Shown: piece after piece, positions 1 to 56,124 of the stretch | Position numbering within the stretch: the first letter of the stretch is position 1 | Layout of the letters: every line of letters begins with the position of its first letter | Source of the DNA: a virus | Taxonomy: Duplodnaviria > Caudoviricetes | Direction: 5' to 3' (one strand) | Virus record (IMG/VR): IMGVR_UViG_3300030116_004829 | Location: 1 to 56,124 of that record | Length of the DNA: 56,124 nucleotides | Notes under the pieces: generated by a model | Seen by the model: the letters and a program-made list of their open reading frames with translations, nothing else | What the model was told of the DNA's origin: nothing | Databases searched by the model: none | Program-made: the position numbers and the translations under genes

Positions 1-168
1 ATTTTTCATAAACGTCATTTAAAAGTTGATATCTATCAGAAGCATATTTTAAAGATAATTTCGCAGCCAATCCTGCACAAATACAATCTGTCCAACGATA
101 AGGCACATCTGCATCTTGATTAGATAAAGTCACATCATCGAGTTGATTTACTGCCCAATAAACCATAC
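1..168. repeat. Terminal direct repeat, left copy (circular assembly overlap)
   Basis: Identical to 55957-56124 except position 53 A vs 56009 G (synonymous Ser codon on the minus strand); lies inside a gene. Confidence 0.97.
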
Positions 169-589
169 TGTATGAAGCGTCTGGAACTTGCCAAAAATAA
201 ATTTGCGGAGTGTATTGTCTATCAATCATATATTGATTCGGTTTTCCTGTTTCCGTTTTATTAGGAATTTGATTATATTCTGCTATAGAAACTCTATTAA
301 TCATTTGATCTGTATCATCTTCTCTAATTACAGCATCTATAATATCTATTGTTCCTGCAGGCAATGCATAATTAGATGTTCCACTTGTTAAAGATAATGT
401 GTTGTTGCTAACTGCCCAATAATTGATTCCTCTATTTGCCCATTCTGAAAACAGTAGATTTAAACTCCTTCTTGCAGATTTTGCAAAATACCCAGTCCTA
501 GTTTGAGTATCAATGCCACATCGCTCAAAAGATTCTGAAATAATTTCTTCAATATTCGGTCTAAATGCTACTGATCCAGAAGTTGCCAT
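1..589 (-). CDS. Head-tail adaptor / tail tubular protein A-like (5' part; continues across the junction to 55880)
   Basis: ATG at 589 (MATSGSVAFRPNIEEIISESFERCG...ARRSLNLLFSEWANRG...) stays open to position 1 and joins the 55880-56122 ORF; located just downstream of the capsid genes. Confidence 0.75.
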   Translation of the reverse strand, partial: MATSGSVAFRPNIEEIISESFERCGIDTQTRTGYFAKSARRSLNLLFSEWANRGINYWAVSNNTLSLTSGTSNYALPAGTIDIIDAVIREDDTDQMINRVSIAEYNQIPNKTETGKPNQYMIDRQYTPQIYFWQVPDASYSMVYWAVNQLDDVTLSNQDADVPYRWTDCICAGLAAKLSLKYASDRYQLLNDVYEK

Positions 590-1002
590 TAGTACTGTTT
601 AATCCCTCTAATTACAATTTGATATGCATCTCCTGTTGCACCTGCACCAGTGGTTGTAAATTTAATATCACCAGTTCCATTAGTGCCAAAAGACTTGCTA
701 TTAGGTAATCCACCAAATTTAGAAAAATCTTGATAACCAGATTGACCTTCAGTTAAATGCATGATGATTACATTAGTATCTGCTGCAGCTAATATTTCAA
801 CTGTCATAGCTGATATTACCCACCAACACTCTACAATTCTAATGCCTGTGCAAGCATTACCATCTGCATTTGCAGCAAGTGCAGAAACATCTATTTTAGA
901 AACTGCACTTTCATTTCCTGTATCAACATATTGATATTGAAAAGCATAAACAACTTCATTAGTGCTTTCTGATATCTTTGTTGAAGATGTAATATCAGCC
1001 AT
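589..1002 (-). CDS. Structural protein (putative head/neck, beta-rich)
   Basis: 137 aa ORF, GGAG RBS, within the capsid operon, coupled to the next gene. Confidence 0.6.
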   Translation of the reverse strand: MADITSSTKISESTNEVVYAFQYQYVDTGNESAVSKIDVSALAANADGNACTGIRIVECWWVISAMTVEILAAADTNVIIMHLTEGQSGYQDFSKFGGLPNSKSFGTNGTGDIKFTTTGAGATGDAYQIVIRGIKQY

Positions 1003-1014
1003 TAGTTTCTCCTA

Positions 1015-1494
1015 TTAAGCAGTTGGTGAATCAGAAGACAATCCAAAAAATTTCAAAGATATTGAGCCGACTGATCCTGCTGTTCCTGATATTGTAACTT
1101 CAACTTCATCAGCTGTTTCCGTTGCTGCAGTTGTTGCACCACCAGACATACCTAAAACTCCATTGCAAGGAAAGAATCCTTTAAATCCTGCAGAATCTAG
1201 TGCTGCAGTTATACCATCAACATAACCATCAGGATCTGCATCAGTCCCGATATCTACTAAATTAACAGAGTTTGAAACAGCAGTAACTACTGTAACAGCA
1301 ACACCCATTGGGATAAAATTAGATGGGACACCAATAGCTCCCTCTAAATGACCTGTGCCAGATGCAGCAATTGAAATTGTTGCAGTATAAGTTGACAAAG
1401 TCATCTCATTAGTAAGACCACCACTAGCATTCTTGATGATATGTTTAAAACCATTTTCAGACCTGACTGGTCCAGTAAAAGTTGTATTAGCCAT
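1015..1494 (-). CDS. Structural protein (putative capsid decoration/fibre)
   Basis: MANTTFTGPVRSENGF N-terminus typical of the gene following the major capsid in marine podoviruses; AGGAG RBS. Confidence 0.65.
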   Translation of the reverse strand: MANTTFTGPVRSENGFKHIIKNASGGLTNEMTLSTYTATISIAASGTGHLEGAIGVPSNFIPMGVAVTVVTAVSNSVNLVDIGTDADPDGYVDGITAALDSAGFKGFFPCNGVLGMSGGATTAATETADEVEVTISGTAGSVGSISLKFFGLSSDSPTA

Positions 1495-1543
1495 TTTATA
1501 TCTCCTGTCTTGGCAAATGTCAGCTTTCGCTGTCAGTGATATT

Positions 1544-1567
1544 AAAAGGGAGAGCTTTCACTCTCCC
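1544..1567 (-). terminator. Rho-independent terminator after the major capsid gene
   Basis: GGGAGAG/CTCTCCC 7-bp stem with a 6-nt loop, followed by TTTT on the minus strand. Confidence 0.75.
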
Positions 1568-1574
1568 CTAGTTT

Positions 1575-2486
1575 TTATGCAGCTCCTTCAGAACCGAATA
1601 TGCCACGCCAATCAGTAAAACCGAAAGAATATCTTTCTCTTACTTTATAACGAACATTTCCTGTTTCAAAGTCACCTTCCATACCTTTTTTCATAGGAGT
1701 CCTTTGGAACATTTTCATTCCATCAGGAACATCAGTCAAAATAAAAAACTGATCAGAATCAGATAGACGACGCATTACATGATATCCTTTAGGTAAATAA
1801 CCACCTGATCGGATAGCATTAATATCATTGTCTGCTGTTCCAGTCCTTAACTGAGATTCTAAAAGTCTCTCAGCTGTAAAGGTATATGCAGTTGGAATAA
1901 CAAGAGTTGTACCTTGTGCAGCAACTCTTAGACCTCTATCATCCTTCATGTCTGCTATTTGTATTAGCATAGACTCTAATGAAGTTTCAGAAAGATCTGC
2001 AGCAGTTGCCAAAGTATTACTTTGATTTCCACTTCTTGTTGGGTGTGATGTGCTTAACAAAGAAACTCCATCACCACCAGCATAAGTACCAGCAGTTGTC
2101 GCATTATTCAAAATATCTGCAGCTTTCAGCTCTTTGGTCGCAGCCATTGAGCGTGCAAGTGCTTTAGTATATCTTGAAGCAATTGACCCATACTGACCAT
2201 CTTCTTCTGCTTCCTCAGTAATTGAGAACGCTAAAGCGATAGTTTCATGCTGATAGCGTGCAGTCCATTGTTGACTCGCACTATCATAAGATATTGCTGC
2301 ACCTTCAGCTTTTGTTGGTGCATTTCCGAAGCCTTCCAATAACACATCTTCTTCAAAAGCTTTACTTGAAGTATTTGAAGAAAATACTGCTGTGTATTCA
2401 GGAGGATAGCTATCATACTCAAGACCGAAAAGAGTATTCAATCCTGGTTCGAGCATTTTAGCAAATTGTGCTCTATTCATCGCCAT
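1575..2486 (-). CDS. Major capsid protein
   Basis: 303 aa; LEPGLNTLFGLEY, FSITEEA.ED and GDFETGNVRYK.RERYSFG.TDWRG motifs; followed by a terminator. Confidence 0.92.
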   Translation of the reverse strand: MAMNRAQFAKMLEPGLNTLFGLEYDSYPPEYTAVFSSNTSSKAFEEDVLLEGFGNAPTKAEGAAISYDSASQQWTARYQHETIALAFSITEEAEEDGQYGSIASRYTKALARSMAATKELKAADILNNATTAGTYAGGDGVSLLSTSHPTRSGNQSNTLATAADLSETSLESMLIQIADMKDDRGLRVAAQGTTLVIPTAYTFTAERLLESQLRTGTADNDINAIRSGGYLPKGYHVMRRLSDSDQFFILTDVPDGMKMFQRTPMKKGMEGDFETGNVRYKVRERYSFGFTDWRGIFGSEGAA

Positions 2487-2499
2487 TATTCATGCCCTC

Positions 2500-3051
2500 C
2501 TATATACCAGCAGTTGCTTTTAGAAGATGCTCATTAATAAGCACCTCTAAGACAGCATACTGCGCCATTGAATTATCAGGTGTATCATGTAAAGCTAATA
2601 TTTTACATGTAGCTGTACCATTACTCATAGTACCATTTAAACTAAAACCTGAACGACCAGTTGTTGTAGATCCTGCTCCTGCAACAACATCAGCACACTC
2701 GCCAATGCTTGCTTGAGTTGGAGTACCAGCTGATTGTATTTTATAGACGATATAAGGATCATCATAAACATAAGCGATTATCTCTGTAGCTGTTGTGCCA
2801 CTTGGCCAATACTCGCTATAGACATAAGAACCATCTGATGCAGTATAACTCACTCCTGCAAATACACCAATGTTGTTTGTTTCTGTAGCAGTATGAGGTG
2901 TAATTACACCATCTGCTGTAAGAATGCAAAGATCACCTGTAAAGATGTTCTCTGCCAAACCACTTGTAATTGTGTATTTATTTGCACGAGGAGCATTACC
3001 ACTCATATGGCGGATTGGGACTAGCCCAAAGGCTGCATTTACATTAGCCAT
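2500..3051 (-). CDS. Capsid-associated (decoration/cement) protein
   Basis: MANVNAAFGL.P, IFTGD, GVFAGV.Y and DDP motifs; immediately upstream of the capsid gene. Confidence 0.7.
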   Translation of the reverse strand: MANVNAAFGLVPIRHMSGNAPRANKYTITSGLAENIFTGDLCILTADGVITPHTATETNNIGVFAGVSYTASDGSYVYSEYWPSGTTATEIIAYVYDDPYIVYKIQSAGTPTQASIGECADVVAGAGSTTTGRSGFSLNGTMSNGTATCKILALHDTPDNSMAQYAVLEVLINEHLLKATAGI

Positions 3052-3075
3052 TTTTTGCTCCTACAAAATTAAGTT

Positions 3076-3555
3076 TCATTTATCATCCATGATAGATAAA
3101 TCTCTACCACGACTCGAAGTAGACTCCCTAGTTTGATAAATAGGTTGTCCTGTTTTTCGTCCTAACGCATCAAGGTCTGAAGCAACTGCTTCATTTTGCT
3201 CTGAGTTTCTTTGATTGTAATATGCCTTCATAGACCTATGGGTTTCTTCTGGCATTTCGCAAAGCAACATTCCTTCAATTCCTATACAGCCTTTCCACTC
3301 ACCGTGATTGATAGTTGGGTATCGCTTATCTTTCACTGAGTCAGCAGAGCGTGGATTCCAGCCTTCACGCATACGTTTGTATACATTATCTGGAGTTTCT
3401 TTACCCTGAATCGAGGTAGTTATCCATCGTTGAACATATCCTGGACGACATTCTGGAGCATCCAACAATGACGGAGGTTTCCATGAAACAGCAGGCTTTT
3501 GCTGTCTTATAGGATCTCTTATTTCGTTTGCACGCACATTTCTTTTCTCAACCAT
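3076..3555 (-). CDS. Conserved head-morphogenesis protein
   Basis: WKPPSLLDAP...YVQRW...REGW motif; between scaffold and capsid genes. Confidence 0.65.
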   Translation of the reverse strand: MVEKRNVRANEIRDPIRQQKPAVSWKPPSLLDAPECRPGYVQRWITTSIQGKETPDNVYKRMREGWNPRSADSVKDKRYPTINHGEWKGCIGIEGMLLCEMPEETHRSMKAYYNQRNSEQNEAVASDLDALGRKTGQPIYQTRESTSSRGRDLSIMDDK

Positions 3556-3557
3556 AA

Positions 3558-4463
3558 CTAGTTCCTCTCTTGTTTTCTGATTTCAGCTTCATATTTTTTA
3601 AGACTACTTTCATCTGTTATTCCAAGTTCTCTAGCCATTCTCAATTGATCTTGAGACATACGCACTCTATTGCCCTTGTATTTTTGAGGTGCGCCAGTAG
3701 TTGGAGCGACAGGAGATCTACTTTTCACCTTCGGTTTACTCGGACTTGAAGATGAGTTTAACTCGGGAAAGACAGAAAGTAAACGAGAATTTAAATTTTC
3801 GTAATATTCGTCTGAATTTTTATCATATCCCTCTACATCGAGTTGAACATCTATTGCTCTTGCAGCAGCAGTTTCTCGTTCAAATCCTGGAGAATTAAAC
3901 CAATTATTCTTTTGCCACCAATCAATAGCTTTAGGTGGTGCAGGATTTTGAACAGTTTGTTGAGCTTTGCCTACTGTTGGAGAAGTATTTTGTTGTGCTC
4001 TTTGTTGCCTTTGAATTTCAGCAATTCTTATTGTTGCTCTCATATCAGCTAATTGTTCTTGAAAATTAATTTGAGCTTCAGTATCACCTTCTTCAACTGC
4101 TTTTTTAAGTGCGAGTCTAGTTTGATTGTATCTTGTTTTAAATTGATCTGCTGCACTTTTTTCTGAACCTTGCTCAAGACGAGACAATCTAGCATTAAGT
4201 TGACTATTCTGCTCTTGCATCTCTTTAGCTTGTAACTCTGCAGCTCTTCTTTGCTCAACTAATTTAGCAATCCTTTTTTGCACTTTTTGACCATACTCAG
4301 GATCTTCTTGAGGTTTCTGCTCTTCTTCAGCTTTTTTCTCTTCAGCGACGTCTTTCGCTTCTTCAACAGGATCATCAGTTATTTCTATTTGAAAATCTTC
4401 TGGTTCACCTTTAGCTTTTTTAATTTCAGCTTCTATTTCTTTTTCTACTTCTTCTTTTTCCAT
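3558..4463 (-). CDS. Capsid scaffolding protein
   Basis: Acidic N-terminus, long coiled coil, W...N.WF motif and C-terminal ARELG helix; position upstream of the capsid gene. Confidence 0.75.
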   Translation of the reverse strand: MEKEEVEKEIEAEIKKAKGEPEDFQIEITDDPVEEAKDVAEEKKAEEEQKPQEDPEYGQKVQKRIAKLVEQRRAAELQAKEMQEQNSQLNARLSRLEQGSEKSAADQFKTRYNQTRLALKKAVEEGDTEAQINFQEQLADMRATIRIAEIQRQQRAQQNTSPTVGKAQQTVQNPAPPKAIDWWQKNNWFNSPGFERETAAARAIDVQLDVEGYDKNSDEYYENLNSRLLSVFPELNSSSSPSKPKVKSRSPVAPTTGAPQKYKGNRVRMSQDQLRMARELGITDESSLKKYEAEIRKQERN

Positions 4464-4478
4464 GGTACGACTCCAAGT

Positions 4479-4877
4479 TTACGTTACATAAGCCATGATA
4501 TCAGTTCCCTCTTGCAAAATAGATGTGATTTCATCATCATTAAGCAATAAAAACTTAACACCATTAACTGTTATTTTTTGACCAGCATATTTTCCATATG
4601 TAACTCTGTCTCCTACTCTAGGAATAGAATTACTTTTCCAAGAAATACCTGTGTCACGATCACGATAAGCTAAATCACCCATTGCAGCAACTTTTCCAGA
4701 AGCAATTAAATAATCTTCATTGTCTTTAGATTGTGCAGTCAAAATTAAACCACCTTCTGTTTTTGTTTTTGCTTGATTAGGTTTTATTAGAACTTTCCAG
4801 TTTAAAGGAACTGGCAAAAGATCAGAAGTTATCGTGGCTTCTGTATCTTCATCCTTATATTCATGTTGATGAGACAT
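4479..4877 (-). CDS. groES: Co-chaperonin GroES-like protein
   Basis: PLNWKVLIKP, KTEGGLIL mobile loop, VGDRV.YGKYAG and LLNDDEI; start taken at MSHQ (GAGG RBS). Confidence 0.88.
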   Translation of the reverse strand: MSHQHEYKDEDTEATITSDLLPVPLNWKVLIKPNQAKTKTEGGLILTAQSKDNEDYLIASGKVAAMGDLAYRDRDTGISWKSNSIPRVGDRVTYGKYAGQKITVNGVKFLLLNDDEITSILQEGTDIMAYVT

Positions 4878-4878
4878 G

Positions 4879-5076
4879 TTATTCATCCTCTTCATTTAAT
4901 TTTTTCAATGTTTCATCGATAATCTCAATGGATTGTTGTAATCCTTCAGCGACACCGACGTGTTTATGATACGATTGAAGGTCAGCCATTCGACCTTCAA
5001 CCATACTCATTCCAATTTCAGTCTTTCTTTGCTTCAGGTTTGCTTTTATTTTCTGGAGCAGGTCTGTTACTGTCAT
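4879..5076 (-). CDS. Hypothetical protein (helical)
   Basis: 65 aa with GGAGG RBS; Y...VG...GL pattern; sits upstream of groES. Confidence 0.65.
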   Translation of the reverse strand: MTVTDLLQKIKANLKQRKTEIGMSMVEGRMADLQSYHKHVGVAEGLQQSIEIIDETLKKLNEEDE

Positions 5077-5137
5077 TTTTTACACCTCCTGACATAGATA
5101 CGCCAGTTACATGTATAACAACATCTTTTTCCGACAT
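5018..5137 (-). CDS. Small hypothetical protein (39 aa)
   Basis: MSEKDVVIHVTGVSMSGGV...; ATG directly after the upstream stop, AAGGA RBS; below the ORF-track cutoff. Confidence 0.45.
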   Translation of the reverse strand: MSEKDVVIHVTGVSMSGGVKNDSNRPAPENKSKPEAKKD

Positions 5138-5275
5138 TTAATATCCTTTCTTTTTGCCTTTAGTCATTTTTTTCTTTTTAGCCATTTTCTTATTACCTTT
5201 GGCCATTTTCTTTTTGCCATGCATCATTTTAGAATCACCTCCTTTTAATAATTTACTAAATTGACTTCTATTCAA
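5138..5275 (-). CDS. Small Lys-rich protein with a capsid-like N-terminus
   Basis: TTG start with GGAG RBS gives MNRSQFSKLLKGGDSKMMHGKKKMAKGNKK...; internal ATG at 5227 has AAAGGAGGTGA RBS. Confidence 0.6.
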   Translation of the reverse strand: MNRSQFSKLLKGGDSKMMHGKKKMAKGNKKMAKKKKMTKGKKKGY

Positions 5276-6212
5276 CTGTTTGATCTCCTGATATAAATGG
5301 CAGAACACCCACTGGTGCAACACCTGCTAAAGTGCTTGAAATATTTTTTAAGAGAGGATCAAATATGGCTCTGGTTTGTCTTATTCTTTCTGGTTGACCT
5401 CCGATAGCTATATTGGTCTTAGGATAATTAACATCATAATTACCATATGGTCCAGTGACAGGAGTTGTTTTAGAATCTAAAGATTTTAAAAAACTTTGAA
5501 TTTTATAATAATCACCTCTGTCGCTGCCAATATCGTAAATATCTCTAAATTCTACAGTTTTTGAGGGAACTTCTCCTGGAGAAGTCAACCTAACAATATC
5601 TTCTGTTGTATAATCTTTAGGAGAAGTTCTTCCGACAACTGGAAATCTATCTGTACTCGGTCCAAAATATTCTTCAATATTTAATCTTGGCATTGATGAG
5701 TATTCTTCGTCTTCTGGAAAAACTTTTGTTTCAGGCGACATGCTTTTCCAAGATTGGTTGTCAGCTTCTACAATCGTTGTTGGAATAATTTCACCTTTTA
5801 TAGTCTTTTGAGGTCTTACAACAAATTCCATAACGTCTTTTCCATAGGTCTGAGCCAAAGCTGGGTCTCTAGATCCGAAAATAAATCCAGTATGTAAATT
5901 TACATTTCCGATATTAGTGTGACTTCCTCTATAAAAAAGATTATTTAAATCGAAGCCAATCTGCTTCGCTCTTTCCATTCTATCTAATTTACCCATTGGC
6001 AAATCATAATTGTTTAGCAAATAATTAAAATCAGCATTCCTAAAACTAGCTTCAGCTGTAGACAACTCGCCATCAGTCAATTCACGACCTTCTTTTCTGG
6101 CTGTAGAAACTATTCTTATAACTTCTGCAGCTTCTTCTTGGGCAAGTGTTGTAGGCACTTTTTCTTTTAAAGATTTTAAAAATGTTGTTACTATTTTACT
6201 TACGATTGGCAT
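5268..6212 (-). CDS. Putative ADP-ribosyltransferase-fold (ART-PolyVal-like) protein
   Basis: RMERAKQIGFD...FYRGS...FIFGSRDP.LA.TYG pattern and C-terminal IR...AIFDP. Confidence 0.5.
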   Translation of the reverse strand: MPIVSKIVTTFLKSLKEKVPTTLAQEEAAEVIRIVSTARKEGRELTDGELSTAEASFRNADFNYLLNNYDLPMGKLDRMERAKQIGFDLNNLFYRGSHTNIGNVNLHTGFIFGSRDPALAQTYGKDVMEFVVRPQKTIKGEIIPTTIVEADNQSWKSMSPETKVFPEDEEYSSMPRLNIEEYFGPSTDRFPVVGRTSPKDYTTEDIVRLTSPGEVPSKTVEFRDIYDIGSDRGDYYKIQSFLKSLDSKTTPVTGPYGNYDVNYPKTNIAIGGQPERIRQTRAIFDPLLKNISSTLAGVAPVGVLPFISGDQTVE

Positions 6213-7390
6213 TATTCACTAACTTCAGATATAATTTTTCCAACTATATCTTCCTCATTGCTTCCATAAAATTTTTCCCAAAGTTCGTCTTCGGACCAAT
6301 TTTCCCAATTTTCTGATTCATCTCCGAGACCAAGTTTTTTTCCAACATCTGGGTCTCCTTCAGCACCACCAAATTCAAGATATGTTTCCCAAACTTTTGT
6401 GTTTTTTCTTGTAGTTGAATCAGTCTTATTAATAAAATTTATTATTTCGTCGTCTGTGTATCCAAACTGTATTTGAAGATTTTCTAAATAATCAGACATT
6501 TCACTATTAGAAGAAATCATATCTAATTCATCTTGATCAACAGCTTTCTTTTTCATCTCAAAATATTTTTTTGATTTATTAAGCTCTGATGAAAAATTTT
6601 CAATACTTTCTTTCATCGTTTCATCTCCATACTGTGGACCTTTACCAAAATCTGTAAAATCCATCAGCTCATTAATTACTCTAGTCCTTGATGGTTGTCC
6701 TACATTTTCCACAACAGCACCTGCAATTTTTGATGCAACAGGTTTAACAACTGGGATATCTGAAACTGGCATAACATCCTCCATAATCTTTCCAACAGGA
6801 ACTTCACTCAATGCTCCTACTGCAACTGGTGCTGCAGCAATTGCTCCTAATGCTTCTCTTCTAGATAGATCAGTTGGTGTTTCCGAAGTCACTTTATTTT
6901 TTAATTTTTGAAAAAATTCAGAAACTTTTGGAGAAACAAATTTTACAGCTTTCTCACCACCATAACCTAGCAATCCTGATAAAGTACCAACTAATGCTGC
7001 ATCTTTTGCTCTGCCTTCAACACCTTCACCTGCCAAAAAACCTTCTAATCCTCCTAATGCTGCTGAAGTTCCAGTTACACCTAATTTTGTTGCTAATGCT
7101 GGGACAGACATAATTAAAGTTGGCAAAACACCAGATATGTAAGCACCAGTGCTTGCTCCTGGATTTTTCTCTGCAAAAGACTCCATCTCAGATCTTATTT
7201 GATCTATATTTTCATTGTAAGACTTATCTCCTAAAACAGACTTGATTATTGCTTCAGCTTCGTCAGAACCACCTAAAGTTAATCCTTGAGCAAATTGTCT
7301 GCCTGCTCCAGCAAGATCTTTTCCAAGATCTTCGGTATAGATATCGCTGAATGTAGCACCTTTAGGCAATGCACCTATAACTTGAACCAC
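6212..7390 (-). CDS. Putative internal virion/ejection protein
   Basis: QGLTLGGSDEAEA motif, Gly/Ala-rich hydrophobic segments, internal SRREAL and an acidic C-terminus. Confidence 0.55.
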   Translation of the reverse strand: MVQVIGALPKGATFSDIYTEDLGKDLAGAGRQFAQGLTLGGSDEAEAIIKSVLGDKSYNENIDQIRSEMESFAEKNPGASTGAYISGVLPTLIMSVPALATKLGVTGTSAALGGLEGFLAGEGVEGRAKDAALVGTLSGLLGYGGEKAVKFVSPKVSEFFQKLKNKVTSETPTDLSRREALGAIAAAPVAVGALSEVPVGKIMEDVMPVSDIPVVKPVASKIAGAVVENVGQPSRTRVINELMDFTDFGKGPQYGDETMKESIENFSSELNKSKKYFEMKKKAVDQDELDMISSNSEMSDYLENLQIQFGYTDDEIINFINKTDSTTRKNTKVWETYLEFGGAEGDPDVGKKLGLGDESENWENWSEDELWEKFYGSNEEDIVGKIISEVSE

Positions 7391-7581
7391 TAAACTTGAC
7401 CTCCAGACAATTCTCTTGCTAATACTTTTAAAGTTTCATTAAAACTTTTGTCAAGTTCTTTTGCTGCTTTTGCAAATTTACGAGGAGACACTTCGTCAGA
7501 ATCTATTCCTCTGCGTTTTAAAAAACTTTTTGCAGCTCTTATCTCTGCTGCTGCGACTCTTTTAATTGCTGCTTTGGCCAT
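7390..7581 (-). CDS. Small basic protein
   Basis: 63 aa, Ala/Lys-rich, translationally coupled on both sides. Confidence 0.65.
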   Translation of the reverse strand: MAKAAIKRVAAAEIRAAKSFLKRRGIDSDEVSPRKFAKAAKELDKSFNETLKVLARELSGGQV

Positions 7582-8123
7582 TATTTGATCCTTGATTGCG
7601 ATATAACTTCTATAGATGATGGATCATAAACTCTTATTCCACTCTCGTTAAGATTATGATGTCCTTTGAATCCTAACTTTTTAAGGTCATTTTCGATACT
7701 TTCCAAAAGTTCAAAATCTGATTCCATCTCTAAAGGATGTCCTTCTGGCAAATTCATATTTACTAAATCATTCGCTTCTTCCAAATTATCAAGATCATCA
7801 AGCAATCCATTCCTTTTTGCTAGATTAAAATGATTCTCATTTAATATATTAAAAACTTCTTCGTCTCTTATTTTAAGTTTCATTTTGATTAAATTAGAAT
7901 GCTCATCCTTTCCTTGTCCAAGAGTTGAATATTTTATTGCTGTTTCTTTATCATGAGTTACATCTGTAAATGGTTTTATTTCTTTTTCAATGTCTCTAGA
8001 TCCTCTGTAAAAAGTAACATCAGGAGTACCAATCATCACGTGATCTCTGATAAAATCTTCCAACACACCGATTTTATTACCCAACGCATCGACTGCACTT
8101 TTTATTAATTTAGCTTTCGCCAT
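7581..8123 (-). CDS. Putative ADP-ribosyltransferase-fold protein
   Basis: FYRGS...FTDVT.DKETA.KY...GFKG...E.GIRVYDP pattern; start at MAKAK coupled to the upstream stop. Confidence 0.45.
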   Translation of the reverse strand: MAKAKLIKSAVDALGNKIGVLEDFIRDHVMIGTPDVTFYRGSRDIEKEIKPFTDVTHDKETAIKYSTLGQGKDEHSNLIKMKLKIRDEEVFNILNENHFNLAKRNGLLDDLDNLEEANDLVNMNLPEGHPLEMESDFELLESIENDLKKLGFKGHHNLNESGIRVYDPSSIEVISQSRIK

Positions 8124-8380
8124 TACCAAGCCTTACAAGACCAATATCTTGCTTTTGTTTTTGGTCCAGGATTATCACAATTATGCCTTGATCTAAAATT
8201 GCTTCTGCGACCTTTTTGATTTTTCTTAATGCGCATGTTTGGATCTCCAAATGTAACCCTTTTAATTCTATCGCCATCTTTAACAAAGACAACAGATTTT
8301 TTCCTGCCATAGCTTGTTTCACCTTTTGCGATACGTCTAGGCTTATTCAATGTAACTTTTTTGCCTTTATATGTTGCCAT
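8123..8380 (-). CDS. Conserved small basic phage protein
   Basis: VTFGDPNM...R.NFRSRHNC...ARYWSCKAW. Confidence 0.75.
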   Translation of the reverse strand: MATYKGKKVTLNKPRRIAKGETSYGRKKSVVFVKDGDRIKRVTFGDPNMRIKKNQKGRRSNFRSRHNCDNPGPKTKARYWSCKAW

Positions 8381-8535
8381 TACTTTTTATGAACCTTTTG
8401 TATTTCGAAACTAGCTTTTTGGCTTGCTCCCTTGTGTGGCTTATAACCACCAGCAGGATTTTTCATTAATTTAAATCCATTACCAGACTTCATCCAATGA
8501 AATCCTTTAGGTGCGTCAACTGCTTTTTTTGCCAC
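8380..8535 (-). CDS. Small basic protein
   Basis: Probable GTG start: VAKKAVDAPKGFHWMK...LMK...YKPHKGA. Confidence 0.6.
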   Translation of the reverse strand: MAKKAVDAPKGFHWMKSGNGFKLMKNPAGGYKPHKGASQKASFEIQKVHKK

Positions 8536-8704
8536 TTTTCTTACCTTTCTTTTTAGGTTTCTTTGCTGTCTTTGCTGCAGCTTTAAATTGTGCTGCTGTC
8601 GGAGCACCTTTAGATCCTACTTTACGCATCTTTTCGCCACTGCCAGCTTTTATCCTTTTTCTTTTTGCGTGGATATTTGCATATAATCCTGGTTTTTTAG
8701 CCAT
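8516..8704 (-). CDS. Small basic protein
   Basis: MAKKPGLYANIHAKRKRIKAGSGEKMRK...GAPT. Confidence 0.75.
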   Translation of the reverse strand: MAKKPGLYANIHAKRKRIKAGSGEKMRKVGSKGAPTAAQFKAAAKTAKKPKKKGKKSGKKSS

Positions 8705-8814
8705 TATTTTTTCCTTTTCTTAAGTTTTTTAAAATCAGCACCAGTTATCTTTGTTCTTGGCTTTGCAACTTTTGCCAACTTTTTTTGTTTAGGTGAGTAT
8801 TTGCTAAATGGCAT
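8704..8814 (-). CDS. Small basic protein (36 aa)
   Basis: MPFSKYSPKQKKLAKVAKPRTKITGADFKKLKKRKK; AGGAGG RBS; stop overlaps the next ATG; missed by the ORF track. Confidence 0.65.
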   Translation of the reverse strand: MPFSKYSPKQKKLAKVAKPRTKITGADFKKLKKRKK

Positions 8815-8815
8815 A

Positions 8816-9082
8816 TTATCCTCCTAACAATTCATTCATCATATGATGAACATCGTCACCTGAACCAACTTTCATGACTTTTACTTTTACACCATCGCCA
8901 TGCTCTTCTTCCATCATTTCCTCTTCTTCACCTATGCCATATTGAGTTTGATGACACAATAATAAAAAATTTACAAGTTGGTCGTCGGTCATTTCTAAAC
9001 CTTCGTGGTCATGTGCAAAACCCATCTTCTCAACAAAAAGGTCTGCATTTTCTTCCATATTTTCTACATTAATTTCAGCCAT
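8816..9082 (-). CDS. Small acidic protein
   Basis: 88 aa, Glu/Met/His-rich. Confidence 0.6.
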   Translation of the reverse strand: MAEINVENMEENADLFVEKMGFAHDHEGLEMTDDQLVNFLLLCHQTQYGIGEEEEMMEEEHGDGVKVKVMKVGSGDDVHHMMNELLGG

Positions 9083-9087
9083 TTTAT

Positions 9088-9603
9088 TTACCTTTCCATA
9101 GTGTTATAATTTTTAGAAGCTTCCAACATCTCTATTAATTCTTGATCAGGCTCTACAGACATTGGACTTGGGTCTTTGGGATCTCGATCTGGTATTGGTC
9201 TTGGTACTGGATCTCGATCTGGTATTGGTAGGTCTTTGGGCAAAGTGCTTGTTCTATCAATAATACTTTGCAACATAGATCTAATATTAGACGGCATTGT
9301 TTTTGCAACAGACCTATCAGGAACTGAATCTTGATTAACAAACATTAGCTCTTTCTTTTGTTGTTCTAAAAAACTCCAAATGTCCATAAGCTCTCCTGGC
9401 ATAGAACTAGCATCAGGAAATGGATCTGTTAATATTTTTTGAACAGTTTGAATTAAATTTATATCACTGGCATTAATCTGTTCTTGTTCTTCACGAGGAA
9501 CTCTAACATTGCCATATGGATTATCTTTATTTAGACTAGGAAACCTTCCTCTTTCGTTGCCTTGTCTAAGAATTCGATCTATCAATGCAGTTTGATCTTT
9601 CAT
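9088..9603 (-). CDS. Hypothetical protein with PIPDRDP repeat
   Basis: 171 aa; 21-nt direct repeat at 9179-9199 and 9209-9229. Confidence 0.6.
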   Translation of the reverse strand: MKDQTALIDRILRQGNERGRFPSLNKDNPYGNVRVPREEQEQINASDINLIQTVQKILTDPFPDASSMPGELMDIWSFLEQQKKELMFVNQDSVPDRSVAKTMPSNIRSMLQSIIDRTSTLPKDLPIPDRDPVPRPIPDRDPKDPSPMSVEPDQELIEMLEASKNYNTMER

Positions 9604-11549
9604 TATTCATCCTCGCTGGTTGTTTCATCTTCGTTTACAACTACTTTGGGCATTGTCACTGGATTGTCTTCATCATCATAAACAACATTGCCATCTTCAT
9701 CAAGTTTAGTAAGTTGCATGTTTTCTAAAAATTTAGGATCTACTGGACTACCATCTTCAAAGAAATATAATTTTTCTACTGGATCATAAGTTAAATTTAA
9801 ATCAATAGTTTGTTGTGGTTTATAACCGAATCTTTGAAACATATAATTAGTTGCATATGGTCCAAGACCACCACCTTTAAAAGCTCTGACTGTAAATGGG
9901 TCTGTTTCTTCTGGTGTTTCAGGATCTGCATCTGGATCTGCATCTTCGTCAGGATCTGTACCTTCATCATCACCAGTAATGGATGACACTTGTGAATCCG
10001 AATCAGTATCAAAAGCATCTAATTGAAATGAAGGATCTATTCCTAATCCATCATCAAATTGACCTTGACCTTGTAATTTATCTAAAACAAGATTTAAACC
10101 ATCTACTCCAGTTGCAGTAGGATACATTTGATCTATAGAAATAAAATCACCATCAACTCTTTTACCACCTGCTAATGCTGTAAAAAAATTACCATCTTTA
10201 ATCATTTGCAATGTATCTCTTTGTTGTGACTTTACAAAAGGCTCTAAACCTTGTGATTCTGCTTGATTAAAAAATGGTTCTAAATTAAAACGATTAGATG
10301 GTGGACTTGATAAAACAAAATTTTGATTATCATCAAAACCAAAAGCTGCACCAATATCATATGGCACATTAGTTCCAATAGATTCGAAAAAACTATCAGT
10401 CGCATCAGGTTGACCTGTAATAACTTTCCCTTCAGAATCTAAACTTGTTCCACTGGCAACATAACCTTGAAATGTTTTATCTAAAACTGGTGAAGTGTAA
10501 GTTGTTGGATCGTCTTTTGCAACTAATTGATTTTTATCACCAAGATCTAATTGTGTAGGATCTCTTGTAATATTTGTTGCACCAACAGGAATGCCTTGAC
10601 CAGTTCCACTAACATCTACATATGTTCTGCCATTATAAGTATAAAAAAGATCGTTATCTGATTTATCATTGCTACGTGCTGATATCGCTTGCTGTTCCAA
10701 TGCTTGTGGAGTAAATCTACCACCAAATTCGTACTTTGTAGGATCTATGTCCACTCTAATTGTGTCATCTCCACCACTGGGTTTGGCAATCGCTCCTATT
10801 AGTTGTAATTCATCGCTATCAAAACCTTCTCGTATGTTTCCAGTTAAATCTTTTGGTGGTGCAATACCATATTCAAACTCAAAATCATCATAATCATAAT
10901 CATACATTCTACCAGTTTCAGGATCTTTAAAATATAATCTCTCTACTTGTCCTCCAATTAGATTTTCTAAACTATAATCACTCCCAAAAACTTTTGTAGG
11001 CTCTGGTTGTGGACTGCCATGTGGACCTAAATCTTCAGCAACTGGTTCTGGTACATTCGGATCCATAGCACTTAATTGTGGTTGACTTGCAGAAAACTCA
11101 TCAAATGTCATTCCAACAGAATCTAAATATGCTTTTGTTTCATCTGCATATGGTCCTTCACCATATTTATACATTCCATCAGCAGGACCAAAATAATAAC
11201 CTTTTGGAGCAACTACACCACCCAAACCTTTTTGAAGTTGACTGTAATCAGTGCCAACTGATGTCGGATTAGGATCTTGAAGTTGCACTCCACCACTTTG
11301 TTTATCACCTAATAACAAATTTGTTTCTGTATTATCAGTTAAATTACTTAATGCACCTGTGTTAGTTCCCATGTTCAGTGGATCTTGAAAATCTGAAGAT
11401 CCAATAATAGGATTATTGACAATATCTTGTTGTTGAGTTTCCACATTTTGCATTGCTTGACGAAACTGGTCGGCAGTAATTTCACCTGCTTGCAATTGAT
11501 CAATAAAAGGCACCATCTCATTAGTAAAATGTGCAAAATTATGTGGCAT
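9603..11549 (-). CDS. Large acidic protein, putative internal virion protein
   Basis: 648 aa, Asp/Gly/Pro-rich and low complexity, in the late operon after the portal. Confidence 0.6.
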   Translation of the reverse strand: MPHNFAHFTNEMVPFIDQLQAGEITADQFRQAMQNVETQQQDIVNNPIIGSSDFQDPLNMGTNTGALSNLTDNTETNLLLGDKQSGGVQLQDPNPTSVGTDYSQLQKGLGGVVAPKGYYFGPADGMYKYGEGPYADETKAYLDSVGMTFDEFSASQPQLSAMDPNVPEPVAEDLGPHGSPQPEPTKVFGSDYSLENLIGGQVERLYFKDPETGRMYDYDYDDFEFEYGIAPPKDLTGNIREGFDSDELQLIGAIAKPSGGDDTIRVDIDPTKYEFGGRFTPQALEQQAISARSNDKSDNDLFYTYNGRTYVDVSGTGQGIPVGATNITRDPTQLDLGDKNQLVAKDDPTTYTSPVLDKTFQGYVASGTSLDSEGKVITGQPDATDSFFESIGTNVPYDIGAAFGFDDNQNFVLSSPPSNRFNLEPFFNQAESQGLEPFVKSQQRDTLQMIKDGNFFTALAGGKRVDGDFISIDQMYPTATGVDGLNLVLDKLQGQGQFDDGLGIDPSFQLDAFDTDSDSQVSSITGDDEGTDPDEDADPDADPETPEETDPFTVRAFKGGGLGPYATNYMFQRFGYKPQQTIDLNLTYDPVEKLYFFEDGSPVDPKFLENMQLTKLDEDGNVVYDDEDNPVTMPKVVVNEDETTSEDE

Positions 11550-11752
11550 TATCTTCTCCCTGTTTGTTGAAGAAATGCAAGTAAATTACCTAAAGCACCA
11601 AAGTTTCTATCTTTAGCTTGCTTGTCTTGCATCATTTTTTGCATCACCATCTGTTGCATTCTAGGATCTGCTCCTTGTTGCATAGGTGGTTGCATACCTC
11701 CAAATTGACTTGGATCAACTGGATTTAAAGCTAATACATCACTTATTCGCAT
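11549..11752 (-). CDS. Small Gln/Met-rich protein
   Basis: 67 aa overlapping the portal stop codon. Confidence 0.55.
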   Translation of the reverse strand: MRISDVLALNPVDPSQFGGMQPPMQQGADPRMQQMVMQKMMQDKQAKDRNFGALGNLLAFLQQTGRR

Positions 11753-14147
11753 TTTTCATAGCTTCCATTTGTATCTTTGCTGCTGTCTTTTCTCTTTCTA
11801 ATTTTAGGTCAGCTTCTAACTTTGCAATTTTAGCTTGAAGATCTGCTTGTGCTTTGGCAGCATCGATTTGCATATCTTGTCTTGCTTCAAGTTGCTTAAT
11901 CTTGATATCTGATGCAGCTTTTGCTTGGTCTGCTTGTATTTCAGATTGTGTTCTGGCTTTAAGTGCTTGAGCTTCGAGTTGTGCAAGTTGTTGGGCATAT
12001 TGTAAAGGATTTTGTTGCTGTTGTCTTTGCTGGGCATTCCTAAATGCTTCAATTTGTTGCATTTGAGGTGCTTGTCGGACAACTTGTGCTGCTCTCTGGC
12101 TTATCAATCTATCTAAATCAGGACTGATATCTTTGCCTTCATATTTAGGATCTTTGAAATCTGGTACATCAGGCATTGGTATTTTAATGCTTGCTTCCAT
12201 TCTATTTCTATATAATAAGGCAATATGCTCTGCTATGTGAGCAACAATTAGTGGTTGCGATCTTTTTAATGCTGGATTTGCAGCTAACGATGGATCTTGT
12301 AAAAATTGCATGTGAACAGCAATATGAGATTCATGATCTTGTTCGACAAATGCTTTTATTGGCTTGCCATATAACACTGACATATTTTCATCTATCGGAT
12401 CCATTCTTTTAGCTTCTTGAGGCTCTTTTAGAATCTCTTCTATGTTTGGAATCCTTATGGCTTCATACATACGTTTATATGCAGCATGCAAATCATGCAA
12501 TTGTGGAGCTGATTGTGCCATTTGTAAAATGGCTTGAGCTTGAGCAATACGTTGCGTGCTAGAAAAAATGTTTGGATCGCTGACTGGTATGATGTCAACT
12601 CTGCCATCAAAATCAGCTGCGAAGATTTCAGAACTTGCTCCTGCTAAAGCAAATTGAAAAGATTCAGTTAAATTTTCAGCATACAACTTAGCAAGTAATT
12701 TAAACTCTTGACCTTGTGAATAATGTAATCTTTTATGAATTGCAGAAAACGCTTTTGAGCCTTGTTCAATCAAGGCAACTGTAGAGCCGACTGGTGCATT
12801 CGGATTAACGTCACCAACATTTAGGTCAGCAGTATTTGCAAATCTTTTACCTGCTTCAACAATAAATCCTAATAAATTAAACAAAGATCCACTAGGCTCT
12901 TTAAATGGCAAAGGCATAATAGCTTTATTAACATCGTCAACAGTTGCGTCTAAATCAACAAACTCTCCAGGATTGACTTGCATCTCGCCACCAGAGACTC
13001 TTCCTCTTAATTTAAATCCACCTTGCATATTGCTAAATGCAGCAGAGTCTAGCAATGCTCTTAATGAACCAGTTGCAGCTTTGCCTAATCCACCGATTAC
13101 ATGATAAAGACCGAAACCATAAAATCCTAATCCTGGAAGAAACTTATAACTGACAAACCATTCTCTTTTTAATTTCTTTTCATCTTCTTCATTCCAGTTC
13201 CTGCGAATGCTGACAATAGTATCGTTGTCATAATCTATTGTTATAACATAAGGCAATCCAACTTCTGATTCTTCTTCATCAAAGTAATCATAAACATGCA
13301 TTTCTAATAAAGTAATAATATGATCTTCAGATTCATCTAAATCTTGATCAACACCTTCAATCTGTCCTACAGTATTGCCAGAAGGATCTATATCACTGCC
13401 TTGGTCTGAAGTTGGTAAATAATAACCAGATTCAACATATCTTTCATAATCATTTTTCGGCATACGAATGACATGAGTATATCTGATTGATGTATGCAAG
13501 TCTTTGCTCTCTGGCGAAACAACAAAGTCTTCTGCTTTTACAAACTGAGAACATTGTCTATCTAAATTAACATCCCACCAAATCTTTTTAAAAGTATGTC
13601 CAACTAATGGAAGATGAAATAACATTTGATCAAGTTCAGGGAAATATTCTGGCATTTCCTGAGTGATCTGATAATTCATAAAGTCTTTTACTCTGCGAGC
13701 TTGATCCTCTGATTCTTCTGTTGGCTCACCAACAATAACAGTTTTCACTGGTCCACCAGACGGATACAATTCAGCAATAGCTCTAGCATTAAATTGAGTT
13801 GCAGCTTCTGCAATTAAAGGATGAACAACAACACTTAGACCTCTTGTTGCTCTCTCATCTTCACCTTCATCAAGTCCACCATCGGCATCTAAAGTTTCTA
13901 AACCTTTTTTATATTTTTCTTCCCATTCAGATCTAGCTTCTCTGTCAGTTTCATAGGCTTTAATTAATTCTGAAGCTTTTCTATTTAATTCTTTTTCATC
14001 TATTTGTTCAGCTAAATTTTCATCAAAAGAACTTTCAGTTTCTTCAACAATATCAAGTTCTGGGTCGCCTATCAATACATCATCACCTACTTCTTCAACT
14101 TTTAAATCATCTGGTGGTGATCCTTCGGCAAAAGGTATTTCAACCAT
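11739..14147 (-). CDS. Portal protein (P22-like, with C-terminal coiled-coil barrel)
   Basis: 802 aa; HPLIAEAATQF, YKFLPGLGFYG.GL and LLD.A..SN motifs; Gln/Ala coiled-coil tail; follows TerL. Confidence 0.92.
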   Translation of the reverse strand: MVEIPFAEGSPPDDLKVEEVGDDVLIGDPELDIVEETESSFDENLAEQIDEKELNRKASELIKAYETDREARSEWEEKYKKGLETLDADGGLDEGEDERATRGLSVVVHPLIAEAATQFNARAIAELYPSGGPVKTVIVGEPTEESEDQARRVKDFMNYQITQEMPEYFPELDQMLFHLPLVGHTFKKIWWDVNLDRQCSQFVKAEDFVVSPESKDLHTSIRYTHVIRMPKNDYERYVESGYYLPTSDQGSDIDPSGNTVGQIEGVDQDLDESEDHIITLLEMHVYDYFDEEESEVGLPYVITIDYDNDTIVSIRRNWNEEDEKKLKREWFVSYKFLPGLGFYGFGLYHVIGGLGKAATGSLRALLDSAAFSNMQGGFKLRGRVSGGEMQVNPGEFVDLDATVDDVNKAIMPLPFKEPSGSLFNLLGFIVEAGKRFANTADLNVGDVNPNAPVGSTVALIEQGSKAFSAIHKRLHYSQGQEFKLLAKLYAENLTESFQFALAGASSEIFAADFDGRVDIIPVSDPNIFSSTQRIAQAQAILQMAQSAPQLHDLHAAYKRMYEAIRIPNIEEILKEPQEAKRMDPIDENMSVLYGKPIKAFVEQDHESHIAVHMQFLQDPSLAANPALKRSQPLIVAHIAEHIALLYRNRMEASIKIPMPDVPDFKDPKYEGKDISPDLDRLISQRAAQVVRQAPQMQQIEAFRNAQQRQQQQNPLQYAQQLAQLEAQALKARTQSEIQADQAKAASDIKIKQLEARQDMQIDAAKAQADLQAKIAKLEADLKLEREKTAAKIQMEAMKNANK

Positions 14148-15648
14148 ATAATGTCATCCTTGTTTTCGTTTCGTAATTTTCATCTTCTCTATCGTCTTGA
14201 GAATGAGTAACAAACCAACCTTTTCGCAACCTTAACCATGCTTGCGTACATGTATCAACTATATCATCATTATCACCTGCTGGGAATGCTGCACAGATGT
14301 CTATTAAATCTTTACTCCATTTTTTGTTAGATGGAAAGTAAATTCTTCCATCTTCTAGTAAAGCAGACGATGCATGAGCACGAGCTTCCTTATCTCTATC
14401 AGGTAAATATTCAATAACTGGCACACCTGCCATGCGCAAATCTTGCAACAAACTTTGGCCAGAAGCTTTCTTTTCTATCAACACAGCGTCAGGCTCATAG
14501 TCTTCATAAGCGTCTTGTGCGATTCTTCTTAACTCAGGATATGTAACTCTATCATACCACATCTCTAAAACTAAAGCATTTATTTGGCCATCTTTCCTGA
14601 ACACACCCCATGTTGTTCTAGCAGAATAAGAAGTTTTTTCTTTAGTGCTGAATGCTGTATCGTAAGATTGCAATACATATTCTATTTCTGGGAGATGACT
14701 ATTTTCCCATGGCACCCACCATTCTGATTTTAAAATACCACCACCTTTGGGCATTGGTCTTTGTTGCAGCTGACCTGCTGAGGCATATGACCCCAGACTC
14801 TTTTCCAAGTTCTGTAAAGTTTTCTCGTCAATCCTCTCTGGCCACAACAGATCTCCTTCTTTTGTTCTTGGGTCTGTGAAGTACAATTTTGACTTGGTTG
14901 GTGACGGATGCCCGATTTCATATCGAGCAGGTAAGCATAAATGATCCCATTCATCGTTTTCGTTCGCTAATATGTGTCCTGTTAAATCGTTTTCATGAAC
15001 TCTTTGCATTATAATTACAAAAGCACCTGTCTTTGGATCGTTAAGTCTGGTCTGCATCGCTTGATCCCACCATTCAAGAACTCCTTCTCTAACAGTAGAA
15101 GATTCAGCTTCTCTTACATTGTGCGGATCGTCAATAACAATAATGTCTCCACCTTCACCAGTTAATGCACCATCAACAGATGTTGCTATTCTATACCCAG
15201 TTTTATTATTCTCAAAGCGTTGTTTTTGATTTTGGTCAGTTGTCAGCTCAAAAGAATCGCCAAAATATTCTTTATACCATCTGCTGTCAATTAATCTTCT
15301 ACACTTTACAGAGTCACGAATCGATAAAGATCCTGCATAAGATGCAAACAAGAATCGTTTCTCTGGGCATTTAGACCAAGTCCATGCTGGTAAAGCAACA
15401 GCAACAGAAATAGATTTCATATGTCTAGGAGGAATATTAATAATTAATCTTTTAATATCTCCTTCAACGACAGCTTGCAAATGCTCAGCTATTGCATCAA
15501 TGTGCCAGTTGTCATGGAAATCTCTTCCAGGCTCAATCGTCTGCCAACTGTTCTTGATAAACTCCTTGAAGGATCTCTTCATCTTCTCCGATTTGATCTC
15601 CTTCAACGACAGCGTGTTCAAGAACTCTTTCAATTGTGGTGAGGTCAT
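14140..15648 (-). CDS. terL: Terminase large subunit
   Basis: Walker A-like NIPPRHMKS, Walker B IIVIDDPH, nuclease residues SYDTA, IEKKASG and DDIVD. Confidence 0.95.
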   Translation of the reverse strand: MTSPQLKEFLNTLSLKEIKSEKMKRSFKEFIKNSWQTIEPGRDFHDNWHIDAIAEHLQAVVEGDIKRLIINIPPRHMKSISVAVALPAWTWSKCPEKRFLFASYAGSLSIRDSVKCRRLIDSRWYKEYFGDSFELTTDQNQKQRFENNKTGYRIATSVDGALTGEGGDIIVIDDPHNVREAESSTVREGVLEWWDQAMQTRLNDPKTGAFVIIMQRVHENDLTGHILANENDEWDHLCLPARYEIGHPSPTKSKLYFTDPRTKEGDLLWPERIDEKTLQNLEKSLGSYASAGQLQQRPMPKGGGILKSEWWVPWENSHLPEIEYVLQSYDTAFSTKEKTSYSARTTWGVFRKDGQINALVLEMWYDRVTYPELRRIAQDAYEDYEPDAVLIEKKASGQSLLQDLRMAGVPVIEYLPDRDKEARAHASSALLEDGRIYFPSNKKWSKDLIDICAAFPAGDNDDIVDTCTQAWLRLRKGWFVTHSQDDREDENYETKTRMTLYG

Positions 15649-16111
15649 TATCTGTCAATCTACTTATGTCTAAAACTTTTCTTTCTTCTATTTGTGCTTT
15701 TACTTCAACTGCTTTTAAATCAGGAACACATTTGCCTAATAAAGTTTTTGCAGCCATAACTCTGAGCTCAGGGTCTGCTCCTATCTTACCAATGTTTTGA
15801 ACTGTACCATCATCACTTTGCGAATAAACAGGAAACATTTCTTTGCCATGCATAACAGATGCAAGAAATCCTACAGGATCTGCTTGTCCCATAATCCAGT
15901 TGATTGTTGCAGGATGATTCCACTTTTGATATCTTTTTTGTCTTGGTTGTGCAACCTTTTGATTCTTTAAAGCTTCAACAGATTTAAACCTGCCATCCCA
16001 CTTTTCTGGCTTAACATTGCGACCATTGTTGATTGGTCTTTGCACTTGAACTTTCTTTCCTTTGTCTGAAACCATTATTTTCCTCTCATAAACCTTGTTT
16101 TCAGTGGTCAA
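15533..16111 (-). CDS. Putative terminase small subunit
   Basis: Directly upstream of and overlapping terL; DP..FL and AAKTLL.K.VPDLKAVE helical motifs; true start may be the internal Met (MVSDK). Confidence 0.65.
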   Translation of the reverse strand: MTTENKVYERKIMVSDKGKKVQVQRPINNGRNVKPEKWDGRFKSVEALKNQKVAQPRQKRYQKWNHPATINWIMGQADPVGFLASVMHGKEMFPVYSQSDDGTVQNIGKIGADPELRVMAAKTLLGKCVPDLKAVEVKAQIEERKVLDISRLTDNDLTTIERVLEHAVVEGDQIGEDEEILQGVYQEQLADD

Positions 16112-16137
16112 CTGTAAATTAACTATAATCTATTTTT

Positions 16138-16170
16138 AAAAAAAATAAACCCTCATTTTTATCTGAGGGT
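16138..16170 (-). terminator. Rho-independent terminator
   Basis: ACCCTCA/TGAGGGT stem followed by a long T-run on the minus strand. Confidence 0.8.
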
Positions 16171-16280
16171 CTAAGTTATTTAGCAAGTCATGGAGAAAAC
16201 TTACTACCAGTGAGCATTTGAAAGGGAGGAACACAGCTATGTTGCTCATTCCATAGCTCTGGATTCCAAGAATCACAACC
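16138..16280 (-). ncRNA. Candidate structured small RNA (~140 nt)
   Basis: ORF-free, relatively GC-rich island with several hairpins, between a TTTACT-N16-TAATAT promoter and a terminator. Confidence 0.55.
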
Positions 16281-16282
16281 TA

Positions 16283-16310
16283 ATATTAAATTAATTATTA
16301 CAAAAGTAAA
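16283..16310 (-). promoter_or_regulatory. Sigma70-like promoter for the candidate sRNA
   Basis: -35 TTTACT (16310-16305), 16-nt spacer, -10 TAATAT; same -35 as six other promoters here. Confidence 0.5.
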
Positions 16311-16357
16311 CATTAAACTTAAAAAAGATACAAAAATAAATTTAAATAAAAACTCAA

Positions 16358-16552
16358 TCATTTTTCTTTATCAATCAATGTATTTAATTTTGAATACCAT
16401 CTTTGCCAATCACATATGTCAGTGTACATATTATCTTTCAGACCATTAAGATATTCTAATTTAGTTTTGTCTCCAAGAATAAATTTTAATTTTTTAGGAT
16501 CGCTTTCTTGAAAACCTCTTATCAATTTTTTATAAATATCTATATCATGCAT
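16358..16552 (-). CDS. Hypothetical early protein
   Basis: 64 aa, overlaps the upstream stop, GAAAGG RBS. Confidence 0.55.
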   Translation of the reverse strand: MHDIDIYKKLIRGFQESDPKKLKFILGDKTKLEYLNGLKDNMYTDICDWQRWYSKLNTLIDKEK

Positions 16553-16742
16553 TTGTAAACCTTTCCAAATCTTTTAGAGCCAAAGTGTATTGACCTCTTT
16601 TGTATTTGTTTCCTGTTATTTTTGTAGCTGCATTAAGAATGTCCTTACCAGACATTCTAGAGTTTTTCATCCCAAGAGACAACAATTTAAGATGTCCCTT
16701 GAGAAAAACTGCTTGAACTTTTGGATCTGATGGATTAATCAT
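16545..16742 (-). CDS. Hypothetical early protein
   Basis: 65 aa; LGMK.SR...ITG..YKRGQY. Confidence 0.65.
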   Translation of the reverse strand: MINPSDPKVQAVFLKGHLKLLSLGMKNSRMSGKDILNAATKITGNKYKRGQYTLALKDLERFTNA

Positions 16743-17026
16743 TTGTTGTAACCAGATAAAGTTATTTTTAAAGTTGTAGAAGATTTAGTGTGAGCTCTCA
16801 TAAACTGAGGAGACAATTTATTTCTAACAGCTTTCATATCTAATCTTTCAGTTGTCACTTCTGAAACAACTGCTTTATGCTCTTCACCTTGATAAACGCC
16901 AACACCTAAATGTTTAAGAGTTGTAACAATACATTTCTCAGCATTGTTAATTTTTTCTTTTTCAGCTCGCAATGCAGCTAGTTCATTGACTAAATCAAAA
17001 ACGATATTATTGCTCATGTTATTCAT
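16739..17026 (-). CDS. Hypothetical early protein (coiled coil plus beta domain)
   Basis: Start reassigned to ATG 17026, which follows an AGAAAGGA RBS; the longer ORF would run through the ribozyme. Confidence 0.7.
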   Translation of the reverse strand: MNNMSNNIVFDLVNELAALRAEKEKINNAEKCIVTTLKHLGVGVYQGEEHKAVVSEVTTERLDMKAVRNKLSPQFMRAHTKSSTTLKITLSGYNK

Positions 17027-17045
17027 AATTAATTCCTTTCTAAAT

Positions 17046-17104
17046 TTGCTATCGCAGACCTTTCGGTTTCGGGTGGGGAGCAACCCCACCACTCATCAGT
17101 ACGA
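17046..17104 (-). ncRNA. Type I hammerhead ribozyme
   Basis: Minus strand UCGUA-CUGAUGA-G(U)GGUGGGG UUGCU CCCCACC C-GAAA-CC GAAA GG-UC/UGCGA-U-AGCAA: full catalytic core, three stems, GUC cleavage triplet, loop II/3' tail pseudoknot. Confidence 0.9.
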
Positions 17105-17105
17105 A

Positions 17106-17456
17106 TTAACAACCATAAGCTTCGCAATAAGCTACTGATCCATAACTTGGCTCATCTTCTTCCCAAAGATACTCGTTAAGCTTTCCACCATTATCAGTAT
17201 GTAATTTCATTTTATCAGCTAAAACACTCATTGTTTGCTCAAGCAAATCTCTAGCTTTAGTTGTATCTCCTTCAGCTTTTCTAATAAAATCTGAAAGTAG
17301 AAAAACTTTATTATGATTCCATCTATAACCTTTAGAATCTTCTGCTTGTACACAATAACCTTCGTGATGTATATCAGAACCACATTCGTCTCTTCCTGCA
17401 AAAAACAACCAAGAGTGTTGTATAAAAAATAATCCTTTTGCTGCTGTTATATTCAT
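17106..17456 (-). CDS. Hypothetical early protein
   Basis: 116 aa with GAGAAAGGA RBS; C-terminal P.YGS.AY. Confidence 0.7.
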   Translation of the reverse strand: MNITAAKGLFFIQHSWLFFAGRDECGSDIHHEGYCVQAEDSKGYRWNHNKVFLLSDFIRKAEGDTTKARDLLEQTMSVLADKMKLHTDNGGKLNEYLWEEDEPSYGSVAYCEAYGC

Positions 17457-17585
17457 TTATATTTCCTTTCTCAAAAATGATTTGCCTTGCTGTCTTACTT
17501 TTTTATTGCCATTCTTTTTTAATGACTTCTCCCACTTTCTAGAAGTAGAGTGGATTCTTCCTCGACCTTTTATTCCTTTTGACAT
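17457..17585 (-). CDS. Small basic early protein (42 aa)
   Basis: MSKGIKGRGRIHSTSRKWEKSLKK...; first gene after the leftward promoter, GAGAAAGGA RBS; missed by the ORF track. Confidence 0.65.
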   Translation of the reverse strand: MSKGIKGRGRIHSTSRKWEKSLKKNGNKKVRQQGKSFLRKEI

Positions 17586-17591
17586 TTTCAC

Positions 17592-17693
17592 TTCCTTTCT
17601 CAACCTTATATATACTCTATCTTATTTTGTTTCAAAAGTAAAGGATTATTTTTGATTTTATTAAAAAAAGATTCCTTTAAAAACAATGACTTA
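17592..17693 (-). promoter_or_regulatory. Leftward early promoter-RBS cassette
   Basis: TAAGTCATTGTTTTTAAA box, -35 TTTACT (17642-17637), 17 nt, -10 TAGAGT, then GAGAAAGGA. Confidence 0.8.
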
Positions 17694-17704
17694 ACCCAAC
17701 CACT

Positions 17705-17948
17705 GGTTTCGGTTACCAATTATTTTAAGATTAAGTAACTTTAATAAACGATTGTAAACATTAATATAAGCAGCATTTCGTTACCGAGTAACCGCAAAAG
17801 GTAAGAATTTTTTTATTATTTTTTTATTAAAAAATATTCCCTATATAATAAATTAAAAACCATTGACGTCTATCAAAAAGCTCATTGATCGGTAACGATG
17901 GTTTTTTGGTAACTTGCTTGTTTTAAATAAGAAAGACTGGTAACGCAA
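17705..17948. other. Putative replication origin / iteron-like region
   Basis: Non-coding gap between divergent promoters with 7 GTTAC/GTAAC motifs around an AT-rich core. Confidence 0.5.
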
Positions 17949-17955
17949 AAAAAAC

Positions 17956-17984
17956 TTTACTTTTTTGAAAAAATAAATTAAGGT
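17956..17984 (+). promoter_or_regulatory. Rightward early promoter
   Basis: TTTACT-N17-TAAGGT followed by AGAAAGGA RBS. Confidence 0.7.
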
Positions 17985-18012
17985 TAATTAATTCAGTTAG
18001 AAAGGAATAAAA

Positions 18013-18213
18013 ATGTATATAGCTAAAATTGAACAAAAAAACTTAAATGAGAATTTATTACATGAGTTCGCACACTCTCATGGTTGTACTTATAAAATAT
18101 TAAGTAAAAGTAATTATAAATTTTCATCTGATAATTATAATTATCTTGAAGAATTGGTTCAGCAACTTAGCATTGATCCTAAAAAAGTTATAAGAAAGGA
18201 AAACTATGAATAG
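18013..18213 (+). CDS. Hypothetical early protein
   Basis: 66 aa with strong RBS. Confidence 0.65.
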   Translation: MYIAKIEQKNLNENLLHEFAHSHGCTYKILSKSNYKFSSDNYNYLEELVQQLSIDPKKVIRKENYE

Positions 18214-18463
18214 TTATAAAGTATTTACAAAAGAAAATTTGCGCAGAGCAAATAATTTCGCAATTAAAACTAATCGCAATAGAACATTAAATAAAAAATC
18301 TTTTATGAAACGATCTCAAGAAACTATATTCCCGATTGTTTTCGCATTGGTACACAATGATGTAGAAATGAGAGTTAAAGTTTTATTAAATGACAAAGGT
18401 TTATGGGGATGGCTAGATATTCCTTTTAAAACTTATGATGCTTTGCCGATGGTTGAAGTATGA
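18206..18463 (+). CDS. Hypothetical early protein
   Basis: 85 aa with AGAAAGGA RBS; H...E.R...WLDI pattern. Confidence 0.7.
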   Translation: MNSYKVFTKENLRRANNFAIKTNRNRTLNKKSFMKRSQETIFPIVFALVHNDVEMRVKVLLNDKGLWGWLDIPFKTYDALPMVEV

Positions 18464-18551
18464 TGGAATCTAAAAATTCAATCAAAGAACAATTTAAATT
18501 AAAGCCTATACCAAAAGCGAAATATTTTAATGTTCGTAAAAAAACTAGAGC

Positions 18552-18580
18552 TTTACTAACTAAAAAAAATAAATTAAAAT
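18552..18580 (+). promoter_or_regulatory. Promoter of the replication operon
   Basis: TTTACT-N17-TAAAAT followed by GAGAAAGGA. Confidence 0.7.
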
Positions 18581-18608
18581 AATTTTCTAAATTTGAGAAA
18601 GGAATGCG

Positions 18609-18992
18609 ATGGCAAAAGTTTATTTAGTTAATAGACCAAAAGTTAATAAGTTCGGTTGGACACCAGATTTATCTGATGCTTCTCGATATGGTTCTTTAGA
18701 AGTTGTTTTTGAAAATAATGACAAACCACAATTTTTGCCCAGTCCTTCAATTCAAAAAGCTAGGCAAATTATGAAAAACTTTTGTTCAGAGGATTATATC
18801 CTTTGGCCAGGAGGTGGAGACCCAATTGCAGTTATGATTGTATGCATGATTGCTTCTGAGAACTCCCCAATCGTTCGTGTCTTAAGATGGGAGCGAAATA
18901 TAGAAGAAGGTGACAGAGATCGACGTAAAGGTTGGTATATGCCTGTTGCCCTAGAAATGAGAAAGGAAAGTGATGACAATAAATCCACTTGA
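18609..18992 (+). CDS. Conserved hypothetical protein (alpha/beta)
   Basis: DLS.A.RYG...DYIL..GGDP...LRW.R...Y.P pattern. Confidence 0.7.
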   Translation: MAKVYLVNRPKVNKFGWTPDLSDASRYGSLEVVFENNDKPQFLPSPSIQKARQIMKNFCSEDYILWPGGGDPIAVMIVCMIASENSPIVRVLRWERNIEEGDRDRRKGWYMPVALEMRKESDDNKST

Positions 18993-19563
18993 TGATGTTG
19001 CACCTGCATCAAATTCTTTAGGTGCTATTACTGATATGGGTCAAAAGATGTATGATCTACTAAAAGAGATCAAAGAGCTTGAAGACTTGTTGAAGAAAAA
19101 GAAGTGGGATTTCACAAATTTAGCTGAACATGAATTACCTGATTTAATGCAAGAGCTGAACTGTAGAGATTTTACATTATCCAATGGAACTAAATGTGAA
19201 ATAAAAGAAATCCTTTCAGGTTCAATCCCATCTAATGGAGCGATAGAAAAAGCAAAAGGCGATGACAAATTGGATTTGGAGATGAGGCAGAAGCAATGTT
19301 TAGATTGGCTGCGAGATAATAATCATGGCGACCTAATAAAAAGCAATGTGACTGTCCCATTTAGTAAGACAGAAGATAAACAATGTAATGAGTTTGTAAA
19401 TGAGTTGCGTGAAAAAAATATCTTCTACAATCGTGCTGTTGGAGTTCATCATGGTCAGCTTAATGCTCTGCTCAAAGAAAGAGTTGAAGACGGCAAAGAG
19501 ATACCATATGATCTTTTCAAGGTATTCACTGGAAGAAAAGCTATTTTTGTGAAAGGAAGTTAA
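18970..19563 (+). CDS. Conserved replication/recombination-associated protein
   Basis: LPDLM.EL...L.NG, WLR.N.HGDLIK and VH..QL.A motifs; upstream of the SSB-like gene. Confidence 0.7.
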   Translation: MMTINPLDDVAPASNSLGAITDMGQKMYDLLKEIKELEDLLKKKKWDFTNLAEHELPDLMQELNCRDFTLSNGTKCEIKEILSGSIPSNGAIEKAKGDDKLDLEMRQKQCLDWLRDNNHGDLIKSNVTVPFSKTEDKQCNEFVNELREKNIFYNRAVGVHHGQLNALLKERVEDGKEIPYDLFKVFTGRKAIFVKGS

Positions 19564-19564
19564 A

Positions 19565-20353
19565 ATGGCAAGTACACAAGAAAAAACAGAAGTTGTAACT
19601 TTTGACGCTTCTATATTAATAGAAGATGCAGACGCATCTTTAAAAAATATGACACAAGATGATTTACTCATCCCACGTCTTAAAATACTACAAGCACAAT
19701 CTCCAGAAGTAAATAAAGCTGATGGTGGTTATGTTAAAGGTGCTGAAGCTGGACATATTTATGATAATGTTTCTGGCAACATAACGGATGGTTCAAAAGG
19801 TTTAACAGTTGTTCCTGTAAGTTATCGCAAAACATTTATAGAATGGACAGCTGAAAGAAAGCTTGTTGCTGATCATGGTTTAGAGCCAGCCAACATAAGT
19901 CAGTTCGAAGCTAATGAAAAAGGTGCTTTAATAAATAATGAAAATAAAAACACTTTATCTTTGACAGCAGAATATTTCGTTTATGTAATCGAAGATGATG
20001 ATACTTTTAGTCCAGCAATCGTTTCTATGAGCTCATCAGGTTTAAAAAAATCAAAAAGATGGAACTCTATGATTAATAGATTGCAAATCCCTCACCCACA
20101 AGGGAAAGGTACTATAAATCCTGCTATGTTCTGGACAGCCTATAAATTAAAAACAATCCCAGAGCAAAATGATTTTGGTTCTTGGTTTAATTGGGAAATT
20201 GAAATGAAATATGATGCTAAGAGTGGTGGCATATTAAAACAATTATCTAATGGTCAAGATCTATATCTAGAAGCACGTGAATTCAGTAAGAAGGTAAGAA
20301 GTGGTGATGTAAAAGTTGCTCCTGATACTCCTGCTGAAGATGAAGCAATGTAA
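19565..20353 (+). CDS. Putative single-stranded DNA-binding / recombination protein
   Basis: DLLIPRLKILQA.SPEV, K.SKRWN and N..GSWF.W motifs; acidic C-terminal tail. Confidence 0.65.
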   Translation: MASTQEKTEVVTFDASILIEDADASLKNMTQDDLLIPRLKILQAQSPEVNKADGGYVKGAEAGHIYDNVSGNITDGSKGLTVVPVSYRKTFIEWTAERKLVADHGLEPANISQFEANEKGALINNENKNTLSLTAEYFVYVIEDDDTFSPAIVSMSSSGLKKSKRWNSMINRLQIPHPQGKGTINPAMFWTAYKLKTIPEQNDFGSWFNWEIEMKYDAKSGGILKQLSNGQDLYLEAREFSKKVRSGDVKVAPDTPAEDEAM

Positions 20354-20373
20354 TCTGTACAATAACTTGCATT

Positions 20374-20413
20374 GCGAGAGCCATCAGTTTCTGGCCTGTT
20401 TCTGATGGCTCGC
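20374..20413 (+). promoter_or_regulatory. Hairpin between ssb and the primase RBS (attenuator or processing site)
   Basis: GAGCCATCAG/CTGATGGCTC 10-bp perfect stem plus flanking GC pairs, immediately before AGAAAGGA. Confidence 0.55.
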
Positions 20414-20430
20414 TTTAGAAAGGATTTAAT

Positions 20431-21960
20431 ATGGCAGTAAAAAAATTCATGGAGCTTTTTCAAGGATATGAACTTGCACATGGTCAATACAGGGTAAATA
20501 AAAAAGAAGCCGATGGAAAATTATCGGGAAGAGCAGTTACAGTCAGCGAGCCTGTTACAGAAAAAAATTATAAAGAACATCTTAATGGTGGTGAATATAT
20601 TTTAGGAATCATTCCTTTATTAATAGATAACAGTTGCCATTTTGGACTTATTGATGTTGACATTAGAGGTGAAGCAAAGTTAAATGAAACACTGGAAAGT
20701 CTTGAAAAGAAAATTAGAGAACTGCCATTGGTTCTTTGTCGTTCTAAAAGTGGTGGTGCTCATTTGTACATGTTTTGCAATCCTAGCATTCCTGCAATTG
20801 ATATGGTCACTAAATTAAATGAGTTTGCTGCACAACTAGGTTATGGTGGTTCAGAAATATTTCCTAAACAGATATCTAGAGCCAATGATAGAGATCGTGG
20901 AAACTGGATTAATTTATGTTATTGGAATGGCAATGAGACTGAAAGGTACGCAATTCACAAAGGTAAAAAATTAAAACTAGAAGAATTTATTGAATTAGCA
21001 GAAAAGAAAAGAACCAATTATGAGGAACTAGAAAAATTAAATTTAAATTTGGTTGATAATTTTAGCGATGGACCACCTTGTTTACAACATATTATGACAA
21101 TGGGTTTTCCAGAAGGTGGCAGGAATAATTCTTTATTTAATGTCGGTGTATATTTTAGAAAAAAGAATCCAGACGACTGGCAAGAAGATTTAATGAAATT
21201 TAATTATGAACATGTCAGTGAACCTTTACCATCTTCAGAAGTCAATGGTTTGGTCAAAGCAGTGAGTCGCAAAGATTATGCTTATACATGCAAGCAAACA
21301 CCTCTCTGTAATTATTGTGAAAAATCTAAATGCATGAAAAGAAGCTATGGCATCGGTGGTATTGGTGGTGGTTTAGCTTTAGAAGTGGATGCCATTACAA
21401 AGTACGAAACTGAAAATAGACAATCAGTGCGTTGGTATATAGAAATGCAAGGTGAGAGAATAGAAGTGACAACACCTCAATTATTAGATCAGAAACAACT
21501 ACAGAAAATTTGCGTAGAAAAACTTAACAAATGTCCCAGCACTATGCCAGCACCTAAATGGGAGAAAAGAATAAATGAGTTGTTGCAAAGTGTAGAGATA
21601 GTTATAGATCCAGATGATGCTTCTCCACAAGGTCAATTTGAAAAAGTTCTAGACGGATTTTTGACAGGTAAAGTTCAAGCTAGACAAAGAGATGAAATTA
21701 TGAATGGCAAACCATGGCATGATTCAGATGAGGGCAAAGTTTATTTTAGGTCAGAAGATTTATTTATTTATCTAGAAGCAAGAAGATTTCGTTTTCCTAG
21801 CCAACATCAAGTTTGGTCTTGGCTTAGATCTTTAGGTGGTGATAGAAAAACCTTTCGCATTAAAGGAAAACCAGTTAAAGTATGGTCAGTACCAGAACCA
21901 GAATTTTTTGACGAAGAAGATTCTCTTGATATACCTAGTGAAGTAATGGAAGATTTTTAA
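20431..21960 (+). CDS. AEP-superfamily DNA primase with PriCT and Cys cluster
   Basis: IDVD (motif I), RSKSGGAHLY (motif II), GPPCL...EGGRNN (PriCT), C...C..C....C. Confidence 0.85.
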   Translation: MAVKKFMELFQGYELAHGQYRVNKKEADGKLSGRAVTVSEPVTEKNYKEHLNGGEYILGIIPLLIDNSCHFGLIDVDIRGEAKLNETLESLEKKIRELPLVLCRSKSGGAHLYMFCNPSIPAIDMVTKLNEFAAQLGYGGSEIFPKQISRANDRDRGNWINLCYWNGNETERYAIHKGKKLKLEEFIELAEKKRTNYEELEKLNLNLVDNFSDGPPCLQHIMTMGFPEGGRNNSLFNVGVYFRKKNPDDWQEDLMKFNYEHVSEPLPSSEVNGLVKAVSRKDYAYTCKQTPLCNYCEKSKCMKRSYGIGGIGGGLALEVDAITKYETENRQSVRWYIEMQGERIEVTTPQLLDQKQLQKICVEKLNKCPSTMPAPKWEKRINELLQSVEIVIDPDDASPQGQFEKVLDGFLTGKVQARQRDEIMNGKPWHDSDEGKVYFRSEDLFIYLEARRFRFPSQHQVWSWLRSLGGDRKTFRIKGKPVKVWSVPEPEFFDEEDSLDIPSEVMEDF

Positions 21961-22146
21961 ATGACAGGAAAATTAATAGAGCCAATTATTTGTTGCATGT
22001 GTGGAACTAAAATATATAACATCATGGATAGTCATAATCCAGAACCAGCTTTTAAATATCCTGATAGATGCTGCAATGCTTGTAATGAAAAAATTGTAGT
22101 TGAAAGGATTAAAGACATGAAAAATGTAAGAGAGATGTTCGAATGA
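21961..22146 (+). CDS. Small Zn-finger protein
   Basis: CCMC...HNP.P...RCCNACN. Confidence 0.65.
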   Translation: MTGKLIEPIICCMCGTKIYNIMDSHNPEPAFKYPDRCCNACNEKIVVERIKDMKNVREMFE

Positions 22147-22304
22147 AATGTTATGTTTGTAAAGAAAAATTAATTTGGGGTGGCGACCATTCATCAGAAG
22201 AAAATGAGGAATATGATATTGTAACAAATTTGTCTTGTAATAATTGTGGTGCTTTTGTATTGGTTTATCAAAAAGCTAAAAAATTTAATGGCGAATATCA
22301 ATGA
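22143..22304 (+). CDS. Small Zn-finger protein (53 aa)
   Basis: MKCYVC...LIWGGDH...NLSCNNC; ATGA overlap; missed by the ORF track. Confidence 0.65.
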   Translation: MKCYVCKEKLIWGGDHSSEENEEYDIVTNLSCNNCGAFVLVYQKAKKFNGEYQ

Positions 22305-22480
22305 TGATTTGCTCTAAATGTTTTAAAGAAATAATAGAAGGTGAAAACCATTATTGTCATGAGTCATATTATAATTATATAAAAAGAAGACTGAGGGAAG
22401 ATTTAGAAAGGAATAAGTTTGAGACACGTACAGATAATTCTTGGACCACCAGGAACAGGAAAGACAACAACACTTCTTAA
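22301..22480 (+). CDS. Small Cys/His protein (59 aa)
   Basis: MMICSKC...HYCH; ATGA overlap; 3' end overlaps the helicase start. Confidence 0.4.
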   Translation: MMICSKCFKEIIEGENHYCHESYYNYIKRRLREDLERNKFETRTDNSWTTRNRKDNNTS

Positions 22481-23879
22481 TATTGTTGAAAGCAGTTTAA
22501 AAAGAAAAGTACCACCAGAAAGAATTGCTTATCTTGCTTTTACAAGGAAGGCTGCAAACGAAGCTCAGGAGAGAGCTATGGTGCAATTTGGTTTTGATGC
22601 TGATCGTTTTCCTTTTTTCAGAACTTTGCACTCTCTTGCTTTTAAAAGATTAGGATTGCAAAGAGATGAAGTCATGGGTGATATTCATTATCGTAAAATC
22701 GGCAAAGCTTTAGGAATACAATTTAAAGGTATTTATGATGAAGATTTAGGATTACATGTTGGGGATGGTTTAGGAGATAAATGCTCACGAATTGAATCTT
22801 TGGCTAGAGTTGGTCTTCGATCTATTGAACATCAATATAGTATTAGCAACCAATATGATTTAACATTGCATGCAGTAAAACAATATGCTGAAAGTTTATT
22901 AATTTACAAAAAACAAAATGGTCTTTTAGATTTTACAGACATGCTAGAAAAATATATAGAACCATTACCAATAGATGTTTGCATAATTGATGAAGCACAA
23001 GATTTAAGTTCTTTGCAATATCGCATGGCAATAAAAGCATCTTCAGAAGCTTCTGAAATTTATATAGCAGGTGACGATGATCAAGCTATATTTGGTTGGG
23101 CAGGAGCTGATGTAAATAAATTTTTAAATTTGAAAGGTGACAAAAGAATACTTCCACAATCTTTTAGAGTTCCTATGTCAGTTCATAAATTAGCAACTGA
23201 TGTTGTAAAAAGAATAAGGAAAAGATATGTAAAACCATGGCAATCTAGATTAGAAAAAGGTCGAGTGATTTATGTTTCTGAAGAAAATAATATCGACTTT
23301 GGTGGAGAGGGAACTTGGCTTTGTATGGCTCGTAGTAAATATTTATTAAATAGATTTAAAAAAATTGTAAGGCAACAAGGCTATGCGTATAATTACAATG
23401 GTAAAAGTTCTTTAGATAGCGATGAAACTAAAGCCATAGTGTCTTGGGAAAAAATACGCAAAAATGAATCTATATCTATGGTTGATGCTAAAAATTTAAT
23501 AAACTTTTTTGCTTTTAAAGTAAGATTGGAAAAAAGAGATTCATATAATTATGAGCACATTTGTTCAAAAGAATCGTTTAAAGGTTTTGATTGGATGACG
23601 ATGTTAAGAAGAATAGCACCAGACGAGAGAGAATATTTAAGGTCTTGCATGAGGAATGGAGAAAATTTTAAAAGTAAACCAAGAATAACTATTTCAACAA
23701 TCCATCAAAGTAAAGGTGGTGAAGCAGATAATGTTGTATTGGCTACTGATATGGGTAAATTAAGTTGGGACAGTTTAGGAACAGATGAGGAGAATAGAGT
23801 ATGGTATGTTGCATTGACTCGTACAAAAGAAAATTTGTATCTTATAAGACCGAGAGGATTAAAGTTTTTTTCTTTATAA
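22419..23879 (+). CDS. Superfamily 1 (UvrD/Rep-like) helicase
   Basis: GPPGTGKT, AFTRKAA, TLHS, DEAQD, GDDDQAI, STIHQSKGGE and YVALTR. Confidence 0.93.
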   Translation: MRHVQIILGPPGTGKTTTLLNIVESSLKRKVPPERIAYLAFTRKAANEAQERAMVQFGFDADRFPFFRTLHSLAFKRLGLQRDEVMGDIHYRKIGKALGIQFKGIYDEDLGLHVGDGLGDKCSRIESLARVGLRSIEHQYSISNQYDLTLHAVKQYAESLLIYKKQNGLLDFTDMLEKYIEPLPIDVCIIDEAQDLSSLQYRMAIKASSEASEIYIAGDDDQAIFGWAGADVNKFLNLKGDKRILPQSFRVPMSVHKLATDVVKRIRKRYVKPWQSRLEKGRVIYVSEENNIDFGGEGTWLCMARSKYLLNRFKKIVRQQGYAYNYNGKSSLDSDETKAIVSWEKIRKNESISMVDAKNLINFFAFKVRLEKRDSYNYEHICSKESFKGFDWMTMLRRIAPDEREYLRSCMRNGENFKSKPRITISTIHQSKGGEADNVVLATDMGKLSWDSLGTDEENRVWYVALTRTKENLYLIRPRGLKFFSL

Positions 23880-23883
23880 TCAG

Positions 23884-23971
23884 TAAGTCATTGTTTTTAA
23901 AGAGAAAGAAAATACTTTACTTTTTTATAAAAAAGAGATAGAATAATTTTATTGTTTTATTTGAGAAAGGA
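23884..23971 (+). promoter_or_regulatory. Promoter-RBS cassette
   Basis: TAAGTCATTGTTTTTAAA box, TTTACT(23916)-N17-TAGAAT, GAGAAAGGA. Confidence 0.8.
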
Positions 23972-23979
23972 AATTTAAT

Positions 23980-24609
23980 ATGAATAAAGTTTTTACAATT
24001 GATTTAAAAAGTCTTAATGTTAATGCTTATGTTAGCAGATATGTTGCTAAACAACATGGTAACGGCATGGCAGTATTTGATAATGCCGATGAGCTTTTAG
24101 AAAATCCTAATATGACAACTAATAAAGTTTTAGATGTTTTCAACAAAGTATCTCCTAAGCAAGTTAAAAGATTTGCTGATAGAAAAACTGGTGTTAAAAG
24201 ATTATTTAGTCTTATAAGTGAAACACCACTTACAAAAACTAATTGGGATTCAGGTGAATACAATCAAAAAGTTTTAGCTCAAATGGATGAAGCTAAAAAG
24301 AAATCAGATCAAGTTTTCAAAAAAGCTTGGGACGAGATGGAACTATACAAAGAAAAAGTTCCTACATCTGGACCGAAAGTTTCTAAACCACGAGGTCAGT
24401 TTGCTAATAAAAAGATCCGTTGTTTAGTAGATTGGAATCCTAGAAAAGAAGGCACTCGTGCTTGGAATAACTTTCAATTGTTTTTAGGTCACGGAACAAT
24501 TTCTTATGAAGAGTTTGTAAAGCTCGCAGCTGATCATGGTAGCAATCCTGGTGGTTGTAGAGAAGATCTTGCACACGACTTGAAAAAAGGCAGAGTTGAA
24601 ATTGTCTAA
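23980..24609 (+). CDS. Hypothetical protein (basic; possible nucleic-acid binding)
   Basis: 209 aa; VKRFADRK and C-terminal NPRK.GT...DL.HD..KG. Confidence 0.7.
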   Translation: MNKVFTIDLKSLNVNAYVSRYVAKQHGNGMAVFDNADELLENPNMTTNKVLDVFNKVSPKQVKRFADRKTGVKRLFSLISETPLTKTNWDSGEYNQKVLAQMDEAKKKSDQVFKKAWDEMELYKEKVPTSGPKVSKPRGQFANKKIRCLVDWNPRKEGTRAWNNFQLFLGHGTISYEEFVKLAADHGSNPGGCREDLAHDLKKGRVEIV

Positions 24610-25039
24610 TCGAACTGTAATCCTATGTGATCTTGATGGCACTCTCTCAGACTATTCTGAGAGAGTTCATCTTTATAAAGAAAAAGATTATAAGTCTTTT
24701 AATGAAGCAGGCATAAACGATAAGCCTATTGAAAAAGTTTGCGAGATAATTAGAAATTTACATTCTGATGCTGTTGAAGTTATTGTGATGACAGCTAGAG
24801 ATGAGAGTTGTCGTCGTGATACAGCACTTTGGTTATACAAAAATAAAATACCTTTTGATCAATTGCTAATGAGACCAGAAGGTGATTTTTCTTCAGACCA
24901 AGATTGTAAATCTAAACTATTTGAAATTCATTTTGACATCGAGGATATTTGGTTTGTATTAGAAGACCGAAACTCTGTTGTTGACATGTGGAGAGAAAAA
25001 GGATTAACTTGTTTGCAAGTATCGAGGAGTGATTTTTAA
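24596..25039 (+). CDS. HAD-family phosphatase (PNKP phosphatase-domain-like)
   Basis: DLDGT motif I, TAR motif II, LLMRP, K, EDR..VVDMWR. Confidence 0.88.
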   Translation: MKLSNRTVILCDLDGTLSDYSERVHLYKEKDYKSFNEAGINDKPIEKVCEIIRNLHSDAVEVIVMTARDESCRRDTALWLYKNKIPFDQLLMRPEGDFSSDQDCKSKLFEIHFDIEDIWFVLEDRNSVVDMWREKGLTCLQVSRSDF

Positions 25040-25971
25040 TGAATATATTTGGTGCAGGACTAGCAGGATTATTAGCAGGCAATATGTTTAGAAGATTTAA
25101 GCCAACCTTACATGAAGCTCAAAAAAAGCTTCCTAATAATCATGGTGCTCTTTTAAGATTCAGAACTGATAAAGTTGGGACAGCTTGTGCAATACCTTTT
25201 AAAAAAGTTAAAGTTCAAAAAGCTATAAAATATGATGGCAAGATAATTACAGAACCGAATTTATTTTTGAGTAATTTGTATTCGCAAAAAGTTACAGACT
25301 CAATATTAAGTAGATCTATTAACAACCTTGACCCTGTTGAAAGATATATAGCACCATGGGAACTTATTAATATGATGGCTAAAAATTGTCATATATATAA
25401 AGAATCTCATTTAGATATGAAAGCTATAGAACATCTAAACGAAAATAAAGTCCCAACCATATCAACCATACCAATGCCAGCTCTTATGAAAATAGTTGGT
25501 TGGAAAGACATACCTGAATTTGATTCTAAAAAAATATGGACTCAGAAAGGGAAATTATCTAAACCAGATTGCAATGTTTATCAAACTATTTATTATCCAG
25601 ACCCATTAACTCCATATTATAGGATATCAATTATTGGCAACATTGTTATATCAGAATTTATTATAGAGCCACCAGAAATGATTGGACCACACATATTTAA
25701 TGTTTTGTATGAGGATTTTGGAATAAGGGCAACTGAGATTAATGAGCTAGAACAATCTCATCAAAAGTATGGAAAAATTAAACCAATAAACGAAGCTTTA
25801 AGAAAACAATTTATTTACGAAATGACCACTAAGTATAATATTTATTCTTTAGGTCGTTTTGCAACTTGGAGACAATTGCTGCTAGATGATGTTGTTGAAG
25901 ACTGCCAACACATAGAAAAGTTTATTGACTCTAATTACAATCGGCTAATGCAACAATTAGAAAGGAACTAA
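25039..25971 (+). CDS. FAD-dependent oxidoreductase
   Basis: N-terminal GAGLAG dinucleotide-binding motif with E at the end of beta2; ISTIP and C-terminal LGRFATWR, as in Glf/protoporphyrinogen-oxidase-like flavoproteins. Confidence 0.75.
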   Translation: MNIFGAGLAGLLAGNMFRRFKPTLHEAQKKLPNNHGALLRFRTDKVGTACAIPFKKVKVQKAIKYDGKIITEPNLFLSNLYSQKVTDSILSRSINNLDPVERYIAPWELINMMAKNCHIYKESHLDMKAIEHLNENKVPTISTIPMPALMKIVGWKDIPEFDSKKIWTQKGKLSKPDCNVYQTIYYPDPLTPYYRISIIGNIVISEFIIEPPEMIGPHIFNVLYEDFGIRATEINELEQSHQKYGKIKPINEALRKQFIYEMTTKYNIYSLGRFATWRQLLLDDVVEDCQHIEKFIDSNYNRLMQQLERN

Positions 25972-25972
25972 A

Positions 25973-26620
25973 ATGAGAGTTAAATTAATAAACGCAACTT
26001 CAGATGCTGTTAATCTTTTATTATTTACAAAAAATACTAGACTTATGAATGACGAAGATGCTTACAGTAAAATATCAGCTTGGGATGATGAAAAGAAACA
26101 ATCAGAACTAGACTATATGCTTAATACAATTAGATCGTCTTGGGAATTTATTGACTATACTTTTGATGTAAAAGACGTTACAAGAGGATTTACACATCAG
26201 TTTGTTAGGACTCGTCAAGGTTCATATGCCCAGCAGTCTCAAAGAACTGTTGACATGCAAGGATTTGGGTATTATACTCCTGATAGAATATATAAAGATG
26301 AAACTGCAAATATAATATATGATGATGCGATGCGAATGATAAATGATAAATATCAAGAGCTTAGAAATTTAGGCATCCCAGCAGAAGATGCAAGAGGAAT
26401 ATTACCAACAAATATTCATACGAATATTGTAGCAAAATTCAATTTGAGAACTTTAAGTGAGATGGCAAAATCTAGATTATCTCCGAGAGCTCAAGGTGAA
26501 TATCAAGAGGTGTTTAAATTAATGGTAAAAGAAGTTGTTGCTGTTCATCCATGGGCAGAAGCATTTCTTACACCTAAAGAATGGGCAGCACCTTCAATGG
26601 CGAAACCTTTAAACAAATGA
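25973..26620 (+). CDS. thyX: ThyX-family flavin-dependent thymidylate synthase-like protein (divergent)
   Basis: HQFVRTR....QQSQR, EDARGILP, NLR.L and R....AQGE; canonical RHR reads RTR. Confidence 0.85.
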   Translation: MRVKLINATSDAVNLLLFTKNTRLMNDEDAYSKISAWDDEKKQSELDYMLNTIRSSWEFIDYTFDVKDVTRGFTHQFVRTRQGSYAQQSQRTVDMQGFGYYTPDRIYKDETANIIYDDAMRMINDKYQELRNLGIPAEDARGILPTNIHTNIVAKFNLRTLSEMAKSRLSPRAQGEYQEVFKLMVKEVVAVHPWAEAFLTPKEWAAPSMAKPLNK

Positions 26621-26627
26621 GGCAGTA

Positions 26628-26927
26628 ATGTTTATGAAAAAATACGATCAAGATTTTGTTGACGTTGTACACCATTTAAATAAAAAATATAAAGGTGACA
26701 GAGATAAGACAGCAGAAAAAATGGGTGTTAAAAGAAGAACTATTAGATATATAATTAATAAAAGAAAACCATCAAAATATTATTTATCTGGTGCGAAGCT
26801 TGCGTCAAAAGTTGATAAATTTTTACAACCAGATGCTGTTGTAGAAAGCTTTCATGAACAAAATAGTAAATTAACTATCTGGCAAAGAATAAAAAAACTT
26901 TTAGGAATATTTTACAAAAAGAAATAA
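26628..26927 (+). CDS. Putative HTH DNA-binding protein
   Basis: DKTAEKMGVKRRTIRYII helix-turn-helix pattern. Confidence 0.55.
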   Translation: MFMKKYDQDFVDVVHHLNKKYKGDRDKTAEKMGVKRRTIRYIINKRKPSKYYLSGAKLASKVDKFLQPDAVVESFHEQNSKLTIWQRIKKLLGIFYKKK

Positions 26928-26950
26928 ATTTTAAATGAGAAAGGAACAAA

Positions 26951-27202
26951 ATGAAATACGCTGTGGCATTACTTTTGCTGTTCGCACTTTTTATGTTAAT
27001 AGGTTGCTCAAGCAAAGATGAAGTAGAAATTGTTCATCATAAAGAAATTTACCAGATGGACAGAGAAGAAGTTATAAATGCAATAAATGATTGTAGAAGT
27101 AATGGGTTGAGATCCATTATAAATAAAACGAATATAAAAACTGATTCTGGCAGAGTTCCTATTGTTATCAATGTAACTTGTGCTCCGAGAGGAGATTTTT
27201 AA
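26951..27202 (+). CDS. Putative lipoprotein
   Basis: MK plus hydrophobic stretch plus LIG-C lipobox; two further Cys. Confidence 0.7.
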   Translation: MKYAVALLLLFALFMLIGCSSKDEVEIVHHKEIYQMDREEVINAINDCRSNGLRSIINKTNIKTDSGRVPIVINVTCAPRGDF

Positions 27203-27372
27203 TGATTAGGATAAGAGGAAATGATATTGAGCTTAATGAGAAAAAGATAGCAAGATTGTTCGATGTTACTTCTATACAAAGGCAAGATTTAGAACAGCTT
27301 TTTGATAAAGCGAATAATTATGAAGACGACATTGAAAAAGCATTTCAAGACGGGAAAAGAGAAAATGAATAA
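27202..27372 (+). CDS. Hypothetical protein
   Basis: 56 aa from ATG 27202, coupled to the upstream stop, GAGGAG RBS. Confidence 0.55.
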   Translation: MIRIRGNDIELNEKKIARLFDVTSIQRQDLEQLFDKANNYEDDIEKAFQDGKRENE

Positions 27373-27658
27373 AGATGCAGCAAAAATACTCGAAGATATG
27401 GCAGAAACTTTTAGGGAGAGAAATAAAGTTTATGGCGACAACTATAAAACTGTTGGAGAAGTCATGGTGGCTTTATTCCCCAAAGGTGTCAATCTTAAAA
27501 CTGTTGATGATTATAATGTTTGGCACTTGTTTGAATTAATGGTTGTAAAAATTACAAGATTTGCTAATAATGGTTTGAAACACAAAGATTCAATTCACGA
27601 TGCAGCAGTTTATGCAGCAATGGTTGAATCATTAATAAAAGGAAATAATGATGAGTAA
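27365..27658 (+). CDS. All-helical nucleotide-modification-associated / nucleotide hydrolase-like protein
   Basis: ER..VYG...K..R......DS.HD.AVYA pattern seen in small MazG-like phage domains. Confidence 0.6.
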   Translation: MNKDAAKILEDMAETFRERNKVYGDNYKTVGEVMVALFPKGVNLKTVDDYNVWHLFELMVVKITRFANNGLKHKDSIHDAAVYAAMVESLIKGNNDE

Positions 27659-28322
27659 TATTTTAATAACAGGCACTGGCAAAGGCTTGGGCAAAGCTAT
27701 GAAAGAAGAACTTACTAATCAAGGTCATTTAGTTCATAGTTATAATTTAGAAGATGGCTTTGATATTCGGAAAACTAATTCAATTGCATTCCCATCTATT
27801 GACATATTAATAAATAATGCTGGAATTAATTTAATAGACTGGCTAGAAAATTTTGAGGAAGATATGTGGGATGAAGTTATGGACACGAATGCAAAAGGCA
27901 TATACATGATGACTAAAGCTTGCTTGCCTTTATTAATAAAAAGCAAAGGAACTGTTCTTAACATTGTTAGTAATGCTGCCCACATGCCTATGACTTGTTC
28001 ACTGGCTTACAATGCATCTAAAGGTGCAGCTCATATTATGACTTTGCAGTTAGCTCGTGAGTTGACTAAAAAATATGAAATAACAGTTTTTGGGATAGCA
28101 CCGAATAAATTATCAGGAACTGGTATGAGTGAATCAATAGATAATCAAGTTGTTAAGACTCGTGGCTGGACAAAAAAATATGCTCAAAATTATCAGCTTA
28201 ATGGATTATTAACAGGAAAAGAAACCCCACCAGAAAAAGTAGCAGAGTTTGTTGCTTTTCTACTTCAATCAAAAGAGCATCATCGCTATTTAAGTGGATG
28301 CATATTACCATATGGAGCTTAA
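27648..28322 (+). CDS. Short-chain dehydrogenase/reductase (SDR)
   Basis: TGTGKGLG, NNAG, catalytic S and YNASK (YxxxK). Confidence 0.92.
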   Translation: MMSNILITGTGKGLGKAMKEELTNQGHLVHSYNLEDGFDIRKTNSIAFPSIDILINNAGINLIDWLENFEEDMWDEVMDTNAKGIYMMTKACLPLLIKSKGTVLNIVSNAAHMPMTCSLAYNASKGAAHIMTLQLARELTKKYEITVFGIAPNKLSGTGMSESIDNQVVKTRGWTKKYAQNYQLNGLLTGKETPPEKVAEFVAFLLQSKEHHRYLSGCILPYGA

Positions 28323-28323
28323 A

Positions 28324-28821
28324 ATGAAATTTACTATAGAACAAATCGCTATCTGCCCAAAAAATCCTATCGCTGCAAAAAAGCTTTTAAAAGAAATTGG
28401 TGCAGTTGAATGGGCTGAAGACCATGTTGTTGCATCTGGCACAGTGTTCGGAGAACATGACGTTAAGAATGAAGCAAATTTATCTTTTAATTACGATATC
28501 TTTGCAGGTAAAGAATTCGAGATTTTAAATTATACTTCTGGAAAAAATTGGGTTGATGAAACTGGTGGTTTACAAATATCTAAAGAAAGGAACACAGTCA
28601 GCCATTTAGGAATGCATTGTTCGGCAGAAGAATTATTAAAATGGAGAAAGTTTTTTAAAGATAGAAATATAATCGTAGCTCAAGAAGTTTTTACAGAATC
28701 TCATACTAATCCTGTAATCGCAGGCAAGAGATCTTACAACTATGTAATTTTTAATACGAAGCCAATATTAGGAGTTGATTTGAAATTTATAGTCAGGATA
28801 AATAAAGATGATAGTGTTTGA
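28324..28821 (+). CDS. VOC/glyoxalase-fold protein
   Basis: IEQIAI...EFEILNY...SHLGMH...YVIF.T...G..LKFI, a repeated beta-alpha-beta-beta-beta pattern. Confidence 0.6.
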   Translation: MKFTIEQIAICPKNPIAAKKLLKEIGAVEWAEDHVVASGTVFGEHDVKNEANLSFNYDIFAGKEFEILNYTSGKNWVDETGGLQISKERNTVSHLGMHCSAEELLKWRKFFKDRNIIVAQEVFTESHTNPVIAGKRSYNYVIFNTKPILGVDLKFIVRINKDDSV

Positions 28822-29344
28822 TCTAGAAACAACAGGATTGCCTAAAGCTGAAGGCTCAGACTTAGATTTACAACCTAGAATAATTGAGTTCGGTGCAATA
28901 AGATTTACCGATGGTAATTTCGAAGAATATGATAGGTTAGAATTTATGTGTAATCCTGGACACAACCTAGATCCTAAAATTAGTAAAATAACAGGCATTA
29001 GTGACGAAGATTTAAAAAAAGAAAAACCTTTTATTTATTATTATAAAGATTTATGTAAATTCTTTCTTGGCGAAACATCAATGGCTGCACACAATTTACC
29101 TTTTGATAGAAAGATTTTAAGATTCGAATTAGAAAGAATAGATAAACTTACAAAATTTCCTTGGCCAGTGGATCATATATGCACAGTTGAAGTTGGTCAA
29201 GGTGTTTGGGGTAAAATGCGTAAATTAAGTGAAATATATAAAGAGATCACTGGAAAAGAACATAAAGGTGCTCACAGATCTTTAGTTGATGTAGAAGCAA
29301 CAATAGAAATATTAAAGTGGTATAAAAAAGAAGGACACATTTGA
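28808..29344 (+). CDS. dnaQ: DEDDh 3'-5' exonuclease (Pol III epsilon-like)
   Basis: DLETTG, AHNLPFD and HRSLVD. Confidence 0.92.
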   Translation: MIVFDLETTGLPKAEGSDLDLQPRIIEFGAIRFTDGNFEEYDRLEFMCNPGHNLDPKISKITGISDEDLKKEKPFIYYYKDLCKFFLGETSMAAHNLPFDRKILRFELERIDKLTKFPWPVDHICTVEVGQGVWGKMRKLSEIYKEITGKEHKGAHRSLVDVEATIEILKWYKKEGHI

Positions 29345-32151
29345 TGTTGCATTTAAGAGCCAGAACTGAATACTCTTTTAGAAAAGCATATGGTCCAATA
29401 AATAATTTAGTTGGCTTGGCAGGAGAGGCAATGGGCATTGCTGATGCTGGAACTTGGGGTCATGTGGCTTTTAACAATGCTTGTAAAAAAGCAAATGTAA
29501 AGCCAATATTCGGAGTTGAGATAGGTGTTGTTGAAGATGCAAAAGAAAGGTCAAAGCAACCAATAAATTACATGGCTTTTATAGCAAAAAATAATTCAGG
29601 CTTGGCAGAGATTTATCAACTTGTAACTAAAAGCACTTCTAAAGAAAATTTTTATTATATACCAAGAATAAGCTATTATGATCTTTTCGAAGTATCTGAA
29701 AACGTAATTATTTTAACAGGAACTAATCCTAATGTTGGGTTAATACCTTTAACTAAAAAGAAGCATATTTATTTCGAGATAAATCCAATGACAAGTAAAA
29801 AGAGCTTTCTTTGGGCAAAAGATAAGCGTTTTCAATTTGTGGCAACTTCAGATAATTACTATCCAAAAGTTACAGATAAAAAAGCTTATGAAGTTTTAGT
29901 TGGAATGAATAGGACAGAAAGAACTAAACCAATGCACCTATTAAATGAATATGAGCTAGTTGATTGTGTTCCTTGGATACCAGATGAAGCAATGCAAATG
30001 ACTTACAAAATTGCTGACGAATGTAATGTTGATTTACCTATTGCTAAAATGATATCTTTTCAACCGAGCAAGACATTAGAAGAAATGTGCATAGATGCAG
30101 CAGAATCAAGAGGAATAGATCTAAAAAATAAAGTTTACAAGGATCGTCTGAGAAGAGAAATAGACATGATTGCAAGTAAAAATTTCGAAGATTATTTTTA
30201 CGTCATTGCTGATATGATTAATTATGCTAAACAACATATGTTAGTTGGTCCAGCAAGAGGATCTAGTGCTGGTTCTTTAGTTTGCTATTTAATAGGAATT
30301 ACAGATATAGATCCTATAAAGTTTGATTTATTATTCGAAAGATTTATAGATATCACCAGAGCTGATCTTCCTGATATAGATATAGATTTTCAAGATGACA
30401 GAAGAGAGATGGTTTTCGAATATTTAAGACAAAAGTATGGTGCAGAAAAAGTTGCCCATTTAGGAACAGTAAGTAGATACAAAGCTAAAAGCACAATCAC
30501 TGAAGTTGCTAAAGAACTAGGAATACCAGCTTGGGAAGTCAATGATTTAAAAGGTGCTATAATAGAAAGAAGTGGTGGTGATGCTCGTGCTGCCATGTGT
30601 ATTATGGATACATTTAATGATTTAGATATTGGCAAAGAAGTTTTAAAAAAATATCCACAAATAAAAATAGCAGAAAGAATGGAAAATCATGCTAGACATT
30701 CTGGAGTTCATGCAGCAGGAATTATAATAACAGAAAAGCCAGTGAGTGAATATTGTTCTGTTAGTGCTCAAACTGGTGCAGCACAAATAGATAAATACGA
30801 TGCTGAAAGTTTAAATTTATTAAAAATAGATGCTTTAGGATTAAGAACACTTTCTGTATTAAATGATGTTTTAGAGCAAGTCAATTGGACAAAAGAAAAA
30901 ATTATTAATTTCCCTTTAGAAGATCAAAAAGCTTTTGATGTCTTAAATAAAGAAAGGCATGCAGGCATTTTTCAATTTGAAGGCTATGCATTACAATCTT
31001 TAACACGTCAAATGAAAATAAGTAATTTTGAGGATATTGCTTCCATAACGGCATTGGCTCGTCCTGGACCATTAACATCTGGTGGTACAACAAAATATAT
31101 AAGACGGAAGATAGGTGAAGAGCCTATTACATATTTGCACCCAATGGCAGAAAACATTACTAAAGTAACATTTGGTGTTGTTGTTTATCAAGAACAAGTT
31201 ATGACTATTGCTCGTGACATTGGTAAATTAAGTTGGGAAGATGTTTCTCAGTTGCGTAAAGCAATGAGTAAATCTTTAGGTGAGGAATTTTTTGATCGTT
31301 ATTGGAAGAAGTTTAAAGTTGGTGCTGAAGAGCAAGGAATACCAGAAGACGAATCAATAAAAATATGGAAGAATATTAATACAATGGGATCATGGGCATT
31401 TAATAGATCGCATGCTATTGCTTATGGCTTGGTCAGTTATTGGTGTTGTGTTTTGAAAAGTCGTTTCCCATTAGAGTTTGCTGCAGCATGCCTTAGGAAT
31501 GTAAAAGACGAAGATCAAGGTGTAAAACTATTAAGAGAAGTTGTTAAAGAAGGATTAGGATATAAGCCATATGATAAATATAAATCAGAATTAAATTGGT
31601 CTGTACAAGATGGTGAGTTGATCGGAGGACTTATAGGTATCAAAGGTGTTGGTCCAAAAATGGCAGAAGATATTATAGAAAGAAGAAAATTTGCACAACC
31701 TTTAACACCTCGTCAGGAAAAACTTTTAGATCAGGGAGAGACTCCATTCGATGATATTTTCGAATGTGAAAGAAGATTTGGTCATATTAAAAAAGATCCA
31801 TCAGCTCATAATATTAAAACACCTATAACAGACATTCATAATTTAGAAGCTGATAATCCTGGAGAGTTTGTTGTTTTCGGCAAGCTTGTAGAGAAAAACC
31901 TTAGAGACTTAAATGAAGCTGTCAATTTAGCTAAAAGAGGTGGCAGGAGAGCTGAAACTAATAATCTATGGTTAAACATGAAATTTGAGGATGATACTGG
32001 TCCAATCCTCGCAGGAATAGATAGATGGAAATATCCAAAGCTAGGAAAACCAATAGTTGAAGATGGTAAAATTGGTGATTGGTATTTGTTAAAAGGTCAA
32101 ATTAGAAAGGGATTTAGGAAGCTTAACATAGATAAATGGAGAAAACTTTAA
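29341..32151 (+). CDS. dnaE: DNA polymerase III alpha subunit (family C)
   Basis: PHP domain (HLRARTEYS), RGSSAGS, PDIDIDF, HAAG, KIDALGL, FNRSHA..Y, HhH and OB domains. Confidence 0.95.
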   Translation: MMLHLRARTEYSFRKAYGPINNLVGLAGEAMGIADAGTWGHVAFNNACKKANVKPIFGVEIGVVEDAKERSKQPINYMAFIAKNNSGLAEIYQLVTKSTSKENFYYIPRISYYDLFEVSENVIILTGTNPNVGLIPLTKKKHIYFEINPMTSKKSFLWAKDKRFQFVATSDNYYPKVTDKKAYEVLVGMNRTERTKPMHLLNEYELVDCVPWIPDEAMQMTYKIADECNVDLPIAKMISFQPSKTLEEMCIDAAESRGIDLKNKVYKDRLRREIDMIASKNFEDYFYVIADMINYAKQHMLVGPARGSSAGSLVCYLIGITDIDPIKFDLLFERFIDITRADLPDIDIDFQDDRREMVFEYLRQKYGAEKVAHLGTVSRYKAKSTITEVAKELGIPAWEVNDLKGAIIERSGGDARAAMCIMDTFNDLDIGKEVLKKYPQIKIAERMENHARHSGVHAAGIIITEKPVSEYCSVSAQTGAAQIDKYDAESLNLLKIDALGLRTLSVLNDVLEQVNWTKEKIINFPLEDQKAFDVLNKERHAGIFQFEGYALQSLTRQMKISNFEDIASITALARPGPLTSGGTTKYIRRKIGEEPITYLHPMAENITKVTFGVVVYQEQVMTIARDIGKLSWEDVSQLRKAMSKSLGEEFFDRYWKKFKVGAEEQGIPEDESIKIWKNINTMGSWAFNRSHAIAYGLVSYWCCVLKSRFPLEFAAACLRNVKDEDQGVKLLREVVKEGLGYKPYDKYKSELNWSVQDGELIGGLIGIKGVGPKMAEDIIERRKFAQPLTPRQEKLLDQGETPFDDIFECERRFGHIKKDPSAHNIKTPITDIHNLEADNPGEFVVFGKLVEKNLRDLNEAVNLAKRGGRRAETNNLWLNMKFEDDTGPILAGIDRWKYPKLGKPIVEDGKIGDWYLLKGQIRKGFRKLNIDKWRKL

Positions 32152-32178
32152 ATTTTTTTAAAAAAATGAAATTAACGC

Positions 32179-32230
32179 TTTACTTCTCTGGCCAAATAAG
32201 ATAGAGTGTATATATAAGGTTGAGAAAGGA
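32179..32230 (+). promoter_or_regulatory. Promoter-RBS cassette
   Basis: TTTACT-N17-TAGAGT; its 3' ~37 nt are near-identical to the reverse complement of 17592-17627. Confidence 0.8.
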
Positions 32231-32239
32231 AATATAAAA

Positions 32240-32737
32240 ATGGAAAAGCATAACCCAAAAACAAGATTAATAACTGACTGGACTGGAAAATCAAGAGTTA
32301 CATGGTGTGGTCCATTTTCAGTTGCAACTGTTGCTGGTATACAATATGAGCCAGCATACCAAATACTTAAAGGAATACGTGGCAAGCGTCATTGTAAAGG
32401 TGTTAGCAATGATAATATTAAAAAAGCTTGTCATGAGTTAGGTGTAAAAGGCAAGTGGCACAAATCTAAAAAAAGAACTGTTCTTAGAAAATTTGTTAAA
32501 GAAAATCTTGAGTCTGGTAAAGTTTACATCGTTCAAATAACAAAACATGTTTTAGTTATCGACACTCGTGATTGGACAACAATCGACAATCAAGTTCCTG
32601 AGTGGAGAGCAATGGATGCATCTCATCACTGGGCTAAAAAACTTGTTCACAATTTCTTTGAAGTTTACAATCCTAAATTTTCTGAGCAAATCGAAAAGCA
32701 ATTAGACTTTGATTTTGCTTTACAAAGTGTTGCCTAA
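32240..32737 (+). CDS. Hypothetical protein, papain/C39-like Cys-His pattern
   Basis: WCGPFSVA...HVLVID...D; C-terminal QLDFDF. Confidence 0.55.
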   Translation: MEKHNPKTRLITDWTGKSRVTWCGPFSVATVAGIQYEPAYQILKGIRGKRHCKGVSNDNIKKACHELGVKGKWHKSKKRTVLRKFVKENLESGKVYIVQITKHVLVIDTRDWTTIDNQVPEWRAMDASHHWAKKLVHNFFEVYNPKFSEQIEKQLDFDFALQSVA

Positions 32738-33189
32738 TGATTAGTGCAGCAGCAATGTGTCTAGCTTTGAATATTTACTTCGAAGCTAGAAATCAACCAA
32801 TCCAAGGACAAATAGCAGTCGCTGAAGTCACTCTTAATCGGGTGGCTTCAGAACAATGGCCAGATACAATTTGTGGTGTTGTTAAACAGTCTGGTAAAAA
32901 TGGTTGTGCTTTTAGTTGGTATTGCGATAAAAATTCTAACACACCTAAAGAAAAACAAGCATTTGAAAAATCAAAAAAATTAGCTGAAATATTAATAAAT
33001 AATAAAGTTTCTGTTGTTGGTGAAAAAGCAACTTATTATCACAATGATTCTATAACTCCATATTGGGCAAAAAATTTTTATGTTATTAAAAAGATAGGAA
33101 ACCATATATTTTACTCAGAAAAATTATGGGTAAGCGAACCACTGCAAAGACCAGAAAAATTAATCATAAACGAAAAAAATTATAAGTGA
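32737..33189 (+). CDS. Cell wall hydrolase (SleB/Hydrolase_2)
   Basis: CLALNIYFEAR.Q...GQ.AVA.V.LNRV...P.TICGVV.Q...FSW...IG.HIFY. Confidence 0.9.
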   Translation: MISAAAMCLALNIYFEARNQPIQGQIAVAEVTLNRVASEQWPDTICGVVKQSGKNGCAFSWYCDKNSNTPKEKQAFEKSKKLAEILINNKVSVVGEKATYYHNDSITPYWAKNFYVIKKIGNHIFYSEKLWVSEPLQRPEKLIINEKNYK

Positions 33190-33285
33190 TTGTTTTTAAA
33201 AGATTCTTTCTTCACTTAATTCAAAAAAAAGACTTTACTTCTCTGTTGAAATAAGATAGAGTATATATATAAATTTTAGAAAGGA
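33183..33285 (+). promoter_or_regulatory. Promoter-RBS cassette
   Basis: TAAGTGATTGTTTTTAAA box, TTTACT(33234)-N17-TAGAGT, AGAAAGGA. Confidence 0.8.
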
Positions 33286-33292
33286 AAAAATT

Positions 33293-33901
33293 ATGAACAT
33301 CGATTTAGTAGAACATATTCAAAATGAAAAAGCTTTAAAAGTGAAAAAATTTGACCAAGAAAATCCTGGTTTAATTGATGCCTTGAGGGAAATTGTTTCT
33401 TGGAATTCTTTTGCTGCTTCTTTAGTAAATCAGTATGATTCTCGTGGTACACTTTCTGAAAAGCAAACAGGTGCTGCAATTGCCATGCTTATGAAAATTT
33501 CAAAAAATGGCAAAAAGACTTTGGATTCAGTAGATTATCGTAAAGTCAAAGAAGTTCTTGACAATGCTTTTTCTGACGGCATCAACAATCCTAAGTTACG
33601 TTTCGGTGACATAGTTCTTTCTCGTGCTGGAGATAATGGTGTTAACAAAGGTGCTGTTTACATTAAAGTAGATGGTGAATATGCTGGCAAGTTGCATGGT
33701 GGTTATTTCTTACCAATCAAAATGAATCAGTTATGGCGTCAGGAAACATTCAAGAGATTGAAAGTTATACTCAATGACCCTCTTGAGCAAGCAGTTGCTT
33801 ATGGTCGCAAATTTGGAAGTTGTTGTGCTTGTGGCAGGACTCTTACGAATCACGCTAGTATTGAAGCTGGTATTGGTCCAATATGTGGAAGTCGTTTCTA
33901 A
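33293..33901 (+). CDS. DUF6011-like Zn-finger protein
   Basis: C-terminal CCACGRTLT...SIEAGIGPIC; N-terminal FAASL..Q...G.LSEKQ. Confidence 0.75.
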   Translation: MNIDLVEHIQNEKALKVKKFDQENPGLIDALREIVSWNSFAASLVNQYDSRGTLSEKQTGAAIAMLMKISKNGKKTLDSVDYRKVKEVLDNAFSDGINNPKLRFGDIVLSRAGDNGVNKGAVYIKVDGEYAGKLHGGYFLPIKMNQLWRQETFKRLKVILNDPLEQAVAYGRKFGSCCACGRTLTNHASIEAGIGPICGSRF

Positions 33902-35595
33902 TGATTATCAAGAGAGCAGATTTCGGCAAATATTGCATTATTGAATCCAGACTTGAAGGTGACACTTTCGAAAAATTATCTTCTCTTCCAGGATTTAAAA
34001 GATGGATTGGTCGGGATCTGCTTTTTGATCCAACAGGTGCTAATATAGAAAGAATACATAAATTTTTTCCTAATGCTGAGTGGGATAAAAGTGCAGCTCC
34101 TGCACTTGATAAATATATAGAAAATTTAAAAGCTTTAGAAGAAACTCGTAAATTCAAAGAAAAACCTTTACCAACTAACGATGATTTCAAATTTAAAACA
34201 AAACCTTTTGAACATCAAAGAAAAGCTTTTTACATGAGTAGAGATAAAAAAGAATTTGCTTTACTTATGGAACAAGGAACTGGAAAAACAAAAGTTATCA
34301 TAGATAATGCTGCATATTTATATAGCAAAGGAAGAATCAATTCTTTAATTGTTATTGCTCCTAATGGAGTACATAGGAACTGGATTAAAGAAATAGAAAC
34401 CCATATGCCCGATTGGTGTCCTTATAAATCTTTTTATTACACAGCTGGCATGAGTCAGAAAAGAATAGAAGAATTTAATGGAATCATCGCATCAACTATG
34501 GATTTGAAAATATACACTTTTAATGTTGAAGCTTTTGTAAGTAAAAAAGCAGTCGAATTTATTAATAGAATATTGGTAAGTGGTAAAATAATGTTAGTGG
34601 TTGATGAAAGTTCTAGGATTAAACGTCCAGGAGCGAAAAGAACTAAAATGATAACAAAGTTTGGTAAATCATCAGAGTACAAAAGAATTCTAACAGGAAC
34701 TCCAGTCACTAAAGGTGCTGAAGATGTTTACTCACAGTTTAAATTTTTAAATCCTCAAATACTAGGTTATGACAGTTTTTATTCTTTTAGAGCCAGATAT
34801 TGTATTATGGGTGGTTTTGAAAATAGACAAGTTGTTTCTTATAATAATTTAGAAGAGTTAACAAGAAACATAGAAGGTCATAGCTTTAGAGTTTTAAAGA
34901 AAGATTGCTTAGATCTTCCTGATAAAATTTATCAAAGATATTATGTTGAGATGACTGCTAATCAAAAGAAATTATATGATAATATTAAAAAATCTTTTAT
35001 AGCTGAATTTGAGGGTCAAGAATTATCTGCACCAGAAGCAGTAACAAGACTATTAAGGATGCAACAGATACTTTGTGGATGGTTTCCTTCAGAGCATGAA
35101 ACAAAACCTATAGACAGCAAAAATCCTAGAATAGAAGCACTCAAAGAAATACTTAGTGATATAGATTCTAAAGTTATTATTTGGGCACGCTTTAAAGCCG
35201 ATTTAAAAGCCATAGAAAGCGAACTTGGGAATCTAGCTGTAAGTTATCATGGTGGGATAGATTCGGACACTAGGGAAGCTGCAGTCACTGCATTTCAGAA
35301 CAATCCTAAAATAAAATATTTCATTGGCAATCCACAATCTGGTGGAATAGGTTTAACTTTAACTGCTGCCGATTATGCTATTTATTATTCTAATAGTTTT
35401 GATCTAGAGCAAAGAATGCAATCAGAAGATCGTTGCCATAGGATAGGAACAAAGAATAATATTACTTATATCGACATAGAAACTAGGAAGTCTGTAGATA
35501 GTAAAATAATACAAGCTTTAAGAGACAAAAAGAATATCGCTGATGTTATTACAAAAGATCCAATCTCTTTATTTATGGAGGAAAAGAATGAGTGA
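33901..35595 (+). CDS. SNF2-family (SF2) helicase
   Basis: MEQGTGKT, DESS, LTGTP, G.GLTLT and QSEDRCHRIG. Confidence 0.92.
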   Translation: MIIKRADFGKYCIIESRLEGDTFEKLSSLPGFKRWIGRDLLFDPTGANIERIHKFFPNAEWDKSAAPALDKYIENLKALEETRKFKEKPLPTNDDFKFKTKPFEHQRKAFYMSRDKKEFALLMEQGTGKTKVIIDNAAYLYSKGRINSLIVIAPNGVHRNWIKEIETHMPDWCPYKSFYYTAGMSQKRIEEFNGIIASTMDLKIYTFNVEAFVSKKAVEFINRILVSGKIMLVVDESSRIKRPGAKRTKMITKFGKSSEYKRILTGTPVTKGAEDVYSQFKFLNPQILGYDSFYSFRARYCIMGGFENRQVVSYNNLEELTRNIEGHSFRVLKKDCLDLPDKIYQRYYVEMTANQKKLYDNIKKSFIAEFEGQELSAPEAVTRLLRMQQILCGWFPSEHETKPIDSKNPRIEALKEILSDIDSKVIIWARFKADLKAIESELGNLAVSYHGGIDSDTREAAVTAFQNNPKIKYFIGNPQSGGIGLTLTAADYAIYYSNSFDLEQRMQSEDRCHRIGTKNNITYIDIETRKSVDSKIIQALRDKKNIADVITKDPISLFMEEKNE

Positions 35596-35998
35596 AAAAA
35601 GTTTCTGGGCATTAATAAGAAAAAAGTTGCCTTTAAAAATGTATCGTGTTGAAAATAAAGTTATGAAAGGCATGCCAGATATTCATTATATAAAAGATGG
35701 TCAATCTGGATGGATAGAATTAAAATACATTGATAAATGGCCAAAAAAACGTATCGCAATAGGATTTAAATTAAATCAATCTTTATGGGCAAAAGAATAC
35801 ACTGCGAAAGGTGGCAAAAGCTGGATATTAATTAGAGCAGAAAGAACTCATATTATTTTAATAAAAGGTGAAAAGGCTGATGCTCTATATAAACGACCTC
35901 ATGTAAAAGATTTAATTAGCATGGCTAGTTGGTCAAAAAATAAAAATATGACAGATAAAGATTGGGATGAGTTAGCTTCCATTCTTACCATTCCTTGA
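35588..35998 (+). CDS. PD-(D/E)XK nuclease (VRR-NUC/resolvase-like)
   Basis: SEK.FW...RVEN...GMPD...WIELK...Q. Confidence 0.8.
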   Translation: MSEKSFWALIRKKLPLKMYRVENKVMKGMPDIHYIKDGQSGWIELKYIDKWPKKRIAIGFKLNQSLWAKEYTAKGGKSWILIRAERTHIILIKGEKADALYKRPHVKDLISMASWSKNKNMTDKDWDELASILTIP

Positions 35999-36331
35999 TT
36001 TTACATAAGCAGTAGATCCCATAAACCCAACAACAATAGTTGCTTGAGCGACTAAAAATGTATTTAAAAATCCACTTATCGGTGCCATCCTTATAATGCT
36101 AACAAAGTCAGTAAGTAAAATGCAAATAATAACAATAGAAGATAACATAGAAACCCATGCCATCATTCTTTGTTGATCCATCTGTCTATCTAAATTTTCG
36201 TGCATCGCTCTTTGATGTTCAAGTTCTTCAACCTTTTTAGCCATAGCCATTTCACCATCAGTTATAACACCATCCCCATCTAAATCGGCAACTTCCCAAG
36301 AAGATCCTTTTTGTAATTTTTTCTGTGCCAT
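35972..36331 (-). CDS. Membrane protein with EF-hand-like loop
   Basis: DLDGDGVITDGE loop followed by two hydrophobic helices. Confidence 0.7.
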   Translation of the reverse strand: MAQKKLQKGSSWEVADLDGDGVITDGEMAMAKKVEELEHQRAMHENLDRQMDQQRMMAWVSMLSSIVIICILLTDFVSIIRMAPISGFLNTFLVAQATIVVGFMGSTAYVKSRNGKNGS

Positions 36332-36340
36332 TTTTACCTC

Positions 36341-36433
36341 CTATTTAATAAATAACCACTTTGGTGGAAATGCAACAGCCCAATAATAAGCTATAAGAAC
36401 CATAAAAATAAATATTAAATCTTTAACTTCCAT
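36341..36433 (-). CDS. Small hydrophobic peptide (30 aa)
   Basis: MEVKDLIFIFMVLIAYYWAVAFPPKWLFIK; fills the gap between neighbouring genes. Confidence 0.45.
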   Translation of the reverse strand: MEVKDLIFIFMVLIAYYWAVAFPPKWLFIK

Positions 36434-36927
36434 TCTGTACCTGCTTGTGCTATTTGTGCAAAAGAAACAACAGCAAATAAAACACTAAAAATTAAAATTA
36501 GAATACAAATACCTAAAGCGAAATATCCTGCAACTTCCATAATTTCTTCTTGTTGTTTCTTTTTTTCTAATCTTCGTTTTTTCTCTGCTGCTTTTGCTTC
36601 GTCTATTCTCTTTTTTCTTTCAGCTAATATTCCTGCCCAAGTACCATGACCAAATCTTTGATCAACCATAACAGAAACTTCATACAATCTTTCAGCTGCC
36701 AATTTTGCATCGATGACTTCTGAAGCAACTGATTTAACACCAAACTGATCAGCAATAGTCATGCCGTCTTTTTTACTTCTTTTTTTGTTTATTTGGCTTT
36801 GAGCTTCAAATAAATTTTCAATCTCACCAGAAATTTCTCGAATATCTTTACAAGTATTAATATTAGATTTTATAAAATCTACGCTCTTTTGAAAAAGAGC
36901 AATACCTGTAAGAACTTCTGCAAACAT
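36415..36927 (-). CDS. Coiled-coil membrane protein
   Basis: RFG.GTW motif, charged coiled coil, C-terminal TM helix. Confidence 0.7.
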   Translation of the reverse strand: MFAEVLTGIALFQKSVDFIKSNINTCKDIREISGEIENLFEAQSQINKKRSKKDGMTIADQFGVKSVASEVIDAKLAAERLYEVSVMVDQRFGHGTWAGILAERKKRIDEAKAAEKKRRLEKKKQQEEIMEVAGYFALGICILILIFSVLFAVVSFAQIAQAGTEWKLKI

Positions 36928-36928
36928 A

Positions 36929-39055
36929 TCATTGATTCATAAATTGCAATATTTTATCTTTTGCACTAGGAGAAATACTTTCAACAATACTATCTAAAGA
37001 ATCAGAGCTTTGATCTTCTTCAACTGGCTGTGGGATTGGCGTTTCTGCTTGAGTTAGCAAAGCACCTTGAAGCCAATTTCTTCTATCATCTATTCCCATT
37101 GTTTTTGCCCATCTTATATAAGCAGGCGTTTTGTTTAATTTGTTTATTGTGTTTTGAGAAACAGATCCATTTTCTACAATTTCTTCTATCATATTTATAA
37201 AATTTGGATTATCAAAAAGTTCCCCTGCTACTTTTAATTTATCTTTTGGAGCGAACTTTATCATATCTGCTAAATTGGACGCACCCACTGATCCTAGTGG
37301 ACCAGCAACAACTCCTGCACCTCCAACAGTAGCTGATTTTACAATATTCCTAGAAACTCTATTTTGCATAAATTTTTCTAAAATGTTTTCTGCTAACATA
37401 CCATTTAATAATGCTTGATTGGCTTTTCCTGTTGGGATAACATTCCCTCTAGCAATTGTTATTTTATTAGATATATTAGAAAGATCTTCTAAAACTTTTA
37501 TTGCATCTTCACCAAGCTCTTTTTTTAATATATTATAAATTTGAGATTGTTTTTTAAGACGTTCAAATGTGCTAGAAAATTTAGAAAAAGAAAATGGATC
37601 AGTTACACTAGCTGTTCCACGAGTGTCTCTAGATACAGAATTTAATGCTGTCAATAAAGATTCTTTTCTAAGGTTTTCAGGAATTATTTTTAAAATTTTA
37701 TTTAACTTTGTAATGTCTCCTTTTTCACCTGTTGTTAAAGTTGATCTTAAAAGACTTGCTATGCTTCCTGCACCTTCTTTACCAAAAGCATTTGCAATTC
37801 TATCTTCTAAAGCTTTATATTTAACTGTAAGTCTGTTCGCACCTTTTAATTTATTGACTATTTCTTCTCCTGCCTCATTTCTAACAACATTAAGTTGATC
37901 ACTCCTTAAAACATTGTACAAATCGTTTACAGTTTGACTATCTAAATCACCAAACAAACCACCTTTATTTTGAACAGCTTTGTATACATTCCTTTTCAAT
38001 CTCATGAAAGCACGATACGTCATAGGATTCTTTTTATTTGTGATTTGTTTAAATACTTGAAGCTCTTCTGGAGTTAATGCATTAATATTACCACCTAAAT
38101 CTTTAACAAGATCATCAAAATATTTTAATGTATCGGTTAAATTTACTTTCATTGATGGGTTAATAACTGCATCAACTTCTGTAAAAAGTTTTGAAGCTTC
38201 ATTATTTAAATTTGTTCTTGTGTCATTTAAATTTTTAGAAACTTTTTCTGAAATTAAAGAAAGATCTTGACTGCCACCTATTTCTTCCATAATTTCATCA
38301 GCTCTAATCATAGCATTTTCAATAGTTTTCATCCAATTTGCTGAAGCATCAGATGCAACAATTGATCTAGTTAATCCTCCTGCCTGTTGGACTAATTGAC
38401 TTTCTGCTAAAACGTCTGGTGGTAAATTTATTCCTAATCTTTTTGCTGCAGCCAATGCTTCAGGATTTACTTTTGCTTCTTCTACTAATTTTTCAATTGA
38501 TTTTTTATTCCCTAGAGATGCTTCTCTTACTAATGTTCCTACATCAAAAGCTTTTTGGTCTAAATTACTAGTTGTTTCTTTTACAACAGGCTTTGATACT
38601 TTTTTAATTGTGCTTCTCATAAGTGTTTGAGGTGATCCTAAAAAAGCGTCAGGCAAAGACATAAAATCTTTAACGAATCGCTTTGCATAGCTTTTATCCA
38701 TTCCTAAATTAGTAAATATATCACCAACTCCACCTACAGTATAACCTATTCCTGCTTCTAAACCACTTAATATGCCTAAAGCTGTATCTGCAAAACCTTC
38801 AAATTGTTTTTGTAAACTTGTTGGAATTTTTAATTTTGGACCATCTTCTTTATAAATAGGAACTTCATCAGGTATATCTACAACACCTTCAAGAAAAGCT
38901 CTTTTCATAAATTCGATGCCATCTTCAGAAAATTGTGTTCTTAAAGGCTTTTCTTCTTTTTTATTCATAAAATTTTCTATAGAAGTTTTATCGTCAGCAT
39001 CAGTGACGTTAGAGTCTTTTTCCATAAATTTTTGAATTACATCACTCATTTTCAA
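36929..39055 (-). CDS. DNA ejection / internal virion protein (P22 gp16-like)
   Basis: 708 aa helical; A.RLGI.LP.DV and TGKANQ; last of the ejection-gene trio. Confidence 0.65.
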   Translation of the reverse strand: MKMSDVIQKFMEKDSNVTDADDKTSIENFMNKKEEKPLRTQFSEDGIEFMKRAFLEGVVDIPDEVPIYKEDGPKLKIPTSLQKQFEGFADTALGILSGLEAGIGYTVGGVGDIFTNLGMDKSYAKRFVKDFMSLPDAFLGSPQTLMRSTIKKVSKPVVKETTSNLDQKAFDVGTLVREASLGNKKSIEKLVEEAKVNPEALAAAKRLGINLPPDVLAESQLVQQAGGLTRSIVASDASANWMKTIENAMIRADEIMEEIGGSQDLSLISEKVSKNLNDTRTNLNNEASKLFTEVDAVINPSMKVNLTDTLKYFDDLVKDLGGNINALTPEELQVFKQITNKKNPMTYRAFMRLKRNVYKAVQNKGGLFGDLDSQTVNDLYNVLRSDQLNVVRNEAGEEIVNKLKGANRLTVKYKALEDRIANAFGKEGAGSIASLLRSTLTTGEKGDITKLNKILKIIPENLRKESLLTALNSVSRDTRGTASVTDPFSFSKFSSTFERLKKQSQIYNILKKELGEDAIKVLEDLSNISNKITIARGNVIPTGKANQALLNGMLAENILEKFMQNRVSRNIVKSATVGGAGVVAGPLGSVGASNLADMIKFAPKDKLKVAGELFDNPNFINMIEEIVENGSVSQNTINKLNKTPAYIRWAKTMGIDDRRNWLQGALLTQAETPIPQPVEEDQSSDSLDSIVESISPSAKDKILQFMNQ

Positions 39056-40652
39056 GCTCCTGAATTCTTTTTATGACTGCTGCTTCTAGTCCAGGAGTGA
39101 AATTTTCCCTGCCGACAGACCTTATCATTTCTCTTAATTGATCTGCATTCATATTAGGAACTTGTGAAATAAATTCAGATTGTTCAGCTTGTCTGCTAGC
39201 TGAAGATTTAGTTCTCATAAATTCTTGCCAATCGGAAATTGTTTTCAGTCCTGATCCTAAAAATTCTGCTTGTTCTCTATAATAGTCTAATAATTTATTT
39301 TGAGCTGCAATTTTTTTGTCTAACCACTCGATCAATTGAGGTTCATTTAATGCTGGTGGCAAAGCAGTGTCTAATGCTAAATTCAATTCGCCTTCACTTA
39401 AAGCACCAAAAGTTACAGAACCTATTATATCTAAACCTAATTCACGTTGTAAATTCCTTAAAGATATACTTCCTGCTGTATAATCTGGTAAATATTGTTG
39501 GATAAATCCAGTTTTTGCACCACCTTCTTCTAAAAGCTTTTTACCTTTTATTAAATTCCTAATGTTTTTATCTATTTTAGGAATTTGTTCAAAAGCTTTT
39601 TGGGACTGATCAACACCCAATTTAACAGCCTGTGTTACTCCTGCTGTTCTTATCTCATCCAATATTCCAGATTCTCTTGCTTTTGCGAGAACTTCGTCTC
39701 TTTCTGTAGGATCAGTAATTGTTTTTCCAGTTGAATCCCTTACCACTGTCTCACCATTTTTAAGAACTAGCAAAACAGTACTGTCATTGAAAACAACACT
39801 TCTTTGGACATTGCTACCACTAGCTGATGTAGAAGAAGTTTTTAATGCTTTAGCAAAATCGACAGCTAATGGACCTTCTGCTGCCAAAGCATCTCTTTGT
39901 GATTTTTTAGTTCTCATTAAATATTCTGCAGGAGAAGCAAATGCACCTGAAGCTGATCCTAATAAAGTGCTTCCTGGTTGATTAGCTAGCTCTCCCATTT
40001 TCGTGAAATATAATAAAGAAGCGATGGCAGGATCGAACTCTTCTGGTTTAGGTCTTAATGCTCTAGCTAATTTTAAAGCAGTCTCTGCATTGGCACTATC
40101 CCCTGCCAATGTTGTTAAAGCATCTATGTCTAAATTATCTAAAACACTCATATTATTATCTCCTTGTATCTCAACATTCGACTCTGGTCCAGCATCTAAA
40201 CCATATAAGTTTGCATATCTTCTAGCATGACCATATCTTTGGCTTCTAACACTTTGTGCTGGAAAAATATAATTATTTGTAATTGCTGCTGTCGCTTCAT
40301 CTATTGTTGCATCTCTATCTGTTAAAACCTCATAAACTTCAGGATAATTTTCTTTTACATCTTTAAAAAAATATTCTAATTGACCATCTGCTGAATCTCT
40401 TCCTAAACCTTGCGAATCCAAAAAACTAAATAATTTATTTTTTCTAGGATCAGGAGCAGACATTCCTTCCTCCTGAGGAACATTCCTATATTGAAATAAT
40501 CCCCAAGCCAATTCTTCAGGGTCTTCATTAAATGCTCCAGGATTAAATCTAGACTCTGCAAAAATAGTTCCCATAATTGCAGCTTTAGCCTGATCAGTCC
40601 ATGGCTGACTATCAAGGATAGAAAATATAGCATCTGTATTTTCATTTTTCAT
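39042..40652 (-). CDS. Ejection protein (P22 gp20-like) with N-terminal tail-lysozyme domain
   Basis: AAIMG.I.AES.FNP.A...GLFQY lysozyme motif; C-terminal TFGALSEGEL.LA..TALP. Confidence 0.7.
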   Translation of the reverse strand: MKNENTDAIFSILDSQPWTDQAKAAIMGTIFAESRFNPGAFNEDPEELAWGLFQYRNVPQEEGMSAPDPRKNKLFSFLDSQGLGRDSADGQLEYFFKDVKENYPEVYEVLTDRDATIDEATAAITNNYIFPAQSVRSQRYGHARRYANLYGLDAGPESNVEIQGDNNMSVLDNLDIDALTTLAGDSANAETALKLARALRPKPEEFDPAIASLLYFTKMGELANQPGSTLLGSASGAFASPAEYLMRTKKSQRDALAAEGPLAVDFAKALKTSSTSASGSNVQRSVVFNDSTVLLVLKNGETVVRDSTGKTITDPTERDEVLAKARESGILDEIRTAGVTQAVKLGVDQSQKAFEQIPKIDKNIRNLIKGKKLLEEGGAKTGFIQQYLPDYTAGSISLRNLQRELGLDIIGSVTFGALSEGELNLALDTALPPALNEPQLIEWLDKKIAAQNKLLDYYREQAEFLGSGLKTISDWQEFMRTKSSASRQAEQSEFISQVPNMNADQLREMIRSVGRENFTPGLEAAVIKRIQELENE

Positions 40653-40655
40653 ATA

Positions 40656-41762
40656 TTAACTTCTTTGCGATAATGCATAAGCACTTCCTAGACTTCCTAA
40701 AGCAGATAAAGTTTGCGCATAAACACTAGGAATAGGTGTTTGAGTTGTTGAATAACCTTGAGTAAAACCTCTTTGGTCATAAGGAACTCCTTGCAACAGA
40801 CCTAAAATATAATTTAAATCTTCCATAGGCTGTGCTCTTTGGTCTAAATAGTCTTGATATGCTTGATCCACACCTCTTTGATCTAATGCTCTTTCTGCTT
40901 CACCTACTGTTATTAAACCTTGTGCAACTGCATTTTTTAAATTTTCTTGAGTTGTTGCTGCATCTTGTATAGCTTGTATTTCTTTTAATCTAGATGCTTC
41001 GTCAGTTTCATATGCTGATCTTAATGCAGCATCTGCATCAAATCTTGCAGTTCTATCTGCATCAAATCTGCCTGCAGCAAAACCTAATGCATCAGCACCT
41101 GCTTTAGCTAATAAATCAGCTTCCGATTGTATACCTTCTGCACCTAAAGTTGCTTCCATTAAACCTAACCTTGACCCACCGAATGCACCTGACCTTGCAG
41201 CTTTATCTCTTGCTGCTTGCTGACCTATTGCAGTCTGTTCTTGTATTTGTTTTATTGCTGGATCAATTGCAGCTGTATAAGTGTCTAGATAAGGTGATAA
41301 ATCAGCTGTACTAAAAGCATCACCTTCTAAATAATCTCTTAAATATTGATCAGTTGTCTTTCCTGCTGCCAATGCATCAGCTGCCATTCCTGGAGCATAT
41401 CCTGCACCTAAACCATCTAACAATCCACCAGTCTCAGTAATAGTGTCCATTAAAGTTGAATAATCACCTTTGCCTTCCATCAAGATTTTATAAGCTTGTT
41501 GTTCGGCAGGTGACATTTTAGAACCGATTATCTCACCAGTAGGAAGATCAACTACTCTTGCTGCTCCTGTACCACCTTCAATTACATCATAGGTTATATT
41601 TCTAGGAGGAGCAGCTTCTGGCTTCAAATCGCTTTCTATAAGATTCATGCCTTGTTCAACAATCTGCTGACCAGCATCAGACATCCATGATGGTATCTCT
41701 GTTCCAGTTACAGTTTGATTATAACTCGGTAAAGTTGTAAATTGTGGATCGAATATTGACAT
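40656..41762 (-). CDS. Ejection/pilot protein (P22 gp7-like)
   Basis: Ala/Gln-rich helical protein with GAFGGSR motif and a Gly-rich hydrophobic C-terminus. Confidence 0.65.
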   Translation of the reverse strand: MSIFDPQFTTLPSYNQTVTGTEIPSWMSDAGQQIVEQGMNLIESDLKPEAAPPRNITYDVIEGGTGAARVVDLPTGEIIGSKMSPAEQQAYKILMEGKGDYSTLMDTITETGGLLDGLGAGYAPGMAADALAAGKTTDQYLRDYLEGDAFSTADLSPYLDTYTAAIDPAIKQIQEQTAIGQQAARDKAARSGAFGGSRLGLMEATLGAEGIQSEADLLAKAGADALGFAAGRFDADRTARFDADAALRSAYETDEASRLKEIQAIQDAATTQENLKNAVAQGLITVGEAERALDQRGVDQAYQDYLDQRAQPMEDLNYILGLLQGVPYDQRGFTQGYSTTQTPIPSVYAQTLSALGSLGSAYALSQRS

Positions 41763-41765
41763 TTC

Positions 41766-42089
41766 TTACCTCATTCCACCTAATGCACCCATTTGCTCTC
41801 TAGGCATTTGTTGACTTTGACCTGCAACTTGCTCTATTAACCTTCTTAATTCAGGAAGTAATTTCATTAATACTCTAGCAACTTCTGGAGTAATTGCAGA
41901 ATCTAGCGACCTTAATTCTTCAGGTGACATGTTTGTAAGTCTAGACATTAAAACTGCAGATATTTCGTCTGAAGGTTGCATTAATCTTGCTTTTGCTTCT
42001 TCAGGCATATTATTAGCTTGCATTTCTCTTTCAGGCATTTGTCTATCTGGCATATTAGCCATAGCACCTTTTCCCATCATTTCAGCCAT
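41766..42089 (-). CDS. Hypothetical protein (Met/Gln-rich)
   Basis: 107 aa in the late operon, AGGAG RBS. Confidence 0.6.
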   Translation of the reverse strand: MAEMMGKGAMANMPDRQMPEREMQANNMPEEAKARLMQPSDEISAVLMSRLTNMSPEELRSLDSAITPEVARVLMKLLPELRRLIEQVAGQSQQMPREQMGALGGMR

Positions 42090-43206
42090 TATTTTTCTCC
42101 TTGTAAAGTACAGACCAGTCTGTTGATTTCTTAAAAGTACCTAAAAGCCAACAGACAGGCTCTCCGATACGACGATATATTTTGCCTAAATAATCTGGCT
42201 TTTCTCTTTTACCATATATATAAGCGATTTCATTTGCTCTATGTGTTGCAATATGTTTCCAGAATTTTACCATCCTACCTTTGCGCATTTGTTTAACAAC
42301 CCAAACTGCCCAGAGATGATATCCATTAACATGTGTTGGTGTTAAATAATCTCTTGTAAATTTATAATCCATAAGAACTTGTTCTTTGGTCAATAATCCT
42401 TGTTTGTGTAATTCGTTACATATAACTCTGCCACCTAATGCTCCACCAACAAATCCTGCAATTGCTCCACCAACTGGTCCAAGTAATGGAGTAAAAATAG
42501 CTCTGGCAGTATGAGATGCGAGAGCACTTGCTCCTGCTTTTCTTGCAGCACTGGCAGGATCTTCACCTGCAATTAACTGCACAGCAAAGTTGCCTACAGC
42601 TTGACCACCAGCTCTAGCTATTTGTGTTTGGTCTTTAAAAATATCTAAAAATTCTACACCTTCTTGTTGTAAAATATTTGCTCCTGCTCTTGCTCCTTCT
42701 GGGAATACACCACCTTTAGCAAAAACTTCTTTACCAGTTTGTGGATCAAACATTTGATCTGGTGCAAAATTTAAAGCACCTTTACCTCCACCGAAAGGCA
42801 AAATAGAAGAAAATGCATCTTTTCCTGTAACACCTTCGCCAAACAATTTCATACCAATTGCTCCACCGATTGGAGCACCTATTGTAGTGCCTAATGCACT
42901 AGCACCTGCTGATATTAGTTCACTAGGTGACATCATGCCTTCTGGCTGACCATATTGATCGATATACTTTTCGTATCTATCCATCATTTCTTCATCCATA
43001 GGATCTTTTTGATCATATGCTTTTTCACCAGTTTGCACTTTTTTAACCCACTCAAACATTGGCAGAACATAAGTGCCATATGAAAATTGTAAATTTTTCA
43101 TATCAAAGTCTGGTGTCTGGCTTTCTAAACTATATATAGGAAAAGTTTCTTGCTCTTCCTCTTCTTCAGTTGTCTGGTCGTCAGTTGTTTGATCATGATC
43201 TGGCAT
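42082..43206 (-). CDS. Putative virion protein with C-terminal VIC..L...GY..WA domain
   Basis: Gly-zipper hydrophobic segments, then GGRVICNELHKQG...GYHLWA basic domain. Confidence 0.6.
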   Translation of the reverse strand: MPDHDQTTDDQTTEEEEEQETFPIYSLESQTPDFDMKNLQFSYGTYVLPMFEWVKKVQTGEKAYDQKDPMDEEMMDRYEKYIDQYGQPEGMMSPSELISAGASALGTTIGAPIGGAIGMKLFGEGVTGKDAFSSILPFGGGKGALNFAPDQMFDPQTGKEVFAKGGVFPEGARAGANILQQEGVEFLDIFKDQTQIARAGGQAVGNFAVQLIAGEDPASAARKAGASALASHTARAIFTPLLGPVGGAIAGFVGGALGGRVICNELHKQGLLTKEQVLMDYKFTRDYLTPTHVNGYHLWAVWVVKQMRKGRMVKFWKHIATHRANEIAYIYGKREKPDYLGKIYRRIGEPVCWLLGTFKKSTDWSVLYKEKNNG

Positions 43207-43207
43207 T

Positions 43208-43531
43208 TTAACTTACCTCCAATATACTTGCAACTACATGTAGCCTGTCTGCTGTTGCTGCTGTTACTTTTAAAATTTCACTTTCTTCTACAACTAATGG
43301 TGCTGATAATAATTCTAATGTTTGTTTTGCAGATATCGCTTTATCTTTATATATACTATATACTGCACTTGAAGCATTTGTTAAAGTTAAAGTTATAGTG
43401 TCTGCATTATTAGAATCTTCACTAACCAATATGGATTTAACAATTGCAGTTGTTGCACTAGGACAAGTGTACAATGTTGTAGCATTTGTAGTTGTTAAAT
43501 CAACTTTAGCATTTTTAAATAAATTAGCCAT
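43208..43531 (-). CDS. Small beta-sandwich tail protein
   Basis: LYTCP..TTAIVKSILV...LVVEE.E.LKV.A; paralogous to 52678-53052. Confidence 0.7.
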   Translation of the reverse strand: MANLFKNAKVDLTTTNATTLYTCPSATTAIVKSILVSEDSNNADTITLTLTNASSAVYSIYKDKAISAKQTLELLSAPLVVEESEILKVTAATADRLHVVASILEVS

Positions 43532-43712
43532 TAAACCAAGTCACTGCTTCCGATTGTTCTGTTGCTGATTTTATAATAAAACTTTGTCCAAAATATGCTG
43601 ATCTTTTTTCTAGTTCTATTATATTATTTAATCTAATTTGATAATTCCTGTCGTAATTATTCGGAGGGTCAGGCAATCTTGCTAATGCTAATGGTGAAGC
43701 TTGTTCTGTCAT
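43524..43712 (-). CDS. Small tail-associated protein
   Basis: LP.PP..YD...EA.TWF; follows the nozzle gene. Confidence 0.6.
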   Translation of the reverse strand: MTEQASPLALARLPDPPNNYDRNYQIRLNNIIELEKRSAYFGQSFIIKSATEQSEAVTWFNG

Positions 43713-46033
43713 CTTAACCCATCCTCTTTTGTATTTATTCTAAAAGTTCCTGTTGCCCATTGATCAGCAATACCTTTACTTTGTATTTTTAAAGAAACTT
43801 GTCTTCCTCTTATTCTTGTGCTTATTTTATCAGTTGAAGTTAAAGATGTTGTGTTACTATAACTTACATTGTGTGGACCTTTCATAGATACATCACCTGT
43901 ACCAACCCCACCAGATGTGGGAAGTGAAAAAGGAAATTTACTCGCTTTTAAATATAAATCAAGAGATGTTGTATCACTTATGCTAACATCAGGAATTAAT
44001 CTATCAATTAATTGCATCTCATTTCCGTTGCTAGTAAGTTCTTGTGGAGAACTTTCTATATAGGCATTCATTGCATCTCCGTCAGCTGTTGTACCACTTT
44101 CATGATTATATAATACTCCATCTGATTCAAAAGCAAAAGGTTTATCTCTTGCACCAAAACTATCTAGCCAACAACTTCTTCCCATATTACCTACTGTCCA
44201 AATATTTTGTTCATAATTATAAGTAACATAATTATTATTTTCTGGGTTATCATCGTCAGTTAAAGATGTTATAGAATTTATTGCTGACCTTTTATCATTA
44301 ATAGAAGATTGTATAGTTATTTGCTTGCTTATAAATTGCCAAGTAGCAGTTGGATCTATTTTAGTTTCATCTCCAGTTATATAATTCATAGGATCAATTT
44401 CTATCTCAATATTGTTTTGATCTGTAACTTTTGTAATAAATGCTTTTACACTATAACTATTTTTTGAAAAAAGGCTAAAAATTCCATCTGCATCACTATT
44501 TTTTGATATCCATACAGGATCTCCAACTTCCCAAGTATCAACTCCAGGAGATGGCCAAGTAATACCACAAGAGTTTTTACCTAGTGTTTGAGAAACAATA
44601 TTACTTGATAAAGCTATATTTAAAGAATATTTTTTATTTTTACTAGGATAAAACCAAGATAACTCTTTAAATTTTTTATTATGACCTGTTACCACTTTAT
44701 CTTTATATTCAGAATGAATTCTATTAAATACATATTGTTGTACAGGACAAGCCAGCTCTTTTACTGCACCATCATAAATATAAAAATTATTATCACCCAT
44801 CCAATATACTGTACTATCAACATTAATCATCGCATTTAAACCTGTTGATGCTGAACCAACAGCCAATAGTCTAAAACTAAATACAAAATCACCACCGACA
44901 AAAGTCATACCATAAACAGCTTCATCTGTAGAAATGATTGTTTCTTCTCTAGTGCTAATCATAGATATAATTTTAGATCCAATTTGTAATCTTTGATCAC
45001 CTGCTGTATTTGTTGCAGTCGGTGTCCATATAGTATAATCTTCTTGGTTGCTCCAACGAACCAACATTTCATCCATTGTTGATGTTCCTGCTGTAGTACA
45101 TCCACCACAAACATAATGTCTATCTGGAAAAGATACGATTGCAGTTCTTGCCTTACTAGGAACATCAGTTGCACCACCAATTGAGGATATTAAAACTGCT
45201 CTGCTAGTCGGACCACCAGATGTATCCCAATAATATAAACCATGATTTCTAATACCTGCTAATACATCTTCACCCCAAAGATTAATGTGCCAACTAGAAT
45301 TTTCTAACACAACAGTTGTTGAGCCAACAGTTGCAGGACTACCCCAACCATCACTACCCCAAGTGCTGATACCCCAACCGAGAGCAGGAGCTGATGTTTG
45401 TGTGCCTAATCCGTCATCTAAACCTTTAAGGTATAAAACATCTAAAGTTGTACCACCACCAGAACTTACTGTACTAGAAGCTGCACTATCAACTGTTATT
45501 GTATATGAATTAGAATCAACAAGTGTAATTTGATATCCTGATTTTCTATTTAAATCATCAGCTGCGATACCACCTGTTGCAGCTGCACTTTCTATTACAA
45601 CAAAGTCTCCAGTTTTTGCACCATGACCACTATCTGTAACAGTCACAGTTGTGCTCCCATTAGTTGTTGCTAACGGATTACTTAAATTATTTGTTGTTTT
45701 TCTTAATGGTGTAATATCGTACAACAAGCCATCTTGTATAATATATAAATGACTATGTGTTCCTAAAACTATTCTATCTTTACTATCGGACAAAGCTCTC
45801 CAAAAAAGCATTTTTCTGCCGACACCTTTCGGATTTTCAACTACACCACTAGCACCACCACTAGCTGTCAAACCTTCTATATCTTCTTTCGACCAACCAC
45901 CAATTTTAGCAGGATAACCATCTTGAAATCGCACAAGATTACTGTCTATCCAAAATGGACCATTCTTTCCAGCTGTGTACTCTGTAATGTCTTTTATAAC
46001 ACCAGGATTAAATTTTAGTAATTGTAATGTCAT
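43709..46033 (-). CDS. Tail nozzle / DNA stabilisation protein (P22 gp10-like)
   Basis: 774 aa; VRF..G.P.KIGGW, VRWS.QE, WFYPS and R.RGRQ...W..G.FR...DG.R. Confidence 0.8.
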   Translation of the reverse strand: MTLQLLKFNPGVIKDITEYTAGKNGPFWIDSNLVRFQDGYPAKIGGWSKEDIEGLTASGGASGVVENPKGVGRKMLFWRALSDSKDRIVLGTHSHLYIIQDGLLYDITPLRKTTNNLSNPLATTNGSTTVTVTDSGHGAKTGDFVVIESAAATGGIAADDLNRKSGYQITLVDSNSYTITVDSAASSTVSSGGGTTLDVLYLKGLDDGLGTQTSAPALGWGISTWGSDGWGSPATVGSTTVVLENSSWHINLWGEDVLAGIRNHGLYYWDTSGGPTSRAVLISSIGGATDVPSKARTAIVSFPDRHYVCGGCTTAGTSTMDEMLVRWSNQEDYTIWTPTATNTAGDQRLQIGSKIISMISTREETIISTDEAVYGMTFVGGDFVFSFRLLAVGSASTGLNAMINVDSTVYWMGDNNFYIYDGAVKELACPVQQYVFNRIHSEYKDKVVTGHNKKFKELSWFYPSKNKKYSLNIALSSNIVSQTLGKNSCGITWPSPGVDTWEVGDPVWISKNSDADGIFSLFSKNSYSVKAFITKVTDQNNIEIEIDPMNYITGDETKIDPTATWQFISKQITIQSSINDKRSAINSITSLTDDDNPENNNYVTYNYEQNIWTVGNMGRSCWLDSFGARDKPFAFESDGVLYNHESGTTADGDAMNAYIESSPQELTSNGNEMQLIDRLIPDVSISDTTSLDLYLKASKFPFSLPTSGGVGTGDVSMKGPHNVSYSNTTSLTSTDKISTRIRGRQVSLKIQSKGIADQWATGTFRINTKEDGLR

Positions 46034-46500
46034 ATTAATTCAAAATGTGGACCATCTATAAATGGTCTTCTCCCTTCACTACGTCTTAAATCTACATATT
46101 TCATCATTGCATCTTCTGCTGTTCCAGGATAAGATCTTATATCACCTTCTGACCATGCTGCACCCCATTTTATTGCAACACCATGCATCTCTGCTGCTTT
46201 TTTAAATGCATCGCAAATATCATCATAAACATTTATTTCCCATACAATATCTGATCCATCATACGCAACAACATCAACAGCATGCGAATAGCCAGTTGAA
46301 TCTTGTTTAAGGTGTTTTGAATTCATAGTTTGAGATCTTCCTGAATCATATAATTTTTTCTGTTCTTCTAAAGTTCTCACACCATAGGTTACACCAAAAT
46401 CAACTTTGGTAAGAGTGATTGCAGTTTCAACAACACTTATCATGTCTGGATGAACACCTTCTAATTTACTTTTAGATCTATTTGATAATGAAAAAGCCAT
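46030..46500 (-). CDS. Endolysin, M15 family peptidase (L-Ala-D-Glu peptidase-like)
   Basis: G.RT.EEQ, SKH......HAVD, WG..W and DGPHFEL. Confidence 0.9.
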   Translation of the reverse strand: MAFSLSNRSKSKLEGVHPDMISVVETAITLTKVDFGVTYGVRTLEEQKKLYDSGRSQTMNSKHLKQDSTGYSHAVDVVAYDGSDIVWEINVYDDICDAFKKAAEMHGVAIKWGAAWSEGDIRSYPGTAEDAMMKYVDLRRSEGRRPFIDGPHFELI

Positions 46501-46501
46501 T

Positions 46502-46903
46502 TTATTTCGTCAATCCTTTCTGTTTCTCGTATGTTCTTAAACCACCTATTCCTAGCATACCACCTAAAACTGTAAGTAATGTTCCCATTTCAAACTCTGG
46601 CAAACTAGGCATTTGCAAACCTATTATAGCAACTATAAAAATAATAACAGGCTGACAAATAAAATGATAGAAAAAAGCAATCCCACAGACCCAACCAATG
46701 AAAGGACGCCAGCCACCTTTAAAAAAGCTTCCAGAAGAAGCTTCTTCTTTATTAACTGCGATTTGTGCAAGTGCGATTTCTTGTGCATGTTTATCTGCCA
46801 TCGTTGCAAGTTCATGTGCTAATTTTGCTTTTTGATCTTTATCTTCTATAAATTTATCTAATAAATCTGTTGCTGGACCAACTAAGGATGTTAATAAACT
46901 CAT
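46502..46903 (-). CDS. Holin (3TM family)
   Basis: GWRPFIGWVC...GMLG.GGLRT.EK; adjacent to the endolysin. Confidence 0.85.
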   Translation of the reverse strand: MSLLTSLVGPATDLLDKFIEDKDQKAKLAHELATMADKHAQEIALAQIAVNKEEASSGSFFKGGWRPFIGWVCGIAFFYHFICQPVIIFIVAIIGLQMPSLPEFEMGTLLTVLGGMLGIGGLRTYEKQKGLTK

Positions 46904-46904
46904 T

Positions 46905-47735
46905 TTAATGTTTCTTTCTATTTTCTAACTTTTTTGTATTTGTTAATGATTGTTTGTCTAATAATGTAAAACCTCTGCGATTAGCAAATATTTCTGGATC
47001 TTTTTCCCATTTATCTGCGCAAGCTTCTAACCAACGCATTGTCATTTCATGAGTAGGTGCTTTGTTATTTTTCATTAATTCATTTTCAGCTTGTAAATAA
47101 GCAAATACTTCTGCTTGTGCTTGAGCACCATTAATCCCTAAATCAAATATATATATCATGTTTCCTTCATCTATAACTCCACCTCTTGGTCTAGCACTAG
47201 TCAAAGCTTGTTTCATAGCTGTCATTATATGATATCTGTTTTCTTCTCTCTCATACATTTCCTCTGTTATTTCATCGACACCTAAATGTTTTAACAAAGA
47301 ATTATATTGATTAATAAAAAAATTTAGTTTTCGTATAGCACCTTGTACAGAGTTTTGTGCATTTACAGAATGTGTTTGCATTTCTAGTATTTCTACTTCT
47401 AACATCTCACGATCTAAATCATCTTTACACTCTAATAATTCACGCTGTTTTATTTTTAATTCTACAGCTTTTTTCTGCAGATTTATTTGTGCTTCTTGTA
47501 AAGCACTTTTAGTTTTATCTACTTCAGCCAAAGTATGTTTGATAGAACGTATTGGTGTTATAGCAGTAACATCTAATGTAACACCCATAAATTGAGAATG
47601 TGACTTATAAAAATTGCTAGATGCCTGTTGTATCATAGGCATATTTTTATCTATGTTTTTTAACATAGTTTTATACTCTGGTTTCACTTCAGACAAAGTT
47701 GTTTGTATGTTTTTTATAACAAGTTCAGTTTTCAT
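46905..47735 (-). CDS. Coiled-coil hypothetical protein of the tail-fibre cassette
   Basis: 276 aa helical; TP.R and G.I..GN motifs. Confidence 0.7.
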   Translation of the reverse strand: MKTELVIKNIQTTLSEVKPEYKTMLKNIDKNMPMIQQASSNFYKSHSQFMGVTLDVTAITPIRSIKHTLAEVDKTKSALQEAQINLQKKAVELKIKQRELLECKDDLDREMLEVEILEMQTHSVNAQNSVQGAIRKLNFFINQYNSLLKHLGVDEITEEMYEREENRYHIMTAMKQALTSARPRGGVIDEGNMIYIFDLGINGAQAQAEVFAYLQAENELMKNNKAPTHEMTMRWLEACADKWEKDPEIFANRRGFTLLDKQSLTNTKKLENRKKH

Positions 47736-48092
47736 TTATTCCTCTTTAAATTGTATATCTGCATCCCATAAGTCTACATCATTAGGCAAAACACATTGTT
47801 CTGGTTTAAGCTTTTCATAGTTTAAATAATTTTTTTTAGAATACAAAATACATTTTACTTTTTTATAATTTAAATTATTAAGTGCTTGAAGTCTTTGATT
47901 TCCTACATCTACTACATAACCTTTGTTAGTTTCTGAAACAAACAATGGATTTTTTAATCCTTCTTTTTCTATAGATTCTGTTAATTTATTTAACATTTTA
48001 ATCCTTCTAGGATATTTTTCCCACCATTCTTTATTTCTATTAACTCCGTATAATAATTTTTTAACTGGTAATTCAACGCTATAATAATTCAT
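47736..48092 (-). CDS. ParB/Sulfiredoxin N-terminal-like domain protein
   Basis: L.ESI.KEGL.NPL...V.GNQRL.A. Confidence 0.65.
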   Translation of the reverse strand: MNYYSVELPVKKLLYGVNRNKEWWEKYPRRIKMLNKLTESIEKEGLKNPLFVSETNKGYVVDVGNQRLQALNNLNYKKVKCILYSKKNYLNYEKLKPEQCVLPNDVDLWDADIQFKEE

Positions 48093-48436
48093 TATCCACC
48101 ATTTAATGTTGTTAAATCATTCCAAATTTTTGTAGCATGAGTTTCTGGAACGAAATTTTCACTTTCTCCTTCTGCATTTATTTGTTTCCATTTCATAGCA
48201 TTGTTCATGTCTGTAAGATAAATTATTAAATCATCTTTACTGGCGATCTCTCCTTCAGAACCAGATATATCTGCACCATCATCTGCTATTCCAAGAAAAA
48301 TATTATCTCTTGGACTTTTTGTACTATTATCTTTAACAGGATACATACCACCTGTTCCTTGAAGCACACCAAACTTTAGAAAAGTTGGAATTGTACCTTC
48401 GGCTGTTAATCTATATTTAACTACTTTATATGCCAT
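48092..48436 (-). CDS. Hypothetical protein (possible tail-fibre chaperone)
   Basis: KY.L...GTIP N-terminus; directly downstream of the fibre gene. Confidence 0.6.
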   Translation of the reverse strand: MAYKVVKYRLTAEGTIPTFLKFGVLQGTGGMYPVKDNSTKSPRDNIFLGIADDGADISGSEGEIASKDDLIIYLTDMNNAMKWKQINAEGESENFVPETHATKIWNDLTTLNGG

Positions 48437-48445
48437 TTTTACTAC

Positions 48446-50494
48446 CTATTGTGCTATTGCGTAAAAAAAGTATGATCCAGTTGTAAATCCACTAGCTATC
48501 TGAAAACCACTGCTAAGTGGATCAATAAAATCTGTATTTGTAACTTCTGCATCTTGTGTATTCATTAAAAAATAAGGATCATTACCAGATACAATACCTC
48601 TGGCACTATCCCACAAATACCAATCACCAGTACTATCTGTTCTTTTAACAATAACTAATGATGACCCAGAGCTAAATCCACAATCTACATCTGTACTACT
48701 TCCATTAGTATGACTAAATGTTCCCACTTTACTAATACCTGCAAGTGTTGCAAATAAACAAGCTAAATAGGTACTAGTGCTATTATTTACAAAGTAATCT
48801 GCACTAACTGAAAATACACTTGATGTAGGACCAGTATCACTCATAATTGCTTCATCAACTTCTGCTGCATTTGTATCTAAATAAAGTGTAGTATCATTTG
48901 TTGCAGTTGCATTCGGTAAATGAAGTGAAGTTACAACCCAACCTCTTGTAGCTCCTGCGTCAGATGTTCTTAACTTTATCCAAATCATGTCTGGAACAAC
49001 ACCTAAGTTGTGAGTAATTGTCCTACCATCTGATCCATTCCCATCATATGTAATCACATCAAAAAATCCTGGTGCTCTTCTCCATGCATAACCATATTGA
49101 TTTTGAGTCCAAATAGAATTTGAAACCCATTTATTATTATAATCCATTCCCCATCCATAAGATGTACCACTAAAAGTAGTTCGAGAAGTATCATTATTGG
49201 TTCTTAAATAGTTACCACTAGTTTCTGTTTGTCCCATAAGTCTAGGAACAACAGGTATATTATCTGAACCACCAGATGTGTTAGGATTCAAAATCAGATC
49301 AACAGGAAAATTAGTTGTATAATCTCTAGCACCACTCGCACCAGATAGAGCTTCAACTGCAAACACACTAGCTCTCGTTGTAGGTGTTTTCATTGGTCCT
49401 CTTCGAATTGCGACATACACGTAAGAAGATCCAGCTGCATTGCTAAAATACCAAGATCCTTTTACTTTAAAACCTGTAGAAGTAGGTTCTAATACATCAT
49501 CTTGTGAATCTTCTGCATTAACAGCATCAGCAAAAAGACCTGCATCTTTAGCAGTTGTAAGTCCTCTAATGTTATCAAACATTATCCAACCTGCTGCACC
49601 TCCTACTGAACGCTTTATCATAATCCATTGTGGCTCAAATCCTAAAGTTATATTAGCATCACCACCTGATCCATTGTAAGTTCCACATTGTATCATACCA
49701 TCTGAAGTCGTATCATGTCCAAAAAGATATAATATGTATTCTGCACCACTACCATTAACTGAATTATATTGTGCTACTGTAACTTCTGTGGATGTCGGCT
49801 CTGTATTGTACCAAGGCTCATCTGAAGTTGTAACATTATCAGTTGTATTAAGTTTTAAATATTTAGTTGCTCCTGGACCTCTATGGTAACAATACCAAGG
49901 CTCACCATTAGCATCTATTCTTTTCACTATCATAAATCCTGGAACAGCACCTAAATTATGACTGATAGTTCTTCCTGCTGTTCCATTTCCTGTATATTTT
50001 ACCATATCAAAAAACTTTGGTGCTTTTCTAAATGTCCAAGCTACATAGTCATTTGAACTTGAATTAATTTGATTGTCGGATGTGTTTAAGCTCCAGCCTG
50101 TGCTTGTAAATGCTTGCCCAAAGAAAGCTCCATCACTTCCATTAGTAGTAGAAGTTCGGAGAATCATGCCATTCCCTCTTTCAGTGTCAAATAAATTGTG
50201 ATATTCAGCTATATCACGACCTTTATGCCATACCAATCCACCTTCACCAGTAAGGTTAACATTATTAGTAACAGTTAAAGAGCCACTAGCACCTGTATAA
50301 ACATCAATACTAAATATATTTTCTATATGTTTAGATGTATTTTCATTTCCTGCTGTTGGCCAAAGACTTTGTTTGTTAAGCATTTCAGCTTCACTTAATG
50401 TCCATATTCCTGAAGCAGAAGTATCTTGAAAGTTATCAGCAGGAATAGTTTTTGTTTCGTCTGCTGTAATTAATCCACCTAAATATCTTGTCAT
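48446..50494 (-). CDS. Tail fibre / receptor-binding protein with internal repeats
   Basis: Repeated FFD.V.Y.GNG...HNLG..P..I..K.R and CG.Y.G...GF.P units. Confidence 0.75.
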   Translation of the reverse strand: MTRYLGGLITADETKTIPADNFQDTSASGIWTLSEAEMLNKQSLWPTAGNENTSKHIENIFSIDVYTGASGSLTVTNNVNLTGEGGLVWHKGRDIAEYHNLFDTERGNGMILRTSTTNGSDGAFFGQAFTSTGWSLNTSDNQINSSSNDYVAWTFRKAPKFFDMVKYTGNGTAGRTISHNLGAVPGFMIVKRIDANGEPWYCYHRGPGATKYLKLNTTDNVTTSDEPWYNTEPTSTEVTVAQYNSVNGSGAEYILYLFGHDTTSDGMIQCGTYNGSGGDANITLGFEPQWIMIKRSVGGAAGWIMFDNIRGLTTAKDAGLFADAVNAEDSQDDVLEPTSTGFKVKGSWYFSNAAGSSYVYVAIRRGPMKTPTTRASVFAVEALSGASGARDYTTNFPVDLILNPNTSGGSDNIPVVPRLMGQTETSGNYLRTNNDTSRTTFSGTSYGWGMDYNNKWVSNSIWTQNQYGYAWRRAPGFFDVITYDGNGSDGRTITHNLGVVPDMIWIKLRTSDAGATRGWVVTSLHLPNATATNDTTLYLDTNAAEVDEAIMSDTGPTSSVFSVSADYFVNNSTSTYLACLFATLAGISKVGTFSHTNGSSTDVDCGFSSGSSLVIVKRTDSTGDWYLWDSARGIVSGNDPYFLMNTQDAEVTNTDFIDPLSSGFQIASGFTTGSYFFYAIAQ

Positions 50495-51477
50495 TATGCT
50501 AATCCTCCATGAGATGACGAAACACCAGAACTTCCTGAAAGATACCCTCTAGCATTTACTAAGTCACCAAAATCTGTTGCATTCCCTAGTGAAGTTATAA
50601 CTACTTGGTCTATTGTGTTTACATAAGTAGTACCTGATGCAATCCCACCTGCCCAAACACCTATTGTCTTTCCAGAAGCAGATGTAACTGTATATCTCGC
50701 TTGTGTTAAATCGCCAAAATCTGTGGCATTAGAAGCACTAGCCATTGTAATATAATCAATTACATTTGAATAAGATCCTGCTGCATAACCACCACCAAAA
50801 ATACCTCTTGTAGCATTAGAAACACCACCAAAACCATAATCAGATCTTGTTAAGTCTCCAAAGTCACTGGCATTACCTTCTGATGCTATTGTAACAAAAT
50901 CAATTACATTTACAGTGGCTGCTGTTCCACCTGCCCATATTCCTCTTGTTGGAGAAGAACAAGATGCTCTATAACTTTTCGTAACTGTCAAGTCTCCGAA
51001 ATCTGAGGAATTTGATAAAATGTTAAGAGTAACAAAATCAATTATATTAACTGTGCTTGCTGCATTTTCTCCTGAACCATAAAGACCTCTTGTATGATTA
51101 GATGCACAAGCTGCATTTTGCCTAACTGTCGTTAAATCTCCAAAATCTTGACCATTCCCTGCTGAAGCAAAAGTTACATATTCCAATGTATTAACAGCAT
51201 AATTTGGAGCACCTGTTTGTCCTAAACTATAAACTGCCCTTGTTGTATTACCTGCTGCACCAACAGCATAAGCACCTGTACTCATGTCACCAAAATCACT
51301 AGCATTGCCTGTGCTTGCTAAGTTCCTTTGATCAATATAATTCTGTCCACCAGAACCTGCTGATCCACCAAAGAACAAAGCAATTTGTTGAAATATTTCT
51401 GGTGGATTAGACCAAAGACTTCCTTGTTGAGCAACACCTTGTTGTCTTAAATCCCATACTCCAGAATAATTAGGCAT
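50494..51477 (-). CDS. Kelch-like repeat (DFGDL) beta-propeller protein
   Basis: Six ~47-50 aa repeats RG...GG...ID..T....N..DFGD; start at MPNYSGVW. Confidence 0.75.
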   Translation of the reverse strand: MPNYSGVWDLRQQGVAQQGSLWSNPPEIFQQIALFFGGSAGSGGQNYIDQRNLASTGNASDFGDMSTGAYAVGAAGNTTRAVYSLGQTGAPNYAVNTLEYVTFASAGNGQDFGDLTTVRQNAACASNHTRGLYGSGENAASTVNIIDFVTLNILSNSSDFGDLTVTKSYRASCSSPTRGIWAGGTAATVNVIDFVTIASEGNASDFGDLTRSDYGFGGVSNATRGIFGGGYAAGSYSNVIDYITMASASNATDFGDLTQARYTVTSASGKTIGVWAGGIASGTTYVNTIDQVVITSLGNATDFGDLVNARGYLSGSSGVSSSHGGLA

Positions 51478-52667
51478 TATTGCAATCCTCCATGAGAAGT
51501 TGAAAAACAAGAAAGTCCATTTGTTTCAGCGTTTGTTAAGTCACCAAAATCACTAGCATTGCCTAATGAAGCTATGGTAATATAATCAATTCCAGTGCTA
51601 TTGCCTACATATTCACCTGCAATTAAAGCTCTTGTGTTTGAACAGCCTGAAGCATGATAACGTACAGAGTTTGTTAAGTCACCAAAATCAGTTCCATTAG
51701 ATGCTGCTGCAATAGTAATATATTCTATAATATTTAGTTGCCCACTTCCTGCATCACCACCTGAAATTATACCTCTTGTTGAACTCGAGCAACTAGCTGT
51801 ACCATTCCTACCTACAGTTAAGTCACCAAAATCGGTGGAATTGCCTAAACTCATAATTGTAACATAATCTATTACATTTATAGAAGTTTGCCCACCACTA
51901 AATACAGCTCTTGTCGGAGAAGCACAACCTGATACTATAACTCTCGCTGTAAGTAAATTACCAAAGTCAGAAGCATTGCCTTCACTTGCAATAGTAACAT
52001 ATTCTATAGTATCTGATGCAGCATATGATGAATTAAAACCTTGAGTAAAAACACCTCTTGTACCATTACCACCACCTGCTCCAGATTGAGCACTAGTTAC
52101 ACTTAGTTCTCCAAAATTTGTACCTGCTCCTGCACTTGCAAGATTTAATTTTTCAATTTTTCTAGATGATGCTGCAGAAGTATTAGCATCATAACCACAC
52201 TGCACTCCTCTAGTTGCAGATGAAGCTGTTGGAGGATAATATGCTGCATATTGCATTGCATATCCCCAATCAGTAGTATTACCTAAAGAAGAAATGTTTG
52301 AATAAAAAACATTAACAGTTGTCCTGCCAAGCCAAAATACTCTAGGGATTGGAGGAATTGCTGTAGTAGCAGAGCTATAAGGACTTGAACCAAAAGCATT
52401 GTTCGCAAGACCTGTAACAGAATAGCTTGTGCCATTTGTTAATCCAGTTATGGTTATAGGACTTGTCGCACTTGTTGTTCCTGTAGATACACCACTTGCT
52501 ATTATTGTCGCTGTATAAGAGCTAATAGCACCACCACCCACATCTGATGGATTAGTAAAAGCAACTTGAAGTTGAGAATCTCCTGTTGTAACACTTATTT
52601 CAGGTGCATCTGGTGCTCTTAGTTGGTCAAAGCCACCTATTAAACCACCTTTGTTACGAGTACCCAT
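51477..52667 (-). CDS. FN3 domain plus Kelch-like (DFGDL) repeat protein
   Basis: APDAP...GG..I.SY...GLTNGTSY...N.FG FN3 signature, followed by DFGDL repeats. Confidence 0.78.
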   Translation of the reverse strand: MGTRNKGGLIGGFDQLRAPDAPEISVTTGDSQLQVAFTNPSDVGGGAISSYTATIIASGVSTGTTSATSPITITGLTNGTSYSVTGLANNAFGSSPYSSATTAIPPIPRVFWLGRTTVNVFYSNISSLGNTTDWGYAMQYAAYYPPTASSATRGVQCGYDANTSAASSRKIEKLNLASAGAGTNFGELSVTSAQSGAGGGNGTRGVFTQGFNSSYAASDTIEYVTIASEGNASDFGNLLTARVIVSGCASPTRAVFSGGQTSINVIDYVTIMSLGNSTDFGDLTVGRNGTASCSSSTRGIISGGDAGSGQLNIIEYITIAAASNGTDFGDLTNSVRYHASGCSNTRALIAGEYVGNSTGIDYITIASLGNASDFGDLTNAETNGLSCFSTSHGGLQ

Positions 52668-52677
52668 TTAAAATCCT

Positions 52678-53052
52678 TTAGCTTAATTCCTCATATGTAA
52701 TTGTACAAGCTAAATCATTTGCTGCACTTGCTGTAACTCCAATAGAAGTATCTTCCTCTAAATATAAACCCATATTTTTATCTATTACCACTAATGAAGC
52801 ATCAGCAGGTACTGAAATTGTAGAAGCTAATAATACAGCTGTTCCTGCAATATCATCTTGTGGATAAATCCCTACAGTTATTGTAGCTGCATTTGTACCA
52901 TCTACATTTGCGACTACCAATGAATTTACTTTTATTACTTTGCCAGACGATGCTGTATTTTCTAATAATTTAGTTGCACTTGTTGTAGACAACAAAAGTG
53001 TATCTGTTTTTGCTGTAATTGTTGCAACATTTACTATATTTGGTGCTGCCAT
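52678..53052 (-). CDS. Small beta-sandwich tail protein
   Basis: MAAPNIVNV...VANVDG...ISVPADASL...YLEE...YEE. Confidence 0.72.
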   Translation of the reverse strand: MAAPNIVNVATITAKTDTLLLSTTSATKLLENTASSGKVIKVNSLVVANVDGTNAATITVGIYPQDDIAGTAVLLASTISVPADASLVVIDKNMGLYLEEDTSIGVTASAANDLACTITYEELS

Positions 53053-53066
53053 TTTTTATCTCCTTG

Positions 53067-53540
53067 TTATCCAAATACCATTGCCATTGCGATTGCTTTT
53101 CCAGTAGTGGCAGCTGATGAAGATATTCCTGCATCTTGAACTGCAGCTCCTGCACCTGCTCCATCTAAATAAACTATTCTTATTTCATTAGGAACAATTG
53201 TGACTTCATTTCCAGAACCTTGTTTTATAATTATGTTCTGACTGCCACTAGTCGCATTTTCAATTATGTGAACTCTTTTTAAAGTGTTTGGACCAATTGT
53301 AATTGTACAAGCAGAATCTAATGTGCCAGTGTATTTAATATACATTGCTCTTGCTTCATCTGCTGAACCATCTGCAACAGTACTAGCATGAGTGTCTGCA
53401 TTGGTTGTTATGGCTTCTGTTCCATATCCAACTGCCTGACCTATTAATTCAAGATTGGTATTTGTGGATGTACCCCAAGTACCAGATTCTGCACCAGTTG
53501 CAATTTCTTTTAATCTTAAATTATTTACATATGTTGCCAT
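53067..53540 (-). CDS. Tail fibre proximal/anchor protein
   Basis: TG..SGTWG..TNTNL and C-terminal GKAIAMAMVFG. Confidence 0.72.
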   Translation of the reverse strand: MATYVNNLRLKEIATGAESGTWGTSTNTNLELIGQAVGYGTEAITTNADTHASTVADGSADEARAMYIKYTGTLDSACTITIGPNTLKRVHIIENATSGSQNIIIKQGSGNEVTIVPNEIRIVYLDGAGAGAAVQDAGISSSAATTGKAIAMAMVFG

Positions 53541-53977
53541 TAATCTATCCTAACTATCGCATTGCTTGCAGTCGCAGCAGGAAAAACTATTTTAAAAGTA
53601 CCACCTGCAACAGTAAAATCTCCACCGAAATTTAAAACTGCGATTGCACCTCTAGAATTTGATGAAGAATCTCCTAGAGTTTTATTATAAATTAAAGCAC
53701 CTCTTGCAGTGAAAGTAGCAGTAGTCCATTCTGGATCAGCTGCATCGAATACACCACTTGTACTATTTTCTGTCACTGCTTTACTTGATAAAGCAACTCC
53801 ACCTGCTGAATAGCCAGTTCCACTAACTTCATTAGATGTAGTGTAACCATCTGTGGCTGCATCTAAAGATGCAGAACTAGTATAAAGTGCGATATGAATT
53901 GTATCTGTATCCAGATGATGATCACCTAGTAACAAATCTTTTTTGAACAATGTACACATTGCTTGAGTTATAGCCAT
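53540..53977 (-). CDS. Conserved tail structural protein
   Basis: MAITQAMC..FK, IALYTS.A, GY.AGG, TARGALIYN and L.FG.D. Confidence 0.75.
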   Translation of the reverse strand: MAITQAMCTLFKKDLLLGDHHLDTDTIHIALYTSSASLDAATDGYTTSNEVSGTGYSAGGVALSSKAVTENSTSGVFDAADPEWTTATFTARGALIYNKTLGDSSSNSRGAIAVLNFGGDFTVAGGTFKIVFPAATASNAIVRID

Positions 53978-53979
53978 TT

Positions 53980-54603
53980 TTAAATACCTCCGTCGTATTC
54001 TGCTGCATAATTACGTTGCATTTCTTGAGCAAACAAATTTACAGCTTCTTCAAATTGAGTTTTATATAATTGTAGCGTTTCTCCTGCTTTAAGGAAAGCA
54101 GAACTTTCATAAAGTGCTGCTGACAATAAAACATTTGGAGCGTTAGTGTCAATCCAAGTGTTTGCATTGCTTGAACTTAAACCAGTTTCAGGAGCAATAA
54201 AATCAACTTGGTAAGCAAGATCAGCAGATGGTGTTGGAGCAATTGTAATTATTGTTCCGTCATCACCTGAAGATTTAGTGCTATACATTATTGGTGTTCC
54301 TGTGTTAGAAGAATTTGGCCAATAATCTCTTAAATAAGAATCAACTCTATGATTCAAATAAACTTTATTGCTAGAATCAGTAATACAAACTTGTCTTATC
54401 ATTCTAGCGTTTGCAATAGTATATTCTGATGTGTTTGTAATTAATGTTCCTGTAAATGTATTTCTAAAACAAGGTAGATTAGGCAACCTTTGGAATACCA
54501 TAGATTCAGCTTGAGCTATTATATCATCAATAGATGCAACAAACTCTGAACCATCATTTTCAATAAAATTTTGTATTTTAGTTTTTAAAGTTGTATAGCT
54601 CAT
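53980..54603 (-). CDS. Head-tail adaptor protein (P22 gp4-like)
   Basis: Y..LK..I....E, G.P..Y, IAPTP, N.W....P..LL.A.L.E. Confidence 0.75.
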   Translation of the reverse strand: MSYTTLKTKIQNFIENDGSEFVASIDDIIAQAESMVFQRLPNLPCFRNTFTGTLITNTSEYTIANARMIRQVCITDSSNKVYLNHRVDSYLRDYWPNSSNTGTPIMYSTKSSGDDGTIITIAPTPSADLAYQVDFIAPETGLSSSNANTWIDTNAPNVLLSAALYESSAFLKAGETLQLYKTQFEEAVNLFAQEMQRNYAAEYDGGI

Positions 54604-55880
54604 TAATTACCCCAAGTTCCATCACCCCAAGTACCAGAACCCCATTCTTGATTTACTGTTACTGATTCATCACCTACACCACCAGTGCCACCAAGCCCAG
54701 TTTCAGCTATTGTAACAACAACTGCCTCATTGCCTACGCCACCTGTTCCACCTAATCCAGTTTCATTTATACTTAATTGTACACTTTCGTCATTTGTTTC
54801 TCCTGGATTACCTGCTCTACCAGTTCCTGCCTGACCAGTAACATCTAAATTTAAATCTGCAACAACTGTTTCATTACCTACACCACCAGTTCCTCCTGTT
54901 CCACTTACACCACCAGAACCTGCAATAATTGCTGTACCTACACCACCAGTTCCTCCTAATCCAGCTTCAATTATTGAAAGCTCAAAAGCCTCAGTTCCTA
55001 CACCACCAGTACCACCAAGTCCAGTTTCAGCTATTGAAACTTGTGGAGTTTCATTACCTACACCACCAGTTCCTCCTGGACCAGTTGGAGATGCTAATAT
55101 TCTTAAACCTTCTATACCAACTTCACCTGCACCACCTAATGACCCAACACCAATAACAGCTGCAATTTCAACAGTTGAAATCGTATCAACTACATTTATT
55201 GTATTACCCATGCCATTGCCATGAACAGTGCAATAATATTTTAATGTATCAGGTGCATCTGAAGGAACAGCAAATACAACTGTCGCACCTGAATCTCCTG
55301 CTGTTCCATTTACTGTAACTCCAGAAGTATAAGCTGCATCAGCAGATGTTCTAAATGCTAAAGGATGGCCATCATTTGTACTATCGCTTTGATCAAAAGT
55401 ATATGTAGCACCTCTTCTTAATGTAAGAACTGGATTAGTAGATCCATTTAATGCAAATTTATTACCACTACTATCTACAACAGTTACAGTATAAGTTCTA
55501 GTTCCAACACCTGCACCTGCTTCACCTAAACCACCAACACCAGTTAGAGCAAAAGATGTTTCTAAATCTGTGTTTCTAAAACCGACTTCACTTTTTCCTC
55601 CAGGAGCATTTTTACTTATAGTTCTTGGGTCTACAGACCAATCATAATTAAATCCTACAAAAATAGTTGCATTTTCAGGATCGTTGTCTGGTCTTGGATT
55701 AAATAGACTAGTTGCATCTATTACATTTTTTGCAGGAGTTAATTGTGGATGCTTTGATTCAAATTCTTCAGGCTCAACACGTAAATTATCCCATGTAGTT
55801 TTAAGTTGAGTGTATCTAACTTTAAAACCACTTCTGTCGCTTATTGCGTAAGATTTTTTGCCTTTTGCGTTTCTTGCCAT
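54603..55880 (-). CDS. Virion protein: conserved N-domain, cupredoxin-like domain and Gly-rich repeats
   Basis: SDRSGF...E.KHPQL N-terminus; GHPL...YYCTVH..GMG; GLGGTGGVG.E repeats; WG.G.WG end. Confidence 0.7.
   Translation of the reverse strand: MARNAKGKKSYAISDRSGFKVRYTQLKTTWDNLRVEPEEFESKHPQLTPAKNVIDATSLFNPRPDNDPENATIFVGFNYDWSVDPRTISKNAPGGKSEVGFRNTDLETSFALTGVGGLGEAGAGVGTRTYTVTVVDSSGNKFALNGSTNPVLTLRRGATYTFDQSDSTNDGHPLAFRTSADAAYTSGVTVNGTAGDSGATVVFAVPSDAPDTLKYYCTVHGNGMGNTINVVDTISTVEIAAVIGVGSLGGAGEVGIEGLRILASPTGPGGTGGVGNETPQVSIAETGLGGTGGVGTEAFELSIIEAGLGGTGGVGTAIIAGSGGVSGTGGTGGVGNETVVADLNLDVTGQAGTGRAGNPGETNDESVQLSINETGLGGTGGVGNEAVVVTIAETGLGGTGGVGDESVTVNQEWGSGTWGDGTWGN
54673..55080. repeat. 60-nt-period coding tandem repeat
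   Basis: CCTACACCACCAGT at 54673, 54877, 54937, 54997 and 55057 (variant at 54733); encodes 20-aa G.GGTGGVG units. Confidence 0.85.
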
Positions 55881-56124
55881 TAAATTAAATTCAACGCTGT
55901 CGGTTGAACCCTCAAATTAACACCATCATTATCTGCTGAAGAAGCAAAACTAAAAGATTTTTCATAAACGTCATTTAAAAGTTGATATCTATCAGAAGCA
56001 TATTTTAAGGATAATTTCGCAGCCAATCCTGCACAAATACAATCTGTCCAACGATAAGGCACATCTGCATCTTGATTAGATAAAGTCACATCATCGAGTT
56101 GATTTACTGCCCAATAAACCATAC
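55880..56124 (-). CDS. Head-tail adaptor, 3' part of the junction-spanning gene starting at 589
   Basis: Same frame across the 168-bp overlap; DVPYRW..C..AGLA..L. Confidence 0.75.
   Translation of the reverse strand, partial: MVYWAVNQLDDVTLSNQDADVPYRWTDCICAGLAAKLSLKYASDRYQLLNDVYEKSFSFASSADNDGVNLRVQPTALNLI
55957..56124. repeat. Terminal direct repeat, right copy
   Basis: Matches 1-168 with a single mismatch. Confidence 0.97.

Follow-up and report, generated by a model that had tools for sequence, protein, structure and literature searches.

The question raised by this locus is whether an RNA motif lying between two small genes on the minus strand of a tailed-phage genome is a working self-cleaving ribozyme and, if so, what its cleavage would do to the genes on either side. 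The window, by which we mean the whole stretch of DNA analysed, is an entire IMG/VR virus record, 56,124 bp long and rated as 100% complete, whose large terminase is 77% identical to those of the Roseobacter phages CRP-901 and CRP-902. According to passages of the paper describing them (PMC10149686), phages of the CRP-901 type infect the CHAB-I-5 Roseobacter lineage and form a globally abundant genus. Genes on the minus strand occupy positions 1-17603 and about 36415-55880, and those on the plus strand, among them primase, helicases and DNA polymerase, lie at 18013-35998. The answer that we prefer, and to which, from sequence evidence, we assign a probability of about 0.8, is that the motif would be a working hammerhead of type I, held in its active fold by a 5-bp pseudoknot, and would split a polycistronic minus-strand mRNA, uncouple the two halves and provide the downstream genes with a fixed leader.

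A preliminary description of this DNA had proposed a type I hammerhead with a GUC cleavage site, and a reading of the minus strand bears this out base for base, every stem, the core, the GAAA and the GUC being found where they had been placed. The whole element, with the 3' arm of the pseudoknot, spans 17046-17104. Stem I consists of 5 bp, one of them a U.G pair, formed between its 5' strand UCGUA (17104-17100) and its 3' strand UGCGA (17056-17052), the latter of which would become the 5' end of the downstream product. The catalytic core, for which the class has the conserved C3 U4 G5 A6 N7 G8 A9, reads C3-U4-G5-A6-U7-G8-A9 (CUGAUGA, 17099-17093) and leads into the stem II hairpin (17071-17092), where the outer pair G10.1-C11.1 (G17092-C17071) is followed by a bulged U (U17091), a detail missing from the earlier account, and then by a 7-bp GC-rich helix, GGUGGGG (17090-17084) with CCCCACC (17078-17072), capped by the loop UUGCU (17083-17079); stem II thus totals 8 bp with one bulge. 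The GAAA that follows at 17070-17067 supplies G12-A13-A14 and the first base of the stem III hairpin (the two together covering 17058-17070), in which A17067, C17066 and C17065 pair with G17060, G17059 and U17058, the A15.1-U16.1 pair included, to give 3 bp beneath a GAAA tetraloop (17064-17061). Position H17 is a non-G nucleotide, C17057, and since this is C17 the scissile bond is predicted to lie between 17057 and U17056, a position which we take from the established hammerhead consensus.

One base past stem I, the sequence AGCAA (17050-17046) complements loop II exactly and would pair with it over 5 bp (UUGCU/AGCAA), as had also been claimed at the outset; this helix covaries in relatives. 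Stem I is open and holds both the 5' and the 3' end, stems II and III are closed by loops, and covariation supports the three helices round the core. In its sequence and its predicted fold, the element has all the features of the hammerhead class together with the type I topology.

The covariation was obtained from viral contigs. A first pattern, built on the core and stem III, matched 23 of these, 13 with the architecture seen in the window, and a plain MAFFT alignment (A1) of 14 sequences, 9 of them distinct, had 98.9% of its cells paired, with 7 of the 21 pairs changing on both sides (two in stem I, three in stem II and two in the pseudoknot); its covariation score was reached by 0 of 500 shuffles. 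A covariance model built without the pseudoknot (R1) and a second pattern scan, which yielded 55 loci, together gave 91 matches from 67 sources, 71 of them distinct. The window element itself scores 92.1 bits with R1, its sequence having belonged to the seed of that model. In the alignment of the 71 distinct relatives (A3), which leans towards nested helices because it was fitted to them, 95.6% of cells are paired and 16 of the 21 pairs covary, a score again reached by none of 500 shuffles; controls with the pairing slid along the alignment score at most 0.071 against 0.418 for the true pairing. Because the search patterns themselves fixed the core as well as some of stem III or stem I, those positions are not independent evidence. 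Stem I is 99.7% paired, with four of five pairs covarying. Stem II is 95.6% paired and covaries at seven of its eight pairs. The pseudoknot helix, which is absent from the R1 model, is 89.5% paired, with covariation at three of five pairs, and its loop and tail occur as UAGUU/AACUA (18 members), UUGCU/AGCAA (16), UGGUU/AACCA (7) and UGAUU/AAUCA (2). A loop complement of at least 5 nt is present in the member's own tail in 46 of the 71 sequences, compared with a mean of 8.75 and a maximum of 16 when tails are swapped among members with different loops.

The relatives vary within a constant geometry. CUGA-GA is found in all printed rows of A3, with U, C or A at position 7; stem II, mostly of 6-8 bp, takes forms such as GUGGGGG/CCCCCAC, GGAGAGGG/CCCUCUCC, GGGAGAGG/CCUCUCCC and GAGGAGGG/CCCUCCUC; stem III may be ACA/UGU or a longer helix, with UUUG, AAAU or CUCUG as its loop; and the U.G pair of stem I in the window is C-G in relatives. 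Stem I has 5 bp, the linker is usually 1 nt (the pseudoknot beginning at tail position +0 to +2) and the pseudoknot comprises about 5 bp. Many contigs of the family possess two to four hammerheads within a few kilobases, the window having one, and in L157/L163, L159/L168, L167, L131/L162 and L140 there are three or four each within a few kilobases, a density which suggests that the hammerheads punctuate runs of small genes. The contig of L019, which is also that of L079, contains two, at 12341-12408(-) and 11562-11628(-), about 780 nt apart, bracketing a homologue of the 116-aa gene of the window together with a 74-aa gene; these copies show compensatory differences in all three stems and have the UUGCU/AGCAA pseudoknot in common. 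On another viral contig, L020 (78 kb), a hammerhead with the same stem III (6528-6566(-)) lies about 380 nt from a downstream GOLLD RNA (5724-6146(-), 189.5 bits with Rfam), and the same contig has an array of 13 tRNA genes. The pattern scan of bacterial genomes matched four contigs (two of Acinetobacter, one Enterobacterales MAG and one of Pseudomonas nitroreducens), all with shorter stem II forms and none with the 43-nt form, and these consequently offer no clue to the host of the family to which the window's hammerhead belongs.

The position of the ribozyme relative to its neighbours is as regular as its fold. A Shine-Dalgarno (SD) sequence and a start codon had been reported directly after it, and they are indeed there: the SD AGAAAGGA (17041-17034) precedes the ATG (17026-17024) of a 95-aa ORF (16739-17026), which matches no known family and has no homologue in the relatives compared, and with the predicted cut this ATG implies a leader of 30 nt on the 3' product. 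Among the 74 distinct family instances with more than 200 nt of downstream sequence, 71 have an SD-like motif and a start codon, followed by an ORF of at least 40 codons, no more than 70 nt from the cut, and the median leader of the family is 27 nt. On the other side lies an ORF of 116 aa (17106-17456), likewise unmatched by Pfam or PHROG, whose TAA stop (17108-17106) ends 1 nt before stem I, 49 nt ahead of the predicted cut. Where more than 200 nt are available upstream (70 instances), the stop of an ORF of at least 40 codons falls within -3 to 14 nt of stem I in 56, and exactly 1 nt before it in 31.

Such packing raises the possibility that cleavage is gated by translation of the upstream gene, the ribozyme acting as a conditional switch and not as a constitutive cutter. 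Ribosomes cover a stretch of mRNA well beyond the codon being decoded, and one that terminates at a stop ending a single nucleotide ahead of stem I would sit over both that stem and the CUGAUGA box; the 1-nt spacing is that of the window and of the 31 members just counted, and the wider interval that of the 56. Against this, tight packing is usual in phage genomes and needs no regulatory cause, 14 of the 70 members have no nearby upstream ORF by the criteria set, and competing folds were examined by a single minimum-free-energy fold. We consider gating by translation unlikely.

The wider gene context departs from what had been supposed. The preliminary description placed the ribozyme within an early operon, with three genes downstream. 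What follows it, on the same strand, is a set of four small overlapping ORFs, the 95-aa ORF and three further ones of 65, 64 and 57 aa (16188-16742, no Pfam or PHROG match), ending at a terminator-like hairpin (16173-16146) that folds at -15.8 kcal/mol with a z-score of -4.83 and is followed by a U8 run reaching about 16138. Beyond it, the same arm of the minus strand leads into a TerS-like gene (15533-16111), the large terminase TerL (14140-15648) and the portal (11739-14147), supported by matches to phrog_38 (E 1.5e-96, TerL), phrog_1216 (E 1.6e-38) and Pfam Terminase_6C, the C-terminus of the TerS-like product being 40% identical to the annotated TerS of CRP-902. The replication genes are on the opposite strand, at 18013-35998. 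With four ORFs, then the hairpin and the packaging genes, neither 'three downstream genes' nor 'early operon' is borne out. The block of small genes may constitute a transcription unit of its own.

Several features of this block deserve mention in their own right. Searches of Pfam and PHROGs drew a blank for all small proteins encoded beside the ribozyme, whether from the window or from relatives. The first gene of the block (17457-17585, minus strand) encodes a very basic 42-aa peptide, MSKGIKGRG..., with no family match, which is conserved and likewise comes first in the block in L013, L019 and L026; the last (16188-16361, minus strand) encodes a small hydrophobic 57-aa protein, found directly upstream of the TerS-like gene in 20 of 35 sources (34 relatives and the window). 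The terminal hairpin is located between this last ORF and the TerS-like gene, and nucleotide homology to several relatives resumes at 16177. About 20 nt upstream of the SD of the first small gene, a promoter-like motif, TTGAAA-17 nt-TATATA (17607-17635, minus strand), was noticed by eye; it is absent from the list produced by the promoter scan and serves as a lead only. That scan returned 8 sigma-70-like sites, fewer than the mean of 12.1 in shuffles, and is thus uninformative. Two RNA runs that share words with the region, containing 5% of those sampled, yielded no contig over 16948-17215 and are silent on transcription or cleavage. A megablast search of GenBank phages with 2 kb around the ribozyme found no match.

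How widely, then, is the ribozyme distributed among close relatives? The comparison took in 80 loci with a TerL 83-93% identical, grouped by the length of sequence available upstream of that gene. Of the 66 loci where this exceeds 800 nt, 12 have the ribozyme; beyond 1500 nt the count is 8 of 50, and beyond 2500 nt it is 7 of 34. No hammerhead was found in the cultured phages CRP-901 and CRP-902 (best score 11.9 bits, E 0.44), loose pattern matches in these cultured relatives being judged by eye only. Its presence in only 7 of 34 close relatives, and in neither of the two cultured phages, implies that the ribozyme is dispensable.

Where it occurs, its neighbours differ. With [HH] marking the ribozyme, the gene order is J42-H116-[HH]-x95-K65 in the window, J42-D66-[HH]-H116 in L013 and L026, where the homologue of the 116-aa gene is downstream of the ribozyme, and J42-D64-[HH]-H116-F74-[HH]-L102-K62 in L019, where that homologue stands between two ribozymes; L017 and L022 have D66-[HH]-F70-N108, and in six loci E182-[HH] precedes genes that vary. 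A cassette of about 80 nt, comprising stop codon, ribozyme, SD and start codon, is thus found at different gene junctions in close relatives. By blastn against 16 ribozyme-bearing relatives, positions 17109-17024 of the window form an island of 83-95% identity, with the exception of the second, more diverged copy in L019 (73%), and in most relatives the island is bordered on both sides by unrelated DNA; neighbouring genes that are homologous are 70-82% identical. A separate short similarity concerns the beginning of the 116-aa gene itself, with its SD and opening codons (17435-17471, minus strand), which is 83-84% identical to the stretch that follows the hammerhead in L019, L024 and L031. The unrelated genes after those hammerheads begin alike (MNIT, MDIT, MELT, MNLT), which looks like a shared joint at gene starts. 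In L067, the corresponding junction (4700-4860, alignment A4) has a plain hairpin, GGGGGG-AAUAAAU-CCCCCC, followed by AGCA and an SD, and the two genes flanking it are the same as those that flank a hammerhead in L091 (2112-2300) and L100 (4875-5063). This hairpin might have arisen by decay of a ribozyme, or it might stand in for one functionally, and its existence indicates that structure alone may suffice for part of the function.

These patterns invite a broader proposal, which we advance tentatively: the cassette might be a portable gene-junction module, whose cleavage insulates the downstream accessory genes, making it a natural counterpart of the synthetic insulator RiboJ, and which also acts as a homologous joint for the exchange, insertion and deletion of small genes upstream of the terminase in these marine phages. 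Being much better conserved than the genes around it, the cassette would be suited to the latter role. If true, this proposal would explain why the 116-aa gene lies before the ribozyme in the window, after it in L013 and L026 and between two copies in L019, why homology to relatives reaches from stop codon to start codon and no further, and why unrelated downstream genes have similar first codons.

The same observations can be pushed further, to the point at which catalysis would be weak or irrelevant and the element would serve as a structured RNA whose GC-rich hairpins protect the 3' end of the upstream message, or as a recombination joint in the DNA. The occurrence of the cassette at different junctions, flanked by unrelated DNA, is in keeping with this, as is the plain hairpin with AGCA and SD in L067, where L091 and L100 have the ribozyme. 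Yet the catalytic nucleotides, which would be useless in a mere hairpin, are kept in 71 distinct sequences in which the stems change by compensation, and a joint for recombination would preserve sequence rather than pairing; moreover, the pseudoknot covaries. A purely structural or recombinational element is very unlikely in our estimation.

There remains the relation of the element to chance and to the described hammerhead families. As a structural descriptor of the type I fold, we used CUGANGA, a stem II of at least 4 bp, GAAA, a stem III of at least 3 bp with the A-U pair, H17 and a stem I of at least 4 bp. Applied to both strands, it matches nothing in the whole window but the site at 17046-17104, and it matches in 0 of 300 dinucleotide-preserving shuffles. 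A looser pattern of sequence only picks out one further site in the window, at 42004, which was rejected as a second core since it falls within coding sequence and does not pass the structural descriptor. The Rfam hammerhead models, to which the preliminary description had pointed as a check, do not recognise the element: at gathering scores 0 families matched over the whole window, and the families Hammerhead_1, Hammerhead_3, Hammerhead_II, HH9 and HH10 gave no match at E up to 10 in searches with 361 nt and 81 nt. The best match was to RAGATH-1-hammerhead (RF03152), with 18.3 bits against a gathering score of 56.3 and E 0.28 in the 81-nt search, and the others listed by E-value (DUF2815 RNA, c-di-AMP) were at chance level only. 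Like RAGATH-1, the window RNA has the core, G10.1-C11.1, GAAAC, GUC and stem I, which align with model positions 23-77 of 77; unlike it, the window RNA has no counterpart of the 5' element (model positions 1-22), has a 20-nt stem II hairpin where the model has 7 nt, and has a stem III of 3 bp instead of 9 bp. Membership of RF03152 was accordingly rejected, and the low score, the missing part of the model and the differing stems place the element outside that family: judged by its predicted fold, it is a hammerhead of the pseudoknot kind and not a member of RF03152. Thirteen other viral loci, with hammerheads of the same stem III, likewise had no Rfam hammerhead match at gathering, so that the Rfam models miss this form, and 12 relatives without the hammerhead had 0 Rfam matches in the same region when other ribozyme classes were sought. 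That no Rfam family reaches its gathering score is the one point in favour of the view that the element has no biological role and resembles the hammerhead consensus by accident, a reading whose probability is negligible given the empty shuffles and an element conserved and covarying across 71 distinct viral sequences, and which we reject.

How, then, might the hammerhead act? Its sequence, fold, covariation and conserved layout are shown; that it is transcribed and cut in the cell is inferred, and cleavage may either raise or lower expression of the downstream genes. In the reading that we prefer, a polycistronic minus-strand mRNA would start near 17.6 kb and traverse the small accessory genes that precede those for the terminase. 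The pairing of loop II with the five bases after stem I would lock the active fold, and the RNA would be cut during or after transcription behind C17057, which lies 49 nt beyond the end of the 116-aa gene. Of the two products, the upstream one would then end in the stable hairpins of stems II and III with a 2',3'-cyclic phosphate, and the downstream RNA would have a 5'-OH and a 30-nt unstructured leader, with the SD for the 95-aa gene and for the three genes coupled to it. Self-cleavage that splits the mRNA in this manner, leaving a leader with a 5'-OH, is the standard reading of such an element and in all probability the best one. Cleavage would uncouple the two halves in their stability and their translation, and the downstream genes would gain a fixed, context-independent leader. 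Ends with a 5'-OH are handled differently by the RNases of different bacterial species. The bulged U beside G10.1-C11.1, or the U.G pair of stem I, could slow the reaction.

Among relatives of the CRP-901 type of phages, which infect a Roseobacter lineage dominant in the ocean (PMC10149686), the hammerhead family is abundant. In the paper on CRP-901 (PMC10149686) the word 'ribozyme' occurs 0 times, and a literature search for hammerheads in roseophages or marine viromes turned up no paper. Because the family falls below the Rfam thresholds, routine annotation will miss such hammerheads, and a covariance model derived from A3 would make them detectable. With 71 distinct natural variants of fixed geometry and constant layout, the family also provides clean material for the study of hammerhead function in phages, and junctions at which the same genes enclose a ribozyme (L091, L100) or a hairpin only (L067), as well as the shifting gene boundaries, would be useful in the same way.

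Three known systems invite comparison. In RiboJ, a hammerhead is situated just upstream of the SD, and its cleavage strips the upstream context and leaves a fixed leader; it was engineered from the hammerhead of a plant satellite RNA, with an added hairpin, and is placed after a promoter. The window hammerhead is similarly positioned just upstream of an SD, but it is natural, pseudoknotted and located between two genes. RiboJ and related synthetic ribozyme insulators are the subject of PMC6206723. A second parallel comes from RNA mycoviruses with type I hammerheads in their 5' UTRs, the self-cleavage of which, according to passages of Lopez-Galiano et al. 2026 (PMC13725137), permits translation initiation. 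These hammerheads, like the window element, are of type I and lie directly upstream of a viral ORF; the viruses in question are eukaryotic RNA viruses with cap-independent translation, whereas the window is that of a dsDNA phage with SD-led translation. Since translation in the window phage is led by an SD, any effect of cleavage would be exerted via leader structure or 5'-end-dependent decay.

The closest relationship is with the hammerheads of Perreault et al. 2011 (PMC3088659). As the relevant passages of that paper have it, pseudoknots occur in all three hammerhead types and are required for fast cleavage, pseudoknot mutants being inactive and compensatory mutants active again; hammerheads, some of them clustered, flank genes in phages and prophages, where their proposed role is to cut long phage transcripts into shorter mRNAs; and in a halovirus a hammerhead lies 13 nt upstream of a start codon, with the mapped 5' end of the transcript at the cut site. 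On the same passages (PMC3088659), the window element resembles these hammerheads in its core and three-way junction, in its location between genes of a phage operon with inconstant flanking genes, and in the transcript-cutting role proposed. It differs from them, by comparison with passages of that text, in belonging to a family with a fixed geometry and a tight cassette of stop, ribozyme, SD and start. Hammerheads in phage operons have been known since 2011; the regularities at the level of the family and the pattern of mosaic joints, judged against the portions of PMC3088659 available to us, may be new.

Follow-up and report, generated by a model that had tools for sequence, protein, structure and literature searches.

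A three-gene, phage-only cassette in the replication operon of a marine phage, with a candidate DNA- or precursor-directed accessory function

The window is the whole stretch of DNA that was analyzed, 56,124 nucleotides in length (IMGVR_UViG_3300030116_004829). It is the complete genome of a 56-kb virulent marine phage related to the PB1/Wifcevirus group, and the part described here is its replication-and-precursor operon. An earlier sequence-only reading had called nine genes, all of which were upheld. They lie on the plus strand and are tightly packed or overlapping. The family and fold assignments of that reading (HAD, flavoprotein, ThyX, SDR, VOC, DnaQ, and DnaE) were also correct. The features are as follows.

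24596..25039, + strand: HAD phosphatase of the T4 Pnkp 3'-phosphatase type with a DLDGT motif (Pfam HAD_PNKP, 5.2e-29; phrog_415/505, "polynucleotide kinase")
25039..25971, + strand: FAD-dependent oxidoreductase, 310 aa, with a UGM/PPO/amine-oxidase fold (phrog_4828, 2e-70; model; Foldseek)
25973..26620, + strand: ThyX, phage subfamily (Thy1, 5.3e-39; NCBIfam equivalog TIGR02170, 102.1 against a cut-off of 87.9)
26628..26927, + strand: small ORF of 99 aa, outside the module (present in 1/50 loci)
26951..27202, + strand: predicted lipoprotein of 83 aa, outside the module (placement varies among relatives)
27365..27658, + strand: DUF6378-like protein, type A, cassette gene 1 (Pfam DUF6378, 2.6e-5, below cut-off; C-terminal part of phrog_4889, 1.4e-33)
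27648..28322, + strand: short classical SDR, cassette gene 2 (adh_short, 4.3e-32; phrog_3142)
28324..28821, + strand: VOC-fold enzyme, methylmalonyl-CoA epimerase/glyoxalase I-like, cassette gene 3 (alignment; AlphaFold-type model; Foldseek match to 3gm5)
28808..29344, + strand: DnaQ-type 3'-5' exonuclease (RNase_T, 3.5e-24; phrog_192)
29341..32151, + strand: DnaE-type DNA polymerase III alpha with PHP, NTPase, finger, and HhH regions (DNA_pol3_alpha, 3.7e-71, and further domains; phrog_405, 6e-252)

The operon has three layers. The first contains ordinary lineage-wide genes, namely, ThyX, the DnaQ proofreader, and the DnaE polymerase. The second contains two lineage-wide enzymes, the small FAD oxidoreductase and the HAD phosphatase. 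The third is a three-gene, phage-only cassette of type-A DUF6378, SDR, and VOC. The two small ORFs were not conserved in relatives. Their matches were weak and below cut-off, to DNA-binding families for the 99-aa ORF and to lipoprotein families for the 83-aa ORF.

ThyX keeps the dUMP-binding Arg, Ser, and Gln when aligned to ThyX of T. maritima. Three His of the T. maritima enzyme are replaced by F, T (RTR for RHR), and R. The motif is RTR in 29 of 33 relatives, RNR in 3, and RHR in 1. The RTR type is clade-wide and includes the PB1-like phages.

The flavoprotein has an N-terminal GAGLAG motif, a C-terminal GRFATWR..LDD motif, and at least 10 invariant Arg/Lys residues. It had no Pfam match, and its best PDB sequence match reached only an E value of 0.18. 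Its AlphaFold model (pLDDT 85.7) matched the UDP-galactopyranose mutase (UGM) 4dsg (Z 19.9), protoporphyrinogen oxidases (18 to 19), amino-acid and monoamine oxidases (about 16), and renalases (14 to 15). It shares with these the FAD-binding fold, the GxGxxG motif, and a C-terminal GR..W/Y..D, but it is shorter than UGM and PPO and belongs to no Pfam family. Its nearest named cellular clusters are Amino_oxidase proteins of 311 to 354 aa. The Pnkp type of the HAD suggests nucleic-acid 3' ends no less than free nucleotides as its target.

The longest ORF of the DUF6378-like gene starts at 27302. A start at 27365 is more likely (the Atlas record begins at residue 22). The type A motif is WHLFEL...KxTR...DSIHD. 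This is the helical protein that had been called nucleotide-hydrolase-like. It matched neither MazG nor DUF1599, so that label is unsupported. The SDR contains TGTGKGLG, NNAG, and an Asn-Ser-Tyr-Lys tetrad with YNASK. Its substrate loop is highly conserved, with invariant alignment columns.

The longest VOC ORF starts at GTG 28294, and 28324 is the likelier start. The protein had no sequence match in Pfam, PHROG, NCBIfam, or PDB. Its AlphaFold model (pLDDT 90.9) matched best the methylmalonyl-CoA-epimerase-like 3gm5 (Z 14.9, rmsd 2.5 A over 137 residues; Foldseek E 1.6e-7), with Z 10 to 11 to the S. coelicolor and human epimerases and C. acetobutylicum glyoxalase I. Like that branch of the superfamily, it is a single chain of two beta-alpha-beta-beta-beta modules. 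It differs from the branch in its phage restriction, its lack of sequence-level matches, and its own invariant set (Q7, E64, E66, H94, H98, C99, H127, R136, K154, and R158). The invariant His, Glu, Gln, Arg, and Lys suggest catalysis on an anionic substrate. The family comprised 1209 clusters at E<=0.001, with a Pfam domain in none of the 120 listed, and a scan of 185,579 species genomes gave matches to just 2 small contigs. From these scans the family appears large and phage-restricted.

The order flavoprotein-ThyX-HAD-DUF6378-[SDR-VOC]-DnaQ-DnaE recurs across 50 tabulated loci. It was kept in 45 fetched IMG/VR viral contigs and 7 cultured-phage loci. Cultured phages with this order include PB1-like phages (Pbunavirus), Wifcevirus, Kylevirus, and Carpasinavirus. 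This linkage is far beyond chance. The sequence-only reading had expected linkage of flavoprotein, ThyX, HAD, SDR, VOC, and DnaE in relatives and had named its absence as evidence against itself; the linkage is conserved, so that objection falls. Most relatives have the HAD either between ThyX and DUF6378 or as a fusion with DUF6378 (fusions in PB1, WFC, Kyle, Carpasina, and loci L044 to L050). In the cultured genera the fused gene is named "polynucleotide kinase/phosphorylase," helicases follow DnaE, and no record gives a function for the flavoprotein, DUF6378, or VOC gene. SDR and VOC occupy the same slot in Wifcevirus, Kylevirus, and Carpasinavirus as in the window. The window differs from these modules in its marine origin, in an amino-acid identity of only 35 to 60%, and in having separate HAD and DUF6378 genes with the HAD shifted upstream of the flavoprotein.

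SDR and VOC were either both present or both absent. SDR was directly upstream of VOC in 26/26 fetched VOC loci, and DnaQ came next in all 22 SDR-VOC loci whose contigs extend further. Among cultured phages, 51 records carried the SDR (E<=1e-20), all of them together with VOC, and their organism tally equals that of the 55 VOC records once 4 Microbacterium phages are left out. Both genes were present in 4/4 BASEL Wifcevirus isolates. Mass spectrometry of vB_Eco4M-7 and ECML-117 lysates identified both proteins (excerpt of PMC7048862).

Between sister phages, the type-A DUF6378-SDR-VOC block is exchanged for a lone type-B DUF6378 gene. Loci L018 (with the cassette) and L020 (without it) share 88 to 96% amino-acid identity in the helicase, flavoprotein, ThyX, HAD, DnaQ, DnaE, and SNF2 but only 49% in DUF6378. 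Their DNA homology breaks exactly at the DUF6378 start and returns at the VOC end. L008 shows the same pattern against L006 and L007. L008 and L018, which both have the cassette, are 82 to 88% identical in the cassette and 61 to 83% in the backbone. In metagenome contigs the DUF6378 gene is joined straight to the DnaQ start (28807/28808). In both lineages that lack the cassette, the only two that are independent, DUF6378 has long branches. The gene anatomy and the cassette behavior are very probably as described here.

Nucleotide-level base replacement is exemplified by T4 (hmC), SPO1 (hmU), PBS2 (dU), and SP-15 (dihydroxypentyl-U). Such systems group a homologue of thymidylate synthase with a phosphatase and a phage-encoded polymerase, as the window does. 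The sequence-only reading had proposed such a route, in which a C5-substituted dUMP is made by the RTR-type ThyX and given its side chain by the SDR, VOC, and flavoprotein; the HAD takes the canonical nucleotide out of the pool, and DnaE inserts the modified one instead of T. The conserved linkage, the loss of the three His in this ThyX subfamily, and the presence of a HAD and a polymerase are consistent with it. Against it, pairs of phages with and without SDR and VOC have ThyX 94 to 95% and DnaE 93% identical, and ThyX retains the residues that bind dUMP and scores above the equivalog cut-off. The complete genome contains no homologue of dNMP kinase (thymidylate kinase or dNK), dNTPase, dUTPase, deaminase, MazG, or ThyA. 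The earlier caveat that no dNMP kinase was recognized thus extends to the whole genome, and the supposed depletion of a canonical nucleotide has no enzyme among those found. In Microbacterium phage Sparcetus, an SDR-VOC-DUF6378 set adjoins DnaE and is preceded by an FAD-type oxidoreductase and a HAD phosphatase (homology to those of the window is confined to cofactor and catalytic motifs), and ThyX lies about 8 kb away. No VOC homologue was found in any Bacillus phage record, which leaves the analogy to SP-15 without sequence support. The folds, families, and linkage of the sequence-only reading stand; its ThyX product and adapted DnaE are not supported, and the route as a whole is highly unlikely.

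Resistance to restriction in vivo can also come from sources other than base modification, such as anti-restriction proteins. Wifcevirus resists restriction (excerpt of PMC11990801). PB1-like DNA is cut by EcoRI, HindIII, Sau3A, and AluI, with EcoRI and HindIII cutting incompletely (excerpt of PMC3634792). The resistance and the incomplete digestion favor base replacement. The cutting argues against it, as PB1-like phages share the RTR-type ThyX, flavoprotein, HAD-DUF6378, DnaQ, and DnaE. Virion DNA of vB_Eco4M-7 amplifies well by PCR, and the phage can be rebooted from PCR fragments that carry no modification (excerpt of PMC11074155); modification is therefore unnecessary for starting infection. 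Thymidine hypermodification via 5-hydroxymethyl-dU in phages M6, ViI, and PaMx11 resembles the window in its accessory enzyme sets adjoining nucleotide and replication genes, its combinatorial and mobile gene content, and an FAD-dependent enzyme, which in PaMx11 (gp47) acts on DNA (excerpt of PMC8989533). Unlike those pathways, the window has no ThyA-type dUMP hydroxymethylase, and its cluster proteins included no recognizable 5-hmdU DNA kinase or amino-acid:DNA transferase. The excerpted text of PMC8989533 does not mention SDR, VOC, or DUF6378 ("short-chain" and "glyoxalase" gave 0 matches). A search for known DNA-modification enzyme families found none, including GT2 glycosyltransferases.

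The small-molecule chemistry of SDR, VOC, and amine-oxidase-type flavoproteins is generic, and a metabolic or detoxifying role alone fits them equally well. Amine-oxidase-fold enzymes have a folate link. The flavoprotein could support ThyX, either by an amine-oxidase-type demethylation that supplies a one-carbon unit for methylene-tetrahydrofolate or by renalase-like flavin/NAD(P)H redox upkeep. SDR and VOC would then remove or convert the resulting reactive aldehydes, and the products would be plain dTMP and plain DNA. Throughout the lineage the flavoprotein lies next to or near ThyX (362 cultured phage records hold it), its fold is that of amine oxidase and renalase as much as UGM, and its nearest named cellular clusters agree. 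The ThyX equivalog score, the cutting of PB1-like DNA (excerpt of PMC3634792), and the cassette-less sister phages also favor this role. However, unlike host-derived metabolic genes, the VOC family yielded no cellular counterpart in the scans, and the Sparcetus set adjoins DnaE far from ThyX. Detoxification also leaves unexplained why the cassette swaps along with a DUF6378 allele for which fusions to a Pnkp-type phosphatase occur elsewhere. We regard this role as possible, at rather low odds.

The HAD family also suggests end healing or sugar-damage repair attached to the replisome. The HAD would remove 3'-phosphates, DUF6378 would be a nucleic-acid-binding partner replacing the kinase domain, SDR and VOC would deal with sugar remnants that carry aldehydes at abasic or nicked sites, and the flavoprotein would act on the same lesions. 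The "polynucleotide kinase/phosphorylase" annotation of relatives is consistent with this, as are the DNA ligase just downstream of DnaE in Ss1 and PVA7, the module abutting DnaQ-DnaE in all tabulated loci, and the nicks in PB1-like genomes (excerpt of PMC3634792). However, the cluster of the window encodes no nuclease, glycosylase, or ligase, and near-identical phages rarely differ by the presence or absence of repair functions. To our knowledge, no SDR or VOC enzyme acts on DNA ends. This function is unlikely.

VOC-fold resistance proteins and carbonyl reductases offer analogues for a chemical-defense role, in which VOC, SDR, and flavoprotein might bind or inactivate a DNA-damaging or replication-blocking small molecule near the replisome. 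The VOC fold and predicted active SDR tetrad fit this, as do the presence/absence behavior typical of defense-related genes and the occurrence of the cassette in soil actinobacterial, marine, and enteric phages. The best VOC structural match, however, is of the enzyme type (epimerase/glyoxalase I) and not the binding-protein type, its invariant residues suggest catalysis, and no link to any known compound was found. By analogy such a role is conceivable and most unlikely.

Our best explanation, with a probability of roughly 40%, is a three-layer operon with a swappable accessory cassette that is putatively directed at DNA or a precursor. The HAD, DUF6378, SDR, and VOC would form one pathway whose substrate is phosphorylated, bears a carbonyl group, and is linked to DNA synthesis. 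As an accessory, counter-defense-type function, the cassette would most likely modify phage DNA or a precursor, either partially or after replication. A wholesale replacement of a base by way of ThyX and DnaE is not what is proposed. Taken separately, the DNA-modification function is tentative, and we hold it to be the less probable outcome. The cassette is a candidate for a DNA- or precursor-directed accessory function, possibly a new DNA modification, and the same cassette occurs in cultured E. coli phages that resist restriction enzymes.

The window was rated 100% complete (the whole IMG/VR record of 56,124 bases), and the G+C content was about 33%. A plus-strand block spans roughly 18-36 kb, with minus-strand blocks on both sides. 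The primase, the helicases, and the studied genes all lie within the plus-strand block. GC and AT skew flip sign at 17500-18200 and at about 36000, coinciding with the gene strand switch at the borders of this replication block. The block also encodes an endolysin-like cell-wall hydrolase at 32737-33189 (phrog_938, 3.3e-23), between DnaE and an SNF2 helicase. A 202-aa protein at 33293-33901 has a C-terminal DUF6011 domain (7.8e-13; phrog_4046, 8.5e-41) and is kept in some relatives, with or without the SDR and VOC genes alike.

The genes at 24596-32151 lie head to tail, and overlaps of a few bases are frequent. They encode, in order, a HAD phosphatase, a flavoprotein, ThyX, two small ORFs, a DUF6378-like protein, an SDR, a VOC protein, DnaQ, and DnaE.

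24596-25039, plus strand: HAD phosphatase (Pfam HAD_PNKP, 5.2e-29; 101.7 bits against a cut-off of 27.6)
26628-27202, plus strand: two small ORFs of 99 aa and 83 aa (predicted lipoprotein), not conserved
directly 3' of the VOC gene, to 32151, plus strand: DnaQ and DnaE (Pfam and PHROG matches)

A promoter and terminator scan of 23800-32400 gave the same counts as in shuffled sequence. In our reading, held with a probability of about 0.85, this anatomy combines a regular replicase and dTMP supply with a mobile enzyme cassette specific to phages. The cassette consists of a type-A DUF6378 gene, the SDR gene, and the VOC gene.

The HAD protein carries DLDGT at residues 12-16, which is the DxDGT nucleophile motif; profile and motif together place it in the T4 Pnkp type. 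In the window its gene lies upstream of the flavoprotein; almost every relative has it between ThyX and DUF6378. The usual place is filled in the window by the 99-aa ORF and the 83-aa lipoprotein ORF. This looks like a local rearrangement.

Cultured phages share the arrangement. The annotated order flavoprotein, ThyX, HAD-type or fused HAD-DUF6378 protein, DnaQ, DnaE was found in Cronobacter phage Ss1, Vibrio phage PVA7, Pseudomonas phage E215, E. coli phage WFC, Pantoea phage Kyle, and Xanthomonas phage Carpasina. In WFC, Kyle, and Carpasina, the slot used in the window likewise contains the SDR and a VOC gene. We compared 45 IMG/VR loci and five cultured loci with the window proteins. The linkage noticed in the sequence-only reading is real: gene order was identical throughout these loci, and SDR and VOC were always jointly present or jointly absent. 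The SDR gene was immediately upstream of the VOC gene in all 26 fetched VOC loci, and DnaQ came next in all 22 whose contig extends further. Among cultured records, 51 encode the SDR (E<=1e-20) and 55 encode VOC. The organism tallies match except for four Microbacterium phages with a more distant SDR, one of which was checked.

Marine viral contigs show that the cassette is exchanged as a unit. L018 and L020 have a backbone that matches at 88-96% (helicase 90, flavoprotein 90, ThyX 95, HAD 88, DnaQ 96, DnaE 93, and SNF2 91%). Only L018 carries the cassette, and the DUF6378 proteins match at 49%. L008 has SDR and VOC and L006 and L007 do not; the flavoprotein, ThyX, and HAD match at 89-94% and DUF6378 at 50-52%. 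L008 and L018 both carry the cassette. Their backbone matches at 61-83%, against 88% for DUF6378, 82% for SDR, and 84% for VOC.

DNA homology between L018 and L020 (82-86%) breaks off at the opening bases of the DUF6378 gene and restarts at the end of VOC, with a 1.47-kb block in place of a 0.31-kb block. Contigs from three metagenome runs fuse the DUF6378 gene straight to the start of DnaQ (27516 to 28807 and 27373 to 28808); these joints were placed at 85% likeness, so they belong to relatives, and depth and mismatches there describe related strains only. In a tree of the DUF6378 domain, the cassette-less lineages sit on long branches (marine clade, 1.82 with 100/100 support; PB1-like E215, 4.64), which are two independent cases only. 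The swap unit is type-A DUF6378, SDR, and VOC, exchanged for a lone type-B DUF6378. DUF6378 is fused to HAD in PB1, WFC, Kyle, Carpasina, and several contigs. Because of this fusion and the co-transfer, we infer that HAD, DUF6378, SDR, and VOC act in one pathway.

The VOC protein (165-175 aa) matched no family in Pfam, PHROGs, or NCBIfam. The longest ORF, from 28294, probably starts too early; relatives favor an ATG at 28324, just past the SDR stop. The predicted model (pLDDT 90.9) has paired beta-alpha-beta-beta-beta modules forming a cup. It matches 3gm5 (Foldseek E of 1.6e-7 and TM of 0.65/0.70; VIA-align Z of 14.9, rmsd of 2.5 A over 137 residues). The next-best structures, at Z of 10-11, are epimerases and one glyoxalase I. 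On this model, the orphan falls among the VOC proteins of the methylmalonyl-CoA epimerase or glyoxalase I kind. An alignment of 21 sequences from related viral contigs has invariant Q7, E64/E66, H94/H98, and H127. As placed from alignment and model, these lie on the strands expected for a candidate metal quartet. A family profile had no match among PDB sequences at E<=10.

The VOC family contains 1,209 clusters at E<=0.001, and among the 120 listed none has a Pfam domain or a name besides "hypothetical." A scan of 185,579 species genomes retrieved 2 small contigs only; it used two peptide patterns, which distant relatives would escape.

The SDR matched adh_short (4.3e-32) and phrog_3142 ("FabG-like"). 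It is a classical SDR with TGTGKGLG, NNAG, N81, S108, Y121, and K125, most of them invariant across 18 sequences. The DUF6378-like protein had a Pfam E of 2.6e-5, under the cut-off, and corresponds to the C-terminal portion of phrog_4889 ("polynucleotide kinase/phosphorylase"). Its longest ORF, from 27302, probably starts too early; an Atlas record favors the Met at residue 22, base 27365. A joint fold prediction of SDR and VOC with the DUF6378 partner scored 0.00 (mark, 0.32) and points neither way.

The DUF6378 protein had been called nucleotide-hydrolase-like. The acidic motifs EExxE...ExxD are the hallmark of MazG and other all-alpha NTP pyrophosphohydrolases. The only invariant acidic residues of the DUF6378 protein are D96 and D100, and MazG and DUF1599 profiles found no match in the genome at E<=10. 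We therefore dropped the label. A DUF6378 profile against PDB sequences gave one match, at chance level. End healing or sugar-lesion repair can be considered as a role of the gene set; we regard this as unlikely.

The 310-aa flavoprotein matched no Pfam family and did match phrog_4828 ("unknown function"; 2e-70). Its model (pLDDT 85.7) falls, by VIA-align and Foldseek, into the FAD-enzyme group of UDP-galactopyranose mutase (UGM), protoporphyrinogen oxidase (PPO), amine oxidase, and renalase. UGM 4dsg scored highest (Z of 19.9), followed by PPOs (18-19), amino-acid and monoamine oxidases (about 16), and renalases (14-15). The UGM family was not matched in Pfam; the best PDB profile match was 4dsg at an E of 0.18, and its Z is about 1 above PPO. 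Among named cellular clusters in the ESM Atlas, those closest to it (score, 0.92) consist of Amino_oxidase proteins 311-354 aa long. The earlier calls of a VOC protein and a Glf-like flavoprotein were thus correct as folds, and neither fold fixes a substrate. In the VOC alignment and in an alignment of 20 flavoprotein sequences from related viral contigs, both proteins are rich in invariant basic residues, which may hint at an anionic substrate.

The flavoprotein was present in 362 cultured phage records, 292 of them from Pseudomonas phages, mostly PB1-like. It reaches well past PB1-like myoviruses. Eight Rhizobium phage records encode it (RHph_Y65 is 206.8 kb), as do 40-kb phages of Ralstonia, Vibrio, and Cronobacter.

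ThyX passed its family profiles (Pfam Thy1, 5.3e-39 and 134.4 bits against 24.8; TIGR02170 equivalog, 102.1 against 87.9). The ThyX motif is RHRxxSxxxxSxR. The window reads RTRQGSYAQQSQR, which is not an exact match: Thr replaces the central His, and both Arg, both Ser, and the last Arg are retained. In an alignment with Thermotoga maritima ThyX, the motif region retains its Arg, Ser, and Gln columns, and two later Arg are also kept. Three T. maritima His, which belong to the flavin/folate side, align with Phe, Thr (of RTR), and Arg. These replacements are common to the clade and not specific to the window. Among 33 members, including PB1-like E215, WFC, and Kyle, the motif is RTR in 29, RNR in 3, and RHR in 1; the first position is never His, and the third is Arg in 32.

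The sequence-only reading had ThyX make a C5-substituted dUMP, its side chain built by SDR, VOC, and flavoprotein, for incorporation by DnaE. The observation of a linked set of unusual enzymes stands, and the ThyX-to-DnaE route is unsupported. Sister phages keep ThyX (95%) and DnaE (93%) nearly unchanged with or without SDR and VOC. Because both serve cassette-bearing and cassette-less phages in this way, neither appears adapted to a cassette product. Nor are modification genes and polymerase inherited as an obligate set: the backbone-matched pairs differ by the swap of the DUF6378-SDR-VOC block.

The window genome also differs in content from a nucleotide-level base replacement system. The absence of a dNMP kinase, suspected earlier, was confirmed: searching the complete genome with Thymidylate_kin and dNK profiles gave nothing at E<=1, and the cluster proteins matched no kinase family. 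A host kinase could still serve. The complete genome contains no MazG, DUF1599, dUTPase, or dCMP deaminase, and it does encode the Pnkp-type HAD phosphatase, which may or may not act on a canonical nucleotide. Thymidine hypermodification based on 5-hmdU has a ThyA-type dUMP hydroxymethylase, and the window genome had no Thymidylat_synt match at E<=1. It encodes no GT2 glycosyltransferase. Among the ten cluster and ten flanking proteins, Pfam and PHROG scans found no 5-hmdU DNA kinase and no amino-acid:DNA transferase (aGPT-Pplase). A likeness to Bacillus phage SP-15 had been suggested; we rejected it, as Bacillus phage records contain no homologue.

PB1-like phages share ThyX, flavoprotein, HAD-DUF6378, and DnaE with the window. 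DNA of PB1-like P1-14pyo was cut by EcoRI, HindIII, Sau3A, and AluI; EcoRI and HindIII digestion was incomplete, and the genome of a relative is nicked along its length (PMC3634792). The sister-phage swap, this digestion, and the missing precursor enzymes make it very unlikely that ThyX and DnaE replace T throughout the genome.

The cassette may instead act on DNA or on a phosphorylated precursor, possibly as a new DNA modification, a reading we hold tentatively. It is always wedged between nucleotide genes and replicase, it is phage-only in the scans made, and it is a present/absent allele. Counter-defense genes often behave as such alleles. The cassette was found in all four BASEL Wifcevirus isolates. 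Wifcevirus phages resist nearly all restriction systems tested, with no known mechanism (PMC11990801; PMC11074155). The resistance extends over types I to III, a single sequence-specific exception apart, and this pattern looks more like base modification than a general inhibitor. Mass spectrometry of lysates from two Wifcevirus phages detected the VOC and SDR proteins (PMC7048862). Counting against a DNA-related function, the DNA of vB_Eco4M-7 can be amplified by PCR, and PCR fragments suffice to reboot this phage (PMC11074155).

A literature search found no chemical analysis of DNA from a cassette-bearing phage, which also counts against a DNA-related function, and no description of what this gene set does. 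The accessible text of PMC9151335, PMC11165191, PMC11538084, and PMC6454146 contains nothing on DNA digestion or modification. In a more specific but doubtful form, DUF6378, SDR, and VOC, with the UGM-like flavoprotein and the Pnkp-type phosphatase, would make an undescribed DNA modification unlike the hmU, hmC, deazaguanine, and aminoadenine routes. It would protect the genomes of Wifcevirus phages and of a large group of marine phages. In a bolder variant, the His-less ThyX found across the clade would release a reactive or hydroxymethylated intermediate, elaborated by the cassette and partner enzymes.

Metabolic support or aldehyde handling around ThyX is another doubtful possibility. Detoxification of a DNA-damaging compound is scarcely probable. 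SDR, VOC, and HAD could also form a folate/pterin reductase, riboflavin, sugar-nucleotide, or viperin-product detoxification set; no result discriminates among these ideas.

A similar set recurs independently in Microbacterium phage Sparcetus (Krampusvirus; L053). It encodes an FAD-type oxidoreductase, a HAD phosphatase, an SDR, a VOC homologue, and a DUF6378 protein directly before a split DnaE and a glycosyltransferase. Identity to the window was 32% for SDR, 37% for VOC, and 41% for DUF6378. Its ThyX is about 8 kb beyond the SDR-VOC-DUF6378 run; the match, at 48397-49077 of the Sparcetus record, sits in a 467-aa open frame and may be fused to another domain. The flavoprotein profile aligned with Sparcetus gp55 over the GxGxxG stretch only (hhalign probability, 49%), and the two HAD proteins aligned over the DxDGT stretch only (BLASTP). 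We do not claim orthology for either, since the likeness is confined to cofactor and catalytic motifs.

Parts of the 24596-32151 stretch were found in marine or seawater metagenome contigs from 10 studies. The public-run matches comprised 20 rows, each covering part of the stretch and all from assembled contigs. Two rows labeled freshwater metagenome match a third to half of the sampled words and are no evidence of habitat.

The cassette is an obvious candidate for the restriction resistance of Wifcevirus. This compact, mobile, and phage-only set adjoins the replicase and is expressed at the protein level. E. coli K-12 derivatives serve as hosts for Wifcevirus phages, and PCR fragments are enough to reboot such phages (PMC11990801; PMC11074155). 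With natural near-isogenic pairs that have and lack the cassette, the question is directly testable, and in E. coli laboratory phages. If the cassette does not modify DNA, the results still delimit the function space of an unannotated family of over a thousand sequence clusters. If it does, SDR, VOC, UGM-like flavoprotein, and DUF6378 would be a new enzyme repertoire for DNA modification biology. This would bear on phage-therapy relatives (Pbunavirus) and on the sequencing and cloning of such phages.
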